Positions 1-64,000 are shown, counted from the first letter of the stretch. The stretch is 64,000 nucleotides of DNA from Acidimicrobiales bacterium (GCA_013003535.1 JABDIY010000137.1:21591-85590), one strand, 5' to 3'. Notes: generated by a model from the letters alone, not told the origin. Translations and numbers: made by a program.

Positions 1-595
1 CGCCGGCCACCCACCGGTCATATCAACTTTTGGGAAAGTCGACCCGGTGAAGCAGCCATTCTTGTTGATCGAAGCATTCGCGCACGTGCGTCAACAATTC
101 CCCAACGCTCAACTCGTATTTGTGGGTGACCACGACGAGCAACAGGAAGCCGCCCTCCTGGCTGCAATCGAGCGAGGAGGCGTTGGCGATGCAGTTGAAA
201 TCACCGGGCATCTGAGCGACGCAGAGTACGAAGCCGCGATTGCCGCCACGTCGATAGCGGTTCAGCTGCGGGCATTCACCAACGGAGAGTCATCGGCAGC
301 AGCCGCCGATCTCATTGGGAGTGGTGTTCCTGTGGTCGTCTCCCAGCTGGGGGCGATGGCAGAGTTGCCTGAGGATGTGGTCGTGCACGTTGAGCAGCAC
401 GCCACCGCCGCCGAATTAGCCGAGCTCCTCGTGAAGTTACTCGGCGACAACGCTCGGCTTGAATCGATGATGGAAAACGGACGGCTATTCGCCAAGGCGA
501 ATTCCTACCGAGCAGCAAGCGATGCTCTGGTTGAACGACTGTTTCCTGCCAACCCCTGGAACGAGCGAAGGGTCAGTAGCGATGCGTTTCGGTAG
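1..595 (+). CDS. Glycosyltransferase family 4 (GT-B), 5'-truncated by window edge
   Basis: Frame open from position 2; FGKVDPVKQP, GESSAAAADLIGSGVPVVVS resemble the C-terminal Rossmann domain of GT4. Confidence 0.8.
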   Translation, partial: AGHPPVISTFGKVDPVKQPFLLIEAFAHVRQQFPNAQLVFVGDHDEQQEAALLAAIERGGVGDAVEITGHLSDAEYEAAIAATSIAVQLRAFTNGESSAAAADLIGSGVPVVVSQLGAMAELPEDVVVHVEQHATAAELAELLVKLLGDNARLESMMENGRLFAKANSYRAASDALVERLFPANPWNERRVSSDAFR

Positions 596-1511
596 GGCTT
601 ATCGGCGTGCTCCAAACTCGCCCCTTCGCCCTCTGCTCTACCACATGCATATCCCCAAAACTGCCGGCACGTCTTTGCGGCGGTTGCTCGAATCGCAATT
701 CACAACAGCAGAAACATTTCCATCCTTACTTTGGGCACAGCACTGGCAACAAACGGATGCGCAGGAACAAAGCCTTCGCCAACGAATTCGTCGCACCGTC
801 GATTACCGCTTCATAGGTGGCCATTTCGACTATCAGCTCAAAGGGCTCTTCTTACCCCGACCGGTGCGTCGACTAACCGTTTTGCGAAACCCCGAAGATC
901 GGGCCCTGTCGTTCTACCACCACATCCTCGCCAACACCGAGACCGACTTTTTTGTGGAAGATGCCACCGGCCGGTGGCATGAGTATCCCCGACCATTCCC
1001 CTCGTTGGAGGAAACGTTGTCCCATCCCGTCTTCGCCACAATGTTCTCCAACACGATGTTCCGGCAGTTTGCGATCGACTACAACCCCGAAGAACTTCGT
1101 GCAAAACCGCATCGAATGGGCCCTCATTTTTCGTTTCCATTCGTCGGCGCGCCACTAAGCAAAGATCTCTATCCACTGGTTCGGGAGCGCCTGGCGAAGA
1201 CCGTTGTGGGAATCCAAGAACATTTCTTGGTCTCGCTGTGGCTGTTTCGGTGCACTCTCGACCTGCCTATTCCACTAGACGCCGAGACGAGGGAGCGGCC
1301 GGGCAAACACCTCGGCCTGAGCGGGCAAAGTGCCGCTGCGCTCGAATTGTTACGACAGCTGAATGTTTACGACAGATGGCTCTATGAGCGCGGGGTTGAA
1401 CAGTTCCTGACTCACGTTCAGACGACGGCAGCCAAGCATGGCCTGACCCCGCCGCGGGGCTTGAACGAACTCGACGCGGATTTTGCGGATCAGATTCGGA
1501 GTTGTCCCTAG
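582..1511 (+). CDS. Sulfotransferase (Sulfotransfer_2-like)
   Basis: 5'-PSB motif HIPKTAGTS and 3'-PB motif LRNPEDRALSFY; ATG 582 overlaps upstream gene end. Confidence 0.8.
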   Translation: MRFGRAYRRAPNSPLRPLLYHMHIPKTAGTSLRRLLESQFTTAETFPSLLWAQHWQQTDAQEQSLRQRIRRTVDYRFIGGHFDYQLKGLFLPRPVRRLTVLRNPEDRALSFYHHILANTETDFFVEDATGRWHEYPRPFPSLEETLSHPVFATMFSNTMFRQFAIDYNPEELRAKPHRMGPHFSFPFVGAPLSKDLYPLVRERLAKTVVGIQEHFLVSLWLFRCTLDLPIPLDAETRERPGKHLGLSGQSAAALELLRQLNVYDRWLYERGVEQFLTHVQTTAAKHGLTPPRGLNELDADFADQIRSCP

Positions 1512-1558
1512 ATGTGGCTTAGCTCAGATGTTCAGCCGATCCGGGCAATACTGGGGTC

Positions 1559-2608
1559 GTGAGATTTTTTGTCACGGGCGGTTTAGGGTTCATCGGCTCA
1601 GCAGTTGTTCGCCGGGCGATTGCGGACGGACATGAAGTGACGAATGTGGACCTCCAGACTTATGCTGGCGACCCTCGAACGGTGGCCTCGGTAGAAACTG
1701 CCGAAACCTATCGGTACGTGAAGGCAGACATCCGCGATGGGGCGGCCATCCGCTCGATCATCCATGAAGCAAGGCCAGATGCGATCATTCATCTTGCCGC
1801 GGAAACCCACGTTGACCGAAGCATTCAATCGCCGGATGAGTTCGTTAGCACCAATGTCATGGGCACGGCAACGGTCTTAGCTGCGGCCCGGGAGTACCTC
1901 GGTTCCAACAACGCCACGCCCGCCGATTTCCGTTTCATTCACGTCTCGACCGATGAGGTATTCGGATCGCTCAGGAGCGGCGACAAACCGTTCACGCCCT
2001 CAAGTCGCTATGACCCGCGCTCCCCCTACTCGGCTAGCAAAGCCGCATCAGACCATCTGGCCAGAGCCTGGTTCCACACCTACGACCTACCAGTCATCGT
2101 CACCAACTGCTCCAATAATTACGGGCCATTTCAGTTCCCTGAAAAGCTGGTGCCGCTCATGATCATTGCTGCGCTTGGTGGCCAGGACCTCCCCCTCTAC
2201 GGTACGGGCGAAAACGTTCGCGATTGGCTACATGTGGACGATCATGCGCAGGGTCTACTTCTCACCGCAGCTGGCGGCGAACCCGGTGAAACCTATCTTT
2301 TTGGTGGTGGGGCAGAGCGGACAAACCTCGAAGTGGTCTATCAGATCTGTGATCTCATCGATGAGATGGCTGACTCATACCCGAAGCAGCGTCGTGATCT
2401 CGTCCGTTTCGTAGCGGATCGCCCCGGTCATGACTACCGATACGCAATCGACTACAGCCTCACCGAACAGACATTGGGTTGGGCGCCAACCCAAACCTTC
2501 GAAGACGGCCTTCGAGCGACGGTCCGATGGTATTTGTCCAACAGCACCTTCTGGCAGTCGCTTCTCCACACCAACCGATCCTTCCAAGACCTGGGATCAA
2601 CGTCGTGA
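1559..2608 (+). CDS. rfbB: dTDP-glucose 4,6-dehydratase
   Basis: [49 protein letters not shown]. Confidence 0.96.
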
Positions 2609-3486
2609 GAGGAATCGTCTTGGCTGGAGGGAGCGGGTCACGCCTGCACCCCCTGACGTTTGCAGTGTCGAAACAGCTTCTCCCCGTCTACGACAAGCCG
2701 ATGGTCTACTACCCCATCGCCACGCTGATGCTAGCCGGGATCAAGGAATTGCTGGTGATAACCACACCCGAAGATGCTCCGGCATTCCATCGCCTACTAG
2801 GCGACGGATCGCAGTTCGGCATCTCGATCGAGTTCGCCATGCAGCCCAACCCAGAGGGACTTGCTCAGGCATTCGTCATCGGCTCCGACTTCATCGACGG
2901 TAAGGGTTGCGCCATGGTGCTGGGCGACAATCTGTTCTACGGGACTGGGATGGGTACCCAGCTCCGCTCAGCCGCTCAAATTGCGTCCGGCGCAACGGTT
3001 TTCGCACAGCAGGTTCGCCACCCTCATCGCTACGGGGTCGTGGGTTTCGACAACAACGGGAGCCCCACCAGCATCGAAGAGAAACCCGCGGCACCGAAAT
3101 CAGCATGGGCAGTCACAGGTCTCTACTTCTTCGACAGTCAAATCACCGAGATCGCCAGCGCCGTTAAGCCATCGGCGCGGGGAGAGCTGGAGATTACCAG
3201 CGTCATCCAGGTCTATCTCGATCAAGGAGATCTGGCAGTCACTCGCCTCGGGCGAGGGGTTGCGTGGTTGGACACGGGAACGTTCGACTCACTGGTGGAA
3301 GCCGGCGAATTCGTTCGGGTAGTCGAGCAGCGGCAAGGAATGAAGATCGCCTGCCTCGAGGAGATTGGGTGGCGTATGGGCTGGCTGACCGACGACCAAC
3401 TTCGCGCCCGTGCTCAGCCGCTCCTGAAGAGCGGGTATGGCGAGTATTTGCTGGGTCTACTCAACGCACTCGATGATACGGCGTGA
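2605..3486 (+). CDS. rfbA: Glucose-1-phosphate thymidylyltransferase
   Basis: [49 protein letters not shown]; GTG start overlaps rfbB stop (GTGA). Confidence 0.96.
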
Positions 3487-3544
3487 GCTGAGGGCGTTCC
3501 CCACCGAGCCCGGGTGACCGGACTACGATCGACGGGGAGGTCCT

Positions 3545-4549
3545 GTGCGGCTCGTTGTTTTCTCTATTTGCAAAGATGAGGCGGCCACGATCGCTCGGGT
3601 GATCGAAGGGATTCCTCCCGAGATAGCTGGCATTTCCGAGGTCCAGGTTCTGGTGGTCAGTGATGGCAGCACCGACGAGACGGCGGAGATCGCCCGCCGG
3701 AGCGGCGCCACGGTGATCGAGGGTCGCGTCCAACGACGATTAGCGTTCCGGTTCCAACAGGCGGTGAACGAAGCGCTCGCCATGGGTGCCGACATCGCCG
3801 TCAACATCGATGGCGATCTCCAGTTCGACCCGGCCGAGATCCCTCAGCTCGTCGCACCGATCGTGGCTGGTGCCGCTGACTTCGTTGCCGCCGACCGCTT
3901 CGCATCCTCCCTCTCCGGGCAGAAACGGAGGCCCGAGAACATGCCTCTGAGCAAGTACTGGGGAAACCGGTTGGGGGCCCGTGTCGTCAGCACACTTTCG
4001 GGCGGCTCGTTCAACGACGTGACATGTGGTTTCCGGGCGTACAACCGAACGGCCCTGCTCGCGCTCAACATCAATACCAAACACACCTACACCCAGGAGT
4101 CCTTCCAGTTGCTCACGGAAGCGGGCCTGGATGTTGAGACACTCCCGGTTGAGGTTACGTACTATCCCGGACGCGAGTCTCGGGTTGTCACCAGCATCTG
4201 GACGTTTACCGCTACCAGTGCAGTCAACATCCTGCGGGCGTACCGAGACTTCGCCCCACTCCGCTTTTTCTTCATGCTGGGGCTCCTGGCAGTACTCCCG
4301 GGATTCGCCGCCAGCGCATTCGTCGGCGGCCACTGGCTCGTCACCGGGCGGACCTCGCCGTACACATCGCTGGGGCTTGTCGGCGTCTACATTTTCTCAC
4401 TCGGCCTTCTTCTCTGGGTCGTCGGGCTGCTGGCCGACATGCAGGTGCGCACCACCCGCAATCAGGAAAAGATTCTCCGGATGCTGAAGGACGTCACCTA
4501 CAGCACGGAGGCGGAGTTCATCGATGTACGGACGTCGGAGGATGACTGA
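3545..4549 (+). CDS. GT2 glycosyltransferase, polyprenol-phosphate sugar synthase-like, with two C-terminal TM helices
   Basis: SDGSTDET, IDGDLQFDP, DVTCGFRAY; SD GGAGG upstream. Confidence 0.85.
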   Translation: MRLVVFSICKDEAATIARVIEGIPPEIAGISEVQVLVVSDGSTDETAEIARRSGATVIEGRVQRRLAFRFQQAVNEALAMGADIAVNIDGDLQFDPAEIPQLVAPIVAGAADFVAADRFASSLSGQKRRPENMPLSKYWGNRLGARVVSTLSGGSFNDVTCGFRAYNRTALLALNINTKHTYTQESFQLLTEAGLDVETLPVEVTYYPGRESRVVTSIWTFTATSAVNILRAYRDFAPLRFFFMLGLLAVLPGFAASAFVGGHWLVTGRTSPYTSLGLVGVYIFSLGLLLWVVGLLADMQVRTTRNQEKILRMLKDVTYSTEAEFIDVRTSEDD

Positions 4550-5483
4550 TGAACAACCGCGCCAGCGGCCGATCTACTTGTTGCTGGCTCCGCTGCTGAT
4601 CGTCGTTGCGCTCGGCTTCGCGCTGCAACAGTTTCAGGGCGGCGGCGAAATACTCTCCCGGTTGACAAGCGCTTCACCCGCGCTGCTGGCGATCTGTGTT
4701 GTGAGCCTGCTGCTCTACTGGTGGATTACCGTCTCATCGTGGTCTTTGATCGCCCGAATCGGCGCCAATGCCAAGATGCCCATCTCGGCGTCGTTAGCGC
4801 AGATCGTGACTGTCAACCTCGGTAAATACGTACCCGGAAAGATCTGGGGCATCGTTGCTCGCGGCACGTTGATGACGAAATACGGTGCCACCGCGCGCGG
4901 GATAATGAATGCCTCAGTTCTGGAGCAGTTCTACCTTCTCTTCACCGCGTTGTGCGTTGGCACCTTCTCGTGGGGCCTGAGTCGGGCCGGCGTGCTCCGT
5001 GGCGTGCTTGTCGTCGCATCGATGGCCCTCGCGGCCGCTGGTGTTCTGGCACCCCGGGTCTTCCTTTCAGCGTGGAACCGTACGCTCCACAAGCTTCGGC
5101 CGGGAACCGCAATATCCACAATTGCACCCCCCACCTTCTCCGAGGGCGCTGCGCTGATTGGTCGCTACATCCTCATATGGATCTCCCTCGGAGTTTTCTT
5201 CGCCGGCCTCACCGTCGCCATCACTGATATCGAGAGGTCGCTGTCCACACTCGGCCTGCTCGTCTTCACCAACACCACTGCTTACGTGGGCGGATTCGTT
5301 GCACTCTTCGCTCCTGGTGGCCTGGGTGTTAGGGAGTCGATTGGTGCCGGCCTACTGGCCAGTTCCCTCGGTCTTGAGGAAGCGGCATTTGTCATGGTCG
5401 CCTACCGAATCCTGATCATGATCAGCGAGCTCATTGCGGCCGCACTTGCCATCCCACGCTTCGCCGAGGTGCTCCGTGGCTGA
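4542..5483 (+). CDS. Lysylphosphatidylglycerol-synthase-TM / flippase-like membrane protein
   Basis: Multi-TM; NLGKYVPGKIW, PGGLGVRE and terminal YR motifs of the UPF0104-like family. Confidence 0.75.
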   Translation: MTDEQPRQRPIYLLLAPLLIVVALGFALQQFQGGGEILSRLTSASPALLAICVVSLLLYWWITVSSWSLIARIGANAKMPISASLAQIVTVNLGKYVPGKIWGIVARGTLMTKYGATARGIMNASVLEQFYLLFTALCVGTFSWGLSRAGVLRGVLVVASMALAAAGVLAPRVFLSAWNRTLHKLRPGTAISTIAPPTFSEGAALIGRYILIWISLGVFFAGLTVAITDIERSLSTLGLLVFTNTTAYVGGFVALFAPGGLGVRESIGAGLLASSLGLEEAAFVMVAYRILIMISELIAAALAIPRFAEVLRG

Positions 5484-6588
5484 GGGCATCCCGATCAGGG
5501 TCTGCTACGTCTTGGCCTACCGCGACCCCGAATATGTACGAACCCGGACCTTGATTGCCGCCTTGGAATCACTCGGCCACATACAGCTGACCACCGTGAT
5601 CAATACCCAGCGAGGGGTGCGTCGCTACGGCGAGGTTCTTCGGATGTTGGTGAAGCAGCGTCGCCAGAAACCCGATGTGTACATCCTGGGCTTCCGGGGC
5701 CATGAGTTGTACTGGCTGGTCCGGATGATCGCGGCAGGGCGACCCATCATTTTCGACGCATTCCTCTCCCCTTCCGACGTGCTCCAGAGCGAAGCCAAAC
5801 ATGGCAGAAGCGGTCAGCTCCTCGGACACATAGTCGCTCCAATGGAGCGGGCCATTCTCCGGAATGCGTCGGCGGTGCTCGTTGATACCCAGAACCACGC
5901 CGAACTCTTCTCGGAAAGATTCCGGGTGGCTGCAGAGCTGATCACCGCTCTGCCCGTTGGGGCCTACCCTGTTCCGGACGTGGACCGTGCCGTCGAGAAC
6001 CCTGATTCTCCGCTGCAGGTACTTTTCTACGGCAGCGTCCTGCCTCTCCACGGGCTGAGCGTCGTCTTCGCAGCACTCGAGCGCCTGGAAAACGTCGCCC
6101 TTCGGCTGCGTACGATCGGCGGCACGGCCGAGAGTATCGAACAGCTTCGAGGCTCGCTGGTCCATGGCCCAAAGATGGAAATCGCCCACAGCGAATGGGT
6201 TCCGCTCCCAGACATCATCGCCTCCGAAATCCCCGCGGCGGATTTGTGCCTTGGCGGACCCTTCGGAGGCACCCCGCAGGCCCTGAGAGTCGTGACCGGA
6301 AAGACCTACCAGTTTTTAGCGGGCTGCCGAGCCACCGTGGTGGGCCGCACTCCCGATCATGAGTTGTTGGGCTTCGCCGATCGGTACAACTGCCTCATCG
6401 TCGATCAAGACGATCCGCAACAACTGGCCGACACCATCCGGTGGGCGGATGAAAACCGAGACGAGCTCCCCGAGATCGGAATGCGGGGGCGGGAACTGTT
6501 CGATCGAAGCTTCACTGTCGAAGCGATCGCTACCGCGCTCGAACCGGTCCTCGGTCGCTTCGGCCCAGCGGAACGGACGGGTCCGTGA
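5476..6588 (+). CDS. Glycosyltransferase family 4
   Basis: VLFYGSVLPLHG, ADLCLGGPFG, KTYQFLA; GTG 5476 overlaps previous gene. Confidence 0.8.
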   Translation: MAEGIPIRVCYVLAYRDPEYVRTRTLIAALESLGHIQLTTVINTQRGVRRYGEVLRMLVKQRRQKPDVYILGFRGHELYWLVRMIAAGRPIIFDAFLSPSDVLQSEAKHGRSGQLLGHIVAPMERAILRNASAVLVDTQNHAELFSERFRVAAELITALPVGAYPVPDVDRAVENPDSPLQVLFYGSVLPLHGLSVVFAALERLENVALRLRTIGGTAESIEQLRGSLVHGPKMEIAHSEWVPLPDIIASEIPAADLCLGGPFGGTPQALRVVTGKTYQFLAGCRATVVGRTPDHELLGFADRYNCLIVDQDDPQQLADTIRWADENRDELPEIGMRGRELFDRSFTVEAIATALEPVLGRFGPAERTGP

Positions 6589-7340
6589 AGTATCTCCCAC
6601 CCCGCTACCTGTTTCGCAGATACGAAGTCCTTCGAAACCTCCAACCGGGTGAGCGGTTCCTGGAGATCGGAGCCGGCGATCTGACACTCAGCCTTGAGCT
6701 ACTCGAGCATTTCAAGCAAGGGGTTGCAATCGAACTCACCGATGACATGCATGTAGTGCACGCTGCGCTACCCGACGATGCCAGGGAGAGGCTCACACCA
6801 ATCACCGGAGATTTCGCAACGATTGATCTGGATGGCCAGTTCGATGCTGTGATTTCTTGCGAGGTCCTGGAACACGTCCTCGAGCACGAAGAATTCCTTC
6901 GTCGCATGAACAGCGTTCTTCGGCCCGGTGGTCAACTGATCCTGGCCGTGCCCAGCCGTATGAAGTATTGGACCGAGCATGACGAGCTCGTGGGCCACGT
7001 ACGTCGCTACGAGAAAGACGACATCCGAGGTCTTCTCGAACAGGCCGGTTTCGTGGGCGTCAGAATCCTGTCGTATGGCTTTCCGTGGGTCAACATGCTT
7101 CGTATTCCTCGTCGGATCCTGGCACGCCACCAACGTACTGAGCGTTCTCAATGGGATCTGGACACGCGAACCCAACAGAGCAATCATCGTCAGATACCGG
7201 AAGCGCTCAGCCAATCGCCTCTTCGATTCTTCACACGCCCGACCTTGTTCCAACCGTTTGCCGCTATTTCACGGCTCTTCAATTCTTACGACCTCTCCGA
7301 TGGCTATGTCGTGGTGACCATGAGGCCGCCGTGCCCGTAA
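6585..7340 (+). CDS. Class I SAM-dependent methyltransferase
   Basis: LEIGAGDL, FDAVISCEVLEHV, LRPGG, GHVRRY. Confidence 0.88.
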   Translation: MKYLPPRYLFRRYEVLRNLQPGERFLEIGAGDLTLSLELLEHFKQGVAIELTDDMHVVHAALPDDARERLTPITGDFATIDLDGQFDAVISCEVLEHVLEHEEFLRRMNSVLRPGGQLILAVPSRMKYWTEHDELVGHVRRYEKDDIRGLLEQAGFVGVRILSYGFPWVNMLRIPRRILARHQRTERSQWDLDTRTQQSNHRQIPEALSQSPLRFFTRPTLFQPFAAISRLFNSYDLSDGYVVVTMRPPCP

Positions 7341-7356
7341 GGCCCGAACTTCTCTG

Positions 7357-9285
7357 ATGGGCCTTCTCACTGCGGCCGGTGGACTCCTCGGTCTTCTCTT
7401 TCTCGGCGCCGGCGTTATGCGCCTATGGCAAAACTCCCTCAAAGACCCGGGCGATTTCATCCAACGTGTGGGCGACTCGCTCGCTCTGGCCGTTCCCGCC
7501 GTCCTGCTCCTCAGCCTCGTAGCAATCAGGCTGGAGGTCCTCAACCGTCCGCTGGTTCTCCTTGGCTTGGCTCCAATCGTCGGGCTTGGAATGATTTCCA
7601 CAATTCAAGCAGTTCCACGGCTCCCCCAACGTCTCCCCGCCATGGCGGGAATAGGCCTGGCTGCCGTCGCCCTATTCCAGAGGCGGAACCCCGTCTACTT
7701 CTTGGGCGAGTGGAGCGACTTCGGTGAGTATGTGAATCGCGGCAACGCCATAGCCGATGGTGGCTCGCCCGGTGGATATTTTCCTCCGCTGACCGAGACA
7801 TTGATGGCGTTCGGACATCTCGTTTTCGGCGAGGCCCAAGCGATCCAGATCATCCCGGTGATCGCAGTCTTGACGGGCTTGTTCCTCGCCGCCTGCACGT
7901 TCATACTCACACGATCCATGGCCGGAGCGGCGTTCACAGGAGCCGTATTTGCGGTGCACCCGGCGGCCGTTTGGTTTGGTCGCCTCCCTACAAGCGAGGC
8001 CCTGTACGGGTTTCTCGCCACAGTGTTCCTCTACCAGTGCCTGCGATCGCGCCAGGGTGCTCCGAGCCTCCCGCTGTTTGTAACCATGATGGCAATGATC
8101 ACAACCCGCCCGAACGGCCTGGTCGCAATCGCTCCATTCGCGGCAGCGGTACTGCTGGGATCGCTGGTGGGTGACGGCGTTCGCTGGCGACGCCTTATCA
8201 CTCCAGTCGCCGGCGGTTGGCTGGCGGGGTATCTGTGGCTGGCCAACTTCGGTTTCCTGCGGGGGGTGTTCGTCTCGGTCGGCAGCCTGGTGGGTGCAGG
8301 AACAGACGATTTGGCTGAAACTCTGTCATCGCCCGGCGCCCAGGTCGGCGTCGTTATCGCCGCCACCGTCGGCGCTTTGTTGCTTCGGCAACTCTCGCTG
8401 GTCGTAGAACGATCGGCTCCGGCATCCTTGCGGCAGTATCCGTCGTCAATTCTCCTCGCCGCCGTTTGCGCCATTGGTCTGGCCATCCTCGCTTCGGGCC
8501 AACTTCCGATTCTTCGAGATGGGTTGCGTAGTTTCGGCATAGTGATCCTGATTCTGGCTGGAGCTGGTGCGCTCATCATGATCCTCGGTCCGGTTGCAAC
8601 CGATCGAGGTGGCGTTGCCTTGATCACCGCCCAGACGGCAATGTGGAGTTTCGTCTATTCGATGCAGTTCGACGAGGCCGTTCCCCATTACATCTACCTC
8701 TACTGGGAGCGGTATCTCTATCCCACCGTGATGCTCCTCAGCTTCGTGTTTGCGGGAGCGGTGCTCCCGTTTGCCCAGTCGCTGTTTACCTCGGCCAGAA
8801 CAAGCGTTGGAGTGCTGAGCAAGGGCATCGCGGTTGTGGTCACGATCGCGATACTGCTCGTACTGGTGCCAGGTGACACCTTGCAACACCACGAGCAGTA
8901 CCACGGGAAGGACTTCTACGAAGATCTTGCGGCGGTGGCCGAGTCATTGCCCGAAAATGCCATCGTTACCTACGACGGCGTAGCGGCCGAGGAGATCTGG
9001 GAGCGGTACTTCTTCTTCTATCCCAACACGTACCGGGTCATCGGCAGCCCACTGGTAAACACCTTCGGTGTACAGTTCAACAATCTTCCTGTAGATGCCC
9101 GCGCCCCCGATCCCGCCGCCAACCTCGAAGGCGCAACTCACAGACTGACCGTGCGGATCGAACCGTCAGATGCCGCGCTGAATGAGACCACTCGTTTCAC
9201 CCCGATCTCGGTGCTTCCTCGTGACTCCACCACCAGTGATGACTGGGCCACTTGGACCCTGGCAATCACCGTTGATGCTCTCTAA
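7357..9285 (+). CDS. Polytopic membrane protein, probable GT-C fold glycosyltransferase
   Basis: Many TM segments; acidic loop motif SDFGEY, FPPL, later ERY motif; in glycosylation operon. Confidence 0.6.
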   Translation: MGLLTAAGGLLGLLFLGAGVMRLWQNSLKDPGDFIQRVGDSLALAVPAVLLLSLVAIRLEVLNRPLVLLGLAPIVGLGMISTIQAVPRLPQRLPAMAGIGLAAVALFQRRNPVYFLGEWSDFGEYVNRGNAIADGGSPGGYFPPLTETLMAFGHLVFGEAQAIQIIPVIAVLTGLFLAACTFILTRSMAGAAFTGAVFAVHPAAVWFGRLPTSEALYGFLATVFLYQCLRSRQGAPSLPLFVTMMAMITTRPNGLVAIAPFAAAVLLGSLVGDGVRWRRLITPVAGGWLAGYLWLANFGFLRGVFVSVGSLVGAGTDDLAETLSSPGAQVGVVIAATVGALLLRQLSLVVERSAPASLRQYPSSILLAAVCAIGLAILASGQLPILRDGLRSFGIVILILAGAGALIMILGPVATDRGGVALITAQTAMWSFVYSMQFDEAVPHYIYLYWERYLYPTVMLLSFVFAGAVLPFAQSLFTSARTSVGVLSKGIAVVVTIAILLVLVPGDTLQHHEQYHGKDFYEDLAAVAESLPENAIVTYDGVAAEEIWERYFFFYPNTYRVIGSPLVNTFGVQFNNLPVDARAPDPAANLEGATHRLTVRIEPSDAALNETTRFTPISVLPRDSTTSDDWATWTLAITVDAL

Positions 9286-9291
9286 CCCAAC

Positions 9292-9786
9292 CTAAGCCGG
9301 GAGCCAAGCCACCCACTGCGGGTGGGCCTTGGTCTTGAGGACCGCGGAAAAAGCGGGAGCCCGAGGGGGCCGCTTCAAAGTGAGGCCGGCACCGGCGAGG
9401 GATCGCGAACCCTTGCGCTGATTATGCAACTTGCACATCAGCACGGTGTTCTCCCACGTGGTGTCGCCACCTCGACAGCGGGGCACGATGTGATCCACGG
9501 TGGACCCGTTGGCGTGACATCCTGCCACCTGACAGGTGTTCTCATCCCGAGCTCGCAGGGCTGATCGTGTCCAGGGAGCCTTTCCACCCCGACGGAAGGC
9601 CTTCACCATGTTGAAGAGTCGTACGACCACCGGAAACGGGAATTCGGCCCCGCCGCAGGTTCGGATCGTCCGATCCTCGGACTGCTCGAGCAATTCGCAT
9701 TCGCCCTCGAGCACCAGGACGATCGCCCGCCGCCAACTGATAACGGTCAGCGGCTCGTAGCTTGCGTTTAACAGAAGTACCGACAT
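9292..9786 (-). CDS. HNH endonuclease
   Basis: VLLLNASYEPL N-terminus; CQVAGC...TVDHIVPRCRGG..WEN...C..HNQRKG; SD GGAGGGAGG. Confidence 0.88.
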   Translation of the reverse strand: MSVLLLNASYEPLTVISWRRAIVLVLEGECELLEQSEDRTIRTCGGAEFPFPVVVRLFNMVKAFRRGGKAPWTRSALRARDENTCQVAGCHANGSTVDHIVPRCRGGDTTWENTVLMCKLHNQRKGSRSLAGAGLTLKRPPRAPAFSAVLKTKAHPQWVAWLPA

Positions 9787-9878
9787 GGACTACTCACCTC
9801 CCTCCGTGAACCTTTCCGAGACAGTAAACGTTACGCGATTCTGTCGCCAATCATTTGCCACTCTGTGCACTGGGTACT

Positions 9879-10658
9879 TCACGTTGGTTGTAGACCTTCG
9901 ATTTCGATGTGTGCCTGTTCATAGAGCCAGACGTCGAACCGGTTGAACTCTGAGATTACCTCGCGGGTACGGGGCTTCAGATCGTCGAGACTGGGTCGAG
10001 ACGGGGTGATGTGGGCCCGTGGTCCTCTGCCGCTTGGCACAACCCAGCCGAACCGAGTGGCGAGCTGGGCGTAGAAGTCTTCGATTCGAGCGAGGTCACC
10101 AACAACTTCAATGCCTGTGGTGAGGTTGAGCAAAGCTCGTTCCGCGTCGGCGGCCGTACAACTCCCGATCGGGGTTTGGGTGTTGGTGCCGCAGAGCTGC
10201 CGAACCATTTGGTTGTCGAAATTGTGGCTGGAGCCACTGGCCACAGCACCCTCCAATCCCATCGAGATGAGATCCCGTTCGACTTCGGACAGCGACTCTG
10301 GCGGAACCGCCGAGAGGTAGTAGTACGCACTGATCACACGGTCGATCGGGTCGCGGAGCAAGGTGAAGTAGCGGGCTCGCTCCAGCCCCAAACTCTCATG
10401 AACCCCGTAGGGCAGGTGGCCGTGCACAATCGTGGTCAGACCTCGCCCAGACCGATTCTGTACTGTTGCCACCAGCTGGTCCGGGACGGCACTTGGCGCG
10501 GCGTCACAACGCAGGTTTCCCGCCTTCTCAACCTGGCGGTCCAGCGTTTGGAGAACGCTCACTCCCCCGGTCTTGGGTATGTGAATGAACACAAAAGTGC
10601 TCCCCATCTCGGCTGGAGTTGACTGGCCCGGCCTCGAACGGAATCTCGGCAGTCTCAA
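9879..10658 (-). CDS. Sulfotransferase (Sulfotransfer_2-like)
   Basis: FIHIPKTGGVS, LRDPIDRVISAYYY; TTG start overlaps wzt stop. Confidence 0.82.
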   Translation of the reverse strand: MRLPRFRSRPGQSTPAEMGSTFVFIHIPKTGGVSVLQTLDRQVEKAGNLRCDAAPSAVPDQLVATVQNRSGRGLTTIVHGHLPYGVHESLGLERARYFTLLRDPIDRVISAYYYLSAVPPESLSEVERDLISMGLEGAVASGSSHNFDNQMVRQLCGTNTQTPIGSCTAADAERALLNLTTGIEVVGDLARIEDFYAQLATRFGWVVPSGRGPRAHITPSRPSLDDLKPRTREVISEFNRFDVWLYEQAHIEIEGLQPT

Positions 10659-11890
10659 ACCTCCGAGACCTCCGCGTTCCGGTTTGTCTGGCTGTGCTCC
10701 AGGCTGGTCTTCAGGCGAATTCGGCCCGCGGCCGTTCCCCCGCTCACCACCGAGAATCGCTCTGGCGATTGGTTGCGATGATATTCGACGGTTTCATCGG
10801 TGTCCTGCAACGCCACGGTCACTTCGAATGACCCTTGGAGAAGTGGCAGATCCTGGACCCGTAGGACGATCTCTCCTACACCGGGTTGGAGCTGACGAAG
10901 ATCATCGCCAGCGATGTCCGCGCTGGAAACATTGGCGATGGCCAAACCATCATGGCTGAAGAGCCAGACCCGCAGGCGAACCGAGTCCAGCGGTGATCGA
11001 CAAACGTAGCGAATTCTGGTGACCAGCTCATCCCCGGGGCGAAAGCTCTCGGATCCCGACGCCGGAGGATCGAATGCGACGCTGGTTATTTCAACCGGTC
11101 GACGATCGGCCGCTGGCAGCTCGGTCGCCACGCCATCACCATGGCGAATTCCGGTGCGGGCTTCCAGCGCGTCTCGATACACGACAACGCCGTCGCCGGG
11201 ATCGCCTTCATAGATCATCTTGCCGCTGTTGAGGACCACTGCCTTGTTGCAGAACAACCGCACCATGTCGGGCGAGTGAGTAACGATGATGATGGTCCGC
11301 CCGTCACGTTGAAAGCCCCGGATTCTTTCGAGACATTTGCGCTGGAAGGCTTCATCTCCCACTGCCAAGACCTCATCGATGAGGAGAACGTCTGGCTTCA
11401 GATTCACTGCCACGGCGAAACCTAGCCGGGCGAACATCCCTGAGCTGTAATGTTTGACCTGAGTGTCGATGAACGCCGGGATCTCAGAGAAGTCGATGAT
11501 GTCAGCGATCATTTCGTCGATCTGAAGCCTCGAGAAGCCTAAAATCGAGCCGTTCATATAGACGTTTTCCCGGCCGGTAAGGTCGGGGTGGAATCCGGCG
11601 CCCAACTCGAGCAATGCGCTCATCGACCCTCGAACGCGGACGGCTCCCGTATTGGGCCGGATGGTGCCGGAGATTATCTTGAGGAGCGTGCTCTTGCCGC
11701 TGCCGTTGTGACCCAGGATTCCGACCGTCTCCCCGGCCTGCACGTCGAATGCGACATCGTCCAACGCATGGAATGTCTCGGAATTCCCCCGACCGATAGA
11801 GAGCATCCGCTCCATCAACGAGTTCCCAACGCCGGTCTGGCGCTTGAAGGTTTTGGAGACGTGGTCTACCTCCACTGCCGTGTAGCTCAT
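10655..11890 (-). CDS. wzt: Polysaccharide ABC exporter ATPase with C-terminal carbohydrate-binding (Wzt_C) extension
   Basis: GHNGSGKST, YSSGMFARLGFA, LIDEVLAVGD, plus ~150-aa beta-rich C-terminal domain. Confidence 0.9.
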   Translation of the reverse strand: MSYTAVEVDHVSKTFKRQTGVGNSLMERMLSIGRGNSETFHALDDVAFDVQAGETVGILGHNGSGKSTLLKIISGTIRPNTGAVRVRGSMSALLELGAGFHPDLTGRENVYMNGSILGFSRLQIDEMIADIIDFSEIPAFIDTQVKHYSSGMFARLGFAVAVNLKPDVLLIDEVLAVGDEAFQRKCLERIRGFQRDGRTIIIVTHSPDMVRLFCNKAVVLNSGKMIYEGDPGDGVVVYRDALEARTGIRHGDGVATELPAADRRPVEITSVAFDPPASGSESFRPGDELVTRIRYVCRSPLDSVRLRVWLFSHDGLAIANVSSADIAGDDLRQLQPGVGEIVLRVQDLPLLQGSFEVTVALQDTDETVEYHRNQSPERFSVVSGGTAAGRIRLKTSLEHSQTNRNAEVSEV

Positions 11891-12813
11891 CAGAGCGCCT
11901 CACCAAAGTCGCCTTCGAGACGAGCGAATACCTTGATCCCGACGAGGCAGAGGACCAGGGAAGTGAGCAGAGAGATAGCCAGCATTGTGATCAGGAACCC
12001 TTGACCTCTCATCAGAAGTTCGAAATGCGCTTCTTGATCGGCGGGAGAAAGGTTGGATGGGTTGTAGAGAACCCTATGGAAAGTGACCATGGGTGCGATC
12101 ATCGGGTTGAGCACGGTCAGCCACTCGGCTCGCTCCCCGCCCCAGTCGCGCAGGGCGCCTGCCACGAAGTCGTACTGGTAGACGATCGGTGTGAACCAGA
12201 AGAGCGAAAGCAGTGCCAACTCCAGAAAGTGGCCCGTGTCTCGGTAGTACACGTTGTAGGCGCTGAGAATGAAGCCCAGGCCCGTTGCGAGCAAGATCGT
12301 GGCCAGCAGCGCAGGAATGAGCATCCACAGCATGCTCCATGCCGGCACTTGACGGAAGACGGCCAGGCCGATCACCAGGACCACGATTTGAAAGAAGAAA
12401 CTGATGATCGATGCACCAACGGCGGCGATCGGCAGAATTTCCCGAGGGAACCACACCTTCTGAACCAGCGCTCCGTTGCCGATGATCGAAGACGTGGCAC
12501 TTCCCAATCCCACCGAGAAAAGGTTCCAGACGAGAAGACCAGACAGAAAGAGCAGCCCATAACGCGGCGGTCCTCCCTTGAGAACGAAACCGAACACGAA
12601 GCTGAAGACCAGCAGGTAGAGCAACGGATTCAAAAGGGTCCAGATGAAGCCGAGGAAACTCTCCTTGTAGCGGACTTTGAGTTCCCGGCGAACCAGGTTC
12701 CCCAGTAGTTCTCGGTACTCCCAAACATCTCGGAGGCGCTGGGGCAGCGACCGTGGCACGCTCCCGTGCTCGATGAGAGGGGGAATTCCATCCGCCGATA
12801 CTGCTGCAGTCAC
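11890..12813 (-). CDS. wzm: Polysaccharide ABC exporter permease
   Basis: RELKVRYKESFLGFIWTLLNPL, KVWFPREI, YYRD, TPIVY, LNPM. Confidence 0.9.
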   Translation of the reverse strand: MTAAVSADGIPPLIEHGSVPRSLPQRLRDVWEYRELLGNLVRRELKVRYKESFLGFIWTLLNPLLYLLVFSFVFGFVLKGGPPRYGLLFLSGLLVWNLFSVGLGSATSSIIGNGALVQKVWFPREILPIAAVGASIISFFFQIVVLVIGLAVFRQVPAWSMLWMLIPALLATILLATGLGFILSAYNVYYRDTGHFLELALLSLFWFTPIVYQYDFVAGALRDWGGERAEWLTVLNPMIAPMVTFHRVLYNPSNLSPADQEAHFELLMRGQGFLITMLAISLLTSLVLCLVGIKVFARLEGDFGEAL

Positions 12814-12864
12814 TCCACGATCGTAGTGCCGGAGCCGGCCCGCATCGGGTACCCCGACTCTCGA

Positions 12865-14277
12865 TCAGCTTGCGGTTCGGGGGGTGCGGGTAGCGAAGAA
12901 GATCGTTCGTGACCCGCCGGTGAGGGTCTCGCGGCGACGCACCTCGAACCGTTCGCCGAGGAGACGTTCAAAGTTGTCCAGGGTGTAATGGCTATAGATG
13001 CCCGGGCGTTTGTTGCGGAGCAGTTTCTGTACCATCTGGTCATTCTCGTCAGGGAACTCGATCACCAGATTTTCCGTAGAGTCGGCGAGAAGATCGAGTT
13101 GTTGCTGCAGCGGGATGTTGAAGGTCAAAGCCAAATGGTGAATGACCGCCAGATAAATCACGGCGTCGGGGCGGCTGCGGTGAAACAGCCCGGGACGCTC
13201 TGAACCCCGCCAGCCAACGCCGCCCCCGGCGGTGGAGAGATCCACGACCAATGGAGTGATCCGGTTTGCTTCTACCGAAGTCTCGGTCCGGAGCTGCTTG
13301 TAAAGCTGGTCGATCACAAGTTCGTCGGCATCCATGGCCAGGACCACATCGGCATGGTTGGCGGCGATTCGGCTGAACATCCCGTCATTACAGCCAACAT
13401 CCCATACGTGGCCCAGTGCTCCAGCACCGGCGAGACTGTCGTCGACAAACGCCGCCTTCTCGGCCAGGCTCCTGGATTCGTAGTGGCCACGATCGCTGTA
13501 GTCGGACCAGAGCGATTCGTCCAGACCAGTGTCCATGCTTTCCACGAGTTTGCGCGTCTTGGCCACCGTGGCCAGAAGGAGTTCCGTCTTCATTCCGGAC
13601 TCCGCCACGTCTTCAGCGACCCCCTCGTCAGAATCGGCAAGTTTGGCCTGCGCCAACGCGTGAAACAAGACGTGGGTGAAGCGGCCCCGCTGGCGTTTGA
13701 GACGTAGCGGCCCCAGGAGACCCTTCGCCTGATCGACGGGAATCCCGTGTACGGAGCCTCGCAGGAACGGTTGAAACGAAACTCCGGCGTAGGCCTTCAA
13801 CATCAGCGGGTACAAAAAAAGTTCGCAGAACTGCTGGTAACCGAACCAGGGATCAGACCGCTTACGCGGTTGAAATGATCCAACGTCGATGAAGATCGGT
13901 GTAGTTCCCACGAACTGGATGTTGTAGGACGAGGCGTCCTTTACACCAACTCCAGCCAGGGCGCCGGCCCGAACCAAATCCAACTGGAGAAGCGCGGCGT
14001 CTTTGAGCATCTGGAACGACCATTCGAACGGAAACGTGATCAGATCCAGTTTCGGGTGGCGCAGGATCGAGGTGGCGGGGGCAACATGATCTTCGACCGC
14101 CATGAGTTCTGATTCGATGACAGTGCCCAGCTGGATCTGGGATTCAACGAAGGGCCAGACGGCGACTCGATCGGACTCACCCATCTCCGAAAACAGTCGA
14201 TACACACTGTCATCAGCCACGACGACTCGGCTGAGAGGGTCTCGAAACGACCCGGAGTCCGCTTCGAGGAGAGCCAC
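12865..14277 (-). CDS. NoeA-like protein: N-terminal kinase-like domain plus C-terminal SAM methyltransferase
   Basis: SFRDP; KDASSYN (DxxxxN catalytic loop) and FIDVGS (DFG-like); WDVGCNDG, AMDAD, LAVIHHL. Confidence 0.75.
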   Translation of the reverse strand: MALLEADSGSFRDPLSRVVVADDSVYRLFSEMGESDRVAVWPFVESQIQLGTVIESELMAVEDHVAPATSILRHPKLDLITFPFEWSFQMLKDAALLQLDLVRAGALAGVGVKDASSYNIQFVGTTPIFIDVGSFQPRKRSDPWFGYQQFCELFLYPLMLKAYAGVSFQPFLRGSVHGIPVDQAKGLLGPLRLKRQRGRFTHVLFHALAQAKLADSDEGVAEDVAESGMKTELLLATVAKTRKLVESMDTGLDESLWSDYSDRGHYESRSLAEKAAFVDDSLAGAGALGHVWDVGCNDGMFSRIAANHADVVLAMDADELVIDQLYKQLRTETSVEANRITPLVVDLSTAGGGVGWRGSERPGLFHRSRPDAVIYLAVIHHLALTFNIPLQQQLDLLADSTENLVIEFPDENDQMVQKLLRNKRPGIYSHYTLDNFERLLGERFEVRRRETLTGGSRTIFFATRTPRTAS

Positions 14278-14280
14278 GGC

Positions 14281-14472
14281 TCAGGAGGCAGTTTCGGAAG
14301 CGAGTGGTTCGCCGACGTTCTCGACGACTTCGCCTTCGGGCTTTGCGCCCTTCCCAAGGCGAGCCTTCAAACGCCGCATCCCCATTTTCCCGGCGACGGA
14401 GAGCCCTGCGGCACCACCTGCCACTGCGGAAGCGATCATGCTGCCGGTTGCAGCGTCTAGGTAAGAGAACAT
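14281..14472 (-). CDS. Small single-TM protein with YLDxxTGS motif
   Basis: MFSYLDAATGSMIASAVAGG, then hydrophobic helix and basic stretch; -10 TAACGT 7 nt before ATG; ends 3 nt before next start. Confidence 0.75.
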   Translation of the reverse strand: MFSYLDAATGSMIASAVAGGAAGLSVAGKMGMRRLKARLGKGAKPEGEVVENVGEPLASETAS

Positions 14473-14473
14473 T

Positions 14474-14488
14474 CCCTAAACGTTAGGG
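14474..14488 (-). promoter_or_regulatory. -10 element TAACGT inside palindrome CCCTAA-ACG-TTAGGG
   Basis: Perfect 6-bp inverted repeat covering the -10 and start region of the small peptide gene. Confidence 0.45.
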
Positions 14489-14552
14489 CACTGGCGCAGG
14501 CAACCCGTGGCACTATGCAGGATCAACGATTGTTCGATCCGGCTCAGTTGGC

Positions 14553-16286
14553 TCATCGCGGGAGTGCATCGAAGAGAGGTTCGGCCGATTGCCCGGGCGG
14601 TACAAAAGAGTGGAACCGGTCCACGGCTGCTTGAAACTGCTGGGGATCGACGGACAGGATCTGTGTCCGGCCCGGCGGCGGTTCGCCGTTGAGTCGATGA
14701 CCCGCCATCCGTTCCGCAGGTAATTCACCGATTCCCATCACGTCCATGATGGTGGGAAACACGTCGGTGATCTCGGCCAACCGGTCGTCCTCAACCCCGA
14801 CCGATTGACCGGGGTATTTCACGAACAGGGGGACCGCCGCCAATTCTGCGGTGGTTTCCGGCAGCAGGGTTCGGGCGGGGAGACCTTCTTGGAGCGCACC
14901 ACCATGGTCCGCGACAACCACGATCAGCATCTCATCCATGCGCCCGGTGGCCTCGACGCTATCGAGGAACTCCCCCAGCAACATGTCGGTGAGTTCGAGC
15001 TGCATTGCATACATCAACACGCCGCGCCGATGATCGGGCCCAACCGGCCAGGTGTTGTCGTCAAGCCACGGGATCCACTCGGCCTCATTGCCTGACCCGT
15101 CGGGCCGAAAATACCAGGGCGAATGCGGTAACAGCACGTGTTCGTAGTAGAAGGCCGGTTCGTCGAGGGTTCCGATCTGGCCGGTCAGGGATCGGAACTG
15201 ACCTTGTAAATCTTGCTCCAGATCGTCCCACGGGAACTCCCAATCGTCCTCGGCGGTGACGTCGCGGGGTCGGGTGACCCGGGGTTGCCGGAACCGAGTC
15301 CACTGGTTGTTTATGTTGGGCACCCACCGCTGTGCGACTCCGGGAGGCAGAACCTGGTTCTGAACGACGATCAGACTGTCGTCCAGCAACAAAGACCAAC
15401 CAAGATCGGGAAACTCGCATACGTCGCTAGGGCACAATCGTGTAACGCTCTCCCATGCCTCGACCCGATGCGTTGTAGCGAGTTCGGTGAACAGATTGCT
15501 GGGATAACTGGACACGGTGGGTGCGGGATCGTCGGTCCTCAGCTCACCGGAGAGAAGCGCCGGCACCGCCACCGATGTCTGCGTGGAGACCGTTGTTGCA
15601 TTCCGGTACCACGTGCTCATTTCAGCCAACCGGGCGAAGTTCGGGAGCCGCGCCCGGTCGATCTGACCCTCCTCATCCAACATTGTGGCGAGTGGCAGTT
15701 CGTCGAAAACGATCAGCGCGACCGAGGTGTCGTTCAGGGCATCCGGAAGACTTCCCGATTCCGATGAGCTGCTGCCGTTCCCACCGAGAAGCCCCGATAC
15801 GGGGCTGAGGCCGAGGAATAACACCGGGAAGATGAACGAAATCCAACCGAGATTGATCATCAGCCGTTGAACCAGGTCCATCCGCAACGCGACCCAGGCC
15901 AGGATCGAGAGCAAGATGACGAGCGGTAACGCCACTTCGATTTGAAGATCGAGGGGCCGCCACGCGTACCCCGCCAAGGCCACGGCGGTGAGCAACGCCA
16001 TTCCAACCGGAAGCAACGGGCGGGCTAAGCTCGGTGCCAGACGCTCGACTGCGAAAGCGATCGACCAGACCGCCGCCGCCGGGCCAAGGAAGATCAGCAG
16101 TGTGAGACCAATGATGTCCGCAGTGCCGCTGCGGTGAGCTACGAAGAACGTGGGATTCTCCCCGATCAACCCGAAAAAGGGCTGGCTGAGTCCGATCCCG
16201 AAGATCCCGAGCAGGATGAGGAATAGTCGCCAATCCGCCGAGAGACCCCGGTGTACTACAGCGCGGTCTCCAGTCTCAGCCTGCAC
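14553..16286 (-). CDS. Membrane-anchored alkaline-phosphatase-superfamily (LtaS/EptA-like) transferase
   Basis: About 5 N-terminal TMs; IVFDELP, STQTSVAVPALLSG (Thr, no CxPxR), HVLLPHSPW, VVADHG. Confidence 0.75.
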   Translation of the reverse strand: MQAETGDRAVVHRGLSADWRLFLILLGIFGIGLSQPFFGLIGENPTFFVAHRSGTADIIGLTLLIFLGPAAAVWSIAFAVERLAPSLARPLLPVGMALLTAVALAGYAWRPLDLQIEVALPLVILLSILAWVALRMDLVQRLMINLGWISFIFPVLFLGLSPVSGLLGGNGSSSSESGSLPDALNDTSVALIVFDELPLATMLDEEGQIDRARLPNFARLAEMSTWYRNATTVSTQTSVAVPALLSGELRTDDPAPTVSSYPSNLFTELATTHRVEAWESVTRLCPSDVCEFPDLGWSLLLDDSLIVVQNQVLPPGVAQRWVPNINNQWTRFRQPRVTRPRDVTAEDDWEFPWDDLEQDLQGQFRSLTGQIGTLDEPAFYYEHVLLPHSPWYFRPDGSGNEAEWIPWLDDNTWPVGPDHRRGVLMYAMQLELTDMLLGEFLDSVEATGRMDEMLIVVVADHGGALQEGLPARTLLPETTAELAAVPLFVKYPGQSVGVEDDRLAEITDVFPTIMDVMGIGELPAERMAGHRLNGEPPPGRTQILSVDPQQFQAAVDRFHSFVPPGQSAEPLFDALPR

Positions 16287-16363
16287 GGCCCGACACTAGC
16301 CGACCACCAAGAGGGTCCGACCCATACTCGCCGGTGCACCCGCCCCAGCGTCGTTGATCCCTT

Positions 16364-16410
16364 GGTCACCTGCGATCACCGGGCGGGCCTACCGGTGAGT
16401 GCAGGTGACC
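16364..16410 (-). terminator. GC-rich hairpin just downstream of the SpoIID-domain gene
   Basis: GGTCACCTGC..TCACCGG / CCGGTGA..GCAGGTGACC inverted repeat; no U-tract. Confidence 0.55.
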
Positions 16411-16417
16411 GGGACAC

Positions 16418-18349
16418 CTAACCTCGAGTTTGGGCCTGATTGAAGTAGCGGTCCGTGGAAGCCAGTTCCACCGCCAAACCAATGTCGTCGACGGCGATCA
16501 GGCGAGCAGACCAGTACTCGATGGAGGCCTCACTCGGTGCGAAACCGAGAATGCGGGTGTACATGAGGATGGTGCGGTCCCGGCGGGATTCGGCAGAGTA
16601 GTAAAAGTTGGCAGCAACGGCGGTTCTACTGGCCTGCCGGGAATCGAGAAGGCCAACCCAATACGCCAGACCTCCTGCATCAGCCGGGCGGCCGAGGATG
16701 TCGGTGTAGAGCTGGCTCACAAATCCGCTGTTGGTTCCACCGGCCGTAAGGAAGTACTCCTCAGAAGCAAAGAAGTAGGACCCGATGGCGTCGATCTCCG
16801 CTCCGTCGCGAAGTGTCTTGCGCCAGTAGGCTTCGCCTGCGGCGTCGGCTGGACGACCGAACGCCGTTTGATACAGCTGGGCCAGCATCACGCCGGCGAA
16901 TTGATCACTTTGAGCCAACTCGGTGGCGAGGCCTGATCGACTTTGATCCGAGTAAACCCTGCTGGCCCACTCCTGTCGCGTTCCGGCATCGGGCTTTGCC
17001 CCGAGGAATGTCTCGGCGAGAGAGTCGACATAGTTGGAGATCTGTTCGGTCTCACCGCGCACGATCGGGCCGAGCGTAAACCAGTCGGATTTCAGGCCCA
17101 ACGTGGTGCGAGCGACCCAGCCGGTCTGCGTTACGGTTCCCTGCTCGAATCGGAACTCGATGAGAGACACGCGGCCGCCGTCGGCTCCAAGGCCGTTCCG
17201 CGCCGTGACGACAAGTTCGAGGAGCTTCCCCTTACCGAACTTGCGTTCCAACGAAGAGACGTCGACCACCTTGGTCCACTGCCGATTGGGGTTGGCGGTG
17301 GTGGCGTCGCCGTCATCCTGGACCGACGGAAAGGTTCCCCCGGCGGTGAATCCGCCGGTACTGGAGGAGAACTCGGTACGGGCCACCCGCCCGGCGGAGT
17401 TCAGACGAACCAGTCCAGCCGTTGCGGCGATGGCGGCATCAGTACGAGGATCAGTGGTGGCGTAAATACTGCCGCCTGCGGCTTGGTGGAATCGTCCCTT
17501 GAACACTTGGCATCGGGTGGTCTCACAGGTATCGGCGAAAGGCAGATGGCGAGTATCACCGGCCATGGCATAACTTCGAGCGGCCACGGCCTGCGCCTCG
17601 AGTGCCGGAGCCGGCCAGCTGGCCGGAGACTCGTTTGGAACAACGCCGCGCAGGTATTCCTCGATCGTGGTCACGTTGACCGTTCGGCGGGTTCCGGCGT
17701 GTTCGGCGGCAACGATCTCACCTGAATACCAGGTTCGGGCGCTGCCACTTCGGCACACGTGCAGCATCGACTCATGCGAGTCAGTTGCGGCAGGACTATC
17801 GGGAACCAAACGCACGTAGTCGTGTTGGGCGATCCCGCCGACCAGGGTCCAGGGGCCGGCACACGATGTGGCATAAGAAACCAGAAACTGCGAACCGTCA
17901 TGGCTGAGCCGCACCGCTCCGTTGGAAATGTAACCCAAGTCTTCATTACCGGGGCCCCGCAAGAGGATGTTTCCCGACTCCAAGCCAACGGTGGTGCTCT
18001 GGCCGGCGTTGTAACTGAGGTCCGCCCGAACCCGATTTGGGGCGACCATGTTGTCCGTCGGAACAGCACCAGCCACGGTTCCACCATAGAAGTGGTCGAG
18101 AATCTGGGCGCTGGACCAACCCTCATTGGCGTAGCCATATGCCCCGTATTGGCCGAGACCCCGACCGTGACCCCAGCCCCGACCGGTGATGGTGATCGTG
18201 GCCGTTTCGTCGGCGGCGCCGACAGGCGGCGACCACGCAAACGGAAGTAGGAGTATTGCAGCAGCGGCGGCGATGAGCCGGAGGCGGAGTGAACGCATGT
18301 GTAGGCCATCGGACCTACGGCGCGCCAGTGAAGGGGTTCCCCACAACAT
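16418..18349 (-). CDS. SpoIID/LytB-family lytic transglycosylase with C-terminal DUF4214-like repeats
   Basis: GWGHGRGLGQYGA, EEYLRGVVPNE, AQAVAARSYA, CETTRCQV; LGRPADAGGLAYW repeats; signal peptide; true start probably the later MRSLR Met. Confidence 0.85.
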   Translation of the reverse strand: MLWGTPSLARRRSDGLHMRSLRLRLIAAAAAILLLPFAWSPPVGAADETATITITGRGWGHGRGLGQYGAYGYANEGWSSAQILDHFYGGTVAGAVPTDNMVAPNRVRADLSYNAGQSTTVGLESGNILLRGPGNEDLGYISNGAVRLSHDGSQFLVSYATSCAGPWTLVGGIAQHDYVRLVPDSPAATDSHESMLHVCRSGSARTWYSGEIVAAEHAGTRRTVNVTTIEEYLRGVVPNESPASWPAPALEAQAVAARSYAMAGDTRHLPFADTCETTRCQVFKGRFHQAAGGSIYATTDPRTDAAIAATAGLVRLNSAGRVARTEFSSSTGGFTAGGTFPSVQDDGDATTANPNRQWTKVVDVSSLERKFGKGKLLELVVTARNGLGADGGRVSLIEFRFEQGTVTQTGWVARTTLGLKSDWFTLGPIVRGETEQISNYVDSLAETFLGAKPDAGTRQEWASRVYSDQSRSGLATELAQSDQFAGVMLAQLYQTAFGRPADAAGEAYWRKTLRDGAEIDAIGSYFFASEEYFLTAGGTNSGFVSQLYTDILGRPADAGGLAYWVGLLDSRQASRTAVAANFYYSAESRRDRTILMYTRILGFAPSEASIEYWSARLIAVDDIGLAVELASTDRYFNQAQTRG

Positions 18350-18423
18350 TTCAAAAGTTCAGCCGAAATCCCGTCAAATAGCCACTGGAAGTGGCCGATT
18401 ATTGCCTGAAGTGGGAACTTTCC

Positions 18424-19395
18424 TTACTCGATGAGTGTGGCCAGGGCTTCGGCGGTCTGGAGCGAGAACCGGCGTGCGGCTGCTTCCCCCAGGTGGGTGA
18501 AGTCCACGAAGTCGTTGTTGGTGAAGTCCTCGGCCACCGAAACCACGGGCACGTCCAGTTCGGCACCAAGGGCGGTCACGGTGGCATGAACCAATTCATG
18601 TTCGGCCGGGCCGGATCGATAAAGGTCGGTGAAACGAGGTGGGACCGGGAGTTCGACGAGAACAACCGCTATCCCGGCAGCAAGCAATTGGTCGACGGTT
18701 CGGGCAATCGCCGCAAGATCGTCTCGGTCCAGAACGAAAGGCGTGATCCGACCCCGCATCTCCGCTTGGCGTGATGGTGCAACGACGCGTCGAAAATCGA
18801 TGCGTTCGCCTCGGTCACCCATATTGGTCTCAGCCTCCCCTCGGTCCGTCAATCGCTGGTTCGCGATCACACCTGCTAGGGCGGATGGCTCTCGAAGAAT
18901 GGTGCGGTTCCTGACCAACGCCGAAAACGATGCTGCGGTGCGCTCCACCGACGCCGAGGCCCCGTCCTTGGTGTTGAGTGCCGATCGATACGCGGACTCG
19001 GTGGCCTGGCCGTACGCGGCCGAGATATCCAAGGCCGAGAGCCCCCACACCACGGTGGACACGTTCAGACGGTCCATCACTTGATCCAACAACCATGGTT
19101 CCACCACCACCGGGACGCCACCGTTGATGCCGGCGTTGTAGACAGATACCAGGTTGAGCTGGGCCGAAAGGACCGATGGAACGAGATCCTGCTGGGCCAT
19201 GGACGTTCCCACCACGACCAGACTCGGATCTGATCCCAGCGCATCCATCTGATCGATCTTGAGTTCGACAGCGTAGTCATGCCAGCGAAGGGCCTCAGAA
19301 CCCGGAGCTACCGCCACGCGGGCGATGCCCTCGGCGACGCCAGCAACTATCAGCGCGGCGACGAGGAACCGCAGCACCGCCACTCGACTCATCAC
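18424..19395 (-). CDS. SGNH/DltD-like extracytoplasmic acyltransferase
   Basis: N-terminal TM; VVVGTSMA, YNAGINGG, DFTHL (DxxH). Confidence 0.65.
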   Translation of the reverse strand: MMSRVAVLRFLVAALIVAGVAEGIARVAVAPGSEALRWHDYAVELKIDQMDALGSDPSLVVVGTSMAQQDLVPSVLSAQLNLVSVYNAGINGGVPVVVEPWLLDQVMDRLNVSTVVWGLSALDISAAYGQATESAYRSALNTKDGASASVERTAASFSALVRNRTILREPSALAGVIANQRLTDRGEAETNMGDRGERIDFRRVVAPSRQAEMRGRITPFVLDRDDLAAIARTVDQLLAAGIAVVLVELPVPPRFTDLYRSGPAEHELVHATVTALGAELDVPVVSVAEDFTNNDFVDFTHLGEAAARRFSLQTAEALATLIE

Positions 19396-20957
19396 GGGCC
19401 GATCCCCCGCTCCTTGAACCGCTTGGTCAGGAGTTGTGTAAACCGGCTGGCGCCCGCCTGGTTGAGGTGGGTCAGGTCGGCCCAGAGTCCGTCATCGTCC
19501 AAATCACCGCTGAGGTCCACGAACGTTGCGCCGGTTGGTGCGATCACCTCACGTTCGAGCTGATCGAACGACGCAGCAATGGTTTCCCTGCCACCGGGGA
19601 TGAGCTCCACCGCCTCGGGGCTCACCGTCATTCCAACGATCACCACCTCAGCGCCCCACGCCTGGAGCTGCGCTACGACCTCGGCTGTGACCGCCGCCCG
19701 ATCGCCACAGAAGGTGGGATCGGCGAACTGATTGGTGTAATCGGGGATCTGCGCGGCGATCGCATCTGGGTTCCGGGAGTTTCCCTTCGGCGCATTGCCC
19801 ATGTTGGCATTGGGGAACCCGGTGTCCCGGCCGAGCAAGATGTCGAGGTTGTCTACGCCGGCGAACCAGCCAGAGGCGGCAAATGTCATCTGGCGGTTGG
19901 CCAAGCGGTCCGAGAACTGTTCGGCTCGCCCCGGTGTAATGCAGGTTCCGAGAAGATCGACCGGCCCCATGAGCCACACGATCGTGGTGGGTGAGGCATA
20001 GCGATACACCTCGGGTACCCAAAGCTGTTGTACCTCTGCCAATGACCCCGGCAAGAAAGCATTGCCCACCGACACCCCCAAACCGCTGGACAGGTCCGAT
20101 ACCTCGATCGCGGCACCGGCTTGGGAGCTTCCAAGTACCACAAGGTCCACCGGGGCCAGCGGATTGCGCAACCACCGATATGCCGGCAAGGCCGAGTAGA
20201 AATGGAAGAGACGCGTCATGATCGATCCGCTCAACAAGCGGTCGACTTCCGCTACCGATGCCGATGCGGTAGATGTCAATGCCAGAAGGTCACCCAACGA
20301 CGGATCGTCGACGGCTATCGGGAGAGCATCGGGGGCCAAACAGCCAGGCTGGAACAAGGTTCTCTCAAACAACGATCGTCCCAAGGCGCGCGCAGGAGAC
20401 GAGCCGATGAAGTCTTCGGGTGGGGAGTCGGCGAGTTTGGTTTCCAGCCCACTGGTCACAACAAGAAGTCGAGATAACGCATCTCGCCAGGTCTCGACGT
20501 CCACTCCACACGCCCTATCGAGCTCATCCAAGAGTTGAGTCAATTCCACGAATGAGGGGCGAACGGATTCAGGGGCGGCGTTGGCCAGTGGTTCATAAAC
20601 GAAGGCCGGAAGAACGCCCTCCATGGCGATCACCTGATCCGCGTTAATCGGATCGCCCGGCTGTAACCAGTTCGTTTCTACCGCCTCGGGCAGGGCTTCG
20701 TCCGGACAGGTAACGGCTTCGGACTCGAAGCCGTATTCGTCTATGGTCACGGTCCGCTCGCAACCCGAGTCGAAAACGACAACGCTCTCCGTCGGCGCGC
20801 CAACTGTAGCTATCACCCGATCAGCCACGTCATAACCGCCCTCTACTCCCGAGCCACATGCGGAGACGAGCAAGACCAGAACAAGGCTGATGGAGACGCG
20901 ACTCTGTGATCGCCGAACTCGGTCGAAGGCAGGAGGCGGGGGCGGCGGAGGCGACAT
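19392..20957 (-). CDS. SGNH/DltD-like putative lipoprotein
   Basis: ATG 20957 overlaps MBOAT stop; lipobox-like LVSAC; VVLGSSQA, DLTHLNQAGA. Confidence 0.65.
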   Translation of the reverse strand: MSPPPPPPPAFDRVRRSQSRVSISLVLVLLVSACGSGVEGGYDVADRVIATVGAPTESVVVFDSGCERTVTIDEYGFESEAVTCPDEALPEAVETNWLQPGDPINADQVIAMEGVLPAFVYEPLANAAPESVRPSFVELTQLLDELDRACGVDVETWRDALSRLLVVTSGLETKLADSPPEDFIGSSPARALGRSLFERTLFQPGCLAPDALPIAVDDPSLGDLLALTSTASASVAEVDRLLSGSIMTRLFHFYSALPAYRWLRNPLAPVDLVVLGSSQAGAAIEVSDLSSGLGVSVGNAFLPGSLAEVQQLWVPEVYRYASPTTIVWLMGPVDLLGTCITPGRAEQFSDRLANRQMTFAASGWFAGVDNLDILLGRDTGFPNANMGNAPKGNSRNPDAIAAQIPDYTNQFADPTFCGDRAAVTAEVVAQLQAWGAEVVIVGMTVSPEAVELIPGGRETIAASFDQLEREVIAPTGATFVDLSGDLDDDGLWADLTHLNQAGASRFTQLLTKRFKERGIGP

Positions 20958-22360
20958 CAGAACTGGAAATACACGAAAGGGCGGGGCGAACCGCCGGAAA
21001 ACAGTACAACGCCCACGACCGCAGCGGAGACCAGCGCCCCCGCAATTTCTGGGCGGCGGCGGACGGCGGCGATGGTGATCCAGTCCAAACGGGCGGCCAC
21101 GTCGATACACACCATCGTGGCGAAGGCTGCAGCCACCAACATGAGGTCCGCTCCGCTGGATACTCCGCTCTGGAAAGCCATGGCCCGGAAGACCTTCACG
21201 GACGCACCAAGGTCCTCGGCGCGGAAGAAGACCCATACGGCGCATACGAGCATGAACGTGATGGTGACTGCCGGGATATCGGTGAATCGGAGCGGACGAT
21301 CAGGAACCGAACCATTCCGCACGAGCCGATGAATGACCAGCAACAGACCGTGCAGAGCACCCCAAATCACGAAGTTGAACGATGCTCCATGCCATAGACC
21401 GCCGAGCAGCATCGTGAGCATCAGATTGGTGTACGTGCGGACGGTCCCTCGACGGTTCCCGCCCAGGGAGATGTAGAGGTAGTCGCGCAGCCAGTTGGAC
21501 AAGGAGATGTGCCATCGCCGCCAGAACTCAGTGATGTTTCTGCTCAGATATGGCTGGGCGAAGTTGAGTGATAGCTCGATGCCCATGAGTCGCGAGACGC
21601 CACGCGCCATGTCTGTGTAGCCCGAGAAGTCCCCGTAGATCTGAATTGCGAACGCCGCGATTCCCGTCCCCATCGCAACCCACGACATCTCACCGGGGGC
21701 TGCGAAGGAGCGGTCCACGACGTCAGCGACGCCATCAGCCAGCACCACTTTCTTGAACAGGCCAAGAAGAATCAGTGTGAGGCCCGAGGTGATTTGATCT
21801 GTTGAGACACGACGGTTCAGCTCCTGGAGCTGGGGTAGGAGCACGTTGGCCCGCTCGATCGGGCCAGCGACGAGTTGGGGGAAATAGGCGACGTAGGTTG
21901 CAAAGGTCACCACGTTTCGGACGGGCCGTAACCGGCGTCGGTAGACGTCGATCGTGTACGACAATGTCTGGAACGTGTAGAAACTGATCCCTACCGGCAA
22001 CACCACCTGGAGAAACGGCCGGTTCGGTTCCGCCCCGGTTCTACCAATCAGGTCAACGAAAGAATCGACGAAGAAGTTCAGATACTTGAAGATGCCCAGG
22101 ATCCCAAGATTGACGACCAGCGAGGCGATCAGCAGCAGCTTGCGTGCATGCGCCCCGTCGGCTACTTCCAGACGACGGCCGATCGTGTAGTCGACCACCG
22201 TGCTGATGGCGAGAAGGCTGAGAAACCGCCAGTCCCACATCCCATAGAAGAAATAGGACGCCACCAGGACGATCGGATTTCTCAGCCGGGGTGGTGCGCC
22301 CCAGTAGAGCGCCAAGACAACCGGGAGGAAAATCGCAAATGCAATCGAGTTGAACAGCAC
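20957..22360 (-). CDS. MBOAT O-acyltransferase (AlgI/PatA/DltB family)
   Basis: LPVGISFYTFQ, FPQLVAGPIER, QIYGDFSGY, FWRRWHISLS, GLWHGA; C-terminal PFVYFQF. Confidence 0.93.
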   Translation of the reverse strand: MLFNSIAFAIFLPVVLALYWGAPPRLRNPIVLVASYFFYGMWDWRFLSLLAISTVVDYTIGRRLEVADGAHARKLLLIASLVVNLGILGIFKYLNFFVDSFVDLIGRTGAEPNRPFLQVVLPVGISFYTFQTLSYTIDVYRRRLRPVRNVVTFATYVAYFPQLVAGPIERANVLLPQLQELNRRVSTDQITSGLTLILLGLFKKVVLADGVADVVDRSFAAPGEMSWVAMGTGIAAFAIQIYGDFSGYTDMARGVSRLMGIELSLNFAQPYLSRNITEFWRRWHISLSNWLRDYLYISLGGNRRGTVRTYTNLMLTMLLGGLWHGASFNFVIWGALHGLLLVIHRLVRNGSVPDRPLRFTDIPAVTITFMLVCAVWVFFRAEDLGASVKVFRAMAFQSGVSSGADLMLVAAAFATMVCIDVAARLDWITIAAVRRRPEIAGALVSAAVVGVVLFSGGSPRPFVYFQF

Positions 22361-22453
22361 CGAAGGCCTACCGAACTCTGGCCGCTACGGAAAACGCCTG
22401 CACTCCCAGAAGGTAGCGAGCACGCGACCTCCAGCGAGGGATAGGACCGCCTT

Positions 22454-25144
22454 CTAGGTCACGAGCCGGTAGTAGCTGGGACTGGCGATCATGTTGGCCG
22501 CAACGGTGAGATCATCGGTTTTCAGAAGCATCCCGGCCCAGTTTTCACGGTCGGCTTCGGATGGAGCCGCACCGGCAACCCGTGTGTACAGCCGGGTAGC
22601 ACGGTCCCGCCTACTTTCGATCGAATCATAGAAGCCGGCAGTCACTTGAGAAGGGGTGGCCTTGCCGCTGGTGAGCAGCCCGGCCCAGTACGCCCGACCC
22701 GAGGCATCGGGGCTCCGGTGCAGAAGTGATGCGTAGAGTTTGTCCACATAGCCTTCCGCTCCACCCGAGCGTTGGAAGAGCTCGCGGGAGCCATAGAAGT
22801 AGACACCCATGTCCCGAATCGAAAGCTGCCCGGTGTTCAGAAGATTGCTCCAGTACGCCAGACCTTTGGCGTCGCCGGGACGGCCCAGAGCGCTGGCGTA
22901 CATGTCCGCCACGGTCGAATCGGTGAAACCGCTCGTCCGGACCATGGCCGATCCGAGTGCCGTGGTTCCTCGGAAGTCGGTCTTCCAGCGCCAGTGGTCC
23001 AGTTCGTTGGTCCCGGGGGCCCGGCCGAGAAGATTCCGGAACACCGCGTCGATGTAGCGAGCGTCGCTGCCCTGTAAGAATGAAGTGCCAGTGAGGTCAT
23101 AGCCGGTCAGGACTGCATCAACGATGGCATTGGTTCCGATGTTCGTGGTGCTCGACACGACAGGACGCTCGTCGCCGAAAGTCCACCACCGCCCCTCGGT
23201 ATCAACTACCCATCCGCCGTTGAGATTGGGGCCGGCCACCACTGCGGTAGGACGGGACGGTACAACATCGCCGAAACTCGTTGCCGAACCGAAACCGATC
23301 ACCTCGCCGATGTGGGTCAGGACGTAGCCGGAGGTTCCAGATGGCCAAACCACGATGTCGATGACGTTGCCAACGGGTCGAACCCGCAGCGATCCTGCCG
23401 GTGTGTTGAACACTGGGAACAACGTTCCCGCCGAATTGACGGTATAGCCCACCTTGGCGTCGTTCACGTCGCCGGCGACCACTCCGGACCCTCTGGAGGA
23501 TCGGTCCTGCACCTGGCCGCCGAACCCATGCAGGTACCCGTCAGCTGTTACGACATAGCCGCTTTTGCCGCTGTCCCGAACGATGAGGTCAACGGGGTTC
23601 GCGCCGCCGGGCTGACCGCCGACCGCCGGAGCATCTCCGTAGGGACGAAGTGTGCCGTTCGAGGCCAGGACATAGCCCGCGGTCGCTGTGCCACCGATCG
23701 CGATAGCAGGTGCAGCTGCAGGAGGATTGGTGGGCGCTGCCTGGCCCAGCGCTGGCCGCAGGCCGCCCCACACGTCAGCGGCGAGAAGCTTGGGCCCGAA
23801 ATCGTCGCCCACAATTCCATCCTGGGCATAGGGAGGGCTGCCGGCGTGAAGAGGCGTGAACTTCGCCTTCATGTCACTAACTACCGGCATGGTCCAGTTG
23901 CCCGGACAAGACGTCACTCCGAGATCACGGTGGCCCATGATGGTGGGAACCTTGACATACTCGCTGGAGGGGTGTTTGAGCACGCCACCGATGGCGGTGT
24001 TCTTCAGCAACGTTGTCCCATTTGGATCCACACCATGAAGGCGCAACTTCCATGCACCCAGCGCCTGAACCGCTTGCAGCTGAGCACTGCTGGGCCGGGC
24101 AGGAGCTGGGCTCTTGACGTTGCTTTGGTGCTGACCCAAAAGCGCTACAGCGAACGTGTTGTCGTTGAATCCACGAGAGTGCCCACCGATCACCGGGCTG
24201 GCAATGCCACCCGATCGCCCTTCCCAGAGCGTCCCGAATTTGTCTACCAAGAAGTTGTACGCCACATCACACCAGCCCCGGGTGCCGGTATGAAACCGAT
24301 GGATGCCCTGCAACAGCTTGGGCACCTCGGCCTGGGAGTAGTTGTTGGTGGTGACCGTGTGATGGACCACCATGGCGCGCAGGCTGTTGGTATACCGTGG
24401 CCCATCTTCACATCCCGAGTTCTGTCGTTGATAACCGGGACTGCCCCATTCTGAGTTGGAATGGATCGTGGGCTGAGCACCCCAGGTGGCTGCCACCTTG
24501 GCGCTCGCACTGGGAGAAGAGATCAGCGATGACGAAGCACCCGGAGCGTCCAGGGCCTCGACCCTGACCGCCGATACATCCCCGTCCATCAAGACAACCT
24601 CAACGTGCTTAGCACCTTCTCCTACCCAGATCGGCCCCACCGCCCCCGCCCCCTCGGCTGCCGCGGATCCAGAGCCCTCGCCGCCAGGAAGGCCATCAGG
24701 ACCCTCTTCTCCGTCGCTGTGAAGGAGTGCCCACTCGCTCCAACCGTCTTCGTCGCCAGAGCGAATTGCCATCTGGGTGTGGACCACAGGATTCCCATCC
24801 GCCCCCAGGGGTTGAACGATCACCATTTCCGACACACCGTCGAGCGCCACTGCCGTGGATGGCAACGGCGTGGATTTCGCCAAGATCGGGTGGTCATCAA
24901 CGTGCTCGTCATCGCCGTCGGTGTCCGCACCGGCCGCGAGGGCGATGAGTTCATCATCGGGTGTCACCGAGTGATCCAACGCGGTCGTCTGCTCGGTGAT
25001 ACGGATCTCGTCTGTGTCCGAGCCGGTCTGGTCCGAAAGCGCCTGGGCCGGGCCCGGCAAAAAGGCGGCGACAGACGAGATGAGCAGGGCAAAGGTCGCG
25101 AAGGTGGCTCGTACTGATCGCCGTTGAGAAAGAAAAGTCATCAA
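22454..25144 (-). CDS. Secreted N-acetylmuramoyl-L-alanine amidase (Amidase_2/PGRP) with propeller-like and DUF4214-like repeats
   Basis: VVHHTV, GWCDVAYNFLVD, GGHS, GHRD..TSCPG; GYV..xxG...FG repeats; LGRPGDAKGLAYW repeats. Confidence 0.88.
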   Translation of the reverse strand: MMTFLSQRRSVRATFATFALLISSVAAFLPGPAQALSDQTGSDTDEIRITEQTTALDHSVTPDDELIALAAGADTDGDDEHVDDHPILAKSTPLPSTAVALDGVSEMVIVQPLGADGNPVVHTQMAIRSGDEDGWSEWALLHSDGEEGPDGLPGGEGSGSAAAEGAGAVGPIWVGEGAKHVEVVLMDGDVSAVRVEALDAPGASSSLISSPSASAKVAATWGAQPTIHSNSEWGSPGYQRQNSGCEDGPRYTNSLRAMVVHHTVTTNNYSQAEVPKLLQGIHRFHTGTRGWCDVAYNFLVDKFGTLWEGRSGGIASPVIGGHSRGFNDNTFAVALLGQHQSNVKSPAPARPSSAQLQAVQALGAWKLRLHGVDPNGTTLLKNTAIGGVLKHPSSEYVKVPTIMGHRDLGVTSCPGNWTMPVVSDMKAKFTPLHAGSPPYAQDGIVGDDFGPKLLAADVWGGLRPALGQAAPTNPPAAAPAIAIGGTATAGYVLASNGTLRPYGDAPAVGGQPGGANPVDLIVRDSGKSGYVVTADGYLHGFGGQVQDRSSRGSGVVAGDVNDAKVGYTVNSAGTLFPVFNTPAGSLRVRPVGNVIDIVVWPSGTSGYVLTHIGEVIGFGSATSFGDVVPSRPTAVVAGPNLNGGWVVDTEGRWWTFGDERPVVSSTTNIGTNAIVDAVLTGYDLTGTSFLQGSDARYIDAVFRNLLGRAPGTNELDHWRWKTDFRGTTALGSAMVRTSGFTDSTVADMYASALGRPGDAKGLAYWSNLLNTGQLSIRDMGVYFYGSRELFQRSGGAEGYVDKLYASLLHRSPDASGRAYWAGLLTSGKATPSQVTAGFYDSIESRRDRATRLYTRVAGAAPSEADRENWAGMLLKTDDLTVAANMIASPSYYRLVT

Positions 25145-25299
25145 ATAATCCCAAATCCCGCTCCCCCGCCCGGAGGAGCGCTATGTCTATCGCCCAAATC
25201 CGCTCGCGGGCAAGGGGAAAAGAGCAATCGTCATTTGACCAGCGGCGATGTGACGGGTCGATCTCAATCCCGTGTCGAGAAGCGCCACCAGCGGTGAGA

Positions 25300-26394
25300 T
25301 CAGCTTGCTGTGAGCGTGGGACCAGCGGTGAGACGTAGTTCGGTGATATCCATTGCAAGGGCGTCGAACACGAGCATTCGCCCGACCAACGATTGGCCGA
25401 TCCCGAGCAACATCTTGATCGCCTCGACCGCCTGGATTGTGCCGATGATTCCCGGCAACACTCCCAAAACTCCCGCTGTTGAACAATTTGGCGCAACCGC
25501 TGCCGAAGGTGGGCTGGGCATGAAGTTTCGATAGGTGAATCCGCGACGCGGATCGAACACGGTGACCTGGCCCTCGAAACGGAAAACCGAGCCATAGACC
25601 ACAGGAATCCCGGTTGCGCTGGAGGCATCGCTGAGGGCGTAACGCGCATCGAAGTTGTCGGATCCGTCGATCACGAGGTCGTAGCCCGAGATGAGCCCTT
25701 TGGCATTCTGGTCGTGGAGCCGTTCTCGGTGCTCCACCACATTTACGTCGGGATTCAGAGCGGTGATCGAGCGGGCCGCCGACGCAGCCTTGTTCCAGCC
25801 GAGCCTCAACGAGTCGTGAATCACCTGCCGATGCAGATTGGTGAGGTCGACGGTGTCCATGTCGGCGATACCGATCGTTCCCACACCCGCGCCAGCCAGG
25901 TAGAGGGCCGCAGGACTGCCGAGCCCACCCGCACCGATGATCAGGACCTTGGAGGCGAGAAGTTTCTGCTGGCCGGCCACGCCCACCTCAGGGAGCAGTA
26001 GGTGGCGGCTGTAACGAGCCCGCTCGCTGGGTCCAAAGCCTGCCGGCACCGACCAATCTCGGGCATCGGCTTTCCAAGCGTCAAAACCGCCAGCCAGCGA
26101 CGATACGTCGCGGTACCCCAGCGACTCCATTGTTCGCGCCGCCAACAATGACCGGACCCCGCTTGCACAAGTGACGACGATCGGCACATCTCGGTCCGGC
26201 AGGGCTGCCATGACCGAGGTTTCCAGGAGACCGCGGGGCACTAAAACGGCGCCGCTGATCGTCCCTTGAGCGGTCTCGTCGGGTTCACGGACATCCAGGA
26301 CAACGGCGCCGGCCGAGCGTCGCCGGTCGGCCTCCGCAACGTCGATCTCCTCGATGGAGCGACGCGCCTCCGCCAAGATTTGGTCGAGGTTCAC
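25300..26394 (-). CDS. moeB: Rhodanese-MoeB/ThiF adenylyltransferase fusion
   Basis: LDVREPDE..CASGVRS rhodanese; RYSRHLLLPEVG, GAGGLGSP, NLHRQ, DGSDNF. Confidence 0.88.
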   Translation of the reverse strand: MNLDQILAEARRSIEEIDVAEADRRRSAGAVVLDVREPDETAQGTISGAVLVPRGLLETSVMAALPDRDVPIVVTCASGVRSLLAARTMESLGYRDVSSLAGGFDAWKADARDWSVPAGFGPSERARYSRHLLLPEVGVAGQQKLLASKVLIIGAGGLGSPAALYLAGAGVGTIGIADMDTVDLTNLHRQVIHDSLRLGWNKAASAARSITALNPDVNVVEHRERLHDQNAKGLISGYDLVIDGSDNFDARYALSDASSATGIPVVYGSVFRFEGQVTVFDPRRGFTYRNFMPSPPSAAVAPNCSTAGVLGVLPGIIGTIQAVEAIKMLLGIGQSLVGRMLVFDALAMDITELRLTAGPTLTAS

Positions 26395-27215
26395 GATCCT
26401 TCTGTCACATTTCTCGATTCCACATTTCTCGATTCCACATTTCTCAATTCCACATTCTCGATCCCGAGGATCGTTGGCAGAACTTCGCTGATCGAACGGT
26501 TGACCACGACGTCCGCGAGGTGATCCATTTCCGTTTCCGAACCGTTGATGATCAGGATTCTGGCTCCGGAGTGAACCGCGACGGGAATCACCTGATTGAT
26601 CGGCCCCACAGACAATGTGGAACCGATGGCGAGCAAGAGGTCACATTCCTGGGCAGCCCGGCTGGCTCGCTGAAGATCCCGCTCGACCAGACGTTGTCCG
26701 AAGCTGATCGTGGCGCTCTTCAGGATCCCTCCGCACATCGGGCAGGCTGGATCGGGATCACCATTCCGGACACGATCGAGCGCTTCGTGCATCGGTGCCC
26801 GGTAGGCACACGATAGACACGCGACTTCTCGCACTGAACCGTGGACCTCGACGATCCGGGCTGGATCCGAACCGGCTTTGTGGTGCAGCCCATCGATGTT
26901 CTGGGTCACGAGCGTGTGTAACTTGTTGACCTTCTCCAAATGAACCAGTGCGAAATGACCAGCATTCGGTTCGGCCGTCCATACCGGAGAATCGAGTCGA
27001 TTTCGCCAGGCCCTCTTCCTCACTTCGGGATCGGCAGCGTAGGTCTGGAGGGTGGATTGTTTCTCCGCACCTGGATTCTTGGTCCAAATGCCGTCGGGAC
27101 CGCGATAATCCGGAATCTGACTGTCCGTGGAAATGCCCGCGCCTGTCAGGACGGTTATGGCCGAGGCATCCTCGACGAGGTTTCGGGCGTCCATCGCGCC
27201 GGCGGAAGGCGTCAC
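26391..27215 (-). CDS. cobB: NAD-dependent sirtuin deacylase
   Basis: GAGISTDSQIPDYRG, TQNIDGLH, HG, CxxC..CxxC, GSTL. Confidence 0.92.
   Translation of the reverse strand: MTPSAGAMDARNLVEDASAITVLTGAGISTDSQIPDYRGPDGIWTKNPGAEKQSTLQTYAADPEVRKRAWRNRLDSPVWTAEPNAGHFALVHLEKVNKLHTLVTQNIDGLHHKAGSDPARIVEVHGSVREVACLSCAYRAPMHEALDRVRNGDPDPACPMCGGILKSATISFGQRLVERDLQRASRAAQECDLLLAIGSTLSVGPINQVIPVAVHSGARILIINGSETEMDHLADVVVNRSISEVLPTILGIENVELRNVESRNVESRNVTEGS
26406..26460. repeat. 15-bp tandem repeat CACATTTCTCGATTC, ~3.6 copies
   Basis: Direct copies at 26406, 26421, 26436, partial at 26451; encodes NVELR-NVESR-NVESR at the sirtuin C-terminus. Confidence 0.9.
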
Positions 27216-27241
27216 CGGTTCAAGGGTAACGATTCACTAAC

Positions 27242-27622
27242 GTGGCCAGCGTGGATGTAGACCTGAATGACTTCGCCCAAGTGGTAGCAGAGACGGCCAA
27301 GCGGGCCCGTGGCGCCGAGCGACAACCGGCGCACCCTTTGGAAATCGATCGCGAGATCTCGCACCATCTTCACGACCTACAGATGAACAGCCACGCCCTT
27401 TCCATCGCCTCGCATCCGCAGGAGACTCCCCGGAACAAGGCCGGCCAGCTGGCCCGACGCCTCGCCCTGAATCCGGCCGAACAACGACGCCTGAATCGGT
27501 CGCTCGTCCAGTTGGTGGAGGCGATGGACGAACGGGCCCGTCGGCAAGATGACGAGATCAGCAGGCTTCGAGCTCAGGTCGACAGACTGCTGGCTTATCG
27601 CCTGGGGAATGAAGTTCCGTGA
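27242..27622 (+). CDS. Hypothetical coiled-coil protein
   Basis: 126-aa ORF with heptad-like C-terminus; stop overlaps next GTG. Confidence 0.6.
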   Translation: MASVDVDLNDFAQVVAETAKRARGAERQPAHPLEIDREISHHLHDLQMNSHALSIASHPQETPRNKAGQLARRLALNPAEQRRLNRSLVQLVEAMDERARRQDDEISRLRAQVDRLLAYRLGNEVP

Positions 27623-29619
27623 CCGGTTTGAAAATCGGAATCATCAAGCCGGATTACGGCGTCACCGGGGGGTTCGAGCTGCACGTGAACGCCCTGGTGG
27701 CCGGCCTGGCCAGCCGGGGCCATTCCGTCAGCCTCGTCGGTGTCGATGCCACGGTTCGACCCCCCTCGGTCTATGGGTATCCGGTGACGCCAGTACTGCG
27801 GGAGTGGCACGACGAATACTTTCGTTACCTGGAGCTCGCAGAACGGACCCAGCAGTTGGATCTCCAAGGCTTCGACGTCGTATGTGCCACGCAGCCTCCA
27901 ACATACCTGGCCAACCACAACCGACTGTTCGCGCTCACCTACCACCACTACCGGGTGTTCTACGATCTAGCCGACGAGTTCGTAGCAGCCGGTTTCGTCG
28001 ACGCCGACGCCCACGCCCACGCCACGGCGGCCGTGCGACAAATCGACAGCGACGCTCTTCCTCGTGTGCGGAGTTTCCTGGCAGGGTCCGACACCGTGGC
28101 GGAACGACTGCGACGGTACTGGAATGTCGGCTCGATCGGTTACCGCCACCCCAACGTGACCGACCTCCCTCCTGCGTCTGACCGAGACCCGGCCTCATCG
28201 GAAATCCTCTGCGTGTCCCGCCAAGAGTGGCCCAAACGGACCGAACTCTTCGTCGCTGCCATGCACCTCACCGCCGCGCAACGCAGCGGCAACCGACCGA
28301 TCGGGCACCTTGTGGGAGGCGGCAGTCGGGCGAATTTCGTAGCGAGTCTCGACGCCGAATTATCGGCAAAACCAAACGAGCTTCAGCGGATTCAGGGTGA
28401 CGAGTCCGGGGAGATCTGGCGCAACATGGGAATCTTCTCCAAGGGCTGGCGTCCATTCGACGGACCGCCAAGTGGCCGAATCCACTTTCACGGCCGCGTG
28501 AGCGACGAGAAACGAAATGACCTCTATGCGGCTGCGGCAGTCGTTGTTGCTCCAGCTCTCGACGAGGACTACGGCCTCACCGTTCTTGAAGCCTGGCAAC
28601 AGCAGCGCCCGGTCATCGTGTGCAGTGATGGGGGTGGGCTGACCGAACTCGTGCAACATGGAGAAAACGGCCTGATCGCTGAACCGACCCCGTTCGCTAT
28701 CGCTCAGGCCATCGACCGTCTCTGTAACAATCCGGAGTTGGCCGCCTCACTCGTGGCAGCTGGCACTGAGTCTTTGGCGTCAATTCGGTGGTCTGAGGCC
28801 CTGGACACCTTCGAAGCCGTGGCACTCACCACAGCTGGACGTCGATCAGACAACTATGCCGACGCTCGGCTGTCGGCGCCCCATCAGAGCCCCGCTTTGC
28901 CCGCCGAGCTCGAAGCCTATGCCACCGGCGGGTTCTATTCGGTCGAGGGGTGGCTCTCCCCTGCCTCAGCGCATTCGATACAGCGTTTGTCCGAGGCCCA
29001 GATGATCGGCGGTGGGGTTGCGGAAATCGGCGTTCACCACGGGCGGCTCTTCATTCTTCTTGCCCTCTTGTGCGCTCGAGACGAGGTTGCTGTCGGCTTC
29101 GATCTGTTCGAGCGGCAGGACGAAAACGTTGACGGATCCGGCAGGGGGGACAGGGAGCAATTGGACCGCAACCTTCTGGAGGCTGGTGTTCCTGAAGAGA
29201 CCGTGGTCCTCGTTGCGCAGAACTCCATGGATTTACAGCCAGCCGACGTGCTGGAATTGGCGCGGGGCCGGGTTCGACTGTTCAGCGTGGATGGTGGACA
29301 TACAGCCGAGATCACCATGAACGACCTCTGGATAGCAGATCGTGTTCTTACCCACGATGGAGTCCTCATCCTGGATGACGCCTTCAACACCATGTGGCCA
29401 GGCGTTGGCGAAGGCATGCACAACTACCTAAGGCATCCTCAGTGTGAGCTCATTCCCTTTGGAATAGTTGCAAACAAGACGTTCTTCACCAAGTCTGAGG
29501 CCGCCGCCGACCGTTACCGCTCAGTTCTGGCGAGCCACCCCTATGAGAATCATCTCATACGAGAAGACGAGCTTCTTGGTTCACCGATGTTGTGCAGCCA
29601 GTTCGCTCCCGGGCACTAA
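27619..29619 (+). CDS. GT4 glycosyltransferase fused to Methyltransf_24-type SAM methyltransferase
   Basis: EDYGLTVLEAW, GGLTELV; C-domain EIGVHHGR, GFDLFE, SVDGGHT, ILDD. Confidence 0.82.
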   Translation: MTGLKIGIIKPDYGVTGGFELHVNALVAGLASRGHSVSLVGVDATVRPPSVYGYPVTPVLREWHDEYFRYLELAERTQQLDLQGFDVVCATQPPTYLANHNRLFALTYHHYRVFYDLADEFVAAGFVDADAHAHATAAVRQIDSDALPRVRSFLAGSDTVAERLRRYWNVGSIGYRHPNVTDLPPASDRDPASSEILCVSRQEWPKRTELFVAAMHLTAAQRSGNRPIGHLVGGGSRANFVASLDAELSAKPNELQRIQGDESGEIWRNMGIFSKGWRPFDGPPSGRIHFHGRVSDEKRNDLYAAAAVVVAPALDEDYGLTVLEAWQQQRPVIVCSDGGGLTELVQHGENGLIAEPTPFAIAQAIDRLCNNPELAASLVAAGTESLASIRWSEALDTFEAVALTTAGRRSDNYADARLSAPHQSPALPAELEAYATGGFYSVEGWLSPASAHSIQRLSEAQMIGGGVAEIGVHHGRLFILLALLCARDEVAVGFDLFERQDENVDGSGRGDREQLDRNLLEAGVPEETVVLVAQNSMDLQPADVLELARGRVRLFSVDGGHTAEITMNDLWIADRVLTHDGVLILDDAFNTMWPGVGEGMHNYLRHPQCELIPFGIVANKTFFTKSEAAADRYRSVLASHPYENHLIREDELLGSPMLCSQFAPGH

Positions 29620-29680
29620 CACCAGGTCGACCCATGGAGAACCTTCGCAGCGATTCACAGACGGTGGCTACGATGCTGGC

Positions 29681-30580
29681 ATGACCGTCGTGGAGATCGT
29701 CGTTTCCCACCCATCGCTATTAGGCGAGTGTCCGTTGTGGAGTCCCACCGAAGGGCTTTTGTATTGGATCGACATCGAAGGCCGGCAGATTCACCGGTAC
29801 GACCCTACGACAGGCAGAAATGAAACACAGGGGGTTTCGGCCCGGCCGGGCTCCATCGCGCTGACCGATGAGCCCGGAGTACTTCTGGTGGCGATGGAGC
29901 ACGAGCTGGTGTGGTTCAGGTGGCAGACCGGGGAACTCAAGTCCTTTGTCGCCCTGGAGCCAGAAGGAAACGGAAATCGACTGAATGATGGGCGTACCGA
30001 TCCGGCCGGCCGATTTGTGGTCGGTTCGATGTGGTCAAACCCCGGCGACGGCCGCTCGACTGGCTCCCTCTACTCAGTTGAAGGCGATGGTGCCTTCAAT
30101 GTTGTGCGGACGACGATCGGGGTCACAAACGGGCTGGCCTTCGACCCGATTCGCGAGTGGGCCTACTTTGCCGACACCTTCACCAAGAAGGTCATTCGCT
30201 GGAACTACGACGTCGAGGCGGCTCGGCGAAGCAACGAAATCGTCTTTTGCGACTACCAAAACCTGCCCGGTCTACCAGACGGGGCCTGTGTCGACGCCGA
30301 TGGCTGCTATTGGTCTGCGTCGGTCTATGGTTGGTCGGTTGTTCGAATAACCCCAGATGGCAAGATTGACCGACGAATCGAGCTACCGCTCGAGAAACCA
30401 TCGATGCCGGCTTTCGGCGGTCCCAAACTCGACACGCTCTTCATAACCACGATTGGATCCGAGGGCGGGCGACCGTCCAAACCGGGCAAGGACGGAGCTA
30501 TCCCGGGCAGCCTTGTCGCGGTTGACGCCGGTGTGCTGGGACTCCCGGAAACACCGTTTGCCGGCTCGCCCGTTTTCTAA
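29681..30580 (+). CDS. SMP-30/gluconolactonase family protein
   Basis: LGECPLW, NRLNDG, NGLAF, PDGACVD, FGGPKLDTLFIT; -10 TACGAT 6 nt before ATG. Confidence 0.9.
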   Translation: MTVVEIVVSHPSLLGECPLWSPTEGLLYWIDIEGRQIHRYDPTTGRNETQGVSARPGSIALTDEPGVLLVAMEHELVWFRWQTGELKSFVALEPEGNGNRLNDGRTDPAGRFVVGSMWSNPGDGRSTGSLYSVEGDGAFNVVRTTIGVTNGLAFDPIREWAYFADTFTKKVIRWNYDVEAARRSNEIVFCDYQNLPGLPDGACVDADGCYWSASVYGWSVVRITPDGKIDRRIELPLEKPSMPAFGGPKLDTLFITTIGSEGGRPSKPGKDGAIPGSLVAVDAGVLGLPETPFAGSPVF

Positions 30581-30725
30581 CGATTGTTCATCACGGTTGT
30601 CTTCTCACTTACTTCTAAGTACGTTTAACTACGTTCTCGGCGTTGAACAAAATGAAACGCTTCGGAACCTGCACCTCCCCCTCCCGCACGGTCCCATTTA
30701 TGACGATCGAACTACGGAGAGTCTC

Positions 30726-31493
30726 ATGCCCAACGACGGCCCACCACCTCATACCACCCATACCCCAGCGGCCTGGATCACGCCCTCGGCACCCCCTCCC
30801 GCCAAGTCACCAGTTCCACTAGGAACACTGCTCCAGAGTTCACCGCAACGCGGTGCATCAATAACTCCGTCGCCTGCTGGCCCCGACGCCATCACCGGCG
30901 GAAACCGACGAGCGGGGCAACGCCGCCGTTCGGCGTCAGAACGGCAGCCAACACCGGACACGTTGCGCATATCACTATGGGCTGATCCACTGTTGGCCGA
31001 GCACGGATATCCCGCCACTGGGTTTTATGTGGAGCGATACTTCGGTCCGGTCGTGGGGCCAACATGCATCGTGCTGTACCGCACGCTCGCCCGCCGTTTG
31101 GAAGCCGACGTCGACGGTTTCAGCATCCTGACCGCCACTTTGGCCCGGTCGGTTGGGTGTTCATCAAAGAATGGCGCAGCCAGCCAATTCTGGAGGGCAC
31201 TTCGCCGGGCCCACCGTTTCGGCCTCCTCCGGCAGCATGAAGACCAGATCTTTGTGCGGTCGGCGCTTGGGCTGATGTCCAATCGAATGGCACAACGCCT
31301 GCCGCTGGAACTCCGACATGAGCACAGGGTGTGGGTGGAGTCTTTCCAACCAGGCGAGGCCACGGAGCTCCACACGTCAGGGATTGAGGAAAAGCCGCCC
31401 GAGGCCGCTATCACCCTGTTACGGTCGGCGGCACGTGGTCTCTGTACGCCAGAAGAGCTTCGTTTGCTGGATCGGGAACGCCGTATTCTGTGA
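30726..31493 (+). CDS. Hypothetical protein, possible winged-helix domain
   Basis: SD GGAGAG before ATG 30726; YVERYFGPVVGPTCIVLYRTL...LARSVG...ALRRAHRFGL pattern. Confidence 0.55.
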   Translation: MPNDGPPPHTTHTPAAWITPSAPPPAKSPVPLGTLLQSSPQRGASITPSPAGPDAITGGNRRAGQRRRSASERQPTPDTLRISLWADPLLAEHGYPATGFYVERYFGPVVGPTCIVLYRTLARRLEADVDGFSILTATLARSVGCSSKNGAASQFWRALRRAHRFGLLRQHEDQIFVRSALGLMSNRMAQRLPLELRHEHRVWVESFQPGEATELHTSGIEEKPPEAAITLLRSAARGLCTPEELRLLDRERRIL

Positions 31494-31572
31494 TCCAACC
31501 TAGGCCGATGGGCCCTTGCCACGGGGCGTGATTACTCTCCCCAACAGCACTCTTCAATGCGATTGTTGTGGC

Positions 31573-32976
31573 ATGCATGCGGCGGAGCGAATTGGGGCGA
31601 TACCTGTCCGACCTCCCCCTGTATCCTCCTCGGCTAGCTCCACGAAGTGGGTAGTCGTCGGCGTCGACATGGTCATGGCGGCGTCGGGAATCGTGATCAG
31701 TCATGGGCTCGCCGATGCTGGTCCGCACGGCGTCGTGGCCTCTGCGGTGTTGCTCGTCTCCTGGGCGCTCTGGTTGACCCGGGCCCGTCTCTACAGCATT
31801 CGTTTCATCACCCGGCGTTCCGAAGAGATTCGAAGGGTTATCGACGCCGGCATTCGGGCTGTTGGCACTATGGCACTTGTGGGCTTCCTCTTCCGTTGGG
31901 ATGTGAGCCGAATCTGGGTTCTCCTGGCCATCACCGCCAGCACAGCGGCACTACTACTCGAGAGGGAGCTGCTACGGCGAGTCTTCAACGGTCGCCGCCG
32001 AAACGGTTCCATGCGGCGCCCGATCCTGATCATCGGAGACAACGACGAAGGATCCGATCTTGCCCTGATGTTCGCGACCGATCCCAACCTCGGCTATCAG
32101 GTGTGCGGGATGATCGCCACCACCAATCAGCCTGACCGGACCGAACTCGTCACGGACGTCTTCACCACGTTGGAACAAACGGGAGCCACCGGTGCCGTAA
32201 TCGCCGCAACGGCTCTTCCGTCCGACCATATGAACCGCCTCGTTCGAGATCTGCTCGATGCGGGCATTCACGTAGAACTCAGCTCGAGCCTTGCCGATAT
32301 CGAACCGCATCGACTCACGGTACGACCCCTTGGTCGCTATCCAGTGGTGTATGTAGAAGCCATCACACGACGAGGTTGGAGGGCCGGCGCCAAGCGCGGC
32401 TTTGATATCGCAGTTGCGCTTATTGGCCTTGTCCTTGCATCACCCATGCTCGTCCTGATCGCTTTGGCCATCCGGCTGGACTCACCAGGTCGGGTACTTT
32501 TTGCTCAGGAACGAGTTGGCCGCAACGGTGTCCTGTTCAAGGTTCTCAAGTTCCGCACGATGGTGGCTGACGCCGAGCAGCAAAAGGTCACATTGCTGGA
32601 TGCCAACGAGGGTGCCGGCCCTCTGTTCAAACTGAAGCACGACCCGCGGGTAACTCGGGTGGGCCACACGCTCCGAACCTTGTCGCTGGATGAGATTCCC
32701 CAGCTTTGGAACGTCGTGCGCGGCGAGATGAGCCTGGTCGGTCCCCGACCTGCCCTCCCATCGGAGACAAAAGCATGGGACGACGACCTTTTCGGACGAC
32801 TGCGTGTTCGACCCGGTATCACCGGCATGTGGCAAGTTTCTGGACGGAGCGGAACGACCTTCGAGGAGTACACGCGCCTGGATTTGTTCTACGTTGACAA
32901 CTGGTCGCTCGTGGTGGACCTTTCCATCCTCGTTCGCACCATCCCGGCGGTTTTGAAGAGCGACGGCGCCTACTAG
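31573..32976 (+). CDS. Polyprenyl-phosphate sugar phosphotransferase (WcaJ/WbaP-like priming GT)
   Basis: KRGFDI, KFRTM, DPRVTRVG, SLDEIPQLWNV, MSLVGPRP, PGITGMWQV. Confidence 0.92.
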   Translation: MHAAERIGAIPVRPPPVSSSASSTKWVVVGVDMVMAASGIVISHGLADAGPHGVVASAVLLVSWALWLTRARLYSIRFITRRSEEIRRVIDAGIRAVGTMALVGFLFRWDVSRIWVLLAITASTAALLLERELLRRVFNGRRRNGSMRRPILIIGDNDEGSDLALMFATDPNLGYQVCGMIATTNQPDRTELVTDVFTTLEQTGATGAVIAATALPSDHMNRLVRDLLDAGIHVELSSSLADIEPHRLTVRPLGRYPVVYVEAITRRGWRAGAKRGFDIAVALIGLVLASPMLVLIALAIRLDSPGRVLFAQERVGRNGVLFKVLKFRTMVADAEQQKVTLLDANEGAGPLFKLKHDPRVTRVGHTLRTLSLDEIPQLWNVVRGEMSLVGPRPALPSETKAWDDDLFGRLRVRPGITGMWQVSGRSGTTFEEYTRLDLFYVDNWSLVVDLSILVRTIPAVLKSDGAY

Positions 32977-33046
32977 AAAGCCTGCCCTCTCCCGGGGCCA
33001 AGATCCTTTCACGAGACCGCTCCACAGCACCGGTAACCTGGTGACC

Positions 33047-34489
33047 ATGGCTTCTCACGGTCCCGACCTCAAACTTGCCTCCTCAACCCCACGCGGTGCC
33101 ACAGCAGTAGGTGTACTGGTCGACAGCGTTGATGCACTCTCCCCGGATCGAGCGCGCTACGCCGCCGTCCAAGGGTTTGAGGCCAAGGCAGGGCAAGCCA
33201 TCGCCGTGGCGACCGAGAGCGGACCGCTCGAGGTCTTGGTGGGTATTGCAGGAACCGACGATTCCGACGAAATCGACGATCACCGCCTCGCCGGTGCGGC
33301 TTTTGCCCGAACCGTTGCCCGCGAGAAATCAGTGGCCATGACCCTCCCAACTGAAGCTACTCCGGAGATCATTACCGCCCTGGTCGAAGGATTGGGGCTG
33401 GCGTCCTATACCTACACGGCCCAGAAGGGATCGGGAACCAAGCCCGCACCCGCTCTCAATCGAATCACGGTTGTCGGCCGAGCAAAGGGGGCATCGGCCG
33501 CTTTTGCTGTCGGCCAGCAGATCGTGAGCGCCGTCGCGCTGGCCCGCGATCTCATAAACGAGCCTGGGGGTTCGCTTCTTCCCATGGAGTTCGTGAAGAA
33601 GGCTCGCTCAGTTGCGAATGGTTCCAGTCGACTGCGGGTAACCGTTTGGGACAAGGGGCGAATTGAAAAGGAACGCTTGGGCGGGCTTTTGGCCGTGAAC
33701 AAGGGGTCGGTTCACCCCCCCGCACTCTTGATGATCAAGTACACGCCCGCCACCAAGAAACGGGGTGCGAAGAACCTCGCGCTCGTTGGCAAGGGAATCA
33801 CATTCGATTCGGGAGGCCTGTCCATCAAAACGGGCTCAGGCATGATGACCATGAAGATCGACATGGCCGGTGGGGCGTCGGTCCTCGGTGCCATGACGTT
33901 GCTAGAGGCGATGGGGTGTCCCAACTCGGTCACGGCGTATATCCCCCTCACCGACAATATGCCCAGCGGTGATGCCACCCGCCCCGGCGATGTGTTCACG
34001 GCCAGAAACGGCAAGACCGTCGAGGTGCTCAACACCGATGCCGAGGGACGCTTGGTCCTTGCTGATGCGCTGTCATTGGCGGCGGAGAAAAAGCCGGCAG
34101 CCATCGTGGATATCGCCACCCTCACCGGGTCCGTCACGGCGGCACTAGGCCCGAAATTCACCGGGTTGATGGGCACCGACCAGGCGCTCATCGAAGCGTT
34201 GATTTCGGCCGCCAAGCAGACCGGGGAGAAGGTGTGGGCGCTCCCGCTGCCAGCTGAGTACCGCAAGGATCTTGATTCCGACGTTGCGGACCTGCGCAAC
34301 ATCGGCAAGACGCCCTATGGAGGCGCACTCACCGCTGGCCTGTTCCTCAGCGAGTTTGTGGGTGATATACCGTGGGCTCACCTCGACCTCGGACTCGCCG
34401 CCATGTCCGATAGTGATGACGGTGTGATCACCAAGGGCGGGACCGGTACCTGCACCCGCACTCTGGCTGCGTTCGCCACCAATTTCTAA
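33047..34489 (+). CDS. pepA: Leucyl aminopeptidase (M17)
   Basis: VGKGITFDSGG, MKIDMAG, NTDAEGRL, DIATLTG; -10 TAACCT 7 nt before ATG 33047. Confidence 0.93.
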   Translation: MASHGPDLKLASSTPRGATAVGVLVDSVDALSPDRARYAAVQGFEAKAGQAIAVATESGPLEVLVGIAGTDDSDEIDDHRLAGAAFARTVAREKSVAMTLPTEATPEIITALVEGLGLASYTYTAQKGSGTKPAPALNRITVVGRAKGASAAFAVGQQIVSAVALARDLINEPGGSLLPMEFVKKARSVANGSSRLRVTVWDKGRIEKERLGGLLAVNKGSVHPPALLMIKYTPATKKRGAKNLALVGKGITFDSGGLSIKTGSGMMTMKIDMAGGASVLGAMTLLEAMGCPNSVTAYIPLTDNMPSGDATRPGDVFTARNGKTVEVLNTDAEGRLVLADALSLAAEKKPAAIVDIATLTGSVTAALGPKFTGLMGTDQALIEALISAAKQTGEKVWALPLPAEYRKDLDSDVADLRNIGKTPYGGALTAGLFLSEFVGDIPWAHLDLGLAAMSDSDDGVITKGGTGTCTRTLAAFATNF

Positions 34490-34508
34490 CCGTCCAATCC
34501 GCCCAACA

Positions 34509-34534
34509 GTTCCTGGGTCTGGGGACCCAGGAGC
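34509..34534 (+). terminator. Hairpin after pepA
   Basis: TCCTGGGTC-TGGG-GACCCAGGA perfect stem ~20 nt after the stop. Confidence 0.5.
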
Positions 34535-34587
34535 AGCGGTGACTTCACTCTCAAGCCGAAACGGGTTCGTGCCATACCTTCAGGCGT

Positions 34588-37317
34588 ATGCGGCAACACA
34601 AGCGACTCCTGCTCTTCATCGGCTTCCTAGGTGCGGCGATCCTCGTGGCGACGCCGGCCTTCGCCGAATTCTCGAGCACGCCCCAAACAACCTGGGGAGT
34701 CCAAACAAAGGGAGCGTCCAATACGATCGCCCAATGGGATGCTCTCACCTGGGCCGTGGATCAGGTTGACAGCACAATTTTCATCGGCGGCAACTACCTC
34801 GAAGTCACCAACGGCGATCAGGTCCACAGCCAGCCTTACCTCGCAGCCTTTGATGCAGACACTGGACGGTGGCAATCCTGGTTTCGCCCTCAGGTTGGTG
34901 ATGCCGTGTTCGCATTTCAGCCCACTCCGGACGGCGGCCTGTTGGTTGCCGGCGAGATCGGCGAATGGAACGGCCTGACCCGCGGCGCGCTCGTAAAGAT
35001 CGACCCCAAGACCGGCGATCTATGGCCCGGCTGGAACACCCGGGCCTATGGCGGATCCTCGGTAATCCGCGATCTCTCGCTCGAGGCCGACGGCTTCGTA
35101 TACGCGGTTGGCAACTTCACCACCGTCACCTCGGGCAATGGCCCGATCCCTGCGGGCGGGGCCTTCCGATTCGATCCGATCACGGGCGCAATCGACACCA
35201 ACTGGCTTCCATCACTGGAGAACGGCACTGGCTGGGGCGTCTCCCGCTCCAAGACTCAAGCGGTAACGTACATCGCAGGCTTCTTCCAGAGCGTCAACGG
35301 CGATGCGACCGCCCGTGGGTTCGTTGGCATCGACGATGCTGGGTCGGTCACGGCCAATCGAGATGCCATTCCTTTCAATGGTTGTACAACCTGGAGCTAC
35401 TGCTCTCAGCTCTACGACGTGGAGGCCACCGAGTTCGGCGGCTTGTGGGTTGCCGGGGTTGAACACGCCTTGTACGTGGTCGATGAGGGCGATGGTTCCC
35501 TCATCAAAATGCACTACAGCGGATGTGATCCCACCAGGAACGCCGACTGCCTCCCCAACAACTGGTATGGCGGAGAGTTCCAAGAGCTCGAGCGGGTAGG
35601 CGACCGAGTCTATGCCACCTGTCATTGCTGGTATGACCTCTTCAGCGCTGATGAAGTAATGGCCCATACCCGGCCAGAAGACACGCCGAACACGGTGCAC
35701 TCCACCGTAGATGCACTCATGGCTTTCGACGTGGCGACCGCCGAACGGGTGGGTTCCTTCCGCCCGTATCTTACCGGGACCTCTGGCGGGTTCGGAATGC
35801 ATGTGAACCCCGACGATGGATGTCTTTGGGCTACCGGCGGCTTCCAGTCCTACGGCCAGCCCGGCGGGCCTCAACCAGCAGCTCGCGACGTCGTTCGCAT
35901 CTGCGATGAGGCCGGACCAGCACCGCACTCCACTCCGGTGGCCGCTCCGCCCACTCCCGAAGCGTGCTCGGTCAGCCTCGTCGATCCAGCCGATCCATCT
36001 CTCGGGGCATCGGTTACGTGGACCAACGCCCCGACGTCGGTCGGCACGATCATCTATCGCTCGGTCGACGGAGGCGGGTCATACTGGCGAGGGCGCGTCG
36101 ATCCTCCGCTGCCTTCTGAATTTGTAGAGGTTCCCGCGCTCAACTCCATCTCGAGCTATTCCGTGTTGCACGTCTATCCCGCCGGTCAGAGATCTGCGTC
36201 AACACCGTGTGGATTAGTGGATCTCACCCCTCAACTCGCACCCCCGTCGGCCTGCGCCGGGACCGTGGATAGCCAAGGGATCCCTAGCGTTTCCTGGGAC
36301 CCCGGCAACGACGCCACAGCGTTCATCATCCGACGCTCGGTTGACGGCGGACCGGCCTATTGGCGGGGCCGGACCGCTGAGACAACTTTCATCGATACCG
36401 CTCTGACACCCGGTCGAAACTATGACTACACCGTCACCGCTCAGGCCGCCGATGGGTCCACGGCCGGGCCTGTGCCCTGTGACCCCACGCTCACGGTGGA
36501 ACCCCCAGAACTGATTCCACCGAGCGCCTGCACGGCGACCATTGACCTGGACGGTCGCGCCGCCCTGTCGTGGGATGCCGGCAGTAATGCAGCAAGTTTC
36601 GTGATCCGTCGCTCCGTGGATGGCGGCACCGCATACTGGCGGGGCGCTACACCGACAACGAACTTCAGTGGTGCCATCTTGGAGATCGGTCGGACCTACG
36701 CCTACAGCGTGTCCGCCAAGGCGGCCGATGGAAACACAGCGCCACCGGTCCCATGCAACCCGACGCTCATCGTCGAGGTTCCCCAGCTTGGGCTGCTCAC
36801 TTCATGCGATGCAACACTTCTCGTAGACAACGTGGTCGCAGTGGGATGGCAGCAGGTGGAGAACGCCCAGCGTTACGTGGTTCGCCGGTCGGCCAACGAC
36901 GGACCGTTCTATTGGAGAGGCAGCGTCAACGCAGACGAGGCCCCAGATGCAGCGTTCTTCGATGCGCCCCTCAGCGACACTCGAACCTATGTCTATTCGG
37001 TGAGCGCCATCGGTTTGGACGGCACTACGGCAACACCGGTTGAATGCGCTCCCTCACTGGCCGTCGTTCCTCCGCCCCTCCCTGTCATCACTACCTGTAC
37101 CGTCTCACCGGACTACACGGTGAGCTGGACGGACCTGATCGCCTTCGACGTGGTGATCTACCGCTCGGTCGATGGCGGGCCCGACTACTGGCGAGGACGA
37201 GTCAGCTCAGGCTCATCATCCTTTGCTGATACGGGTTCCCCTACGGCCTCATACAGCTACTCCGTGGTAGTGGTCGCACCGGACGGGCGACGAGGTGATC
37301 CCGGAATCTGCACGTGA
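34588..37317 (+). CDS. Secreted beta-propeller protein with five FN3-like Cys-bracketed repeats
   Basis: Signal peptide ending AFA; propeller-like blades (GGNY, GNF, GFF); five RSxxxGxxYWRG repeats. Confidence 0.75.
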   Translation: MRQHKRLLLFIGFLGAAILVATPAFAEFSSTPQTTWGVQTKGASNTIAQWDALTWAVDQVDSTIFIGGNYLEVTNGDQVHSQPYLAAFDADTGRWQSWFRPQVGDAVFAFQPTPDGGLLVAGEIGEWNGLTRGALVKIDPKTGDLWPGWNTRAYGGSSVIRDLSLEADGFVYAVGNFTTVTSGNGPIPAGGAFRFDPITGAIDTNWLPSLENGTGWGVSRSKTQAVTYIAGFFQSVNGDATARGFVGIDDAGSVTANRDAIPFNGCTTWSYCSQLYDVEATEFGGLWVAGVEHALYVVDEGDGSLIKMHYSGCDPTRNADCLPNNWYGGEFQELERVGDRVYATCHCWYDLFSADEVMAHTRPEDTPNTVHSTVDALMAFDVATAERVGSFRPYLTGTSGGFGMHVNPDDGCLWATGGFQSYGQPGGPQPAARDVVRICDEAGPAPHSTPVAAPPTPEACSVSLVDPADPSLGASVTWTNAPTSVGTIIYRSVDGGGSYWRGRVDPPLPSEFVEVPALNSISSYSVLHVYPAGQRSASTPCGLVDLTPQLAPPSACAGTVDSQGIPSVSWDPGNDATAFIIRRSVDGGPAYWRGRTAETTFIDTALTPGRNYDYTVTAQAADGSTAGPVPCDPTLTVEPPELIPPSACTATIDLDGRAALSWDAGSNAASFVIRRSVDGGTAYWRGATPTTNFSGAILEIGRTYAYSVSAKAADGNTAPPVPCNPTLIVEVPQLGLLTSCDATLLVDNVVAVGWQQVENAQRYVVRRSANDGPFYWRGSVNADEAPDAAFFDAPLSDTRTYVYSVSAIGLDGTTATPVECAPSLAVVPPPLPVITTCTVSPDYTVSWTDLIAFDVVIYRSVDGGPDYWRGRVSSGSSSFADTGSPTASYSYSVVVVAPDGRRGDPGICT
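35950..37314 (+). repeat. Five 276-bp (92-aa) intragenic repeats
   Basis: Ser codon of the RS motif at 36061, 36337, 36613, 36889, 37165. Confidence 0.9.
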
Positions 37318-37427
37318 GTTGCAGGTTCACCCAAGTGTCAGCTCAGGGCTAGCTGGACCGCTCACCACAGTGGGCGAGAACACCCCGTCCTCGCCGTGAC
37401 CACCTCATTCGATGTAGTGTCGTAGGT

Positions 37428-38357
37428 ATGCCCAGAGCTATTTGGAGTGGCGCGATCAGTTTCGGGCTCGTATCGATTCCGGTCAAGATGTACCCCGCGG
37501 TGAGCCCTAAGGCAGTGCGGTTCAACCAGTTGGACGGTCGCGACAATCAGCGCGTAAAGCAGAAGCGGGTGAATGCCAGCACCGGTGAAGAAGTTCCCTA
37601 CGACGACATCGTCAAGGGGTACGAGATCATGAAGGACACCTATGTCGTCATTACCGATGACGATCTCAAGTCGCTGGCACCGAAGGCATCAAGGTCAATC
37701 GACATCGTGGAGTTCGTCGAGGAGGACGAAATCGACCCAGTGTTCTACCAGGCGTCCTATTATCTCGTCCCGGACGAACTGGCCCGGAAAAGCTATGCCC
37801 TCCTCACCGAGGCGATGGCCGAGGACGGACGTGTAGCGCTGGCCCGAGTGGTGATGCGTACCAAAGAGTATCTGGCAGCAATTCGTCCGACCGACGGCAA
37901 GTTGATGATGAACACCATGATGTACAGCGACGAGGTGGTGGACGCCGATGGGATACCCGGGTTTGAGGAACTCGACGACGTCAAGGTGACCGAGGCCGAA
38001 CGGCTCATGGCGAAGACCCTCATCGAATCTCTGGCTGGTGGATTCAATCCCGACAAGTACGAAGACAGCTTTCGTAACGAAGTGCTGGACCTCATCGAGC
38101 GTAAGTCCAAAGGCGAGCTGGCAACTGCGGAGGTCCATGACGCCGATACCGACACAAATGTGGTCGATCTCATGGCGGCGCTAGAAGCCAGCGTTGCGGC
38201 AGCCAAGAAAGCCCGTAGTGGGCATCCTACGGGAGACGCATCCGGCGCAACCCCGGCAAAGCCAGCGAAGAAGGCAGCAAAGAAGCCTGCCAAGAAGGCG
38301 GCAGCGAAGAAGGCAGCGAAGAAAGCTCCGGCAAAGAAACGAGCGAAGTCTGCCTGA
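37428..38357 (+). CDS. ku: Ku DNA end-binding protein with basic PAKK-repeat tail
   Basis: MPRAIWSGAISFGLVSIPVK, IVKGYE, VVDLMAALEAS. Confidence 0.95.
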   Translation: MPRAIWSGAISFGLVSIPVKMYPAVSPKAVRFNQLDGRDNQRVKQKRVNASTGEEVPYDDIVKGYEIMKDTYVVITDDDLKSLAPKASRSIDIVEFVEEDEIDPVFYQASYYLVPDELARKSYALLTEAMAEDGRVALARVVMRTKEYLAAIRPTDGKLMMNTMMYSDEVVDADGIPGFEELDDVKVTEAERLMAKTLIESLAGGFNPDKYEDSFRNEVLDLIERKSKGELATAEVHDADTDTNVVDLMAALEASVAAAKKARSGHPTGDASGATPAKPAKKAAKKPAKKAAAKKAAKKAPAKKRAKSA

Positions 38358-39276
38358 GTCCACCAAGGTCACCGTCGACGGTCGAATCCTGTCGCTGACC
38401 AATCTGGACAAGGTGCTGTACCCAGACGTCCACTTCACCAAGGGTGAAGTGATCAACTACTACTCACGGGTCGCAGCCGTGATGTTGCCGCACATCAGCG
38501 GCCGCTGTATGACCCTGCGGCGCTGGCCAAACGGAGTCGATGGTGCCTCGTTCTTCGAGAAGCGCTGCCCAAAGCACCGCCCGGCTTGGGTGCCGGTGGC
38601 TGTAGGTCCCGGGAACGAGAGCAGTCGATCTCGTCAGCGAACCAACGATGACGACTCCCCAATCGAATACTGCAGAATCGAGGAACCGGCTTCGCTGGTT
38701 TGGACGGCGAACCTGGCAGCACTGGAACTGCACGCCCCGATGGCTCGCGCCGAAGATCTGGCGACGCCGACACTGGTGGTATTCGATTTGGACCCGGGCG
38801 ACCCTGCAACGATCATCGAGTGTTGCCAACGGGCGCTGGAGATGAAGTCGATGCTCGATGCACTGGACCTTGCGGCATTCGCGAAAACCTCAGGCTCCAA
38901 GGGCCTCCAGGTCTACGTGCCGCTCAACACTCCCACTACCCACGACGCCTGCTCGGACTTCGCTCTGGGAATGGGGCACCTACTGATGAAACAGAACCCT
39001 GATGCCGTGACGGTCACGATGACCAAAGCAGCCCGGCCAGGGAAGGTTTTCGTTGACTGGAGTCAAAACAGCCGACATAAAACGACAATCGCTCCATACT
39101 CACTGCGAGCCAAACCCACCCCCACGGTGTCAACGCCGGTCAGCTGGGACGAGGTCGCCGACTGTGCTGGCGGTGAGTACCTATCATTCACTGCGAGTGA
39201 CGTTCTCGAACGCATTGATGCCCTTGGTGACCTCTTCGCGCCCACTGCTCACCTCCAGCAAGAGTTACCAGTCTGA
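38350..39276 (+). CDS. ligD: LigD-type primase-polymerase (POL domain only)
   Basis: LTNLDKVLYP, RWPNG, FFEK, VFDLDPG, KTSGSKGLQ, VFVDWSQN, PYSLRA; start uncertain (CTG 38350 or TTG 38194). Confidence 0.88.
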   Translation: MPESTKVTVDGRILSLTNLDKVLYPDVHFTKGEVINYYSRVAAVMLPHISGRCMTLRRWPNGVDGASFFEKRCPKHRPAWVPVAVGPGNESSRSRQRTNDDDSPIEYCRIEEPASLVWTANLAALELHAPMARAEDLATPTLVVFDLDPGDPATIIECCQRALEMKSMLDALDLAAFAKTSGSKGLQVYVPLNTPTTHDACSDFALGMGHLLMKQNPDAVTVTMTKAARPGKVFVDWSQNSRHKTTIAPYSLRAKPTPTVSTPVSWDEVADCAGGEYLSFTASDVLERIDALGDLFAPTAHLQQELPV

Positions 39277-39341
39277 CTGATTGGGCAATCACACCGGTGG
39301 GGTCCAACACCTATAGCGCGATAGCTGCAAAGCTTTCGCCA

Positions 39342-39917
39342 GTGGATCGCATTGAGAGACATGACGTACTGAATGCTGCCATGTTGGCGGTCATCCTCAT
39401 GGGGATGACCTTCACTATGCTTTGGGGCGCCCGCGGCCTCGTTAACTCTGCCGGCGGCGATGACGAGCCCGGTACCACCGTTCTGGCCAGTGGTGACGAT
39501 GATTCCGCACCGAGCTCCTCGGAAACCATTCCGGATGAAAGCACCACGACAACGACAACCCCTGCCACCACGACCACCACGGCCCCCACAACCACTACTA
39601 CCGCGGCCGTAGCCCATGCCCCGAACGAGGTGAAGACACGGGTAGGTAATGGAGCCGAACGAGGCGGCGTTGCGGGAGCGGGGACCAACATTCTCGCCTC
39701 AGCTGGGTACGTGACCCTGGCGCCCAAGAACGCTGAAACGATCGATGTAAGCACCGTTTACTTCACCGAAGGATTCTCCGAAGACGCAAAGCTTGTGGCC
39801 CAACTCTTGAACGTTCCGGTCACCAATGTGTTTCCGATGCCCAGCAATCCTGGAATGCCCGTGGGAGACGCCACAGTGGTCGCGGTGCTAGGGCGAGACA
39901 CCGCTGTAGGCAGTTAA
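39342..39917 (+). CDS. LytR C-terminal-domain membrane protein
   Basis: TM helix, poly-Thr linker, VGNGAERGGVA...STVYF...VLGRD. Confidence 0.75.
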   Translation: MDRIERHDVLNAAMLAVILMGMTFTMLWGARGLVNSAGGDDEPGTTVLASGDDDSAPSSSETIPDESTTTTTTPATTTTTAPTTTTTAAVAHAPNEVKTRVGNGAERGGVAGAGTNILASAGYVTLAPKNAETIDVSTVYFTEGFSEDAKLVAQLLNVPVTNVFPMPSNPGMPVGDATVVAVLGRDTAVGS

Positions 39918-39920
39918 ACG

Positions 39921-39961
39921 AGAAAAGCCACCGGCCCCGAAGCAATGCTCCGGGGCCGTGG
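39921..39961 (-). terminator. Intrinsic terminator (minus strand)
   Basis: CGGCCCCG-A-AGCA/TGCT-C-CGGGGCCG stem followed by UUUUCU on the minus strand. Confidence 0.75.
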
Positions 39962-40006
39962 TCAGAGTACTTCTGCCGAAATCTCTTCCGGTGAAGGTAT
40001 CCGGTT
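39921..40006 (-). ncRNA. Candidate ~85-nt small RNA
   Basis: -10 TAGGCT at 40018-40013, no credible ORF, ends in an intrinsic terminator. Confidence 0.45.
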
Positions 40007-40115
40007 CGTCTTAGCCTACCACCGAGCGGTAATTCCCTCCGGGGGCAGCTCAAACGCCGCTGATGCTTTGCCTCCGGCCTCCACCAGATCACTACTAGCC
40101 CTCAGCTCGATCTGC

Positions 40116-41000
40116 TCAGAGATTCCCTCCGGGGGCATCGAGAGGTTCCGCAGCGGCGTCCAGATCGGTGTCTGCGGGCTGGGGTTTCTCCAGGGATGGG
40201 CCTACGAGGCGGCCGCGGGTAAGGAAAGCGGTATGGCCCACCATCCGGTGATCGGGGCGCACCGCTTGCCCCTCGATGTGCCACGTCCGGTAAAGCACCT
40301 CGGTCGTGCTCACCTCGTCATACATACCGTTGTTCAACGCACGCCGAACCTGCTGAGCCTGCGTGATGCTTGGCGTGTACGCCACAATAATCCCGCCGGG
40401 CCGTAAAGCTTTTGGCGCATGAGCGATCACCTGCCACGGCTCCGGCAGGTCAAGGACAAACCGATCGAAGAGCGGTGTGTCCTCTTCCAGGCCGTCGCGA
40501 CCGAGCTCGATTCCCTCGTAGGCATCGGCAACGTGGACCTGGTATCGCTCGAAAACTCCTGCTCCCAGGAATCCCTCTACGTTCTTCTGCGCGCGAGCCA
40601 GGAAGTCCTCGCGAACCTCATATCCGGTCACGATCGCTCCGGCCCGCAACAGCGCCATGGACATTGCCCCCGACCCAACTCCGGTCTCAAAGACACGACA
40701 CCCCGGGTAGACATCGGCCATCATGAGGATTGCAGCAATATCCTTCGGATAGATGACCTGCGCACCCCGCTTCATCTGCAGGACATAGTCGTTCATGGTG
40801 GGTCGAAAAACTCGGAACTTCTGACCCTTGGTGGTCGCCACCTGAACGCCCTCGGGCTGACCGATGATCTGACTGAAAGGGACGAACCCGGCATGGCTGT
40901 GGTATTGCTTCTCGGGGTCGAGGTTCACCAGATACCGGCGACCCTTGTTGTCAACCAGAAGTGCAGCCTCGCCTGCCCGTAATTCGCCGATCGAACTCAA
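40116..41000 (-). CDS. trmI: tRNA (adenine58-N1)-methyltransferase
   Basis: MKRGAQVIYPKD, ETGVGSGA, LDLPEPW, RPDHRMVGHTAFL. Confidence 0.93.
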   Translation of the reverse strand: MSSIGELRAGEAALLVDNKGRRYLVNLDPEKQYHSHAGFVPFSQIIGQPEGVQVATTKGQKFRVFRPTMNDYVLQMKRGAQVIYPKDIAAILMMADVYPGCRVFETGVGSGAMSMALLRAGAIVTGYEVREDFLARAQKNVEGFLGAGVFERYQVHVADAYEGIELGRDGLEEDTPLFDRFVLDLPEPWQVIAHAPKALRPGGIIVAYTPSITQAQQVRRALNNGMYDEVSTTEVLYRTWHIEGQAVRPDHRMVGHTAFLTRGRLVGPSLEKPQPADTDLDAAAEPLDAPGGNL

Positions 41001-41731
41001 TTGGAGGCGACCCGGCGGGCCGCTTTTGCAGCCTTGCGTTGGAGTCGTTGAGCTCGTTTCATATTGCGACGGTCCCGAAATGCCGCAACAGCTTCTTTTC
41101 GATCGGCACGGCGCTGGGCTTTCAGCGCCGCCCGGGCTTCTCGCTCGGCCCTTCGAACCTCGCGTTCCGCTCGCTTGGCAAGCTTACGTTGGGCCCGCAA
41201 CTCGGCCTTGGTAGCCCGATCGATCTTCTTCTGCGCCTTTTGCGCATCGCGACGGATCCGACTGTCTTCTCGGGCCGCAGCCTTCTCCTGGCGAACCGCC
41301 GTCTTCGCCGCTTTGACCGCTGATTTCTGCTGTCGAGCCGCCAACTTCTCGGATTGATGAAGCTCGGCGGTCCGCCGTCTTATTTCGCGTCGGGTGGACC
41401 TGCTTGGAGCACTCGCCTTCCGTGCCCGCATGTCAGCCTTCTTCCTGGCTTTGCTAGCCCGGCCATCAAGCTTGGCTGCTTTCTTGTTTCGTTTGGCTTC
41501 GGCCTTCATCTGTTTCATTTGTTCCTTGTGGGTGATGGGGAGGTGCTCAATCACGTACTTGGATCCCACACCGGCGCCACTGAGATCGATAATCTCCCGC
41601 TTTCCAGTCCGGCCCCGAATAAAATTGAACGCTGCGACGGCGGCCGTGCTGAATACCCATGACCCTGCCGGGCCCTTGATGAAGCTGTTCACGCCCGACA
41701 CGATCAGGCGGTTCCGGATCGATCCGGCCAT
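40997..41731 (-). CDS. Hypothetical protein with long Lys/Arg/Ala-rich helical tail
   Basis: Start and stop overlap both neighbours; highly basic C-terminal two thirds. Confidence 0.65.
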   Translation of the reverse strand: MAGSIRNRLIVSGVNSFIKGPAGSWVFSTAAVAAFNFIRGRTGKREIIDLSGAGVGSKYVIEHLPITHKEQMKQMKAEAKRNKKAAKLDGRASKARKKADMRARKASAPSRSTRREIRRRTAELHQSEKLAARQQKSAVKAAKTAVRQEKAAAREDSRIRRDAQKAQKKIDRATKAELRAQRKLAKRAEREVRRAEREARAALKAQRRADRKEAVAAFRDRRNMKRAQRLQRKAAKAARRVASN

Positions 41732-41937
41732 CAGAGCCGGCGGATCTCGAGGACGGTGCTGTTCCGCTTGCCGGCGCGTCGGCCGAAGAAATAGATGGCA
41801 CCCAAAAGGACTACTGCCCCAACGACACCCGCTATCTGAACGAGTTTCTTGGAATCGCTGGAGACGGTTTCGATCTCACCTTGGATCGAGCGGAATTTCT
41901 GCTCTAGGTCAGCCGGAGTGATTGCGGGATCGGTCAT
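41731..41937 (-). CDS. Small membrane-anchored hypothetical protein (DUF3618-like)
   Basis: Helix plus C-terminal TM and basic tail; translationally coupled. Confidence 0.65.
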   Translation of the reverse strand: MTDPAITPADLEQKFRSIQGEIETVSSDSKKLVQIAGVVGAVVLLGAIYFFGRRAGKRNSTVLEIRRL

Positions 41938-42254
41938 CGGACGGCCCTCGTAGCTTTCGACATGGCACGGGCCAGGAGTAGGACAAGCACACCCATCACA
42001 GCAATTGACCCTGCGTAGGGTCCCATGCTGGCGAAGCTCTGACCGTCGAAGACCGTGCCGGTTTCGGACTGGAGTAGACGAAGAACCGCAAGTCCGATGA
42101 ACAACACGCCCAGGAAGACCAGCAACGCTCCTGCCAGCCCGAACGCCAGATACTTGGCGAGCGTCCCGAGGGGCTCGATCGTTTCCTGCTTCGCGTATCT
42201 CACAAGCATTGCTTGGAGATCCTTCGCTTCATCGATGGGGTTCACTTTCGCCAC
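41934..42254 (-). CDS. Two-TM actinobacterial holin-like (YqjE-type) membrane protein
   Basis: YAKQETIEPL followed by 2 TMs; -10 TACACT 6 nt before GTG 42254. Confidence 0.65.
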   Translation of the reverse strand: MAKVNPIDEAKDLQAMLVRYAKQETIEPLGTLAKYLAFGLAGALLVFLGVLFIGLAVLRLLQSETGTVFDGQSFASMGPYAGSIAVMGVLVLLLARAMSKATRAVR

Positions 42255-42306
42255 GAGAGCAGTGTAGGGGCTTGGGTCCACCTCGCCTTATTCAAAAACC
42301 AACAGG

Positions 42307-42945
42307 TCATTCGTCCCTAAGGGACTGCCCCATTTCCATCTCCACAATGGCCATCGCCGAGTTCAAGGTTTCGGCAAGCAGCGGTAGCCTGTCGGCCACG
42401 GTCGGAGCCGCGAGAAGGCGCTGTCGGTCGAATGAGGAGATCGGGGCGGTCGCGGCCAACTGGAAACTTCCGAGCGTTGGATCCTCGGTGAGGTCCGGGA
42501 TCTGCCCAACGTCATAACCCAATTCTGACGTGAGCGCCAGAAGGCGGCGGTGCAGGGTGCACAACTGGAGGTAGTCCGCAGTTTCAGCCTCCGAGGCCTG
42601 GGATTCGTCGTCCCAGCTTTCCACGATCGCCCGAGGGAACGGGTCATCGGGAAGCCACTCATTCACGCGAATTCGCTCCACCCCAACCGCCAGAACTCCC
42701 CAGCGACCGTCGGCTGCACGCTCGTGATTCAACACCCTGGCCAGAGTCCCGATGTTTGAACGCTGATCCTCGCCGCCAACTTCGTGACCCCGTTCAATGA
42801 GAACAACGCCGAAGCCCGGAACCTCCGAATCCATTACTCGGTCCATCATCGTCCGGTACCTCTCCTCGAAAATATGGAGCGGCAAAAGCATCGAGGGCAG
42901 CAAGACTGAACCCAGGGGGAACATCGGAAATTCGTAGGCGGTCAC
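42307..42945 (-). CDS. LON substrate-binding (N-terminal) domain protein
   Basis: PMFPLGSVLLP, LPLHIFEERY, FGVVLIERG. Confidence 0.88.
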   Translation of the reverse strand: MTAYEFPMFPLGSVLLPSMLLPLHIFEERYRTMMDRVMDSEVPGFGVVLIERGHEVGGEDQRSNIGTLARVLNHERAADGRWGVLAVGVERIRVNEWLPDDPFPRAIVESWDDESQASEAETADYLQLCTLHRRLLALTSELGYDVGQIPDLTEDPTLGSFQLAATAPISSFDRQRLLAAPTVADRLPLLAETLNSAMAIVEMEMGQSLRDE

Positions 42946-42949
42946 CGCC

Positions 42950-44482
42950 CTAGGGTTGCAGAGGGCCGAGCTCGGTGAGCAACGGAGCGTTGGGATAGGC
43001 CACCAGTGCCTCGACAAAGGGCTCTTGAAGAGCCTTCACCGTCTCATTGAGACCGATGGACTCGCCGTTGACGATGTAGCTGAAAATCAGGTCCGTCTCG
43101 GGGTCCTTGGCGCTCTCGGCGACCCCGGAGAGGGCGGTTACTCCGTTCAACGTTCCGGTCTTCGCAAAAACGTTCCCGTCAGCGGGGGTTCCCTCGTGAC
43201 GCTCCAATAGTGAGCCCCGCTCGCCGCCGATAGAGAGCGTGCGAACCAATGGGCTATCGGGGCCGGCACGCTCGAGGATGTCGGCCAGCAAGGTGCATGT
43301 GGCTCGATCGGTCTCAGCCAAGCCGGAACCGTCGTCGATCCGGACTCCACCCAGGTCGAAGCGTTGGACTTCGAGAATGGAACGAATAACCGCAACGCCG
43401 GCTTCGGTAGTGCCGATGCTTCGCTCGGTGCGGCCAAGGTATTTGACGAGCATTTCCGCACCATGGTTGTTGCTGTAGCTGTTGATGTGCGTAACGATGT
43501 CGATCAAAGGTGGCGATTGAATGGACGCCACCGTTATGAGTCCGGTTGGTGCGGGCGCGGCCTGCGCCCCGCCATCCACCGTGATGTTCCGGTCCGCAAG
43601 AAGCTCGGTGAAGACCTCAGCGGCGTTCAAAGCCGGGTCCGTTGCCGGGGTCCGAGCCCGGAAACTCCCGGCGAACTCCTCAGGCCATGAAATGAACCCT
43701 TCATTCACTGACAATGCCGACAGCGGGCCGGACTGGTTCGAAGCGATCAGCCGCTCGGCCCACGGACCAAAACGAACATTGTCGAAAAACGACTCATCAC
43801 CCTGCACCGCACCCGTGATCCTTGTGATCCCGGAGGCTGCCACGGCATCCGCCAAATCCTCAAAGCGGGTAGTAGCCCGACCCTCTTGGTCATCCCCGTA
43901 TTGGGCGCGCCATGCATCGGTTGCCAAGAATGGATCACCGCCACCGATCAAATAGAGCGTTCCGTCCATCACGCCGTCAATGGTCGGGGCGGAGGCGGTT
44001 ACCGTGGTGGTGAAGGTGTGGTCCGGACCGTACTGGCTGAGCACCGCGCTGGTGAGAATGAGCTTCTGGTTGCTAGCCGGCACCAGTGAGGTGCGGGGGT
44101 TGGTGATATTGATGACCCGGTCCCCTTCTTCCACGATCAGGCAGGCATTGGGCCCGGAGCCGGAAAGCAGTTTGGCGATCTCGGGGGCCAACGCCTCATC
44201 GGCAAGAGGCTGCTGCAACGTCTCGGGTACCCGACGAGCCGAGAGCAGCGGCGTTCGAAGCTGAACGGCGTAGTTGATTGGTTCGGTGGGAACGTCATCG
44301 ATCGAGGCGTTCTGCGAATAGCTCCATGCCCCGGCGGACAGCAGCACCAGTGCGATCACCGGAACGACGGCCCGCCATGGGATCTCTTCGAGAACCGAGC
44401 GGGGTGCTGGAGTTTCGGTCCTGCGGCGCGGCGACTGACGGGCGTTTTCCCGTCTCTCGGGACTAGTCCGGCGCTCCTCCAT
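42950..44482 (-). CDS. dacB: D-Ala-D-Ala carboxypeptidase/endopeptidase (S13, PBP4)
   Basis: PASNQK (SxxK), SNN, DGSGL, AKTGTL. Confidence 0.92.
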   Translation of the reverse strand: MEERRTSPERRENARQSPRRRTETPAPRSVLEEIPWRAVVPVIALVLLSAGAWSYSQNASIDDVPTEPINYAVQLRTPLLSARRVPETLQQPLADEALAPEIAKLLSGSGPNACLIVEEGDRVINITNPRTSLVPASNQKLILTSAVLSQYGPDHTFTTTVTASAPTIDGVMDGTLYLIGGGDPFLATDAWRAQYGDDQEGRATTRFEDLADAVAASGITRITGAVQGDESFFDNVRFGPWAERLIASNQSGPLSALSVNEGFISWPEEFAGSFRARTPATDPALNAAEVFTELLADRNITVDGGAQAAPAPTGLITVASIQSPPLIDIVTHINSYSNNHGAEMLVKYLGRTERSIGTTEAGVAVIRSILEVQRFDLGGVRIDDGSGLAETDRATCTLLADILERAGPDSPLVRTLSIGGERGSLLERHEGTPADGNVFAKTGTLNGVTALSGVAESAKDPETDLIFSYIVNGESIGLNETVKALQEPFVEALVAYPNAPLLTELGPLQP

Positions 44483-44562
44483 CAGCGCCCGACAATACCC
44501 CACCTTGGTCGATCTACCGCGTAGCCCCACCGCTCAGGCTTGCTCGTTTCCACCGGGTCGTG

Positions 44563-46689
44563 TCAATGAGAGCGGGAATAGCGCCACAGAGCATCAAGGG
44601 CCTTGACGGCTCGACCAGCAGTTGGGTAGCACAACCGCCCGGATTCACGAACCGCAGCGGGACCCGGATTGTCCGGATTGGAAATGGCCAGTTCTGTGGC
44701 CACCAGCACCGGCTTGCCGGCCCCATCCGATGCGGCTGCTGCCGCAGCGGCGAAACGGGCGTCCTGACGTTCGTGGTATTCCACAATGCGCTCGAGGCCA
44801 TGATCGGGATAAAAGCCGCCGGACCGAAACATCGCTGCCTGGTTGGCCTGAATACCGATGCCGAGATACAGAACCGCGTCCACTGCCGGGTGCTCGGCCA
44901 CCAGATGGAGAAGCGTGGGGATCGTGTCCCGAGTCTCACCGCCGGCGAGATCGATTGGGTTGGACATGCTCCACCTTGGCGGGAGGTGCTGATCGATAGC
45001 CGCCAGAAGGTCCACGGGAAGCTCCAACAGCTCCAGCGCAGAGTTGGCCACCGCATCAGCCGCTACAACTCCCCACCCCCCGGCTGCGGTGAATATGGCG
45101 ACCTTGTTGCCAGCGGGTAAGGGTTGAGTGGCGAAGGTTGCCGCGAAATCGAATGCTTCCTCGGGGTCCGTGGCCCGAATTGCACCCGCGGATCGCAGCG
45201 CCCCGTCGAAGACTCTGTCGTTGCTGGCCAGCGAACCCGTGTGGGATGCGGCAGCCTGCGCTCCTCCCTCGGTTGCCCCACCTTTGACAACTACTACGGG
45301 CATCCTGGCCGTGATGCGAGCCAGCCGTTCAGTGAAGGTCCGCCCATCAACGAGCCCCTCAACATAGGCAAGGCCAACATTGGTGAACCGATCGCTGGCG
45401 AAGTATTCGAGATAGTCGATCACGCCGAGCATCGCCGCATTGCCTGCGCTCACCGCTCGAGAGATCCCTACCCCGCTGGCGTTGGCAAGATTCATGAATG
45501 AGGAGACAAGATTGCCGCTCTGGCTGGCGACACCAATGGTTCCACTGAACGGATACGGCGCCACGATCTGGGCACACAGTGATGACGGAGTGCTCACAAC
45601 GCCCTGGCCATTTGGGCCACCGATCACCATTTCCAACTCTGAAGCCACGGTCAAGAGTTCGGACTGAAGCTGCGCTCCCTCCTCGTGGGCTTCGGCGTAA
45701 CCGGCGGAGGTGACGAATGCAGCTTTTACTCCCCGTGCGGCGCAGCTCCGCAGGATGTCCAGATTGACTGCTGCGGGCGTGCAGAAGAACGCTAGTTCCA
45801 GCGGCACATCCGGGGGAATGTCTTCAACCCTGGCGAATGTTTTCATGCCGAGAACGTCGGCGCGGTCACGATTGGTTGCTACCACCGGTCCTGCATAGCC
45901 ATTGGCCAAAATGTTGTGCAAGCTCACGAACCCGAACTTGCCGGGATGGGTTGATGCACCGATGACCACGACCCCGTGGGGGTCGAAAAGGGATGACAAT
46001 CGCTGCGGGTCAATCGGATCTCCCGCGATACCGCCAGAGGTATTTCCGTGGTCCCGTAGTTCTACCAGCGCGTCTACTGCGACTGGAGACCCGTCGTGGA
46101 TCAGAATGGGGTTCAGATCCACTGCCGCCACTTCTGGATCGTCTGCGACCGAGCCCAGTGCAACGAGAAGTGAGACGAGTGCATCGCGATCGACAGCCGG
46201 TTCGCCCCGAAACGACTGGAGAAGAGCAGGATGGCTGAAGGACGCAACCATCTCGGCCGCCGCCTCCCGGCTGAGTGGAGCCAGCCGCAAAGAAACGTCG
46301 CCCACCGCTTCTGCCAAGACGCCGCCGACCCCAAACAGTACACAAGGTCCAAATTGTTCATCCACGGCAAGGCCGGCGATCAGCTCGCGCGTAGTGCTCA
46401 CCATGGGAGCAACGAGGACCGTGACCGGGCCATCCTCCGGTGTCGCCGCCCCAAGGAGTTCGGCTGCGGCTGAGGCCACCGCCGATTCCCCGTTCACGTT
46501 CAGTCGCACGAGACCGCGTTCGGTCTTGTGTGCGATGCGTTCACCGTTGAGCTTCATTACTACTGGGGTGCCCAAAGCCGTGGCGGCCGCAACCGCTTCG
46601 GGCACAGTGGAACAACTGTGTTCAGCGAGAAACGGCACGCCCCTCTCCGCCAGTCTTTTTTTGGATTCCAGTTCCGAGAGCGTGACCAT
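44563..46689 (-). CDS. ADP-forming acyl-CoA synthetase, fused beta-alpha order
   Basis: N-terminal ATP-grasp (HKTE, DLNP); CoA-binding VIGAS, GPNGQG, SQSG, SHTGSLA. Confidence 0.88.
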   Translation of the reverse strand: MVTLSELESKKRLAERGVPFLAEHSCSTVPEAVAAATALGTPVVMKLNGERIAHKTERGLVRLNVNGESAVASAAAELLGAATPEDGPVTVLVAPMVSTTRELIAGLAVDEQFGPCVLFGVGGVLAEAVGDVSLRLAPLSREAAAEMVASFSHPALLQSFRGEPAVDRDALVSLLVALGSVADDPEVAAVDLNPILIHDGSPVAVDALVELRDHGNTSGGIAGDPIDPQRLSSLFDPHGVVVIGASTHPGKFGFVSLHNILANGYAGPVVATNRDRADVLGMKTFARVEDIPPDVPLELAFFCTPAAVNLDILRSCAARGVKAAFVTSAGYAEAHEEGAQLQSELLTVASELEMVIGGPNGQGVVSTPSSLCAQIVAPYPFSGTIGVASQSGNLVSSFMNLANASGVGISRAVSAGNAAMLGVIDYLEYFASDRFTNVGLAYVEGLVDGRTFTERLARITARMPVVVVKGGATEGGAQAAASHTGSLASNDRVFDGALRSAGAIRATDPEEAFDFAATFATQPLPAGNKVAIFTAAGGWGVVAADAVANSALELLELPVDLLAAIDQHLPPRWSMSNPIDLAGGETRDTIPTLLHLVAEHPAVDAVLYLGIGIQANQAAMFRSGGFYPDHGLERIVEYHERQDARFAAAAAAASDGAGKPVLVATELAISNPDNPGPAAVRESGRLCYPTAGRAVKALDALWRYSRSH

Positions 46690-46775
46690 CGGCCTCCAGT
46701 TCTACTACGCGGACGACGAAGTCCCTAACGGAGCGCTAGCGATCGAGCGCCGCCGCCCACGGATTCCCTCAACCG

Positions 46776-47909
46776 TCAGAAGAGCAGCATCGTGGCGGTG
46801 AAACCGTGGAGCGCATTGCGCGGACCCACGGGCCCAAGCTCACCCGCACAAAACATTCCGGCTGTTGCTACTTCACCAAATCGCTCTCGAACTGCCCACG
46901 CATCGTGACTGGGTTCAGCGAACATGTGTGAACCCCGACCGGTGCATGTGAACACAAGAGCTCCCTGCACCGGATCTCGGTCGTGTTCAGCTAGCTGATG
47001 ATCGAGGTCCTCGCTGGCTGAAACAGCATCTCGTACGTGAAACTGCACAACTTGGCCAACCTGCACCCGGTCCCCGACGGCCAGCGCCCCGGTTGATCGA
47101 TCTCCGCCCAACACCGATCGGATCAGAAAATCGCCACGCTGAAAACTCTCGGTCTGCTCGTTTGCCACGATGCCCAAATGCAGCCCTCGGGCGGCAAGCG
47201 CCCGATCAGCATCGGACAGTCCCTGGATGACTGCTTCCAACCGAACGAGAGCCGGTTCGCCACCTAGTGCACCAATCAACTGACCAGCACCATCTGTGAC
47301 AACCCACGGGGTCCCGATCGGTCGGCAGCCCTGACTGACCAATGGCGTGCTGACACCAGGCTGCAGTAGCACACCGACAGCGCCGCCGGTGTGTACCGCA
47401 CCGTCGAGAATCAACGTGTTTCCGCCCGGCGCCCGCGCTGCGGAGGCGAGGCCGCCAACGACGTGCACGGCAGGGGCGGACTGGGCCAGAGCGTCCAAAA
47501 GGAGTTCGGCAGGAAAACTGAAGGGATCGGCCAACAAAAGAAGGACCGCTTCGTCGGGGATCTCCTCAGGTAGACCCAGGATCGTTCGGCCGCCGTCGAT
47601 CGCCTCGAGGCGGATCGGCCGAACCGGGCCGGTTTCCCCCAACCACACGCTGACTGCCGATCCTGACTCGATCTCTTCCCCACCGCCGATAACGCCACTG
47701 ACCGATACGCCCAGCACGGTCTGTGCCCCCATGAATTGCGAGACACTTGCGGTGATGTGGCTCAAGGCAGCCGCATGGGTCCCGGACGCGAAGACCACCG
47801 CCAAATCCGAGTTGCCCTGCATCCGCTCGCTCAGATCTCCCAAGACCTCACCTACCGCGTCAATGGGATCAGGGTGTTGCGAGTGGGACGCAACGAAGCG
47901 GCCGGTCAC
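46776..47909 (-). CDS. FIST-domain sensory protein
   Basis: LLADPFSF, VGGLAS, VSQGCRPIG, FTCTGRG, GMFCAGELGP. Confidence 0.88.
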   Translation of the reverse strand: MTGRFVASHSQHPDPIDAVGEVLGDLSERMQGNSDLAVVFASGTHAAALSHITASVSQFMGAQTVLGVSVSGVIGGGEEIESGSAVSVWLGETGPVRPIRLEAIDGGRTILGLPEEIPDEAVLLLLADPFSFPAELLLDALAQSAPAVHVVGGLASAARAPGGNTLILDGAVHTGGAVGVLLQPGVSTPLVSQGCRPIGTPWVVTDGAGQLIGALGGEPALVRLEAVIQGLSDADRALAARGLHLGIVANEQTESFQRGDFLIRSVLGGDRSTGALAVGDRVQVGQVVQFHVRDAVSASEDLDHQLAEHDRDPVQGALVFTCTGRGSHMFAEPSHDAWAVRERFGEVATAGMFCAGELGPVGPRNALHGFTATMLLF

Positions 47910-48520
47910 TCCGCTCCCCCAACCGGCTCCAGTGCGGCTCGAATGAAACTTCGCATATGTTCAAATCGAGCCTCTAGCGACGCCTCAGAAAATGGGTCTT
48001 CGCTAATAAGCCCTTTCAGCATGACGTGATCCGAGAAATAGGTAAGCAGGGCCCCGTAACCGGTGAGCACAAGGTTCTCCGCGTCGTGGCGGCGAAAAAC
48101 TCCTTGGTCCATTTGCCGTTCGAAGAAGGTAACCGCCCGCCGAAAGTAGGGCCGGAGGGCAACGCCCAGATTGAACCCGAGCGGGCTCTGATCGGTCATC
48201 GCTTCACGTCGCACGATCACGATGATCTCGGGGTTTGCCACGAAAAATCGAAAGCTTGCCGCCACGATGCTGTCCACCAATTCCCAGCCATCGGATTCGG
48301 AATTTCGAGCGGCTTCGGTCTGGTCGCCCCACTCGGCCAAGGCATCGGAGAGGATCTGCCGGTAGATCGCTTCCTTCGAGTCAAAATGGTGGAGCAGGCT
48401 GGGGCGCCGAATTCCCACGCCCGCGGCTATGTCGTTGAGTGACGTTCCCTCAAAACCCTGAGCGGCGAAGCAGTGGCGCGCCTCCACCAGGATTTGATCA
48501 CGCGTGGTAGGTTCGGCCAC
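47906..48520 (-). CDS. TetR family transcriptional regulator
   Basis: TRDQIL..A..F...GFEGTSL..IA..VGI...SLLHHF.SKE. Confidence 0.92.
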   Translation of the reverse strand: MAEPTTRDQILVEARHCFAAQGFEGTSLNDIAAGVGIRRPSLLHHFDSKEAIYRQILSDALAEWGDQTEAARNSESDGWELVDSIVAASFRFFVANPEIIVIVRREAMTDQSPLGFNLGVALRPYFRRAVTFFERQMDQGVFRRHDAENLVLTGYGALLTYFSDHVMLKGLISEDPFSEASLEARFEHMRSFIRAALEPVGGAE

Positions 48521-48546
48521 CGGCTCAGGCTAACCGCGTCGCCTTC

Positions 48547-48939
48547 CTACTGGACGGGAGGCAGGAGGGTGTAGGGCACACGCGAAACCGGGCCACCATC
48601 TACCCTGCACTCCGCCACCACCGTTCCGTACTCGGAGAACGGGATCTCCGCACGTACCAGGCGGTAGTTGAACTTTCCCGGTTCGATCTGAAGCGGCTGC
48701 ACGTTTCTTGCCAGCGGCTCCTCCTCACCGTCACGGACGAAGAGAACTTCCAACGCCCCAAAGCCGCTGTGGTCGGGCGGGCACCACACCAGCACCATCA
48801 AATGGGGACCGACGGTCACCGGGACGGGGCCAGGTGCGGGCGCTGAGAACTGAATACCGGTGAGGTCTATCTGTGTAGCGGGCCCGGGTACGGGTCGCAG
48901 CTGAATGTCGTCGGCGAAGACGGCGGCGATGATTTCCAT
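48547..48939 (-). CDS. Hypothetical beta-sandwich protein
   Basis: 130-aa ORF filling the gap on the operon strand. Confidence 0.6.
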   Translation of the reverse strand: MEIIAAVFADDIQLRPVPGPATQIDLTGIQFSAPAPGPVPVTVGPHLMVLVWCPPDHSGFGALEVLFVRDGEEEPLARNVQPLQIEPGKFNYRLVRAEIPFSEYGTVVAECRVDGGPVSRVPYTLLPPVQ

Positions 48940-48993
48940 GAGCCCTGTCTATCTGGTGCCGAGCGTTGCGATGACGAGGTAAGGCGTGGCAGC

Positions 48994-50199
48994 TCAGGCA
49001 ATTCGGTCCAACGCTTGAGTTACATCAGCGATGATGTCGGCGGGGTCCTCGAGGCCCACGGACAATCTGACCATTCCATCGGTGATGCCGACCGCCGCCC
49101 GGGCCTCTGGTGGGAGTCGGCGGTGAGTCGTTGTGGACGGATGTGTCACCAGACTCTTCGAGTCACCCACGTTGTTGGAAATATCGCACAACTGAAGGGC
49201 ATCCATGACGGCGAACGAGTTGTTCTTGGCCAGCTCGTCCTTGCCCTGAACGGTGAAGGTGAGAATCGTTCCGCCACTCCTCATCTGTCGCTTGGCGAGA
49301 TCGAACTGTGGGTGGGACGGCAGGCCGGGATATTTGAGGCCCACCAGGGCGGGGTGCTGTTGCAGAGCCCGAGCGATCTTCTCGGCTGATGAACTCATGG
49401 CATCGACCCGAAGCCGCAGGGTCTCCATTCCCTTCACCAGAACCCAGGCGTTGAACGGACTGAGGCTCGGCCCGGTGTGGCGAAGGAACGGCATCAGGTA
49501 GGTGTCCACGTACTCTTGACTAGCGAGCACCGCCCCACCGAGAGTTCGGCCCTGCCCGTCGATGTGTTTGGTAGCGCTATAGACCACAATATCGGCGCCG
49601 AACTCCAGTGGCTTCTGCAGGATCGGACTGGCAAAAACGTTGTCGACGATGACCACCGCCCCTGCCGCATGCGCCATTTCGCAGACTGCGGCCAAATCGA
49701 TGATTTCCAATCCGGGGTTGGACGGAGACTCGAGAAAGACCGCCCTGGCTCCGGGTGCGAGGGCCTGCTCCCATGCGCTCAGATCGGTACCATCTACAAG
49801 AACGGTGTCTACTCCCATACGCGGCAGGATCTCGGTGAGAATCACATGGCAGGATCCGAAAAGGGCCCGCGACGCTACAACGCGATCACCGACGCCCACC
49901 ATGCTCGCCATTGACCCGAACACGGCCGCCATGCCGCTGGCTGTGGCCATGCACGCTTCGGCCCCTTCGAGGAGGCGAAGCCGCTCCTCGAACATGGCGA
50001 CGGTGGGGTTGCCATATCTCGAATAGATGAAGCGTTGGTGCTCACCCTTGAACGCCGCCTCGGCTTCGGCTGCGGAGCTGTACACATACCCCGAGGTGAG
50101 ATACATCGCTTCGGCCGTCTCGTCGAAAGGCGATCGGGTCAACCCCCCTCGAACGAGCCCCGTGGCTTCCGCCAGTTTCTGAGGTTGGGGGCCAGTCAC
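48994..50199 (-). CDS. metZ: O-succinylhomoserine sulfhydrylase
   Basis: YSRYGNPTV, SGMAA, ESPSNP, DNVF, YSATKHIDGQGR; GTG 50199 overlaps rhodanese stop. Confidence 0.92.
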   Translation of the reverse strand: MTGPQPQKLAEATGLVRGGLTRSPFDETAEAMYLTSGYVYSSAAEAEAAFKGEHQRFIYSRYGNPTVAMFEERLRLLEGAEACMATASGMAAVFGSMASMVGVGDRVVASRALFGSCHVILTEILPRMGVDTVLVDGTDLSAWEQALAPGARAVFLESPSNPGLEIIDLAAVCEMAHAAGAVVIVDNVFASPILQKPLEFGADIVVYSATKHIDGQGRTLGGAVLASQEYVDTYLMPFLRHTGPSLSPFNAWVLVKGMETLRLRVDAMSSSAEKIARALQQHPALVGLKYPGLPSHPQFDLAKRQMRSGGTILTFTVQGKDELAKNNSFAVMDALQLCDISNNVGDSKSLVTHPSTTTHRRLPPEARAAVGITDGMVRLSVGLEDPADIIADVTQALDRIA

Positions 50200-50594
50200 G
50201 ACTGCACCCATGGCAAGGCGTCTTTCCAGCCGCCGTGCCGGTGGCCGCCTGGAGTCAGATCGCCCTCGAAACCCGAGCCGATGTTGGCAACCTCGTAGCC
50301 TTCCTCAGCCAGCAGTGCAGCAGCAGCATTGGATCGAGCCCCGGAGCGACACAGCAGTAGTACTACCTGGTCCTTTTTCAGACCCTGAGTGACATCGGCC
50401 AAGAAGTCCTCGTTGCGTTCACCGTCAGGGAAGCGAATCCATTCGACAAATCGAACGTCCTTTCGGATCGATGACAGATCGGGAATACCGGCAAATGCCC
50501 ACTCTGCGGTAGTTCGCACGTCGACGAGAACCGACTCCTTGTCCTGGTTGAGTGTTTCCCACGCTTCTTCCAGCGAAATCTGCGGAACGATCAT
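50196..50594 (-). CDS. Rhodanese-like sulfurtransferase
   Basis: LVDVRTTAEW, LCRSGARS, GFEG. Confidence 0.9.
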   Translation of the reverse strand: MIVPQISLEEAWETLNQDKESVLVDVRTTAEWAFAGIPDLSSIRKDVRFVEWIRFPDGERNEDFLADVTQGLKKDQVVLLLCRSGARSNAAAALLAEEGYEVANIGSGFEGDLTPGGHRHGGWKDALPWVQS

Positions 50595-50672
50595 GCCAAA
50601 ACCCTAGCCAGCACGTCAGCTTTCGCCATGCCGCCCGGCGCTCCAAACGCCCTACTGGATAGCCTCACCTGT

Positions 50673-52634
50673 GTGATCAGCACCGCAAACGCAACCGACC
50701 TCGAATCATTGGCTATCAACGTTGTGAGGGGGATTTCGATGGACGCCCCGGCTGCCGCGAACTCCGGGCACCAGGGCACCGCCATGGCGCTCGCTCCCCT
50801 GGCCCATGTTCTGTGGACTCGCATCATGAAGTACGACCCGGCCCGACCCGACTGGCCAGACCGGGACCGTTTCGTTCTCTCCAACGGGCACGCCTCAATT
50901 CTGCAGTATGCGATGTTGCATCTGACCGGGTACGACCTGTCGATCGACGACCTCAAAGCGTTCCGCCAGTGGGGTTCACGAACCCCCGGCCATCCCGAGG
51001 CCGGCCACACCACTGGTGTGGAAGTCACCACTGGGCCCCTCGGCCAAGGGTTTGCCAATGCAGTAGGAATGGCGATCGCCGAGCGCTATCTGCGAGGCAC
51101 CTTCGGGGCCGATGTCATGGACCATCACACCTACGTGATCATGGGCGATGGCTGTATGTCTGAAGGAGTTAGCCACGAGGCGGCCAGCTTGGCCGGGCAC
51201 CAGAAGCTCGGCCATTTGATTGCCATGTATGACAACAACCACATCACGATCGACGGTAACACGGACCTCGCCCTGTCAGACGATTCCGCCAAACGGTTCG
51301 AAGCCTATGGATGGCATGTGCTGGATATAGGTGAGAACGCCAAGGATCTCGACGTCCTCGAGAGCGCCCTCAACGACGCCAAAGCCGAGACTGAGCGTCC
51401 GTCACTGGTGATCATCCGGAGTCACATCGGCTATCCCTCTCCTACGCTCACCGACCATCACAGTGCCCACGGCCTGGCCTTCGGCGCAGACGAGATAACG
51501 GCTGCCAAAGATGTCATGGGTCTTCCGAACGAGCCCTTCTACATCCCGGCCGAGGTGAAGGACTTCTATGGTGCTGCTGGAGCTGCCGGCGCAGAGGAGT
51601 CCACCAAGTGGGATGAACGATTGGCTACTGCCTCGATCGATCGAGACCACTGGGAAGCGTGTTGGGGCAGAACCGGCGTCGCCGGTTGGGACAGCAACCT
51701 GCCCACCTTCGAAGCTGGCAAGTCCGTTGCCACTCGCAAGTCATCGCAGGCGGTAATCGACGCTATCGCGGCCGGAATCCCAGGTCTGATCGGCGGGTCC
51801 GCCGACCTCACCGGGAACACCGGAACCAAGCTCGATGGATTGGGGGTCCAGAGCGCCGATGAACCGGACGGGCGCCAAATCTACTTCGGAGTTCGCGAAC
51901 ATGCGATGGGGTCTGCGCTTGTTGGGATGGCCCATCACGGTGGTGTCATACCATTTGCCGGAACGTTCGAGGTTTTTGCCGACTACATGCGGCCGTCCCT
52001 CCGACTGGCCGCCCTCAGCAACGCCAAGGCCATTTTCGTGTTCTCCCATGATTCAGTCGGTGTTGGCGAAGACGGGCCCACCCATCAACCGGTCGAGCAG
52101 ACCATGAGCTTGCGGTTGATCCCGAACCTCACGGTGATCCGGCCCGGCGATGCCACCGAGTCGGTTGGAGCATGGCAAGCGGCCATCGCCTCCGAAGGAC
52201 CCACCGCGTTGGTGTTCTCTCGTCAGAATGTTCCCGTACAAGCCGGAACCAATGCTGGAAGTGTTGCGAAGGGTGCCTATGCGATCAACGAGGTCGCCAC
52301 ACCGGACGCCATCGTTATCGGCACTGGGAGCGAGCTGGGAGTAGCCACCGATGCTGCCGAATTACTCGCCGCCGACGGAACTTCGGTTCGAGTGGTTTCC
52401 ATGCCCTCATGGGAGCTCTTCACGGAGCAGGGCAACTCCTACATGCAGTCGATCCTGCCGCCGGGTATCCCCACCGTGTCGGTGGAGGCCGGCGTCACGA
52501 TGGGCTGGCAGCGTTGGGCCAACGAGGCGATCGGAATTGACCGGTTCGGGGCTTCCGCTCCGGGCAACGTGGTCATGGAAAAACTCGGCATTACCCCAGA
52601 CGCCGTCGCTGAGGCGGTACGAGGTCTGCTCTGA
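50673..52634 (+). CDS. tkt: Transketolase
   Basis: SGHQG, RDRFVLSNGH, TGPLGQG, GDGCMSEG, GVREHAM, GEDGPTHQP. Confidence 0.96.
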   Translation: MISTANATDLESLAINVVRGISMDAPAAANSGHQGTAMALAPLAHVLWTRIMKYDPARPDWPDRDRFVLSNGHASILQYAMLHLTGYDLSIDDLKAFRQWGSRTPGHPEAGHTTGVEVTTGPLGQGFANAVGMAIAERYLRGTFGADVMDHHTYVIMGDGCMSEGVSHEAASLAGHQKLGHLIAMYDNNHITIDGNTDLALSDDSAKRFEAYGWHVLDIGENAKDLDVLESALNDAKAETERPSLVIIRSHIGYPSPTLTDHHSAHGLAFGADEITAAKDVMGLPNEPFYIPAEVKDFYGAAGAAGAEESTKWDERLATASIDRDHWEACWGRTGVAGWDSNLPTFEAGKSVATRKSSQAVIDAIAAGIPGLIGGSADLTGNTGTKLDGLGVQSADEPDGRQIYFGVREHAMGSALVGMAHHGGVIPFAGTFEVFADYMRPSLRLAALSNAKAIFVFSHDSVGVGEDGPTHQPVEQTMSLRLIPNLTVIRPGDATESVGAWQAAIASEGPTALVFSRQNVPVQAGTNAGSVAKGAYAINEVATPDAIVIGTGSELGVATDAAELLAADGTSVRVVSMPSWELFTEQGNSYMQSILPPGIPTVSVEAGVTMGWQRWANEAIGIDRFGASAPGNVVMEKLGITPDAVAEAVRGLL

Positions 52635-52723
52635 TTCTTGCCCGAGCTGCGTTCGTCGTGAAGGCCCAAATCTGGGACATCGCGCCCTCATGACACCCAG
52701 ACTGGTTGGGTAGGCTCTCTCGA

Positions 52724-53830
52724 ATGGAACGCATCCAAAAACTTCACTCCGAACAAGGACAGAGCCCGTGGCTCGACAACCTCCGCCGGGGCTGGTTGAC
52801 CAGCGGTGAAATGCAGAGATGGCTGGATAGAGGTGTGCGCGGACTGACCAGCAATCCGTCCATCTTCGCAAAGGCCATGACCGATACCGACGAATACGAC
52901 GCCGACCTCCGGCAACTGATCGCAGACGGAAAGTCTGTCGAGCACGCCTACTGGGACCTCGTTGTCGCTGACATCCGGGCCGCGTTGGCACTTCTCAATC
53001 CGATTTTCGAGAGCTCCGGGGGTGAAGATGGCTATGTATCGGTTGAGGTGTCACCCAATCTGGCTCACCAGACCGACGCCACGGTCATTGCCGCTAAGGA
53101 TTTGGATGGCCGTCTGGAAGCCCCAAACCTCTTCATCAAGGTTCCCGCAACGATCGAAGGCATCCCAGCAATTCGGACCCTCATCGGAGAAGGCATCAGC
53201 GTCAACGTGACGCTGATTTTCGGGCTCAAGAGGTATGCCGCGGTCATGGAGGCTTATATTTCCGGGCTCGAGACCTACGCCGCAGCACATCCCGAAGCCG
53301 ATCTGGGATCTATCTCGTCGGTGGCGTCATTTTTTGTTTCCCGTGTCGATGTAGAGGTAGATCGGCGACTCAGCGAAATCGGCAGCGCCGAGGCGGCGGC
53401 GCTCAAGGGCCAAGCGGCGGTCGCCAACGCACAAATCGCCTACCAAGAATTCGAGAAGACCTTCAGCGGCCCCCGGTGGGAGGCGCTCGCCGCCCGCGGT
53501 GCCCGCTACCAGCGACCACTCTGGGCCAGCACGTCAACAAAGGATCCTTCCTATCCGGACACGCTTTATGTTGACAGCTTGATCGGCCCCAACACGGTGA
53601 ATACTTTGCCAGACGGCACTCTCGACGCATTCGCTGACCACGGCACCGTGGCCAGGACCATTGACGCCGATGTTGCTGCCGCCTACGCCACCGTCGGAAA
53701 TCTTGCTGCTCTGGGCATCGATCTCGAAGAGGTAGCAAACAAGCTGGAGACCGAAGGAGTCGCAAGTTTCGCCAAGTCATTTGATGGAGTTCTGGAAACC
53801 CTCGCCGAGCGCGCCAAAACGGTCGGCTAA
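52724..53830 (+). CDS. tal: Transaldolase
   Basis: PWLDNL, TSNPSIF, VSVEVSP, IKVPAT, NVTLIF, ASFFVSR, RPLWAST. Confidence 0.95.
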   Translation: MERIQKLHSEQGQSPWLDNLRRGWLTSGEMQRWLDRGVRGLTSNPSIFAKAMTDTDEYDADLRQLIADGKSVEHAYWDLVVADIRAALALLNPIFESSGGEDGYVSVEVSPNLAHQTDATVIAAKDLDGRLEAPNLFIKVPATIEGIPAIRTLIGEGISVNVTLIFGLKRYAAVMEAYISGLETYAAAHPEADLGSISSVASFFVSRVDVEVDRRLSEIGSAEAAALKGQAAVANAQIAYQEFEKTFSGPRWEALAARGARYQRPLWASTSTKDPSYPDTLYVDSLIGPNTVNTLPDGTLDAFADHGTVARTIDADVAAAYATVGNLAALGIDLEEVANKLETEGVASFAKSFDGVLETLAERAKTVG

Positions 53831-53956
53831 GCCAACGTCGTGGCCGGCGCCGGCCCACCGCCCCCACGAACGCAGCGCACGCCGTACGAGCCGGTTCAAC
53901 CAGCGCGAGAACCTTCGATCTTGGTGCTCGCTGAATCGTTTGCAACACTGAGCAGT

Positions 53957-55174
53957 GTGAGCAACGCCGATCTGATCTCTGCCGATAGTGAAATGAAGAA
54001 GGTGGCCGACGCACTGGCAGACCTGCTCCGTGATCACAACCCTGCCGAAGAGGCCTTTCAGGAATTTCGAGGCCACCAGTACGACCACGGTCTGGCATGG
54101 GTCCACTTCCCTGAGCGGTTCGGTGGCCTCGGAGTTCGGCCGCAGCTCCAGCGGGAGGTAGATACGGCGCTGCGGGACGCGGGCGCCAAAGCGGCCGACG
54201 AGACCCAGTTCTTCATGCACCTCGCCGGACCCACGATCGTGACCCACGGTTCCGACGCAGTGAAGAACCGATTCTTGAGACCAATGTTCACTGGCGCCGA
54301 GAAATGGTGTCAGCTCTTCAGCGAACCCGGGGCCGGGTCCGACTTCGCAGGCCTTGGCACCAGAGCCGTGCGTGACGGAGATGAATGGATTGTCAACGGT
54401 CAGAAGGTTTGGAACACGCTGGCCCACCTCGCTGATTACGGAATGTTGGTGACCCGATCAGATCCCGACGCCCCGAAGCACAAGGGGATGACCTACTTTG
54501 CGCTGGAAATGAAGGCACCCGGCGTGGAGGTTCGCCCACTTCGCCAAATCACCGGCGAAGCGGAGTTCAACGAGGTGTATCTCACCGACGTTCGCATCCC
54601 CGATGCCAACCGCGTCGGCGAGGTTGGGGAAGGCTGGCGGGCGAGTCTCACCACGTTGATGAACGAACGCACCGCGATTGGAGGCGGCGGTGCGCCGAAA
54701 CGTGGTTCCGGGCCCGTGGCGTCCCTCATCGAAACGTGGAACGCCCTGCCCGACGGTGACCGGACCGCAGTTGGTCGAGATCGAGTTGTGCAGATGTGGA
54801 TTCGTGCCGAAGTTCTTCGCCTCACCAACATGCGAGCATCTCAGAATCGCCGGGTGGGCAATCCCGGCCCTGAGGGCTCGGTGGGAAAGCTTGCTTCGGC
54901 CAGCCTCAATCAGGAAATCATGAACACCGCGGTCACTATTCAGGGGCCGGACGGCCAGATCGGTTTCGACTACACGTTCCGACGTCCGGACACTCTCAGC
55001 GTGAGCGGAGCCGAACTTGGAGTACGTCACGCCTTCTTGAGGGTTCGGGCCAACAGCATCGAGGGCGGCACCAGCGAGATCATGCGGAACATCCTGGGAG
55101 AACAGGTCTTGGGTCTCCCCGGCGAGCCTCGCCTGGACAAAACGATTCCCTGGAAAGACGTCCCCCGCTCGTAG
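53957..55174 (+). CDS. Acyl-CoA dehydrogenase
   Basis: WCQLFSEPGAGSD, NGQKVW, FNEVYL, LMNER, IEGGTSEIMRN. Confidence 0.93.
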   Translation: MSNADLISADSEMKKVADALADLLRDHNPAEEAFQEFRGHQYDHGLAWVHFPERFGGLGVRPQLQREVDTALRDAGAKAADETQFFMHLAGPTIVTHGSDAVKNRFLRPMFTGAEKWCQLFSEPGAGSDFAGLGTRAVRDGDEWIVNGQKVWNTLAHLADYGMLVTRSDPDAPKHKGMTYFALEMKAPGVEVRPLRQITGEAEFNEVYLTDVRIPDANRVGEVGEGWRASLTTLMNERTAIGGGGAPKRGSGPVASLIETWNALPDGDRTAVGRDRVVQMWIRAEVLRLTNMRASQNRRVGNPGPEGSVGKLASASLNQEIMNTAVTIQGPDGQIGFDYTFRRPDTLSVSGAELGVRHAFLRVRANSIEGGTSEIMRNILGEQVLGLPGEPRLDKTIPWKDVPRS

Positions 55175-55265
55175 GTAGATATCCCGTTCAGCAGCAGCGC
55201 TGGCGTTTCTACCTATTTCTTTCACCGCTTTCACTCAATACCTTCGCAGGTGTGGAGAGAATGCG

Positions 55266-55880
55266 ATGATCCTGCTCGATGCTGCCGCGTCCCGATTCGA
55301 CGAGCTCGTTCGGCCCTACGGCATGACCTGTGATGCCAATCAGCTCATGCGGGAGGTCATCCCCAAGATCCGCTCGGCCAACCGGGCGTTGAATCCGCTG
55401 CAACTACCTAGTGAACTTCGAGACTTTTGGACGTGGTGGCACCCGGAGGACTTCACGTCCCCGGCCTTCGACGGCTTCTTCAGCATGGACCATGCGCTCA
55501 TGAAGCGAGATTCGATGGTGGCTCTGGGATATCCGGCCAACCTGATTCCCGTCGCCGCATTCGGTAAAGGCGTGCTGTGGATGGAACTGATGTCGGACGC
55601 CCACTTTGGCTCGCGGGTGTACTACGGGGCCTTCTCCTCTTCCAATCTCGATCTCTGGACGATCGGAATCTCCGGTCTGCTAGACTTGGTGAACCATACG
55701 ATCGAATTGGGCGGCGTCACCAGCTGGGGAGATGGCCAGCACCGGCTGGATCCTCGAATACTTCACACAGTTTTGGAACTCCACCATCGCGACCTGCAGG
55801 CGCCTGAAGGCGAGTGGAGTATTCCCGTAGCGAATCCCAAGTCGTGGCCGGATCATTGGCAGAGCTACTCGCCGCACTAG
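55266..55880 (+). CDS. Hypothetical protein, SMI1/KNR4(SUKH)-like
   Basis: LPSELRDFW...LIPVA pattern; SD GGAGAG. Confidence 0.5.
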   Translation: MILLDAAASRFDELVRPYGMTCDANQLMREVIPKIRSANRALNPLQLPSELRDFWTWWHPEDFTSPAFDGFFSMDHALMKRDSMVALGYPANLIPVAAFGKGVLWMELMSDAHFGSRVYYGAFSSSNLDLWTIGISGLLDLVNHTIELGGVTSWGDGQHRLDPRILHTVLELHHRDLQAPEGEWSIPVANPKSWPDHWQSYSPH

Positions 55881-55946
55881 TTCCACTGTGGCCGAGCCTC
55901 CGTGGGTTGGTTTAGTTTTGCTACCTACTCCAGCTAAGGTATTCCG

Positions 55947-56408
55947 ATGCAGCCCGGAACCACTGAGGAGCACTGTTCGATAGCGGCAACGCTGGGCGTG
56001 ATCGGCGATCGGTGGTCGCTACTGATCCTCCGAGATGTGTTCCGTGGCAACCACCGATTCAGCGTGATCCAGTCTGACCTCGGAATCGCCAAGAATCTGC
56101 TTGCGGACCGTCTGACTCAACTCATCGATGACGAAATTCTGGAAAAGGTCCTCTATTGCGAACGTCCAGCGCGTTATGAGTACCGACTCACGGCCAAAGG
56201 CGCCGATCTGTCAGCGCTACTGATTGCGCTGATGAAATGGGGCGACCGCTGGCACTCCGACGGTGAACCGCCCACAGTTCTGGTTCATCGGGAGTGTGGT
56301 ACCCCGTTGGAACTCCACGTTGCCTGCCCGCACTGCGATGCGCCAGTACGGCCCGGCCAAATTCGAAGTCTCAACCAAGCCACTACTGAAGAGATGACCA
56401 CCCACTGA
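55947..56408 (+). CDS. HxlR/DUF24 winged-helix regulator with C-terminal Cys/His cluster
   Basis: CSIAATLGVIGDRWSLLILR, EYRLTAKG, WGD; HRECG..CPHC. Confidence 0.9.
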   Translation: MQPGTTEEHCSIAATLGVIGDRWSLLILRDVFRGNHRFSVIQSDLGIAKNLLADRLTQLIDDEILEKVLYCERPARYEYRLTAKGADLSALLIALMKWGDRWHSDGEPPTVLVHRECGTPLELHVACPHCDAPVRPGQIRSLNQATTEEMTTH

Positions 56409-58771
56409 TGCCGTCGCTGACCCAACTGCTCACGTCCAATGTGATCCTTGCGCAGAGTTCAACAGAGGAACTCCTGAGCGCCGCCGCCCGGATACGCGAT
56501 GGCAAACACGGTTCCAGGATCACCTACTCGCCCAAGGTCTTCATTCCACTTACGATGCTGTGTAGGGATCAGTGTGGCTACTGCACCTTCGCCCAACCGC
56601 CGGCCCGTCTCGATCACCCCTACTTGTCACCAACTGATGTTCTCAAGATCGCGCGGCGGGGCGCACGAGCCGGTTGTCACGAGGCACTGTTCACGCTCGG
56701 CGAACGACCCGAACTTCGATACCCGGCAGCCCAGGAATGGTTGACGACCAATGGTTACGAGTCCACGATCCACTACCTGGCGGCCATGGCCCAGTTGGTA
56801 CTGATGGAAACGGGACTGCTCCCCCATGCCAACGCTGGTGCTCTCTATGCCAATGAGCTTGAGATGCTTCGGCCGGTGGCAGCCAGCCAGGGAATGATGA
56901 TCGAATCCCTCCGCAGTGATCTCGTCGCGCATCGAAACGCCCCCGACAAGGATCCGGCCCGCCGACTCGCCACTCTGAATTTCGCCGGCGAAATGGCAAT
57001 TCCGTTCACCACTGGGATTCTGGTGGGGATCGGTGAGCACGAGATCGACCGAATCCATGCCTTGGACGAAATAGCGAAGTCACACCGACTGTACGGCCAC
57101 GTGCAAGAGGTCATCGTCCAAAACTTCCTTCCCAAAGAAGGAACGAGCATGTGGAAACACGACGCCTGCCCACCTGATGATTATCTTCGGGCCATCGCTC
57201 TAGCCAGGATCATCCTTCCTCCGGAGATTCATCTGCAGGCCCCTCCCAATCTGAGCGACGACTTCGGACAGCTCCTCCGGGCCGGCATCGACGATTGGGG
57301 CGGTGTCTCGCCGGTCACCGCAGACCACGTAAACCCCGAACGACCCTGGCCGGAGGTTGATCACATCCGGATGGTCACCGAACAAGCGGGATTCGTTTTG
57401 GCACCCCGTTTGACGATCTACCCCGAGTTCGCTCTCGACCCTCATACCTGGCTTCACGAGGATCTCCACTTTGCCGTAATGGATCGGGCCGAGTCGCAAC
57501 TTCTGGCCCGCGACGACCCCGGTGCTGTCTTCCCCGAAAAGGCTGAGTTCATTGCTGCCAACACCGGTACCGACGGCGCCGAGGTTGTGCTCACGGGCGA
57601 ACGAAGCACCCAGTGGTATAGCGGCAGCCCTAGCACCCCACCTCACCTTTTGAATCCCGATGCGGTACCGACCGCCAAAATGAAAGCAGTTCTGGACGGG
57701 ATCGAAGCCGGTGAGGAACCGGGGTTCAACGAATTGCTCACGCTCGTGACCGCCCGCGGGTCCGATGTCGCGGCGGTAGCCGCAGCTGCCGACCGCATGA
57801 GATTCGAGCTTGTCGGCAACGACGTCACGTATGTCAAGAACCGCAACATCAATTACACAAACGTTTGCACGTTCAAATGTCGCTTTTGCGGATTCTCCAA
57901 GGGACCACTGAGCCTCAACCTCCGCGGTACGCCTTATCTCCTGACCCTCGAGGACATGCAACAGCGAGTTGTCGAAGCGGTGGAGTTGGGCGCCACCGAG
58001 GTCTGCCTCCAAGGCGGTATCCATCCAGATTTCGACGGCGAGTATTACATCGACGTCACCAAAGCCGTCCGAGCCGTGGCACCGGACATTCACATCCACG
58101 GCTTCACCGCTCTGGAGGTCACCGAGGGAGCGAAGCGACTCGGTGAACCTCTGGATAGCTATCTCACCAGGCTCATGGAAGCCGGACAGAAGTCCCTTCC
58201 CGGAACAGCCGCCGAAATCCTCGACGACCGAGTTCGGGAAATCCTCTGCCCCGACAAGATCAACACCGAAGAATGGTTGGAGGCTCATCGAACCGCTCAC
58301 AAGGTTGGTTTGTTCAGCAACGTGACGATGATGTTCGGGTCAGTCGAGCAACCCGAGAGTTGGGTGAAGCATCTGTTGCTCACTCGAGATCTGCAGATCG
58401 AGACGGGTGGGTTCACCGAGTTCGTCGGTCTGCCGTTCGTTCATATGGCGGCACCGTTATACCTCCGCAAGATGTCACGACGGGGTCCAACCTTCCGAGA
58501 GACACTGCTCATCCATGCAGTCGCTCGCCTGGCCTACGGCCCGCTTATTCCGAACATTCAGTCGGGCTGGGTGAAGATCGGCCTCGACGGTGTTCGGCAA
58601 ATGCTCCAGGCCGGATGCAATGATCTCGGGGGAACATTGATGTCAGAAAACATCAGCCGAGCCGCCGGAGCGAGCCATGGACAGGGACTCACGGCAGAAG
58701 ACTTCGAGGCTCTTGTGGCTCCGCTGGGTCGCTCCCTCGTGCAGCGGACCACCGGCTACCACCGGGTATAG
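56408..58771 (+). CDS. fbiC: Bifunctional FO synthase (CofG-CofH fusion)
   Basis: Two radical-SAM motifs CRDQCGYC and CTFKCRFC; DDWGGVSPVT, PGTAAEIL, NDLGGTLMSENI. Confidence 0.95.
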   Translation: MPSLTQLLTSNVILAQSSTEELLSAAARIRDGKHGSRITYSPKVFIPLTMLCRDQCGYCTFAQPPARLDHPYLSPTDVLKIARRGARAGCHEALFTLGERPELRYPAAQEWLTTNGYESTIHYLAAMAQLVLMETGLLPHANAGALYANELEMLRPVAASQGMMIESLRSDLVAHRNAPDKDPARRLATLNFAGEMAIPFTTGILVGIGEHEIDRIHALDEIAKSHRLYGHVQEVIVQNFLPKEGTSMWKHDACPPDDYLRAIALARIILPPEIHLQAPPNLSDDFGQLLRAGIDDWGGVSPVTADHVNPERPWPEVDHIRMVTEQAGFVLAPRLTIYPEFALDPHTWLHEDLHFAVMDRAESQLLARDDPGAVFPEKAEFIAANTGTDGAEVVLTGERSTQWYSGSPSTPPHLLNPDAVPTAKMKAVLDGIEAGEEPGFNELLTLVTARGSDVAAVAAAADRMRFELVGNDVTYVKNRNINYTNVCTFKCRFCGFSKGPLSLNLRGTPYLLTLEDMQQRVVEAVELGATEVCLQGGIHPDFDGEYYIDVTKAVRAVAPDIHIHGFTALEVTEGAKRLGEPLDSYLTRLMEAGQKSLPGTAAEILDDRVREILCPDKINTEEWLEAHRTAHKVGLFSNVTMMFGSVEQPESWVKHLLLTRDLQIETGGFTEFVGLPFVHMAAPLYLRKMSRRGPTFRETLLIHAVARLAYGPLIPNIQSGWVKIGLDGVRQMLQAGCNDLGGTLMSENISRAAGASHGQGLTAEDFEALVAPLGRSLVQRTTGYHRV

Positions 58772-58830
58772 CTGGACCCACGCGCCTGGGCTGGCAATTC
58801 ATGCTCAGCAAGCTCCTCATTGGGAAGATA

Positions 58831-59127
58831 TCAAAGGCGATCGATTCCGCCTGACGGAGGGGCGTGGGGCTGGGGCGCGGGTGGCATTTGCGTGCTCGTG
58901 CGGCGCACCAACCATGCCTGCAGGACTGCCACGCCAAGAGCGATCAGGCCGAAGAGCAAGAGGATGCCTGCACCGATGTTCGGATCGTTCGGGACCTCAC
59001 TGGCTGGGGTGAAGATCGAAAGCCCGACGCCCGCAAAGATCGAGACCAGTCCTGCGATACCCAACCAATACTTGCTGAAGATGTGTTTCATAACTGCAGC
59101 ATGCTGGTCTATCTGAGCTCCCACCAT
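58831..59127 (-). CDS. Small two-TM hypothetical protein
   Basis: Strong SD GGGAGG before ATG 59127; two hydrophobic segments. Confidence 0.55.
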   Translation of the reverse strand: MVGAQIDQHAAVMKHIFSKYWLGIAGLVSIFAGVGLSIFTPASEVPNDPNIGAGILLLFGLIALGVAVLQAWLVRRTSTQMPPAPQPHAPPSGGIDRL

Positions 59128-59230
59128 GGTTGACCTCCCCCAAAGATTACTAGGGGAAAAGATGAGGGCGAGGCTGCGGAGGGACGAAGCAGCACAGAGG
59201 ACCCGCCGTTCTGGTTGAGCGGAACCAATA

Positions 59231-61072
59231 TTACTGATATGTCACGATCACCGGCAGGGGCTCTACAGCGTTCACCTGGGCGGGACGAGCGGTCGGGATG
59301 TCTTCGTCGATGAAATTCTTCCATGCCCACCACAGCTCCTGGTCTGGATCCGTTGGTGCTTCCAACATGGCGCCCCAGGTCCCGTACTTCGAACCGAGAG
59401 AGCCCTGCCCGTCAACGTGAATGACAGTGGCGATCTCCGGGACCGTCTTGATCAATTCACGATCAGGAAGCATGCGAATCTGGAACTGGTGCAAGATCAG
59501 GATTTTCTGGGGCAGGTTCTCCTCCCGGACCAGCGAGGTGAGATAGTCGGTGACAGCGTTGACCTCTTCGGCGCTGACCTTGCCGATTTGGCGAAGGTGC
59601 CGTTGGTCAGGTGCGAGGCGCCACTCCGGATCCAGGGCTAGGCCAACGTTGGGCAGGCGCAGAAACTCTTCGTAGATCTTTGCTTGGGTGACGAAATCCG
59701 TCCGGCCCGGTTGTAGATCGAGAATCACCGAGACATCGTTGGCGAGCGCCGTTTCGATCCACGGGCGAAGAACCTCGACGTCCATTTCGTTGCTGTAGTT
59801 GCCATCATCACCAGCCTGGGTAGCTGCCACCGTGGCGATGATCTCGAAGCCGGGCTGCACCGGCGGTAGTCCCTCGGCCTCATAGAGGGCGGCTCGCTCG
59901 GTCACGCGTTCCACAGCTCGTTCGGGATCGGTTTCACCCAACAATCCAAGTCGGAACGTCAACGGGTTCCCGTAGTAGGCCACGATTCGGCGGTCAGGGA
60001 AGACGCGAGTCCCGCCGCCAAACAGCTCGTTCCCCGACTTCGCCAGAGCGACCTGCCATTGCGCCGTGGGGGTTGCATCAGCAGGGAGAACAACGTTGGC
60101 TCGTCCGTTCAAGAACGCCCTCAGTGCGTCAACGTCGTCAAGCGACATGGCGTTCACGTCGCCGCCTCCGGCAGTGATCGACGGTGTAGTGAGATATGCG
60201 TTCAGCGTTTCGGCAGGGTCGAACAGAACGACCGGCCCGTCGCTTGTTGGGCTGCCTGGCCCGCTGATGGAGACAAATGGAGCGATCGTTGTGCTCGGTG
60301 TCGATGATGGGACAGCAATCGTGGTATCGATCCCATCGGCTGTGGTTGACGGCTCCTCTATTGACTCCGGGCTGGTGACGTCGGTCTGCTCGACCGGAGC
60401 GACCTCATTCACCTCTGTGGTAGCGACTTCCGCCGTTGCCGGGACTTCATTATTCCCAACCGTGTCAGCATCGGGAACCGTGGTTGAGGGCGTGTCGGCC
60501 GCTCCCGCTGTAGGTGTAGGCGCTTCAGTAGTTGGGGCCACGGTGGCTGGGGCCGCGGTGCTTGCAGGCACGGTCGTGGGGGGTACTACCTCGGTGGTAG
60601 TGAGCCCGAGGTTCGACCGAAGTGTGTCGTTGAGACGGGCGCTCACCGACTCTGACAAGCCGATCGTCTGCACGGTCTGGGCTCGAACTCTGCCGATCTC
60701 GCTCACCACCGGCCCAAGATCGCCGGCGTCCTGCACCATCAACAATGGACCGCCTGCGTCAACCGCAGTCTGGGCTGCGAACCTTGCCTTGGCCTGGCTG
60801 GACGCCTGGTACACAACCACCGTGTCGACGCAGTTGAACACGCGCTCGGAAAGTTCGACCAGTCCCTCGGGAGTCGCCGTAGGCATCTCGGTGAGCCGCA
60901 GCTGGTTCGGCACTTTCGAGCACGACTCCGTCGTGGTGGTTGCGTCGAGATCGGTCGCCGGTGCAGTGGCAGCCCCGGCAACGCCGTCGCCATCGCTGGA
61001 AGGGGATGCCGTGCATGCCATCGCCACCATTGCCATGGACGCCGTCACCACCCAGAATCGCTTCAACTTCAT
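59231..61072 (-). CDS. Lipoprotein with Thr-rich linker and C-terminal TIM-barrel (glycoside-hydrolase-like) domain
   Basis: VAMAC lipobox; VAYYGNP, ILDLQPG, GLALDPEW, LHQF, HVDG. Confidence 0.7.
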   Translation of the reverse strand: MKLKRFWVVTASMAMVAMACTASPSSDGDGVAGAATAPATDLDATTTTESCSKVPNQLRLTEMPTATPEGLVELSERVFNCVDTVVVYQASSQAKARFAAQTAVDAGGPLLMVQDAGDLGPVVSEIGRVRAQTVQTIGLSESVSARLNDTLRSNLGLTTTEVVPPTTVPASTAAPATVAPTTEAPTPTAGAADTPSTTVPDADTVGNNEVPATAEVATTEVNEVAPVEQTDVTSPESIEEPSTTADGIDTTIAVPSSTPSTTIAPFVSISGPGSPTSDGPVVLFDPAETLNAYLTTPSITAGGGDVNAMSLDDVDALRAFLNGRANVVLPADATPTAQWQVALAKSGNELFGGGTRVFPDRRIVAYYGNPLTFRLGLLGETDPERAVERVTERAALYEAEGLPPVQPGFEIIATVAATQAGDDGNYSNEMDVEVLRPWIETALANDVSVILDLQPGRTDFVTQAKIYEEFLRLPNVGLALDPEWRLAPDQRHLRQIGKVSAEEVNAVTDYLTSLVREENLPQKILILHQFQIRMLPDRELIKTVPEIATVIHVDGQGSLGSKYGTWGAMLEAPTDPDQELWWAWKNFIDEDIPTARPAQVNAVEPLPVIVTYQ

Positions 61073-61140
61073 CGCACAAGACTGCTACATCGCCGGCAGG
61101 TTGCGGTGCCACACCCCCGAATTGGGACCGCCGCCACAGC

Positions 61141-62271
61141 TCAGAAGGCAGGCGAATCGTCCTCGACGAAATCTTCGGGATCGGGACCAACGTCGTGCAC
61201 CAGGCCACGTCGAGCCGGAGCGCGTCCTTCACTGGCGAGATCGTTGATCATTCTGATCATCTCGTGAAGCCGGGCGAAGCTGCGATTGTTGAATGTCATA
61301 CGCAAACGGGGAAGGGCGAGGTGGTCCTGATCACGGGTCTCAGATTTGGTGGGGCCGCTGCGGCTAATCGTCCCCTCCAAGAGAATGTCCCTAAATTCGA
61401 TGTTCAACGCGGCCAGTGATGTGTCGGTGATCTCTTGATTCATGCGAACGATGAGGTGTTTGCCGACGTAACGGATTGAGTGATAGGCGGAGTAGAAGTG
61501 GCTGACAAATTCGGCAGCTTCCTCGGCGCTGTGGGTGTGGAGATACAGACCAGTGTCGGTTGGTCCGATGCTGCCGGCCGCTTGGAGTTCTTCGTGGATG
61601 AACCGTTTGAACCCGTTCCAATATGTGGACTTCGGCTCATCTAGTAGCACGATGGGCGCCGGATAGGACTTCCCGGTCTGCATGAGCGTGAGGAGTTCGA
61701 AGCATTCGTCGAGAGTGCCGAACCCGCCGGGCATCAGAACGAAAGCATCGCTCTCCTTCATGAAGTAGAGCTTGCGGGTGAAGAAATACTTGAAGGTGGC
61801 CAGCTTCGAGTCGTTCACGATGAGGTCGATCGCATCGGCCTCGAATGGTAAGACGATGTTGACGCCGTAGCTGTTCTCCACTCCCGCGCCTTCTATTGCA
61901 GCCTGCATGACACCGGGGCCGGCACCAGAGATGATCATCCATTCTCGCTGGACGATCAATCGGCAGAACTCCGCTGCCAACTCGTAATTCGGTTCGTGAG
62001 CAGCGGTCCGGGCTGAACCGAACACGGTGCACTTGGCACGTTCGGGATCTTGGCCGAAGACTCGCGCTCCGTTGAGCATCTCCACCAAGGCTTGTGAGGC
62101 GATTTTCAGTTCCAGGCGGGAAAGCCCACCAGCGTCCATATCGAGGACCGTGACGATCAGATTACGGATCAGGTCGTCATTGGTGTCCGAACCGGTGGCG
62201 GCAATGATCTGAGTGACCATCCGATCGATTGCGGCTTCACCGAAAATGGAGCGGGCCTTTGGTGCAGTCAC
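61141..62271 (-). CDS. LOG-family nucleotide phosphoribohydrolase (extended form)
   Basis: VFGSART, GAGPGVM, YFFTRK, PGGFGTLDE. Confidence 0.88.
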   Translation of the reverse strand: MTAPKARSIFGEAAIDRMVTQIIAATGSDTNDDLIRNLIVTVLDMDAGGLSRLELKIASQALVEMLNGARVFGQDPERAKCTVFGSARTAAHEPNYELAAEFCRLIVQREWMIISGAGPGVMQAAIEGAGVENSYGVNIVLPFEADAIDLIVNDSKLATFKYFFTRKLYFMKESDAFVLMPGGFGTLDECFELLTLMQTGKSYPAPIVLLDEPKSTYWNGFKRFIHEELQAAGSIGPTDTGLYLHTHSAEEAAEFVSHFYSAYHSIRYVGKHLIVRMNQEITDTSLAALNIEFRDILLEGTISRSGPTKSETRDQDHLALPRLRMTFNNRSFARLHEMIRMINDLASEGRAPARRGLVHDVGPDPEDFVEDDSPAF

Positions 62272-62312
62272 AGCTCTACGTTAGCCACCCGCTGTGGCTG
62301 TACATTCTTCTG

Positions 62313-63128
62313 GTGACTTCCCTCGAGAACGCAGTTCAGCGCTCGCACCCAGACATCACCCCACCGGGGGTGGTCCCAGCTGCCGATGGTCACCGCTGGA
62401 TCTCTATCACGGATACCGAAAACGACGTATGGATGTTCGATGTCACCTTCCTGCTCAGCCGCTACCACTGCATCTACGGCCAGGGCTGCCCGGGGATCGA
62501 TGTGGAGCCTGACCACACTGAGGCGGTGGGGTGCTGCGTCCACGGAGCATACTTCGTGGATGATGACGACATGAACGAGACCTTCGAGTACATCAAACGC
62601 CTGACGGCTGAGGATTGGCAATTCAAGGCGATAGCCGATGCTCGAACCACTGGGAAGAAAGCGAAGAGTCACGGATCGATTCGCAAACTCAAGACTGGCG
62701 AAATGACCACAATCGTTCACGAAGATGCCTGCATTTTCCTGAACCGGGCCGATTTCGCCGGTGGAGCCGGTTGTGCGCTCCACAGTGCGGCCCTCCGGCA
62801 CGGCGAACGACCAATCGACTGGAAGCCCGACGTTTGTTGGCAGGTACCCATTCGATTGGACGTCCACACCGATGACAATGAGAAGGACACCGTGTTCATA
62901 AAAGCGTGGGACCGTAGCGACTGGGGCGGGGGTGGCGACGACTTTCACTGGTGGTGCATAGAGGAGCCCGAGGCCTATACGGCTTCAGAACCGGTCTACC
63001 TCAACGCTCGAACCGAATTGATCGGTTTTGTGGGTGAAGACATCTACGCCGAACTTGTGAGACAGCTGGACGAAATCGCAAATCAGACCGTAACCCCGGT
63101 GGCATTGATCACAAAGGCGAAGACATGA
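62313..63128 (+). CDS. Cys-rich actinobacterial conserved protein (DUF3109-like)
   Basis: CIYGQGC, GCCVHGA, ACIFLNR, GCALH, KPDVCWQVP; -10 TACATT 6 nt before GTG. Confidence 0.75.
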   Translation: MTSLENAVQRSHPDITPPGVVPAADGHRWISITDTENDVWMFDVTFLLSRYHCIYGQGCPGIDVEPDHTEAVGCCVHGAYFVDDDDMNETFEYIKRLTAEDWQFKAIADARTTGKKAKSHGSIRKLKTGEMTTIVHEDACIFLNRADFAGGAGCALHSAALRHGERPIDWKPDVCWQVPIRLDVHTDDNEKDTVFIKAWDRSDWGGGGDDFHWWCIEEPEAYTASEPVYLNARTELIGFVGEDIYAELVRQLDEIANQTVTPVALITKAKT

Positions 63129-63334
63129 GCGAACCTTGGGCACAGCCCCATCTCGAGCGGGCCCACGAGATCGCCGAGGACCTTCACAGCGTGGTCGAGC
63201 TGCTTGACGAGTTGATCGTGGACCACCTGCGCGAAGCGGTTGCAAACGAATATCAGGGTCGGCCCGAACTCGACAAACGGATGCAGTCGGCTCGGCGAGC
63301 CGTCGAAAAGGCAGCCCGACTTCTCGATCAATAG
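63125..63334 (+). CDS. Small helical hypothetical protein
   Basis: ATGA overlap with upstream gene; ARRAVEKAARLL. Confidence 0.65.
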   Translation: MSEPWAQPHLERAHEIAEDLHSVVELLDELIVDHLREAVANEYQGRPELDKRMQSARRAVEKAARLLDQ

Positions 63335-63384
63335 AAGAAAGAAGCTGGCCGGGCCCTAAACACTTCTCAATCCACTGCTAAACC

Positions 63385-64000
63385 ATGGGTCGGATTCCGC
63401 CGAAGCCATGGATACCTATGGATTTCTCAGCTGCGAACATCAAGGCCGCTTGTGCCAAAAGAGGATTGATCCCACCCGAGCACGTTGTTGAGCAGTTGGT
63501 CACCGCGCTCGACGCTGAGAAGCATGTCATCCTCACCGGTCCCCCCGGTACCGGCAAGACCACATTGGCCTACATCACCGCCGAAATCGCCCAGAAGGCC
63601 ATGATGGGCACGGGCTATCTCCCTACGACTGCTTCGTCGGAATGGACCACGTACGAGACGGTTGGCGGTTTCCAGCCCACGGCCGATGGTTTGATTTTTC
63701 GACCCGGGCTTTTCGTCGAGGCGATTATGAGCGGTGCCTGGCTCATCATCGATGAACTCAACCGGGCCAACTTCGATCGGGCGTTCGGCCCGTTCTTCAC
63801 TGTCCTCTCCGGATCGCCGGTTGTCCTTCCCTACAAGCGGGCTGGACAATCCAAGCCACTTTCCATCGCTCCTCAGGGCACCGAAGCGCCGCCGGACACC
63901 GACGTTCTCCGGGTTCCCGCATCGTGGCGAATCATCGCCACGATGAACATGTTGGACAAGAATCTCTTGTTCGACATGTCGTATGCACTCATGCGCCGCT
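63385..64000 (+). CDS. McrB-like AAA+ GTPase, 3'-truncated by window edge (absent from ORF track)
   Basis: Hand translation: HVILTGPPGTGKTT, LIIDELNRANFDRAFG, IIATMNMLD, ALMRR. Confidence 0.85.
   Translation, partial: MGRIPPKPWIPMDFSAANIKAACAKRGLIPPEHVVEQLVTALDAEKHVILTGPPGTGKTTLAYITAEIAQKAMMGTGYLPTTASSEWTTYETVGGFQPTADGLIFRPGLFVEAIMSGAWLIIDELNRANFDRAFGPFFTVLSGSPVVLPYKRAGQSKPLSIAPQGTEAPPDTDVLRVPASWRIIATMNMLDKNLLFDMSYALMRR

Follow-up and report, generated by a model that had tools for sequence, protein, structure and literature searches.

The window analyzed here, a stretch of 64,000 nucleotides from an Acidimicrobiales bacterium (GCA_013003535.1 JABDIY010000137.1:21591-85590), contains a surface-glycan cluster in which three co-oriented genes (12865-16286, minus strand) lie directly upstream of wzm/wzt. 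The gene order of this cassette is permuted in the window: it opens with a NoeB-like membrane enzyme (14553-16286, minus; 577 aa; Pfam Sulfatase, 5.4e-19), followed by a single-pass membrane micro-peptide (14281-14472, minus; 63 aa) without Pfam or NCBIfam family, and by a NoeA-family protein (12865-14277, minus; 470 aa) that combines a kinase-like half with a SAM methyltransferase and is homologous to NoeA over its full length. Joined to the cassette are wzm, encoding the ABC-2 permease of a glycan exporter (11890-12813, minus; ABC2_membrane, 1.5e-16), wzt, encoding an ABC ATPase with a C-terminal carbohydrate-binding domain (10655-11890, minus; ABC_tran, 2e-21; Wzt_C, 5.1e-8), and a sulfotransferase-like gene that ends the run (9879-10658, minus; weak Sulfotransfer_2, 3.5e-4). 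The intergenic gaps measure 80 nt between the NoeB-like and micro-peptide genes, 3 nt between those for the micro-peptide and the NoeA-like protein, and 51 nt between the latter and wzm. The wzm and wzt genes overlap by 1 nt, and the wzt stop overlaps the start of the sulfotransferase-like gene by 4 nt.

This arrangement confirms the three co-oriented genes upstream of wzm/wzt that had been proposed in a sequence-only reading of the window, and all motifs quoted there are present: FDE (194-196), DHG (460-462), and Thr237 in the membrane enzyme, MFSYLDAATGS in the micro-peptide, and KDASSYN (113-119) and FIDVGS (129-134) in the NoeA-like protein. The micro-peptide gene had also been credited with its own -10 element, but a sigma-70 scan found no site upstream of it, and a 6-bp hairpin at 14488-14474 is the sole element seen in front of this gene.

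The three proteins of the cassette

The NoeB-like enzyme is predicted to consist of an N-terminal bundle of membrane helices and an outward-facing domain of the alkaline-phosphatase superfamily with a Thr nucleophile. In its AF2 model (pLDDT 85.7), helices at residues 19-167 are followed by an alpha/beta domain. The metal ligands (FDE, H, DHG) and the Thr nucleophile position first read from the sequence are supported by conservation among 26 homologs, where D195, H383, H388, and D460 are invariant and E196, T237, and H461 are each conserved in at least 90%. T237 lies 10 residues ahead of G247, the distance that is canonical for the Cys of sulfatases. The label "LtaS-fold", on the other hand, finds no support: in both sequence and fold searches, the closest solved relatives of the catalytic domain are phosphonate monoester hydrolases and sulfatases rather than LtaS. 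In the PDB profile ranking, phosphonate monoester hydrolases (5e-21) come ahead of LtaP (5e-13) and LtaS (5e-11 and weaker). PbgA matches the enzyme full-length (614-624 aligned columns), and among the NCBIfam equivalogs neither LtaS (25 bits vs. a cut-off of 970) nor YejM (21.7 vs. 825) is reached. At 577 aa, the window's enzyme is short compared with the roughly 700-850 aa of most homologs.

The NoeA-like protein carries the kinase-like half at about residues 1-250 and the class I SAM methyltransferase at about 253-467. A tblastn search against plasmids with this protein gave 65 records, 64 of them spanning at least 80% of the query and one annotated as noeA. The proposed resemblance to rhizobial NoeA and NoeB thus stands for NoeA, with 29.7% identity over 97% of the protein in the S. 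meliloti pSymA match (E 3e-51) and a family profile that reaches Ensifer noeA at 1.6e-97. For NoeB, it holds only at the level of superfamily and gene context, and the window's enzyme appears to belong to a different subfamily: identity to rhizobial NoeB is 25% over 175 aa (pairwise E 5e-8), the family profile reaches Ensifer noeB at only 3.2e-8, and tblastn of the NoeB-like gene against plasmids gave no match spanning more than 27% of the query.

The assignment of the N-terminal half of NoeA-type proteins as a kinase comes from the available text of a survey of the Legionella kinome published in 2022 (PMC9758233), where the R/D/N/D residues of the family are equated with K72, D166, N171, and D184 of PKA, the Lys position being an Arg. 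The corresponding R27, D114, N119, and D131 are invariant in 29 NoeA-like sequences, as is the SAM motif D293/G295/G299, and the kinase-like residues are spaced as D-x4-N, with 12 residues to the next Asp. Comparisons of the N-terminal half with Pkinase and APH profiles from the window's own genome were not significant (E 0.19 and 0.4); the best local alignment with Pkinase pairs D114, N119, and D131 with the HRD-Asp, the Asn, and the DFG-Asp. The C-terminal half scored alike, and the positive control of APH against Pkinase gave 95.9%. No Pfam kinase family was found at E<=5 in any of the 29 members. In the AF2 model (pLDDT 82.9), the secondary-structure elements follow one another in an order that fits a kinase-like fold. 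The earlier description of kinase-like motifs fused to a SAM methyltransferase agrees with the motifs present and with the matched methyltransferase domain.

The matches listed by whole-model fold searches (Foldseek, VIA) all fall in the methyltransferase domain (253-467). Methyltransf_12 is found in 28 of the 29 members at E<=5 (best 9.7e-6), and is sub-threshold in the window's protein (21.1 bits vs. a cut-off of 30). The domain aligns with NodS (Z 17.4, rmsd 2.8, 171 residues) and with WbdD (Z 15.3, 185 residues). The methyltransferase fold does not discriminate: NodS, the methylphosphate capping enzyme, WbdD, and phosphoethanolamine methyltransferases differ in score by no more than about 2 Z units. 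An ESM Atlas feature search was uninformative (best score 0.77).

The 63-aa single-pass peptide starting with MFSYLDAATGS proved to belong to a family with 24 close homologs and 503 cluster representatives (E<=1e-3). It displays an N-terminal YLDxxTGS motif, a Gly/Ala-rich helix, a basic juxtamembrane stretch, and a variable acidic tail; the mean net charge is +3.9 over the 14 residues past the helix and -3.9 over the remaining tail. Tyr4 and Asp6 are invariant across 32 diverse sequences. In members with a long N-terminal extension, the motif often comes right after AxA (AFA in 10, AHA in 6, AYA in 4), a signal-peptidase-type site present in Gram-negative forms; the window's peptide has no signal peptide. 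Because the motif follows this site and the basic stretch lies beyond the helix, the prediction places the motif on the outer face, across the membrane from the cytoplasmic kinase-like protein. That the kinase phosphorylates Tyr/Thr/Ser of the peptide, as previously suggested, is accordingly unlikely, the kinase-methyltransferase having no membrane segment. A complex prediction from the family alignments of peptide and NoeB-like enzyme (score 0.00) is informative neither way.

The peptide matched no family, DltX included, in Pfam (E<=0.01), nor any in NCBIfam, and a literature search for the string YLDPGTGS found no paper. A chance ORF was rejected in view of the 24 close homologs, the 503 representatives, and the invariant Tyr4/Asp6. 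A RiPP-like precursor was rejected as well: what is conserved is not a leader but a membrane helix that has a signal-peptide form, and linked maturation enzymes are absent.

Inheritance and known relatives of the cassette

The three genes represent one copy of a widespread cassette of micro-peptide, NoeA-like, and NoeB-like genes that is co-inherited as a unit. In 72 of 80 peptide-centered loci, drawn from many phyla, a NoeA-like gene follows directly downstream on the same strand, usually translationally coupled to the peptide gene, and a sulfatase-family gene is adjacent in 55. The neighborhood linkage of the peptide that the sequence-only reading anticipated is thereby confirmed, together with its motif, YLDxxTGS being present in 154 of 171 family members. 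Around NoeA-like genes in a phylum sample, the peptide is adjacent in 40/40 loci and a membrane gene of the alkaline-phosphatase fold in 36/40. Within the window's order, the same 17 of 121 genomes contain both the peptide and the NoeA-like gene; the NoeB-like gene (E<=1e-40) is present in 16 of these 17 and absent from the 104 others. Each of the 17 genomes holds a single peptide and a single NoeA-like gene alongside up to 11 NoeB-like matches. This ratio of one kinase-methyltransferase and one peptide to many membrane enzymes constrains any model of the cassette. Sixteen stand-alone NoeB-like paralogs are scattered without conserved neighbors, and the stand-alone peptide genes of three genomes have no informative ones. 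Most of the 14 cassette loci surveyed are flanked by unrelated housekeeping genes, and the same three-gene set is also found on a deltaproteobacterial plasmid.

The cassette had been considered undescribed; however, the available text of the Legionella survey (PMC9758233) already reports the kinase-methyltransferase family with two conserved neighbors. Its Lani_1193-1194-1195 locus resembles the window in the R/D/N/D kinase residues, the C-terminal methyltransferase, and the presence of a small ORF and an alkaline-phosphatase-fold neighbor. In literature from 2022 on, a search joining NoeA, kinase, and methyltransferase gave this survey as the only relevant match. The Sinorhizobium/Ensifer operon comprises nodL, a 71-aa ORF, noeA, and noeB. 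Its 71-codon ORF, in which the motif reads AxA-YLDPGTGS, directly precedes noeA, just as the micro-peptide gene precedes the NoeA-like gene in the window; the NoeA homology is full-length, and a membrane sulfatase-fold gene is adjacent in both. The window differs in placing the NoeB-like gene first, in the subfamily of this enzyme, in a peptide without signal peptide, and in being joined to wzm/wzt instead of nod genes. According to the available text of a bioRxiv preprint, noeA and noeB are rhizobial host-range genes with roles unassigned since 1995, and a nodL mutation polar on both alters Nod factors only by loss of the O-acetyl group. The cassette spans many phyla and includes rhizobial noeA/noeB.

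Association with Wzm/Wzt glycan export

The exporter genes of the window encode a permease scoring 62 bits, below the cut-off, for the NCBIfam galactan export permease, and an ATPase whose Wzt_C domain exceeds the Pfam cut-off (33.4 vs. 30.4 bits). This Wzt has its best solved relatives in TarH and in 8dku/7k2t, whose 404-aa chains bear the deposited name "ABC transporter" and are presumably the Wzt of Aquifex aeolicus. The sulfotransferase-like product falls just under the Sulfotransfer_2 cut-off, its best solved relative being heparan sulfate 2-O-sulfotransferase (E 5e-5).

Outside the window, wzm/wzt are found within 8 kb of a NoeA-like gene at 4 of the order's 16 other loci and at 3 of the 40 loci in the phylum sample. 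In a tree of 123 NoeA sequences, the eight wzm/wzt-linked rows, window included, need five changes, of which well-supported branches force at least three. NoeA-like genes have thus joined wzm/wzt at least three separate times, in eight loci, an association that is new here. Seven of the eight NoeA-linked Wzt proteins carry Wzt_C, and in three genomes the NoeA-like gene lies beside wzm/wzt with the peptide and NoeB-like genes elsewhere. By analogy, this recurrent linkage to Wzt_C fits a WbdD-like capping role in the wzm/wzt-linked lineages. Capping of ABC-exported glycans cannot be the general function of the cassette, because it is mostly found away from export genes, with no wzm match in any of the 80 peptide-centered loci. 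The repeated recruitment of NoeA-like genes beside cap-reading glycan exporters is, nonetheless, a lead on the substrate of the cassette.

Possible mechanisms and comparison with known systems

The most likely mechanism in the window's lineage, put forward here tentatively, would be a WbdD-like capping combined with an external NoeB-like step. The cytoplasmic NoeA-like protein would phosphorylate the terminal hydroxyl of a lipid-linked polymer and then methylate the phosphate, as WbdD does. The C-terminal domain of Wzt would read this cap, and Wzm/Wzt would export the polymer. At the outer face, the NoeB-like Thr enzyme, whose nearest relatives hydrolyze phosphodiesters and phosphonate monoesters, may hydrolyze a phosphodiester of the exported substrate or move a phosphoryl-linked group to an acceptor. 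It would probably act in concert with the peptide, which is predicted to display its conserved N-terminal motif on the same side of the membrane. For the peptide, the role of a membrane subunit or adaptor tying the cytoplasmic and external enzymes is more likely than that of a diffusible product.

Two further observations speak against capping: WbdD needs no external partner, yet the three families are strictly co-inherited here, and the sulfotransferase-like gene of the same operon could supply a cap in place of the NoeA-like protein. The kinase comparisons without significant match, the undiscriminating methyltransferase fold, and the preprint's account of the nodL mutant weigh on the same side.

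A possible but doubtful alternative is that the peptide-held NoeA-like protein phosphorylates and methylates a lipid head group which, after flipping, NoeB-like paralogs transfer to various envelope acceptors, much as EptA, EptB, and CptA all use one phospholipid donor; this corresponds to a lipid version of the relay put forward in the sequence-only reading. Such a common donor would agree with the excess of NoeB-like matches (up to 11) over the single NoeA-like and peptide genes, with the absence of the NoeB-like subfamily from the 104 genomes without NoeA-like gene, with the self-contained cassette amid unrelated genes, and with the 16 scattered paralogs. Against it, lipid enzymes show no consistent linkage, the catalytic domain of the NoeB-like enzyme resembles soluble hydrolases more closely than it does EptA or LtaS, and three genomes place the NoeA-like gene at wzm/wzt, away from its partners; we know of no report of a phosphorylated and methylated donor lipid of this kind. 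The membrane helices with a Thr-nucleophile alkaline-phosphatase-fold domain, the weak profile matches to LtaS, LtaP, and PbgA, and the location in an envelope glycan cluster would also suit an ordinary EptA/LtaS-like decoration, in which a normal phospholipid would supply the phosphoethanolamine or glycerol-phosphate that the NoeB-like enzyme attaches to an envelope glycan. The NoeA-like protein would then have a separate or regulatory task, such as handling the lipid by-product, and the position beside wzm/wzt would reflect shared regulation rather than shared chemistry. This is unlikely, since it leaves unexplained the strict co-inheritance with kinase-methyltransferase and peptide and the repeated linkage of the NoeA-like gene alone to CBM-bearing Wzt, and the NCBIfam scores are far under every equivalog cut-off.

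Quite improbable is a more speculative scheme in which the cassette carries phosphoryl-transfer potential across the membrane. A methyl phosphodiester would be made in the cytoplasm from ATP and SAM, on a lipid or the end of a glycan. The Thr enzymes outside the cell, where ATP is absent, would swap its methanol for an envelope acceptor in an energy-neutral transesterification, with Tyr/Thr/Ser of the peptide as a possible covalent way-station or active-site component. Up to a dozen acceptor-specific transferases would then be served by one donor-making pair. A DltX-like covalent shuttle, where a phospho- or methylphospho-group is loaded on these residues and passed to the glycan, seems more improbable still. 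Tyr4/Asp6 and the near-invariant Thr9/Ser11 positions do lie at the membrane surface, and DltX and the protein acceptors of PptA and EptC offer precedents, but the motif is predicted outside the cell, beyond reach of a cytoplasmic kinase, none of the hydroxyl residues in the cytoplasmic tail is conserved, and the peptide lacks a match to any Pfam family, that of DltX among them.

If the WbdD-like reading is true, the cassette would be a second, independently built chain-capping system with an external enzyme acting on the cap, and the question of NoeA/NoeB would become testable in cultivable carriers.

Among known systems, DltX and BcsF are small single-pass partners of envelope enzymes that resemble the peptide in size, helix, and gene position. 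The peptide differs from them in its N-terminal motif, predicted to be external, and in its partner genes, and no sequence relation was found. EptA/MCR, LtaS, OpgB, BcsG, and PbgA share with the NoeB-like enzyme an N-terminal helical membrane domain followed by an external catalytic domain, the position of the Thr nucleophile, and the Asp/Glu and Asp-His metal ligands. The NoeB-like enzyme departs from this group in that phosphonate monoester hydrolases and type I sulfatases rank first among its relatives.

In E. coli O9a, WbdD caps the glycan with methylphosphate, and the C-terminal domain of Wzt binds this cap. The analogy with this enzyme, already drawn from the sequence, holds in part: there is no significant sequence relation, beyond the WbdD methyltransferase domain being the best, weak PDB sequence match of the NoeA-like profile (E 0.047), and the domain order is reversed, WbdD being composed of methyltransferase, kinase, and coiled coil. 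The NoeA-like protein has no coiled-coil tail, its model ending with the methyltransferase at 467, and an Arg is read at the kinase Lys position in the available text of PMC9758233. In addition, WbdD requires neither a micro-peptide nor an external phosphatase-fold enzyme. Some support for the analogy comes from the repeated linkage to a Wzt with a cap-binding domain. In both systems, one protein encoded beside wzm/wzt unites a kinase-like domain with a class I methyltransferase, and Wzt carries a C-terminal binding domain.

The six-gene row and its surroundings

The three genes singled out by the sequence-only reading, and every motif quoted in it, are present in the sequence, where they head a minus-strand row of six. 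The row begins with the NoeB-like membrane protein of 577 aa (14553-16286; Pfam Sulfatase, 5.4e-19), followed by a 63-aa peptide ORF without a matching family in Pfam or NCBIfam (14281-14472), and the NoeA-like protein of 470 aa (12865-14277), whose Pfam matches are to methyltransferases and all below threshold. Next come wzm (11890-12813; ABC2_membrane), wzt (10655-11890; ABC_tran and the Wzt C-terminal carbohydrate-binding domain, Wzt_C, at 33.4 bits with a cut-off of 30.4), and a gene for a 259-aa sulfotransferase-like protein (9879-10658), which among solved structures comes closest to heparan sulfate 2-O-sulfotransferase (E 5e-5). Since the genes are separated by gaps of 80, 3, and 51 nt and then overlap by 1 and 4 nt, the latter between wzt and the sulfotransferase-like gene, the row is likely a single operon. 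A 6-bp hairpin, CCCTAACGTTTAGGG (14474-14488, minus), ends immediately ahead of the ATG of the peptide gene, and its 3' arm covers AGGGA, a possible ribosome-binding site of that gene. This hairpin might restrict translation of the peptide.

The window as a whole is an envelope-glycan cluster, with rml-type sugar-nucleotide genes, GT2 and GT4 glycosyltransferases, an initiating Bac_transf enzyme, methyltransferases, an MBOAT protein, and two SGNH-like proteins. Judged from how its best database matches are named, the host is an Acidimicrobiia-like actinobacterium. After the MBOAT gene (20957-22360, minus; Pfam 2.1e-31) come two genes that match GDSL/SGNH weakly (19392-21245 and 18424-19395), and together the three look like a membrane O-acylation set for polysaccharide or peptidoglycan. 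The 617-aa ORF of this set shares 289 nt with the MBOAT ORF, so translation of the former probably begins at a later start codon. The Ensifer cassette likewise adjoins an acetyl/acyl transferase gene (nodL), and an O-antigen acetylase adjoins the Legionella cassette according to a 2022 Legionella kinome survey (PMC9758233). Two large, secreted-looking proteins with DUF4214 (16418-18349 and 22454-25144, minus), one with a SpoIID and the other with an Amidase_2 domain, lie on either side of the acylation genes and hint that this region also serves cell-wall remodelling. Just beyond the operon end lies an HNH endonuclease gene (164 aa; 9292-9786, minus; Pfam 5.3e-7), which sits between the operon and a 642-aa polytopic membrane protein without a Pfam family (7357-9285, plus). 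Further away, adjacent genes for Ku and a LigD primase-polymerase domain (37428-39276, plus) form a non-homologous end-joining pair.

Properties of the three proteins

The 470-aa protein is homologous to rhizobial NoeA along its whole length; the Sinorhizobium meliloti match (E 3e-51) spans 97% of it at 29.7% identity. Of 65 records returned by a tblastn search against plasmids, 64 cover 80% or more of the query, and one is annotated as noeA. All 29 NoeA-like sequences compared share R27, D114, N119, D131, and the SAM-binding motif. In the AF2 model, which is confident (pLDDT 82.9, pTM 0.86), residues 16-137 follow a strand and helix order compatible with a kinase-like N-lobe, a catalytic loop, and a metal-binding Asp. 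Structure searches with the whole model returned matches to the methyltransferase domain only, and sequence tests for a kinase relationship were not significant, so the predicted kinase fold of the N-terminal half rests on PMC9758233 and the motif pattern. That survey describes the Lani_1194/NoeA family as combining an atypical kinase with a class I methyltransferase in one protein, in which Arg replaces PKA K72 and the equivalents of D166, N171, and D184 are present. The Z scores of the methyltransferase domain with NodS (17.4), the methylphosphate capping enzyme (16.6), phosphoethanolamine methyltransferases (15.5 and 15.3), and WbdD (15.3) are too close together for the substrate to be named from this fold.

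The 26 NoeB-like sequences compared all share D195, H383, H388, and D460, and nearly all of them share E196, T237, and H461. T237 sits 10 residues ahead of G247, the spacing found for the catalytic Cys in sulfatases, so the replacement of the sulfatase CxPxR by Thr, as first read, holds. The model (pLDDT 85.7) places membrane helices at 19-167, followed by the catalytic domain. Both the sequence profile and the fold place it closest, among solved proteins, to phosphonate monoester hydrolases (5e-21; Foldseek 1e-12) and to sulfatases; PbgA aligns along its full length, LtaP and LtaS rank lower, and in NCBIfam the protein falls outside the LtaS, EptA, and YejM equivalogs. The earlier label of an LtaS fold is not supported, and the resemblance to rhizobial NoeB stands at the superfamily level, no closer relation having been found.

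Its homologs show the peptide to be a genuine, widespread micro-protein. The 24 close homologs differ little over the first 38 residues and have a variable, acidic tail. Among 1.8 billion representatives, a profile search retrieved 503 proteins at E<=1e-3, and nearly all of the best 150 of these have 49-126 aa. One match of 239 aa is possibly a fusion, and a repeat-bearing one of 1095 aa looks spurious. Tyr4 and Asp6 are invariant across 32 diverse sequences, and the motif [YFW][LIVM]Dxx[STAG]G[STNA], on whose conservation the sequence-only reading depended, is kept in 154 of 171 members. Its first residue falls at one of positions 1-6 in 75 members, 7-15 in 21, 16-40 in 47, and beyond these in 11. 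When the start lies beyond position 15, AxA often precedes the motif (AFA 10, AHA 6, AYA 4), and 27 of these 58 members carry a hydrophobic, signal-peptide-like extension. The mean net charge is +3.9 over the 14 residues after the helix and -3.9 over the remaining tail which, under the positive-inside rule for membrane-protein topology, would place the mature N-terminal motif outside and the tail in the cytoplasm. A full-text literature search for the motif found no paper.

Co-inheritance and exporter linkage

The identity of the cassette, its co-inheritance, and the coupling of its genes are established. Scanning one genome per species for the peptide motif gave at least 599 pattern matches, with 217 relatives among the matches listed, and the best 80 loci were kept. 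The linkage of the peptide to NoeA-like and sulfatase-fold genes, foreseen by the first reading, is borne out in these best 80 of 217: a NoeA-like gene directly follows on the same strand in 72 and lies on the opposite strand in 2, a sulfatase-fold gene follows directly without a NoeA-like gene in 5, and neither is found in 1. An adjacent sulfatase-family gene is present in 55 (38 of the window's subfamily at E<1e-40, 17 weak matches only) and absent from 20, of which 8 end less than 1 kb downstream. The arrangement of the window, with the membrane enzyme first, recurs in only 2 of the same 80. A sample of 400 other genomes from the phylum supplied 40 NoeA-centred loci; all 40 have the peptide, and 36 a sulfatase-family gene, as a neighbour. 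NoeA-like genes occur in 67 of 401 genomes, a count that takes in the window's own genome and one flagged as unpublished.

Among 121 sampled genomes of the order, the NoeA-like gene and the peptide are found in one identical set of 17, and the NoeB-like subfamily (E<=1e-40) is found in 16 of these and in none of the other 104. None of the trio is present in either of the two genomes sampled from the window's own family, so the cassette is patchy and accessory. Each of the 17 genomes gives a single peptide match, a single NoeA-like match, and up to 11 NoeB-like matches. In three of the sampled genomes (G059, G067, and G100) the NoeB-like subfamily has expanded to 7-11 matches, some as tandem pairs, the copies being scattered amid unrelated genes while the peptide and NoeA-like gene remain single-copy. 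Beyond the trio, gene content is not conserved: in 14 diverse loci the neighbours are mostly unrelated housekeeping genes, with glycan genes in only three. At a Vicinamibacterales locus (L053), a protein with CotH kinase and FGE-sulfatase domains (12734-14968, plus) is encoded 1.4 kb beyond the cassette's sulfatase-family gene.

What is new in the window is the joining of the cassette to wzm/wzt. No wzm match was found in any of the best 80 peptide-centred loci of the 217 relatives. The exporter genes lie within 8 kb in 4 of 16 other NoeA-like loci of the order, and the peptide, NoeA-like, sulfatase-fold, wzm, and wzt genes form one run in 3 of the 40 phylum loci, all from one family. Three genomes of the order have the NoeA-like gene beside wzm/wzt and the peptide alone on a different contig. 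A FastTree phylogeny built on 123 NoeA-like sequences requires 5 state changes to account for the 8 wzm-linked rows, and at least 3 changes are forced by well-supported branches; NoeA-like genes have been linked repeatedly to cap-reading exporters. Wzt_C is present on 7 of the 8 linked Wzt proteins and absent from one. In the same tree, three public MAG contigs titled Bifidobacterium (L011, L013, and L066) have NoeA-like sequences nested within the Ilumatobacteraceae/Acidimicrobiaceae group, and their organism labels look wrong.

Proposed role and known relatives

In E. coli O9a and O8, Wzt_C recognises the cap at the polymer end; the O9a cap, a methylphosphate, is made by the kinase-methyltransferase WbdD. 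With this precedent, the repeated linkage is consistent with NoeA-like proteins acting as WbdD-like capping enzymes in the wzm/wzt-linked lineages; such capping cannot be the general role of the cassette. In the window's lineage, the NoeA-like protein would add a phosphate and then a methyl group to the lipid-linked polymer end in the cytoplasm, the mark would be read by Wzt and the polymer exported, and the NoeB-like enzyme and the peptide would act at the outer face on a phosphodiester of the exported substrate. This three-step scheme is proposed tentatively, as the likeliest of the readings weighed but possible rather than probable. The observation behind the first interpretation is confirmed, and the interpretation itself is upheld in part. 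Several points count against it. The cassette usually stands alone; the sulfotransferase-like protein of the operon, which may sulfate the polymer once exported, could be the source of the cap; and a nodL mutant polar on noeA/noeB reportedly alters its Nod factors by O-acetyl loss only. A natural noeA truncation is reported to accompany nodulation failure on 17 of 27 Medicago genotypes.

One-to-many copy numbers are better accounted for by the main rival, in which the NoeA-like protein and the peptide make a special lipid donor that NoeB-like paralogs pass to different acceptors. Faced with the wzm/wzt linkage of the NoeA-like gene alone, it does worse than capping, and we regard it as rather unlikely. 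An ordinary EptA/LtaS-like decoration, with an unrelated role for the NoeA-like protein, seems unlikelier still. A covalent shuttle on the peptide is very improbable, as the predicted topology puts the motif on the opposite side of the membrane from the kinase and none of the hydroxyl residues in the cytoplasmic tail is conserved.

The cassette had been put forward as a candidate undescribed relay, but it is already in print. In PMC9758233, Lani_1193, possibly the peptide, occurs in 65% and Lani_1195, a NoeB-like protein of alkaline-phosphatase fold, in 38% of 816 neighbourhoods of the Lani_1194/NoeA family; the survey assigns no function to the family, and its main text does not state the nature of Lani_1193. 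The Ensifer canadensis annotation runs from nodL through a hypothetical protein of 71 aa to noeA and then noeB (annotated as a sulfatase-like hydrolase/transferase). In the 71-aa protein, AHA-YLDPGTGSM precedes a Gly/Ala-rich helix; the window's peptide has this motif in the form MFS-YLDAATGSM. On a deltaproteobacterial plasmid, sulfatase-fold and NoeA-like genes are accompanied by an ORF of 76 codons, unannotated, that contains AHA-YLDPGTGSM. The trio of the window is a copy of this known cassette, here with a permuted order and fused to an exporter.
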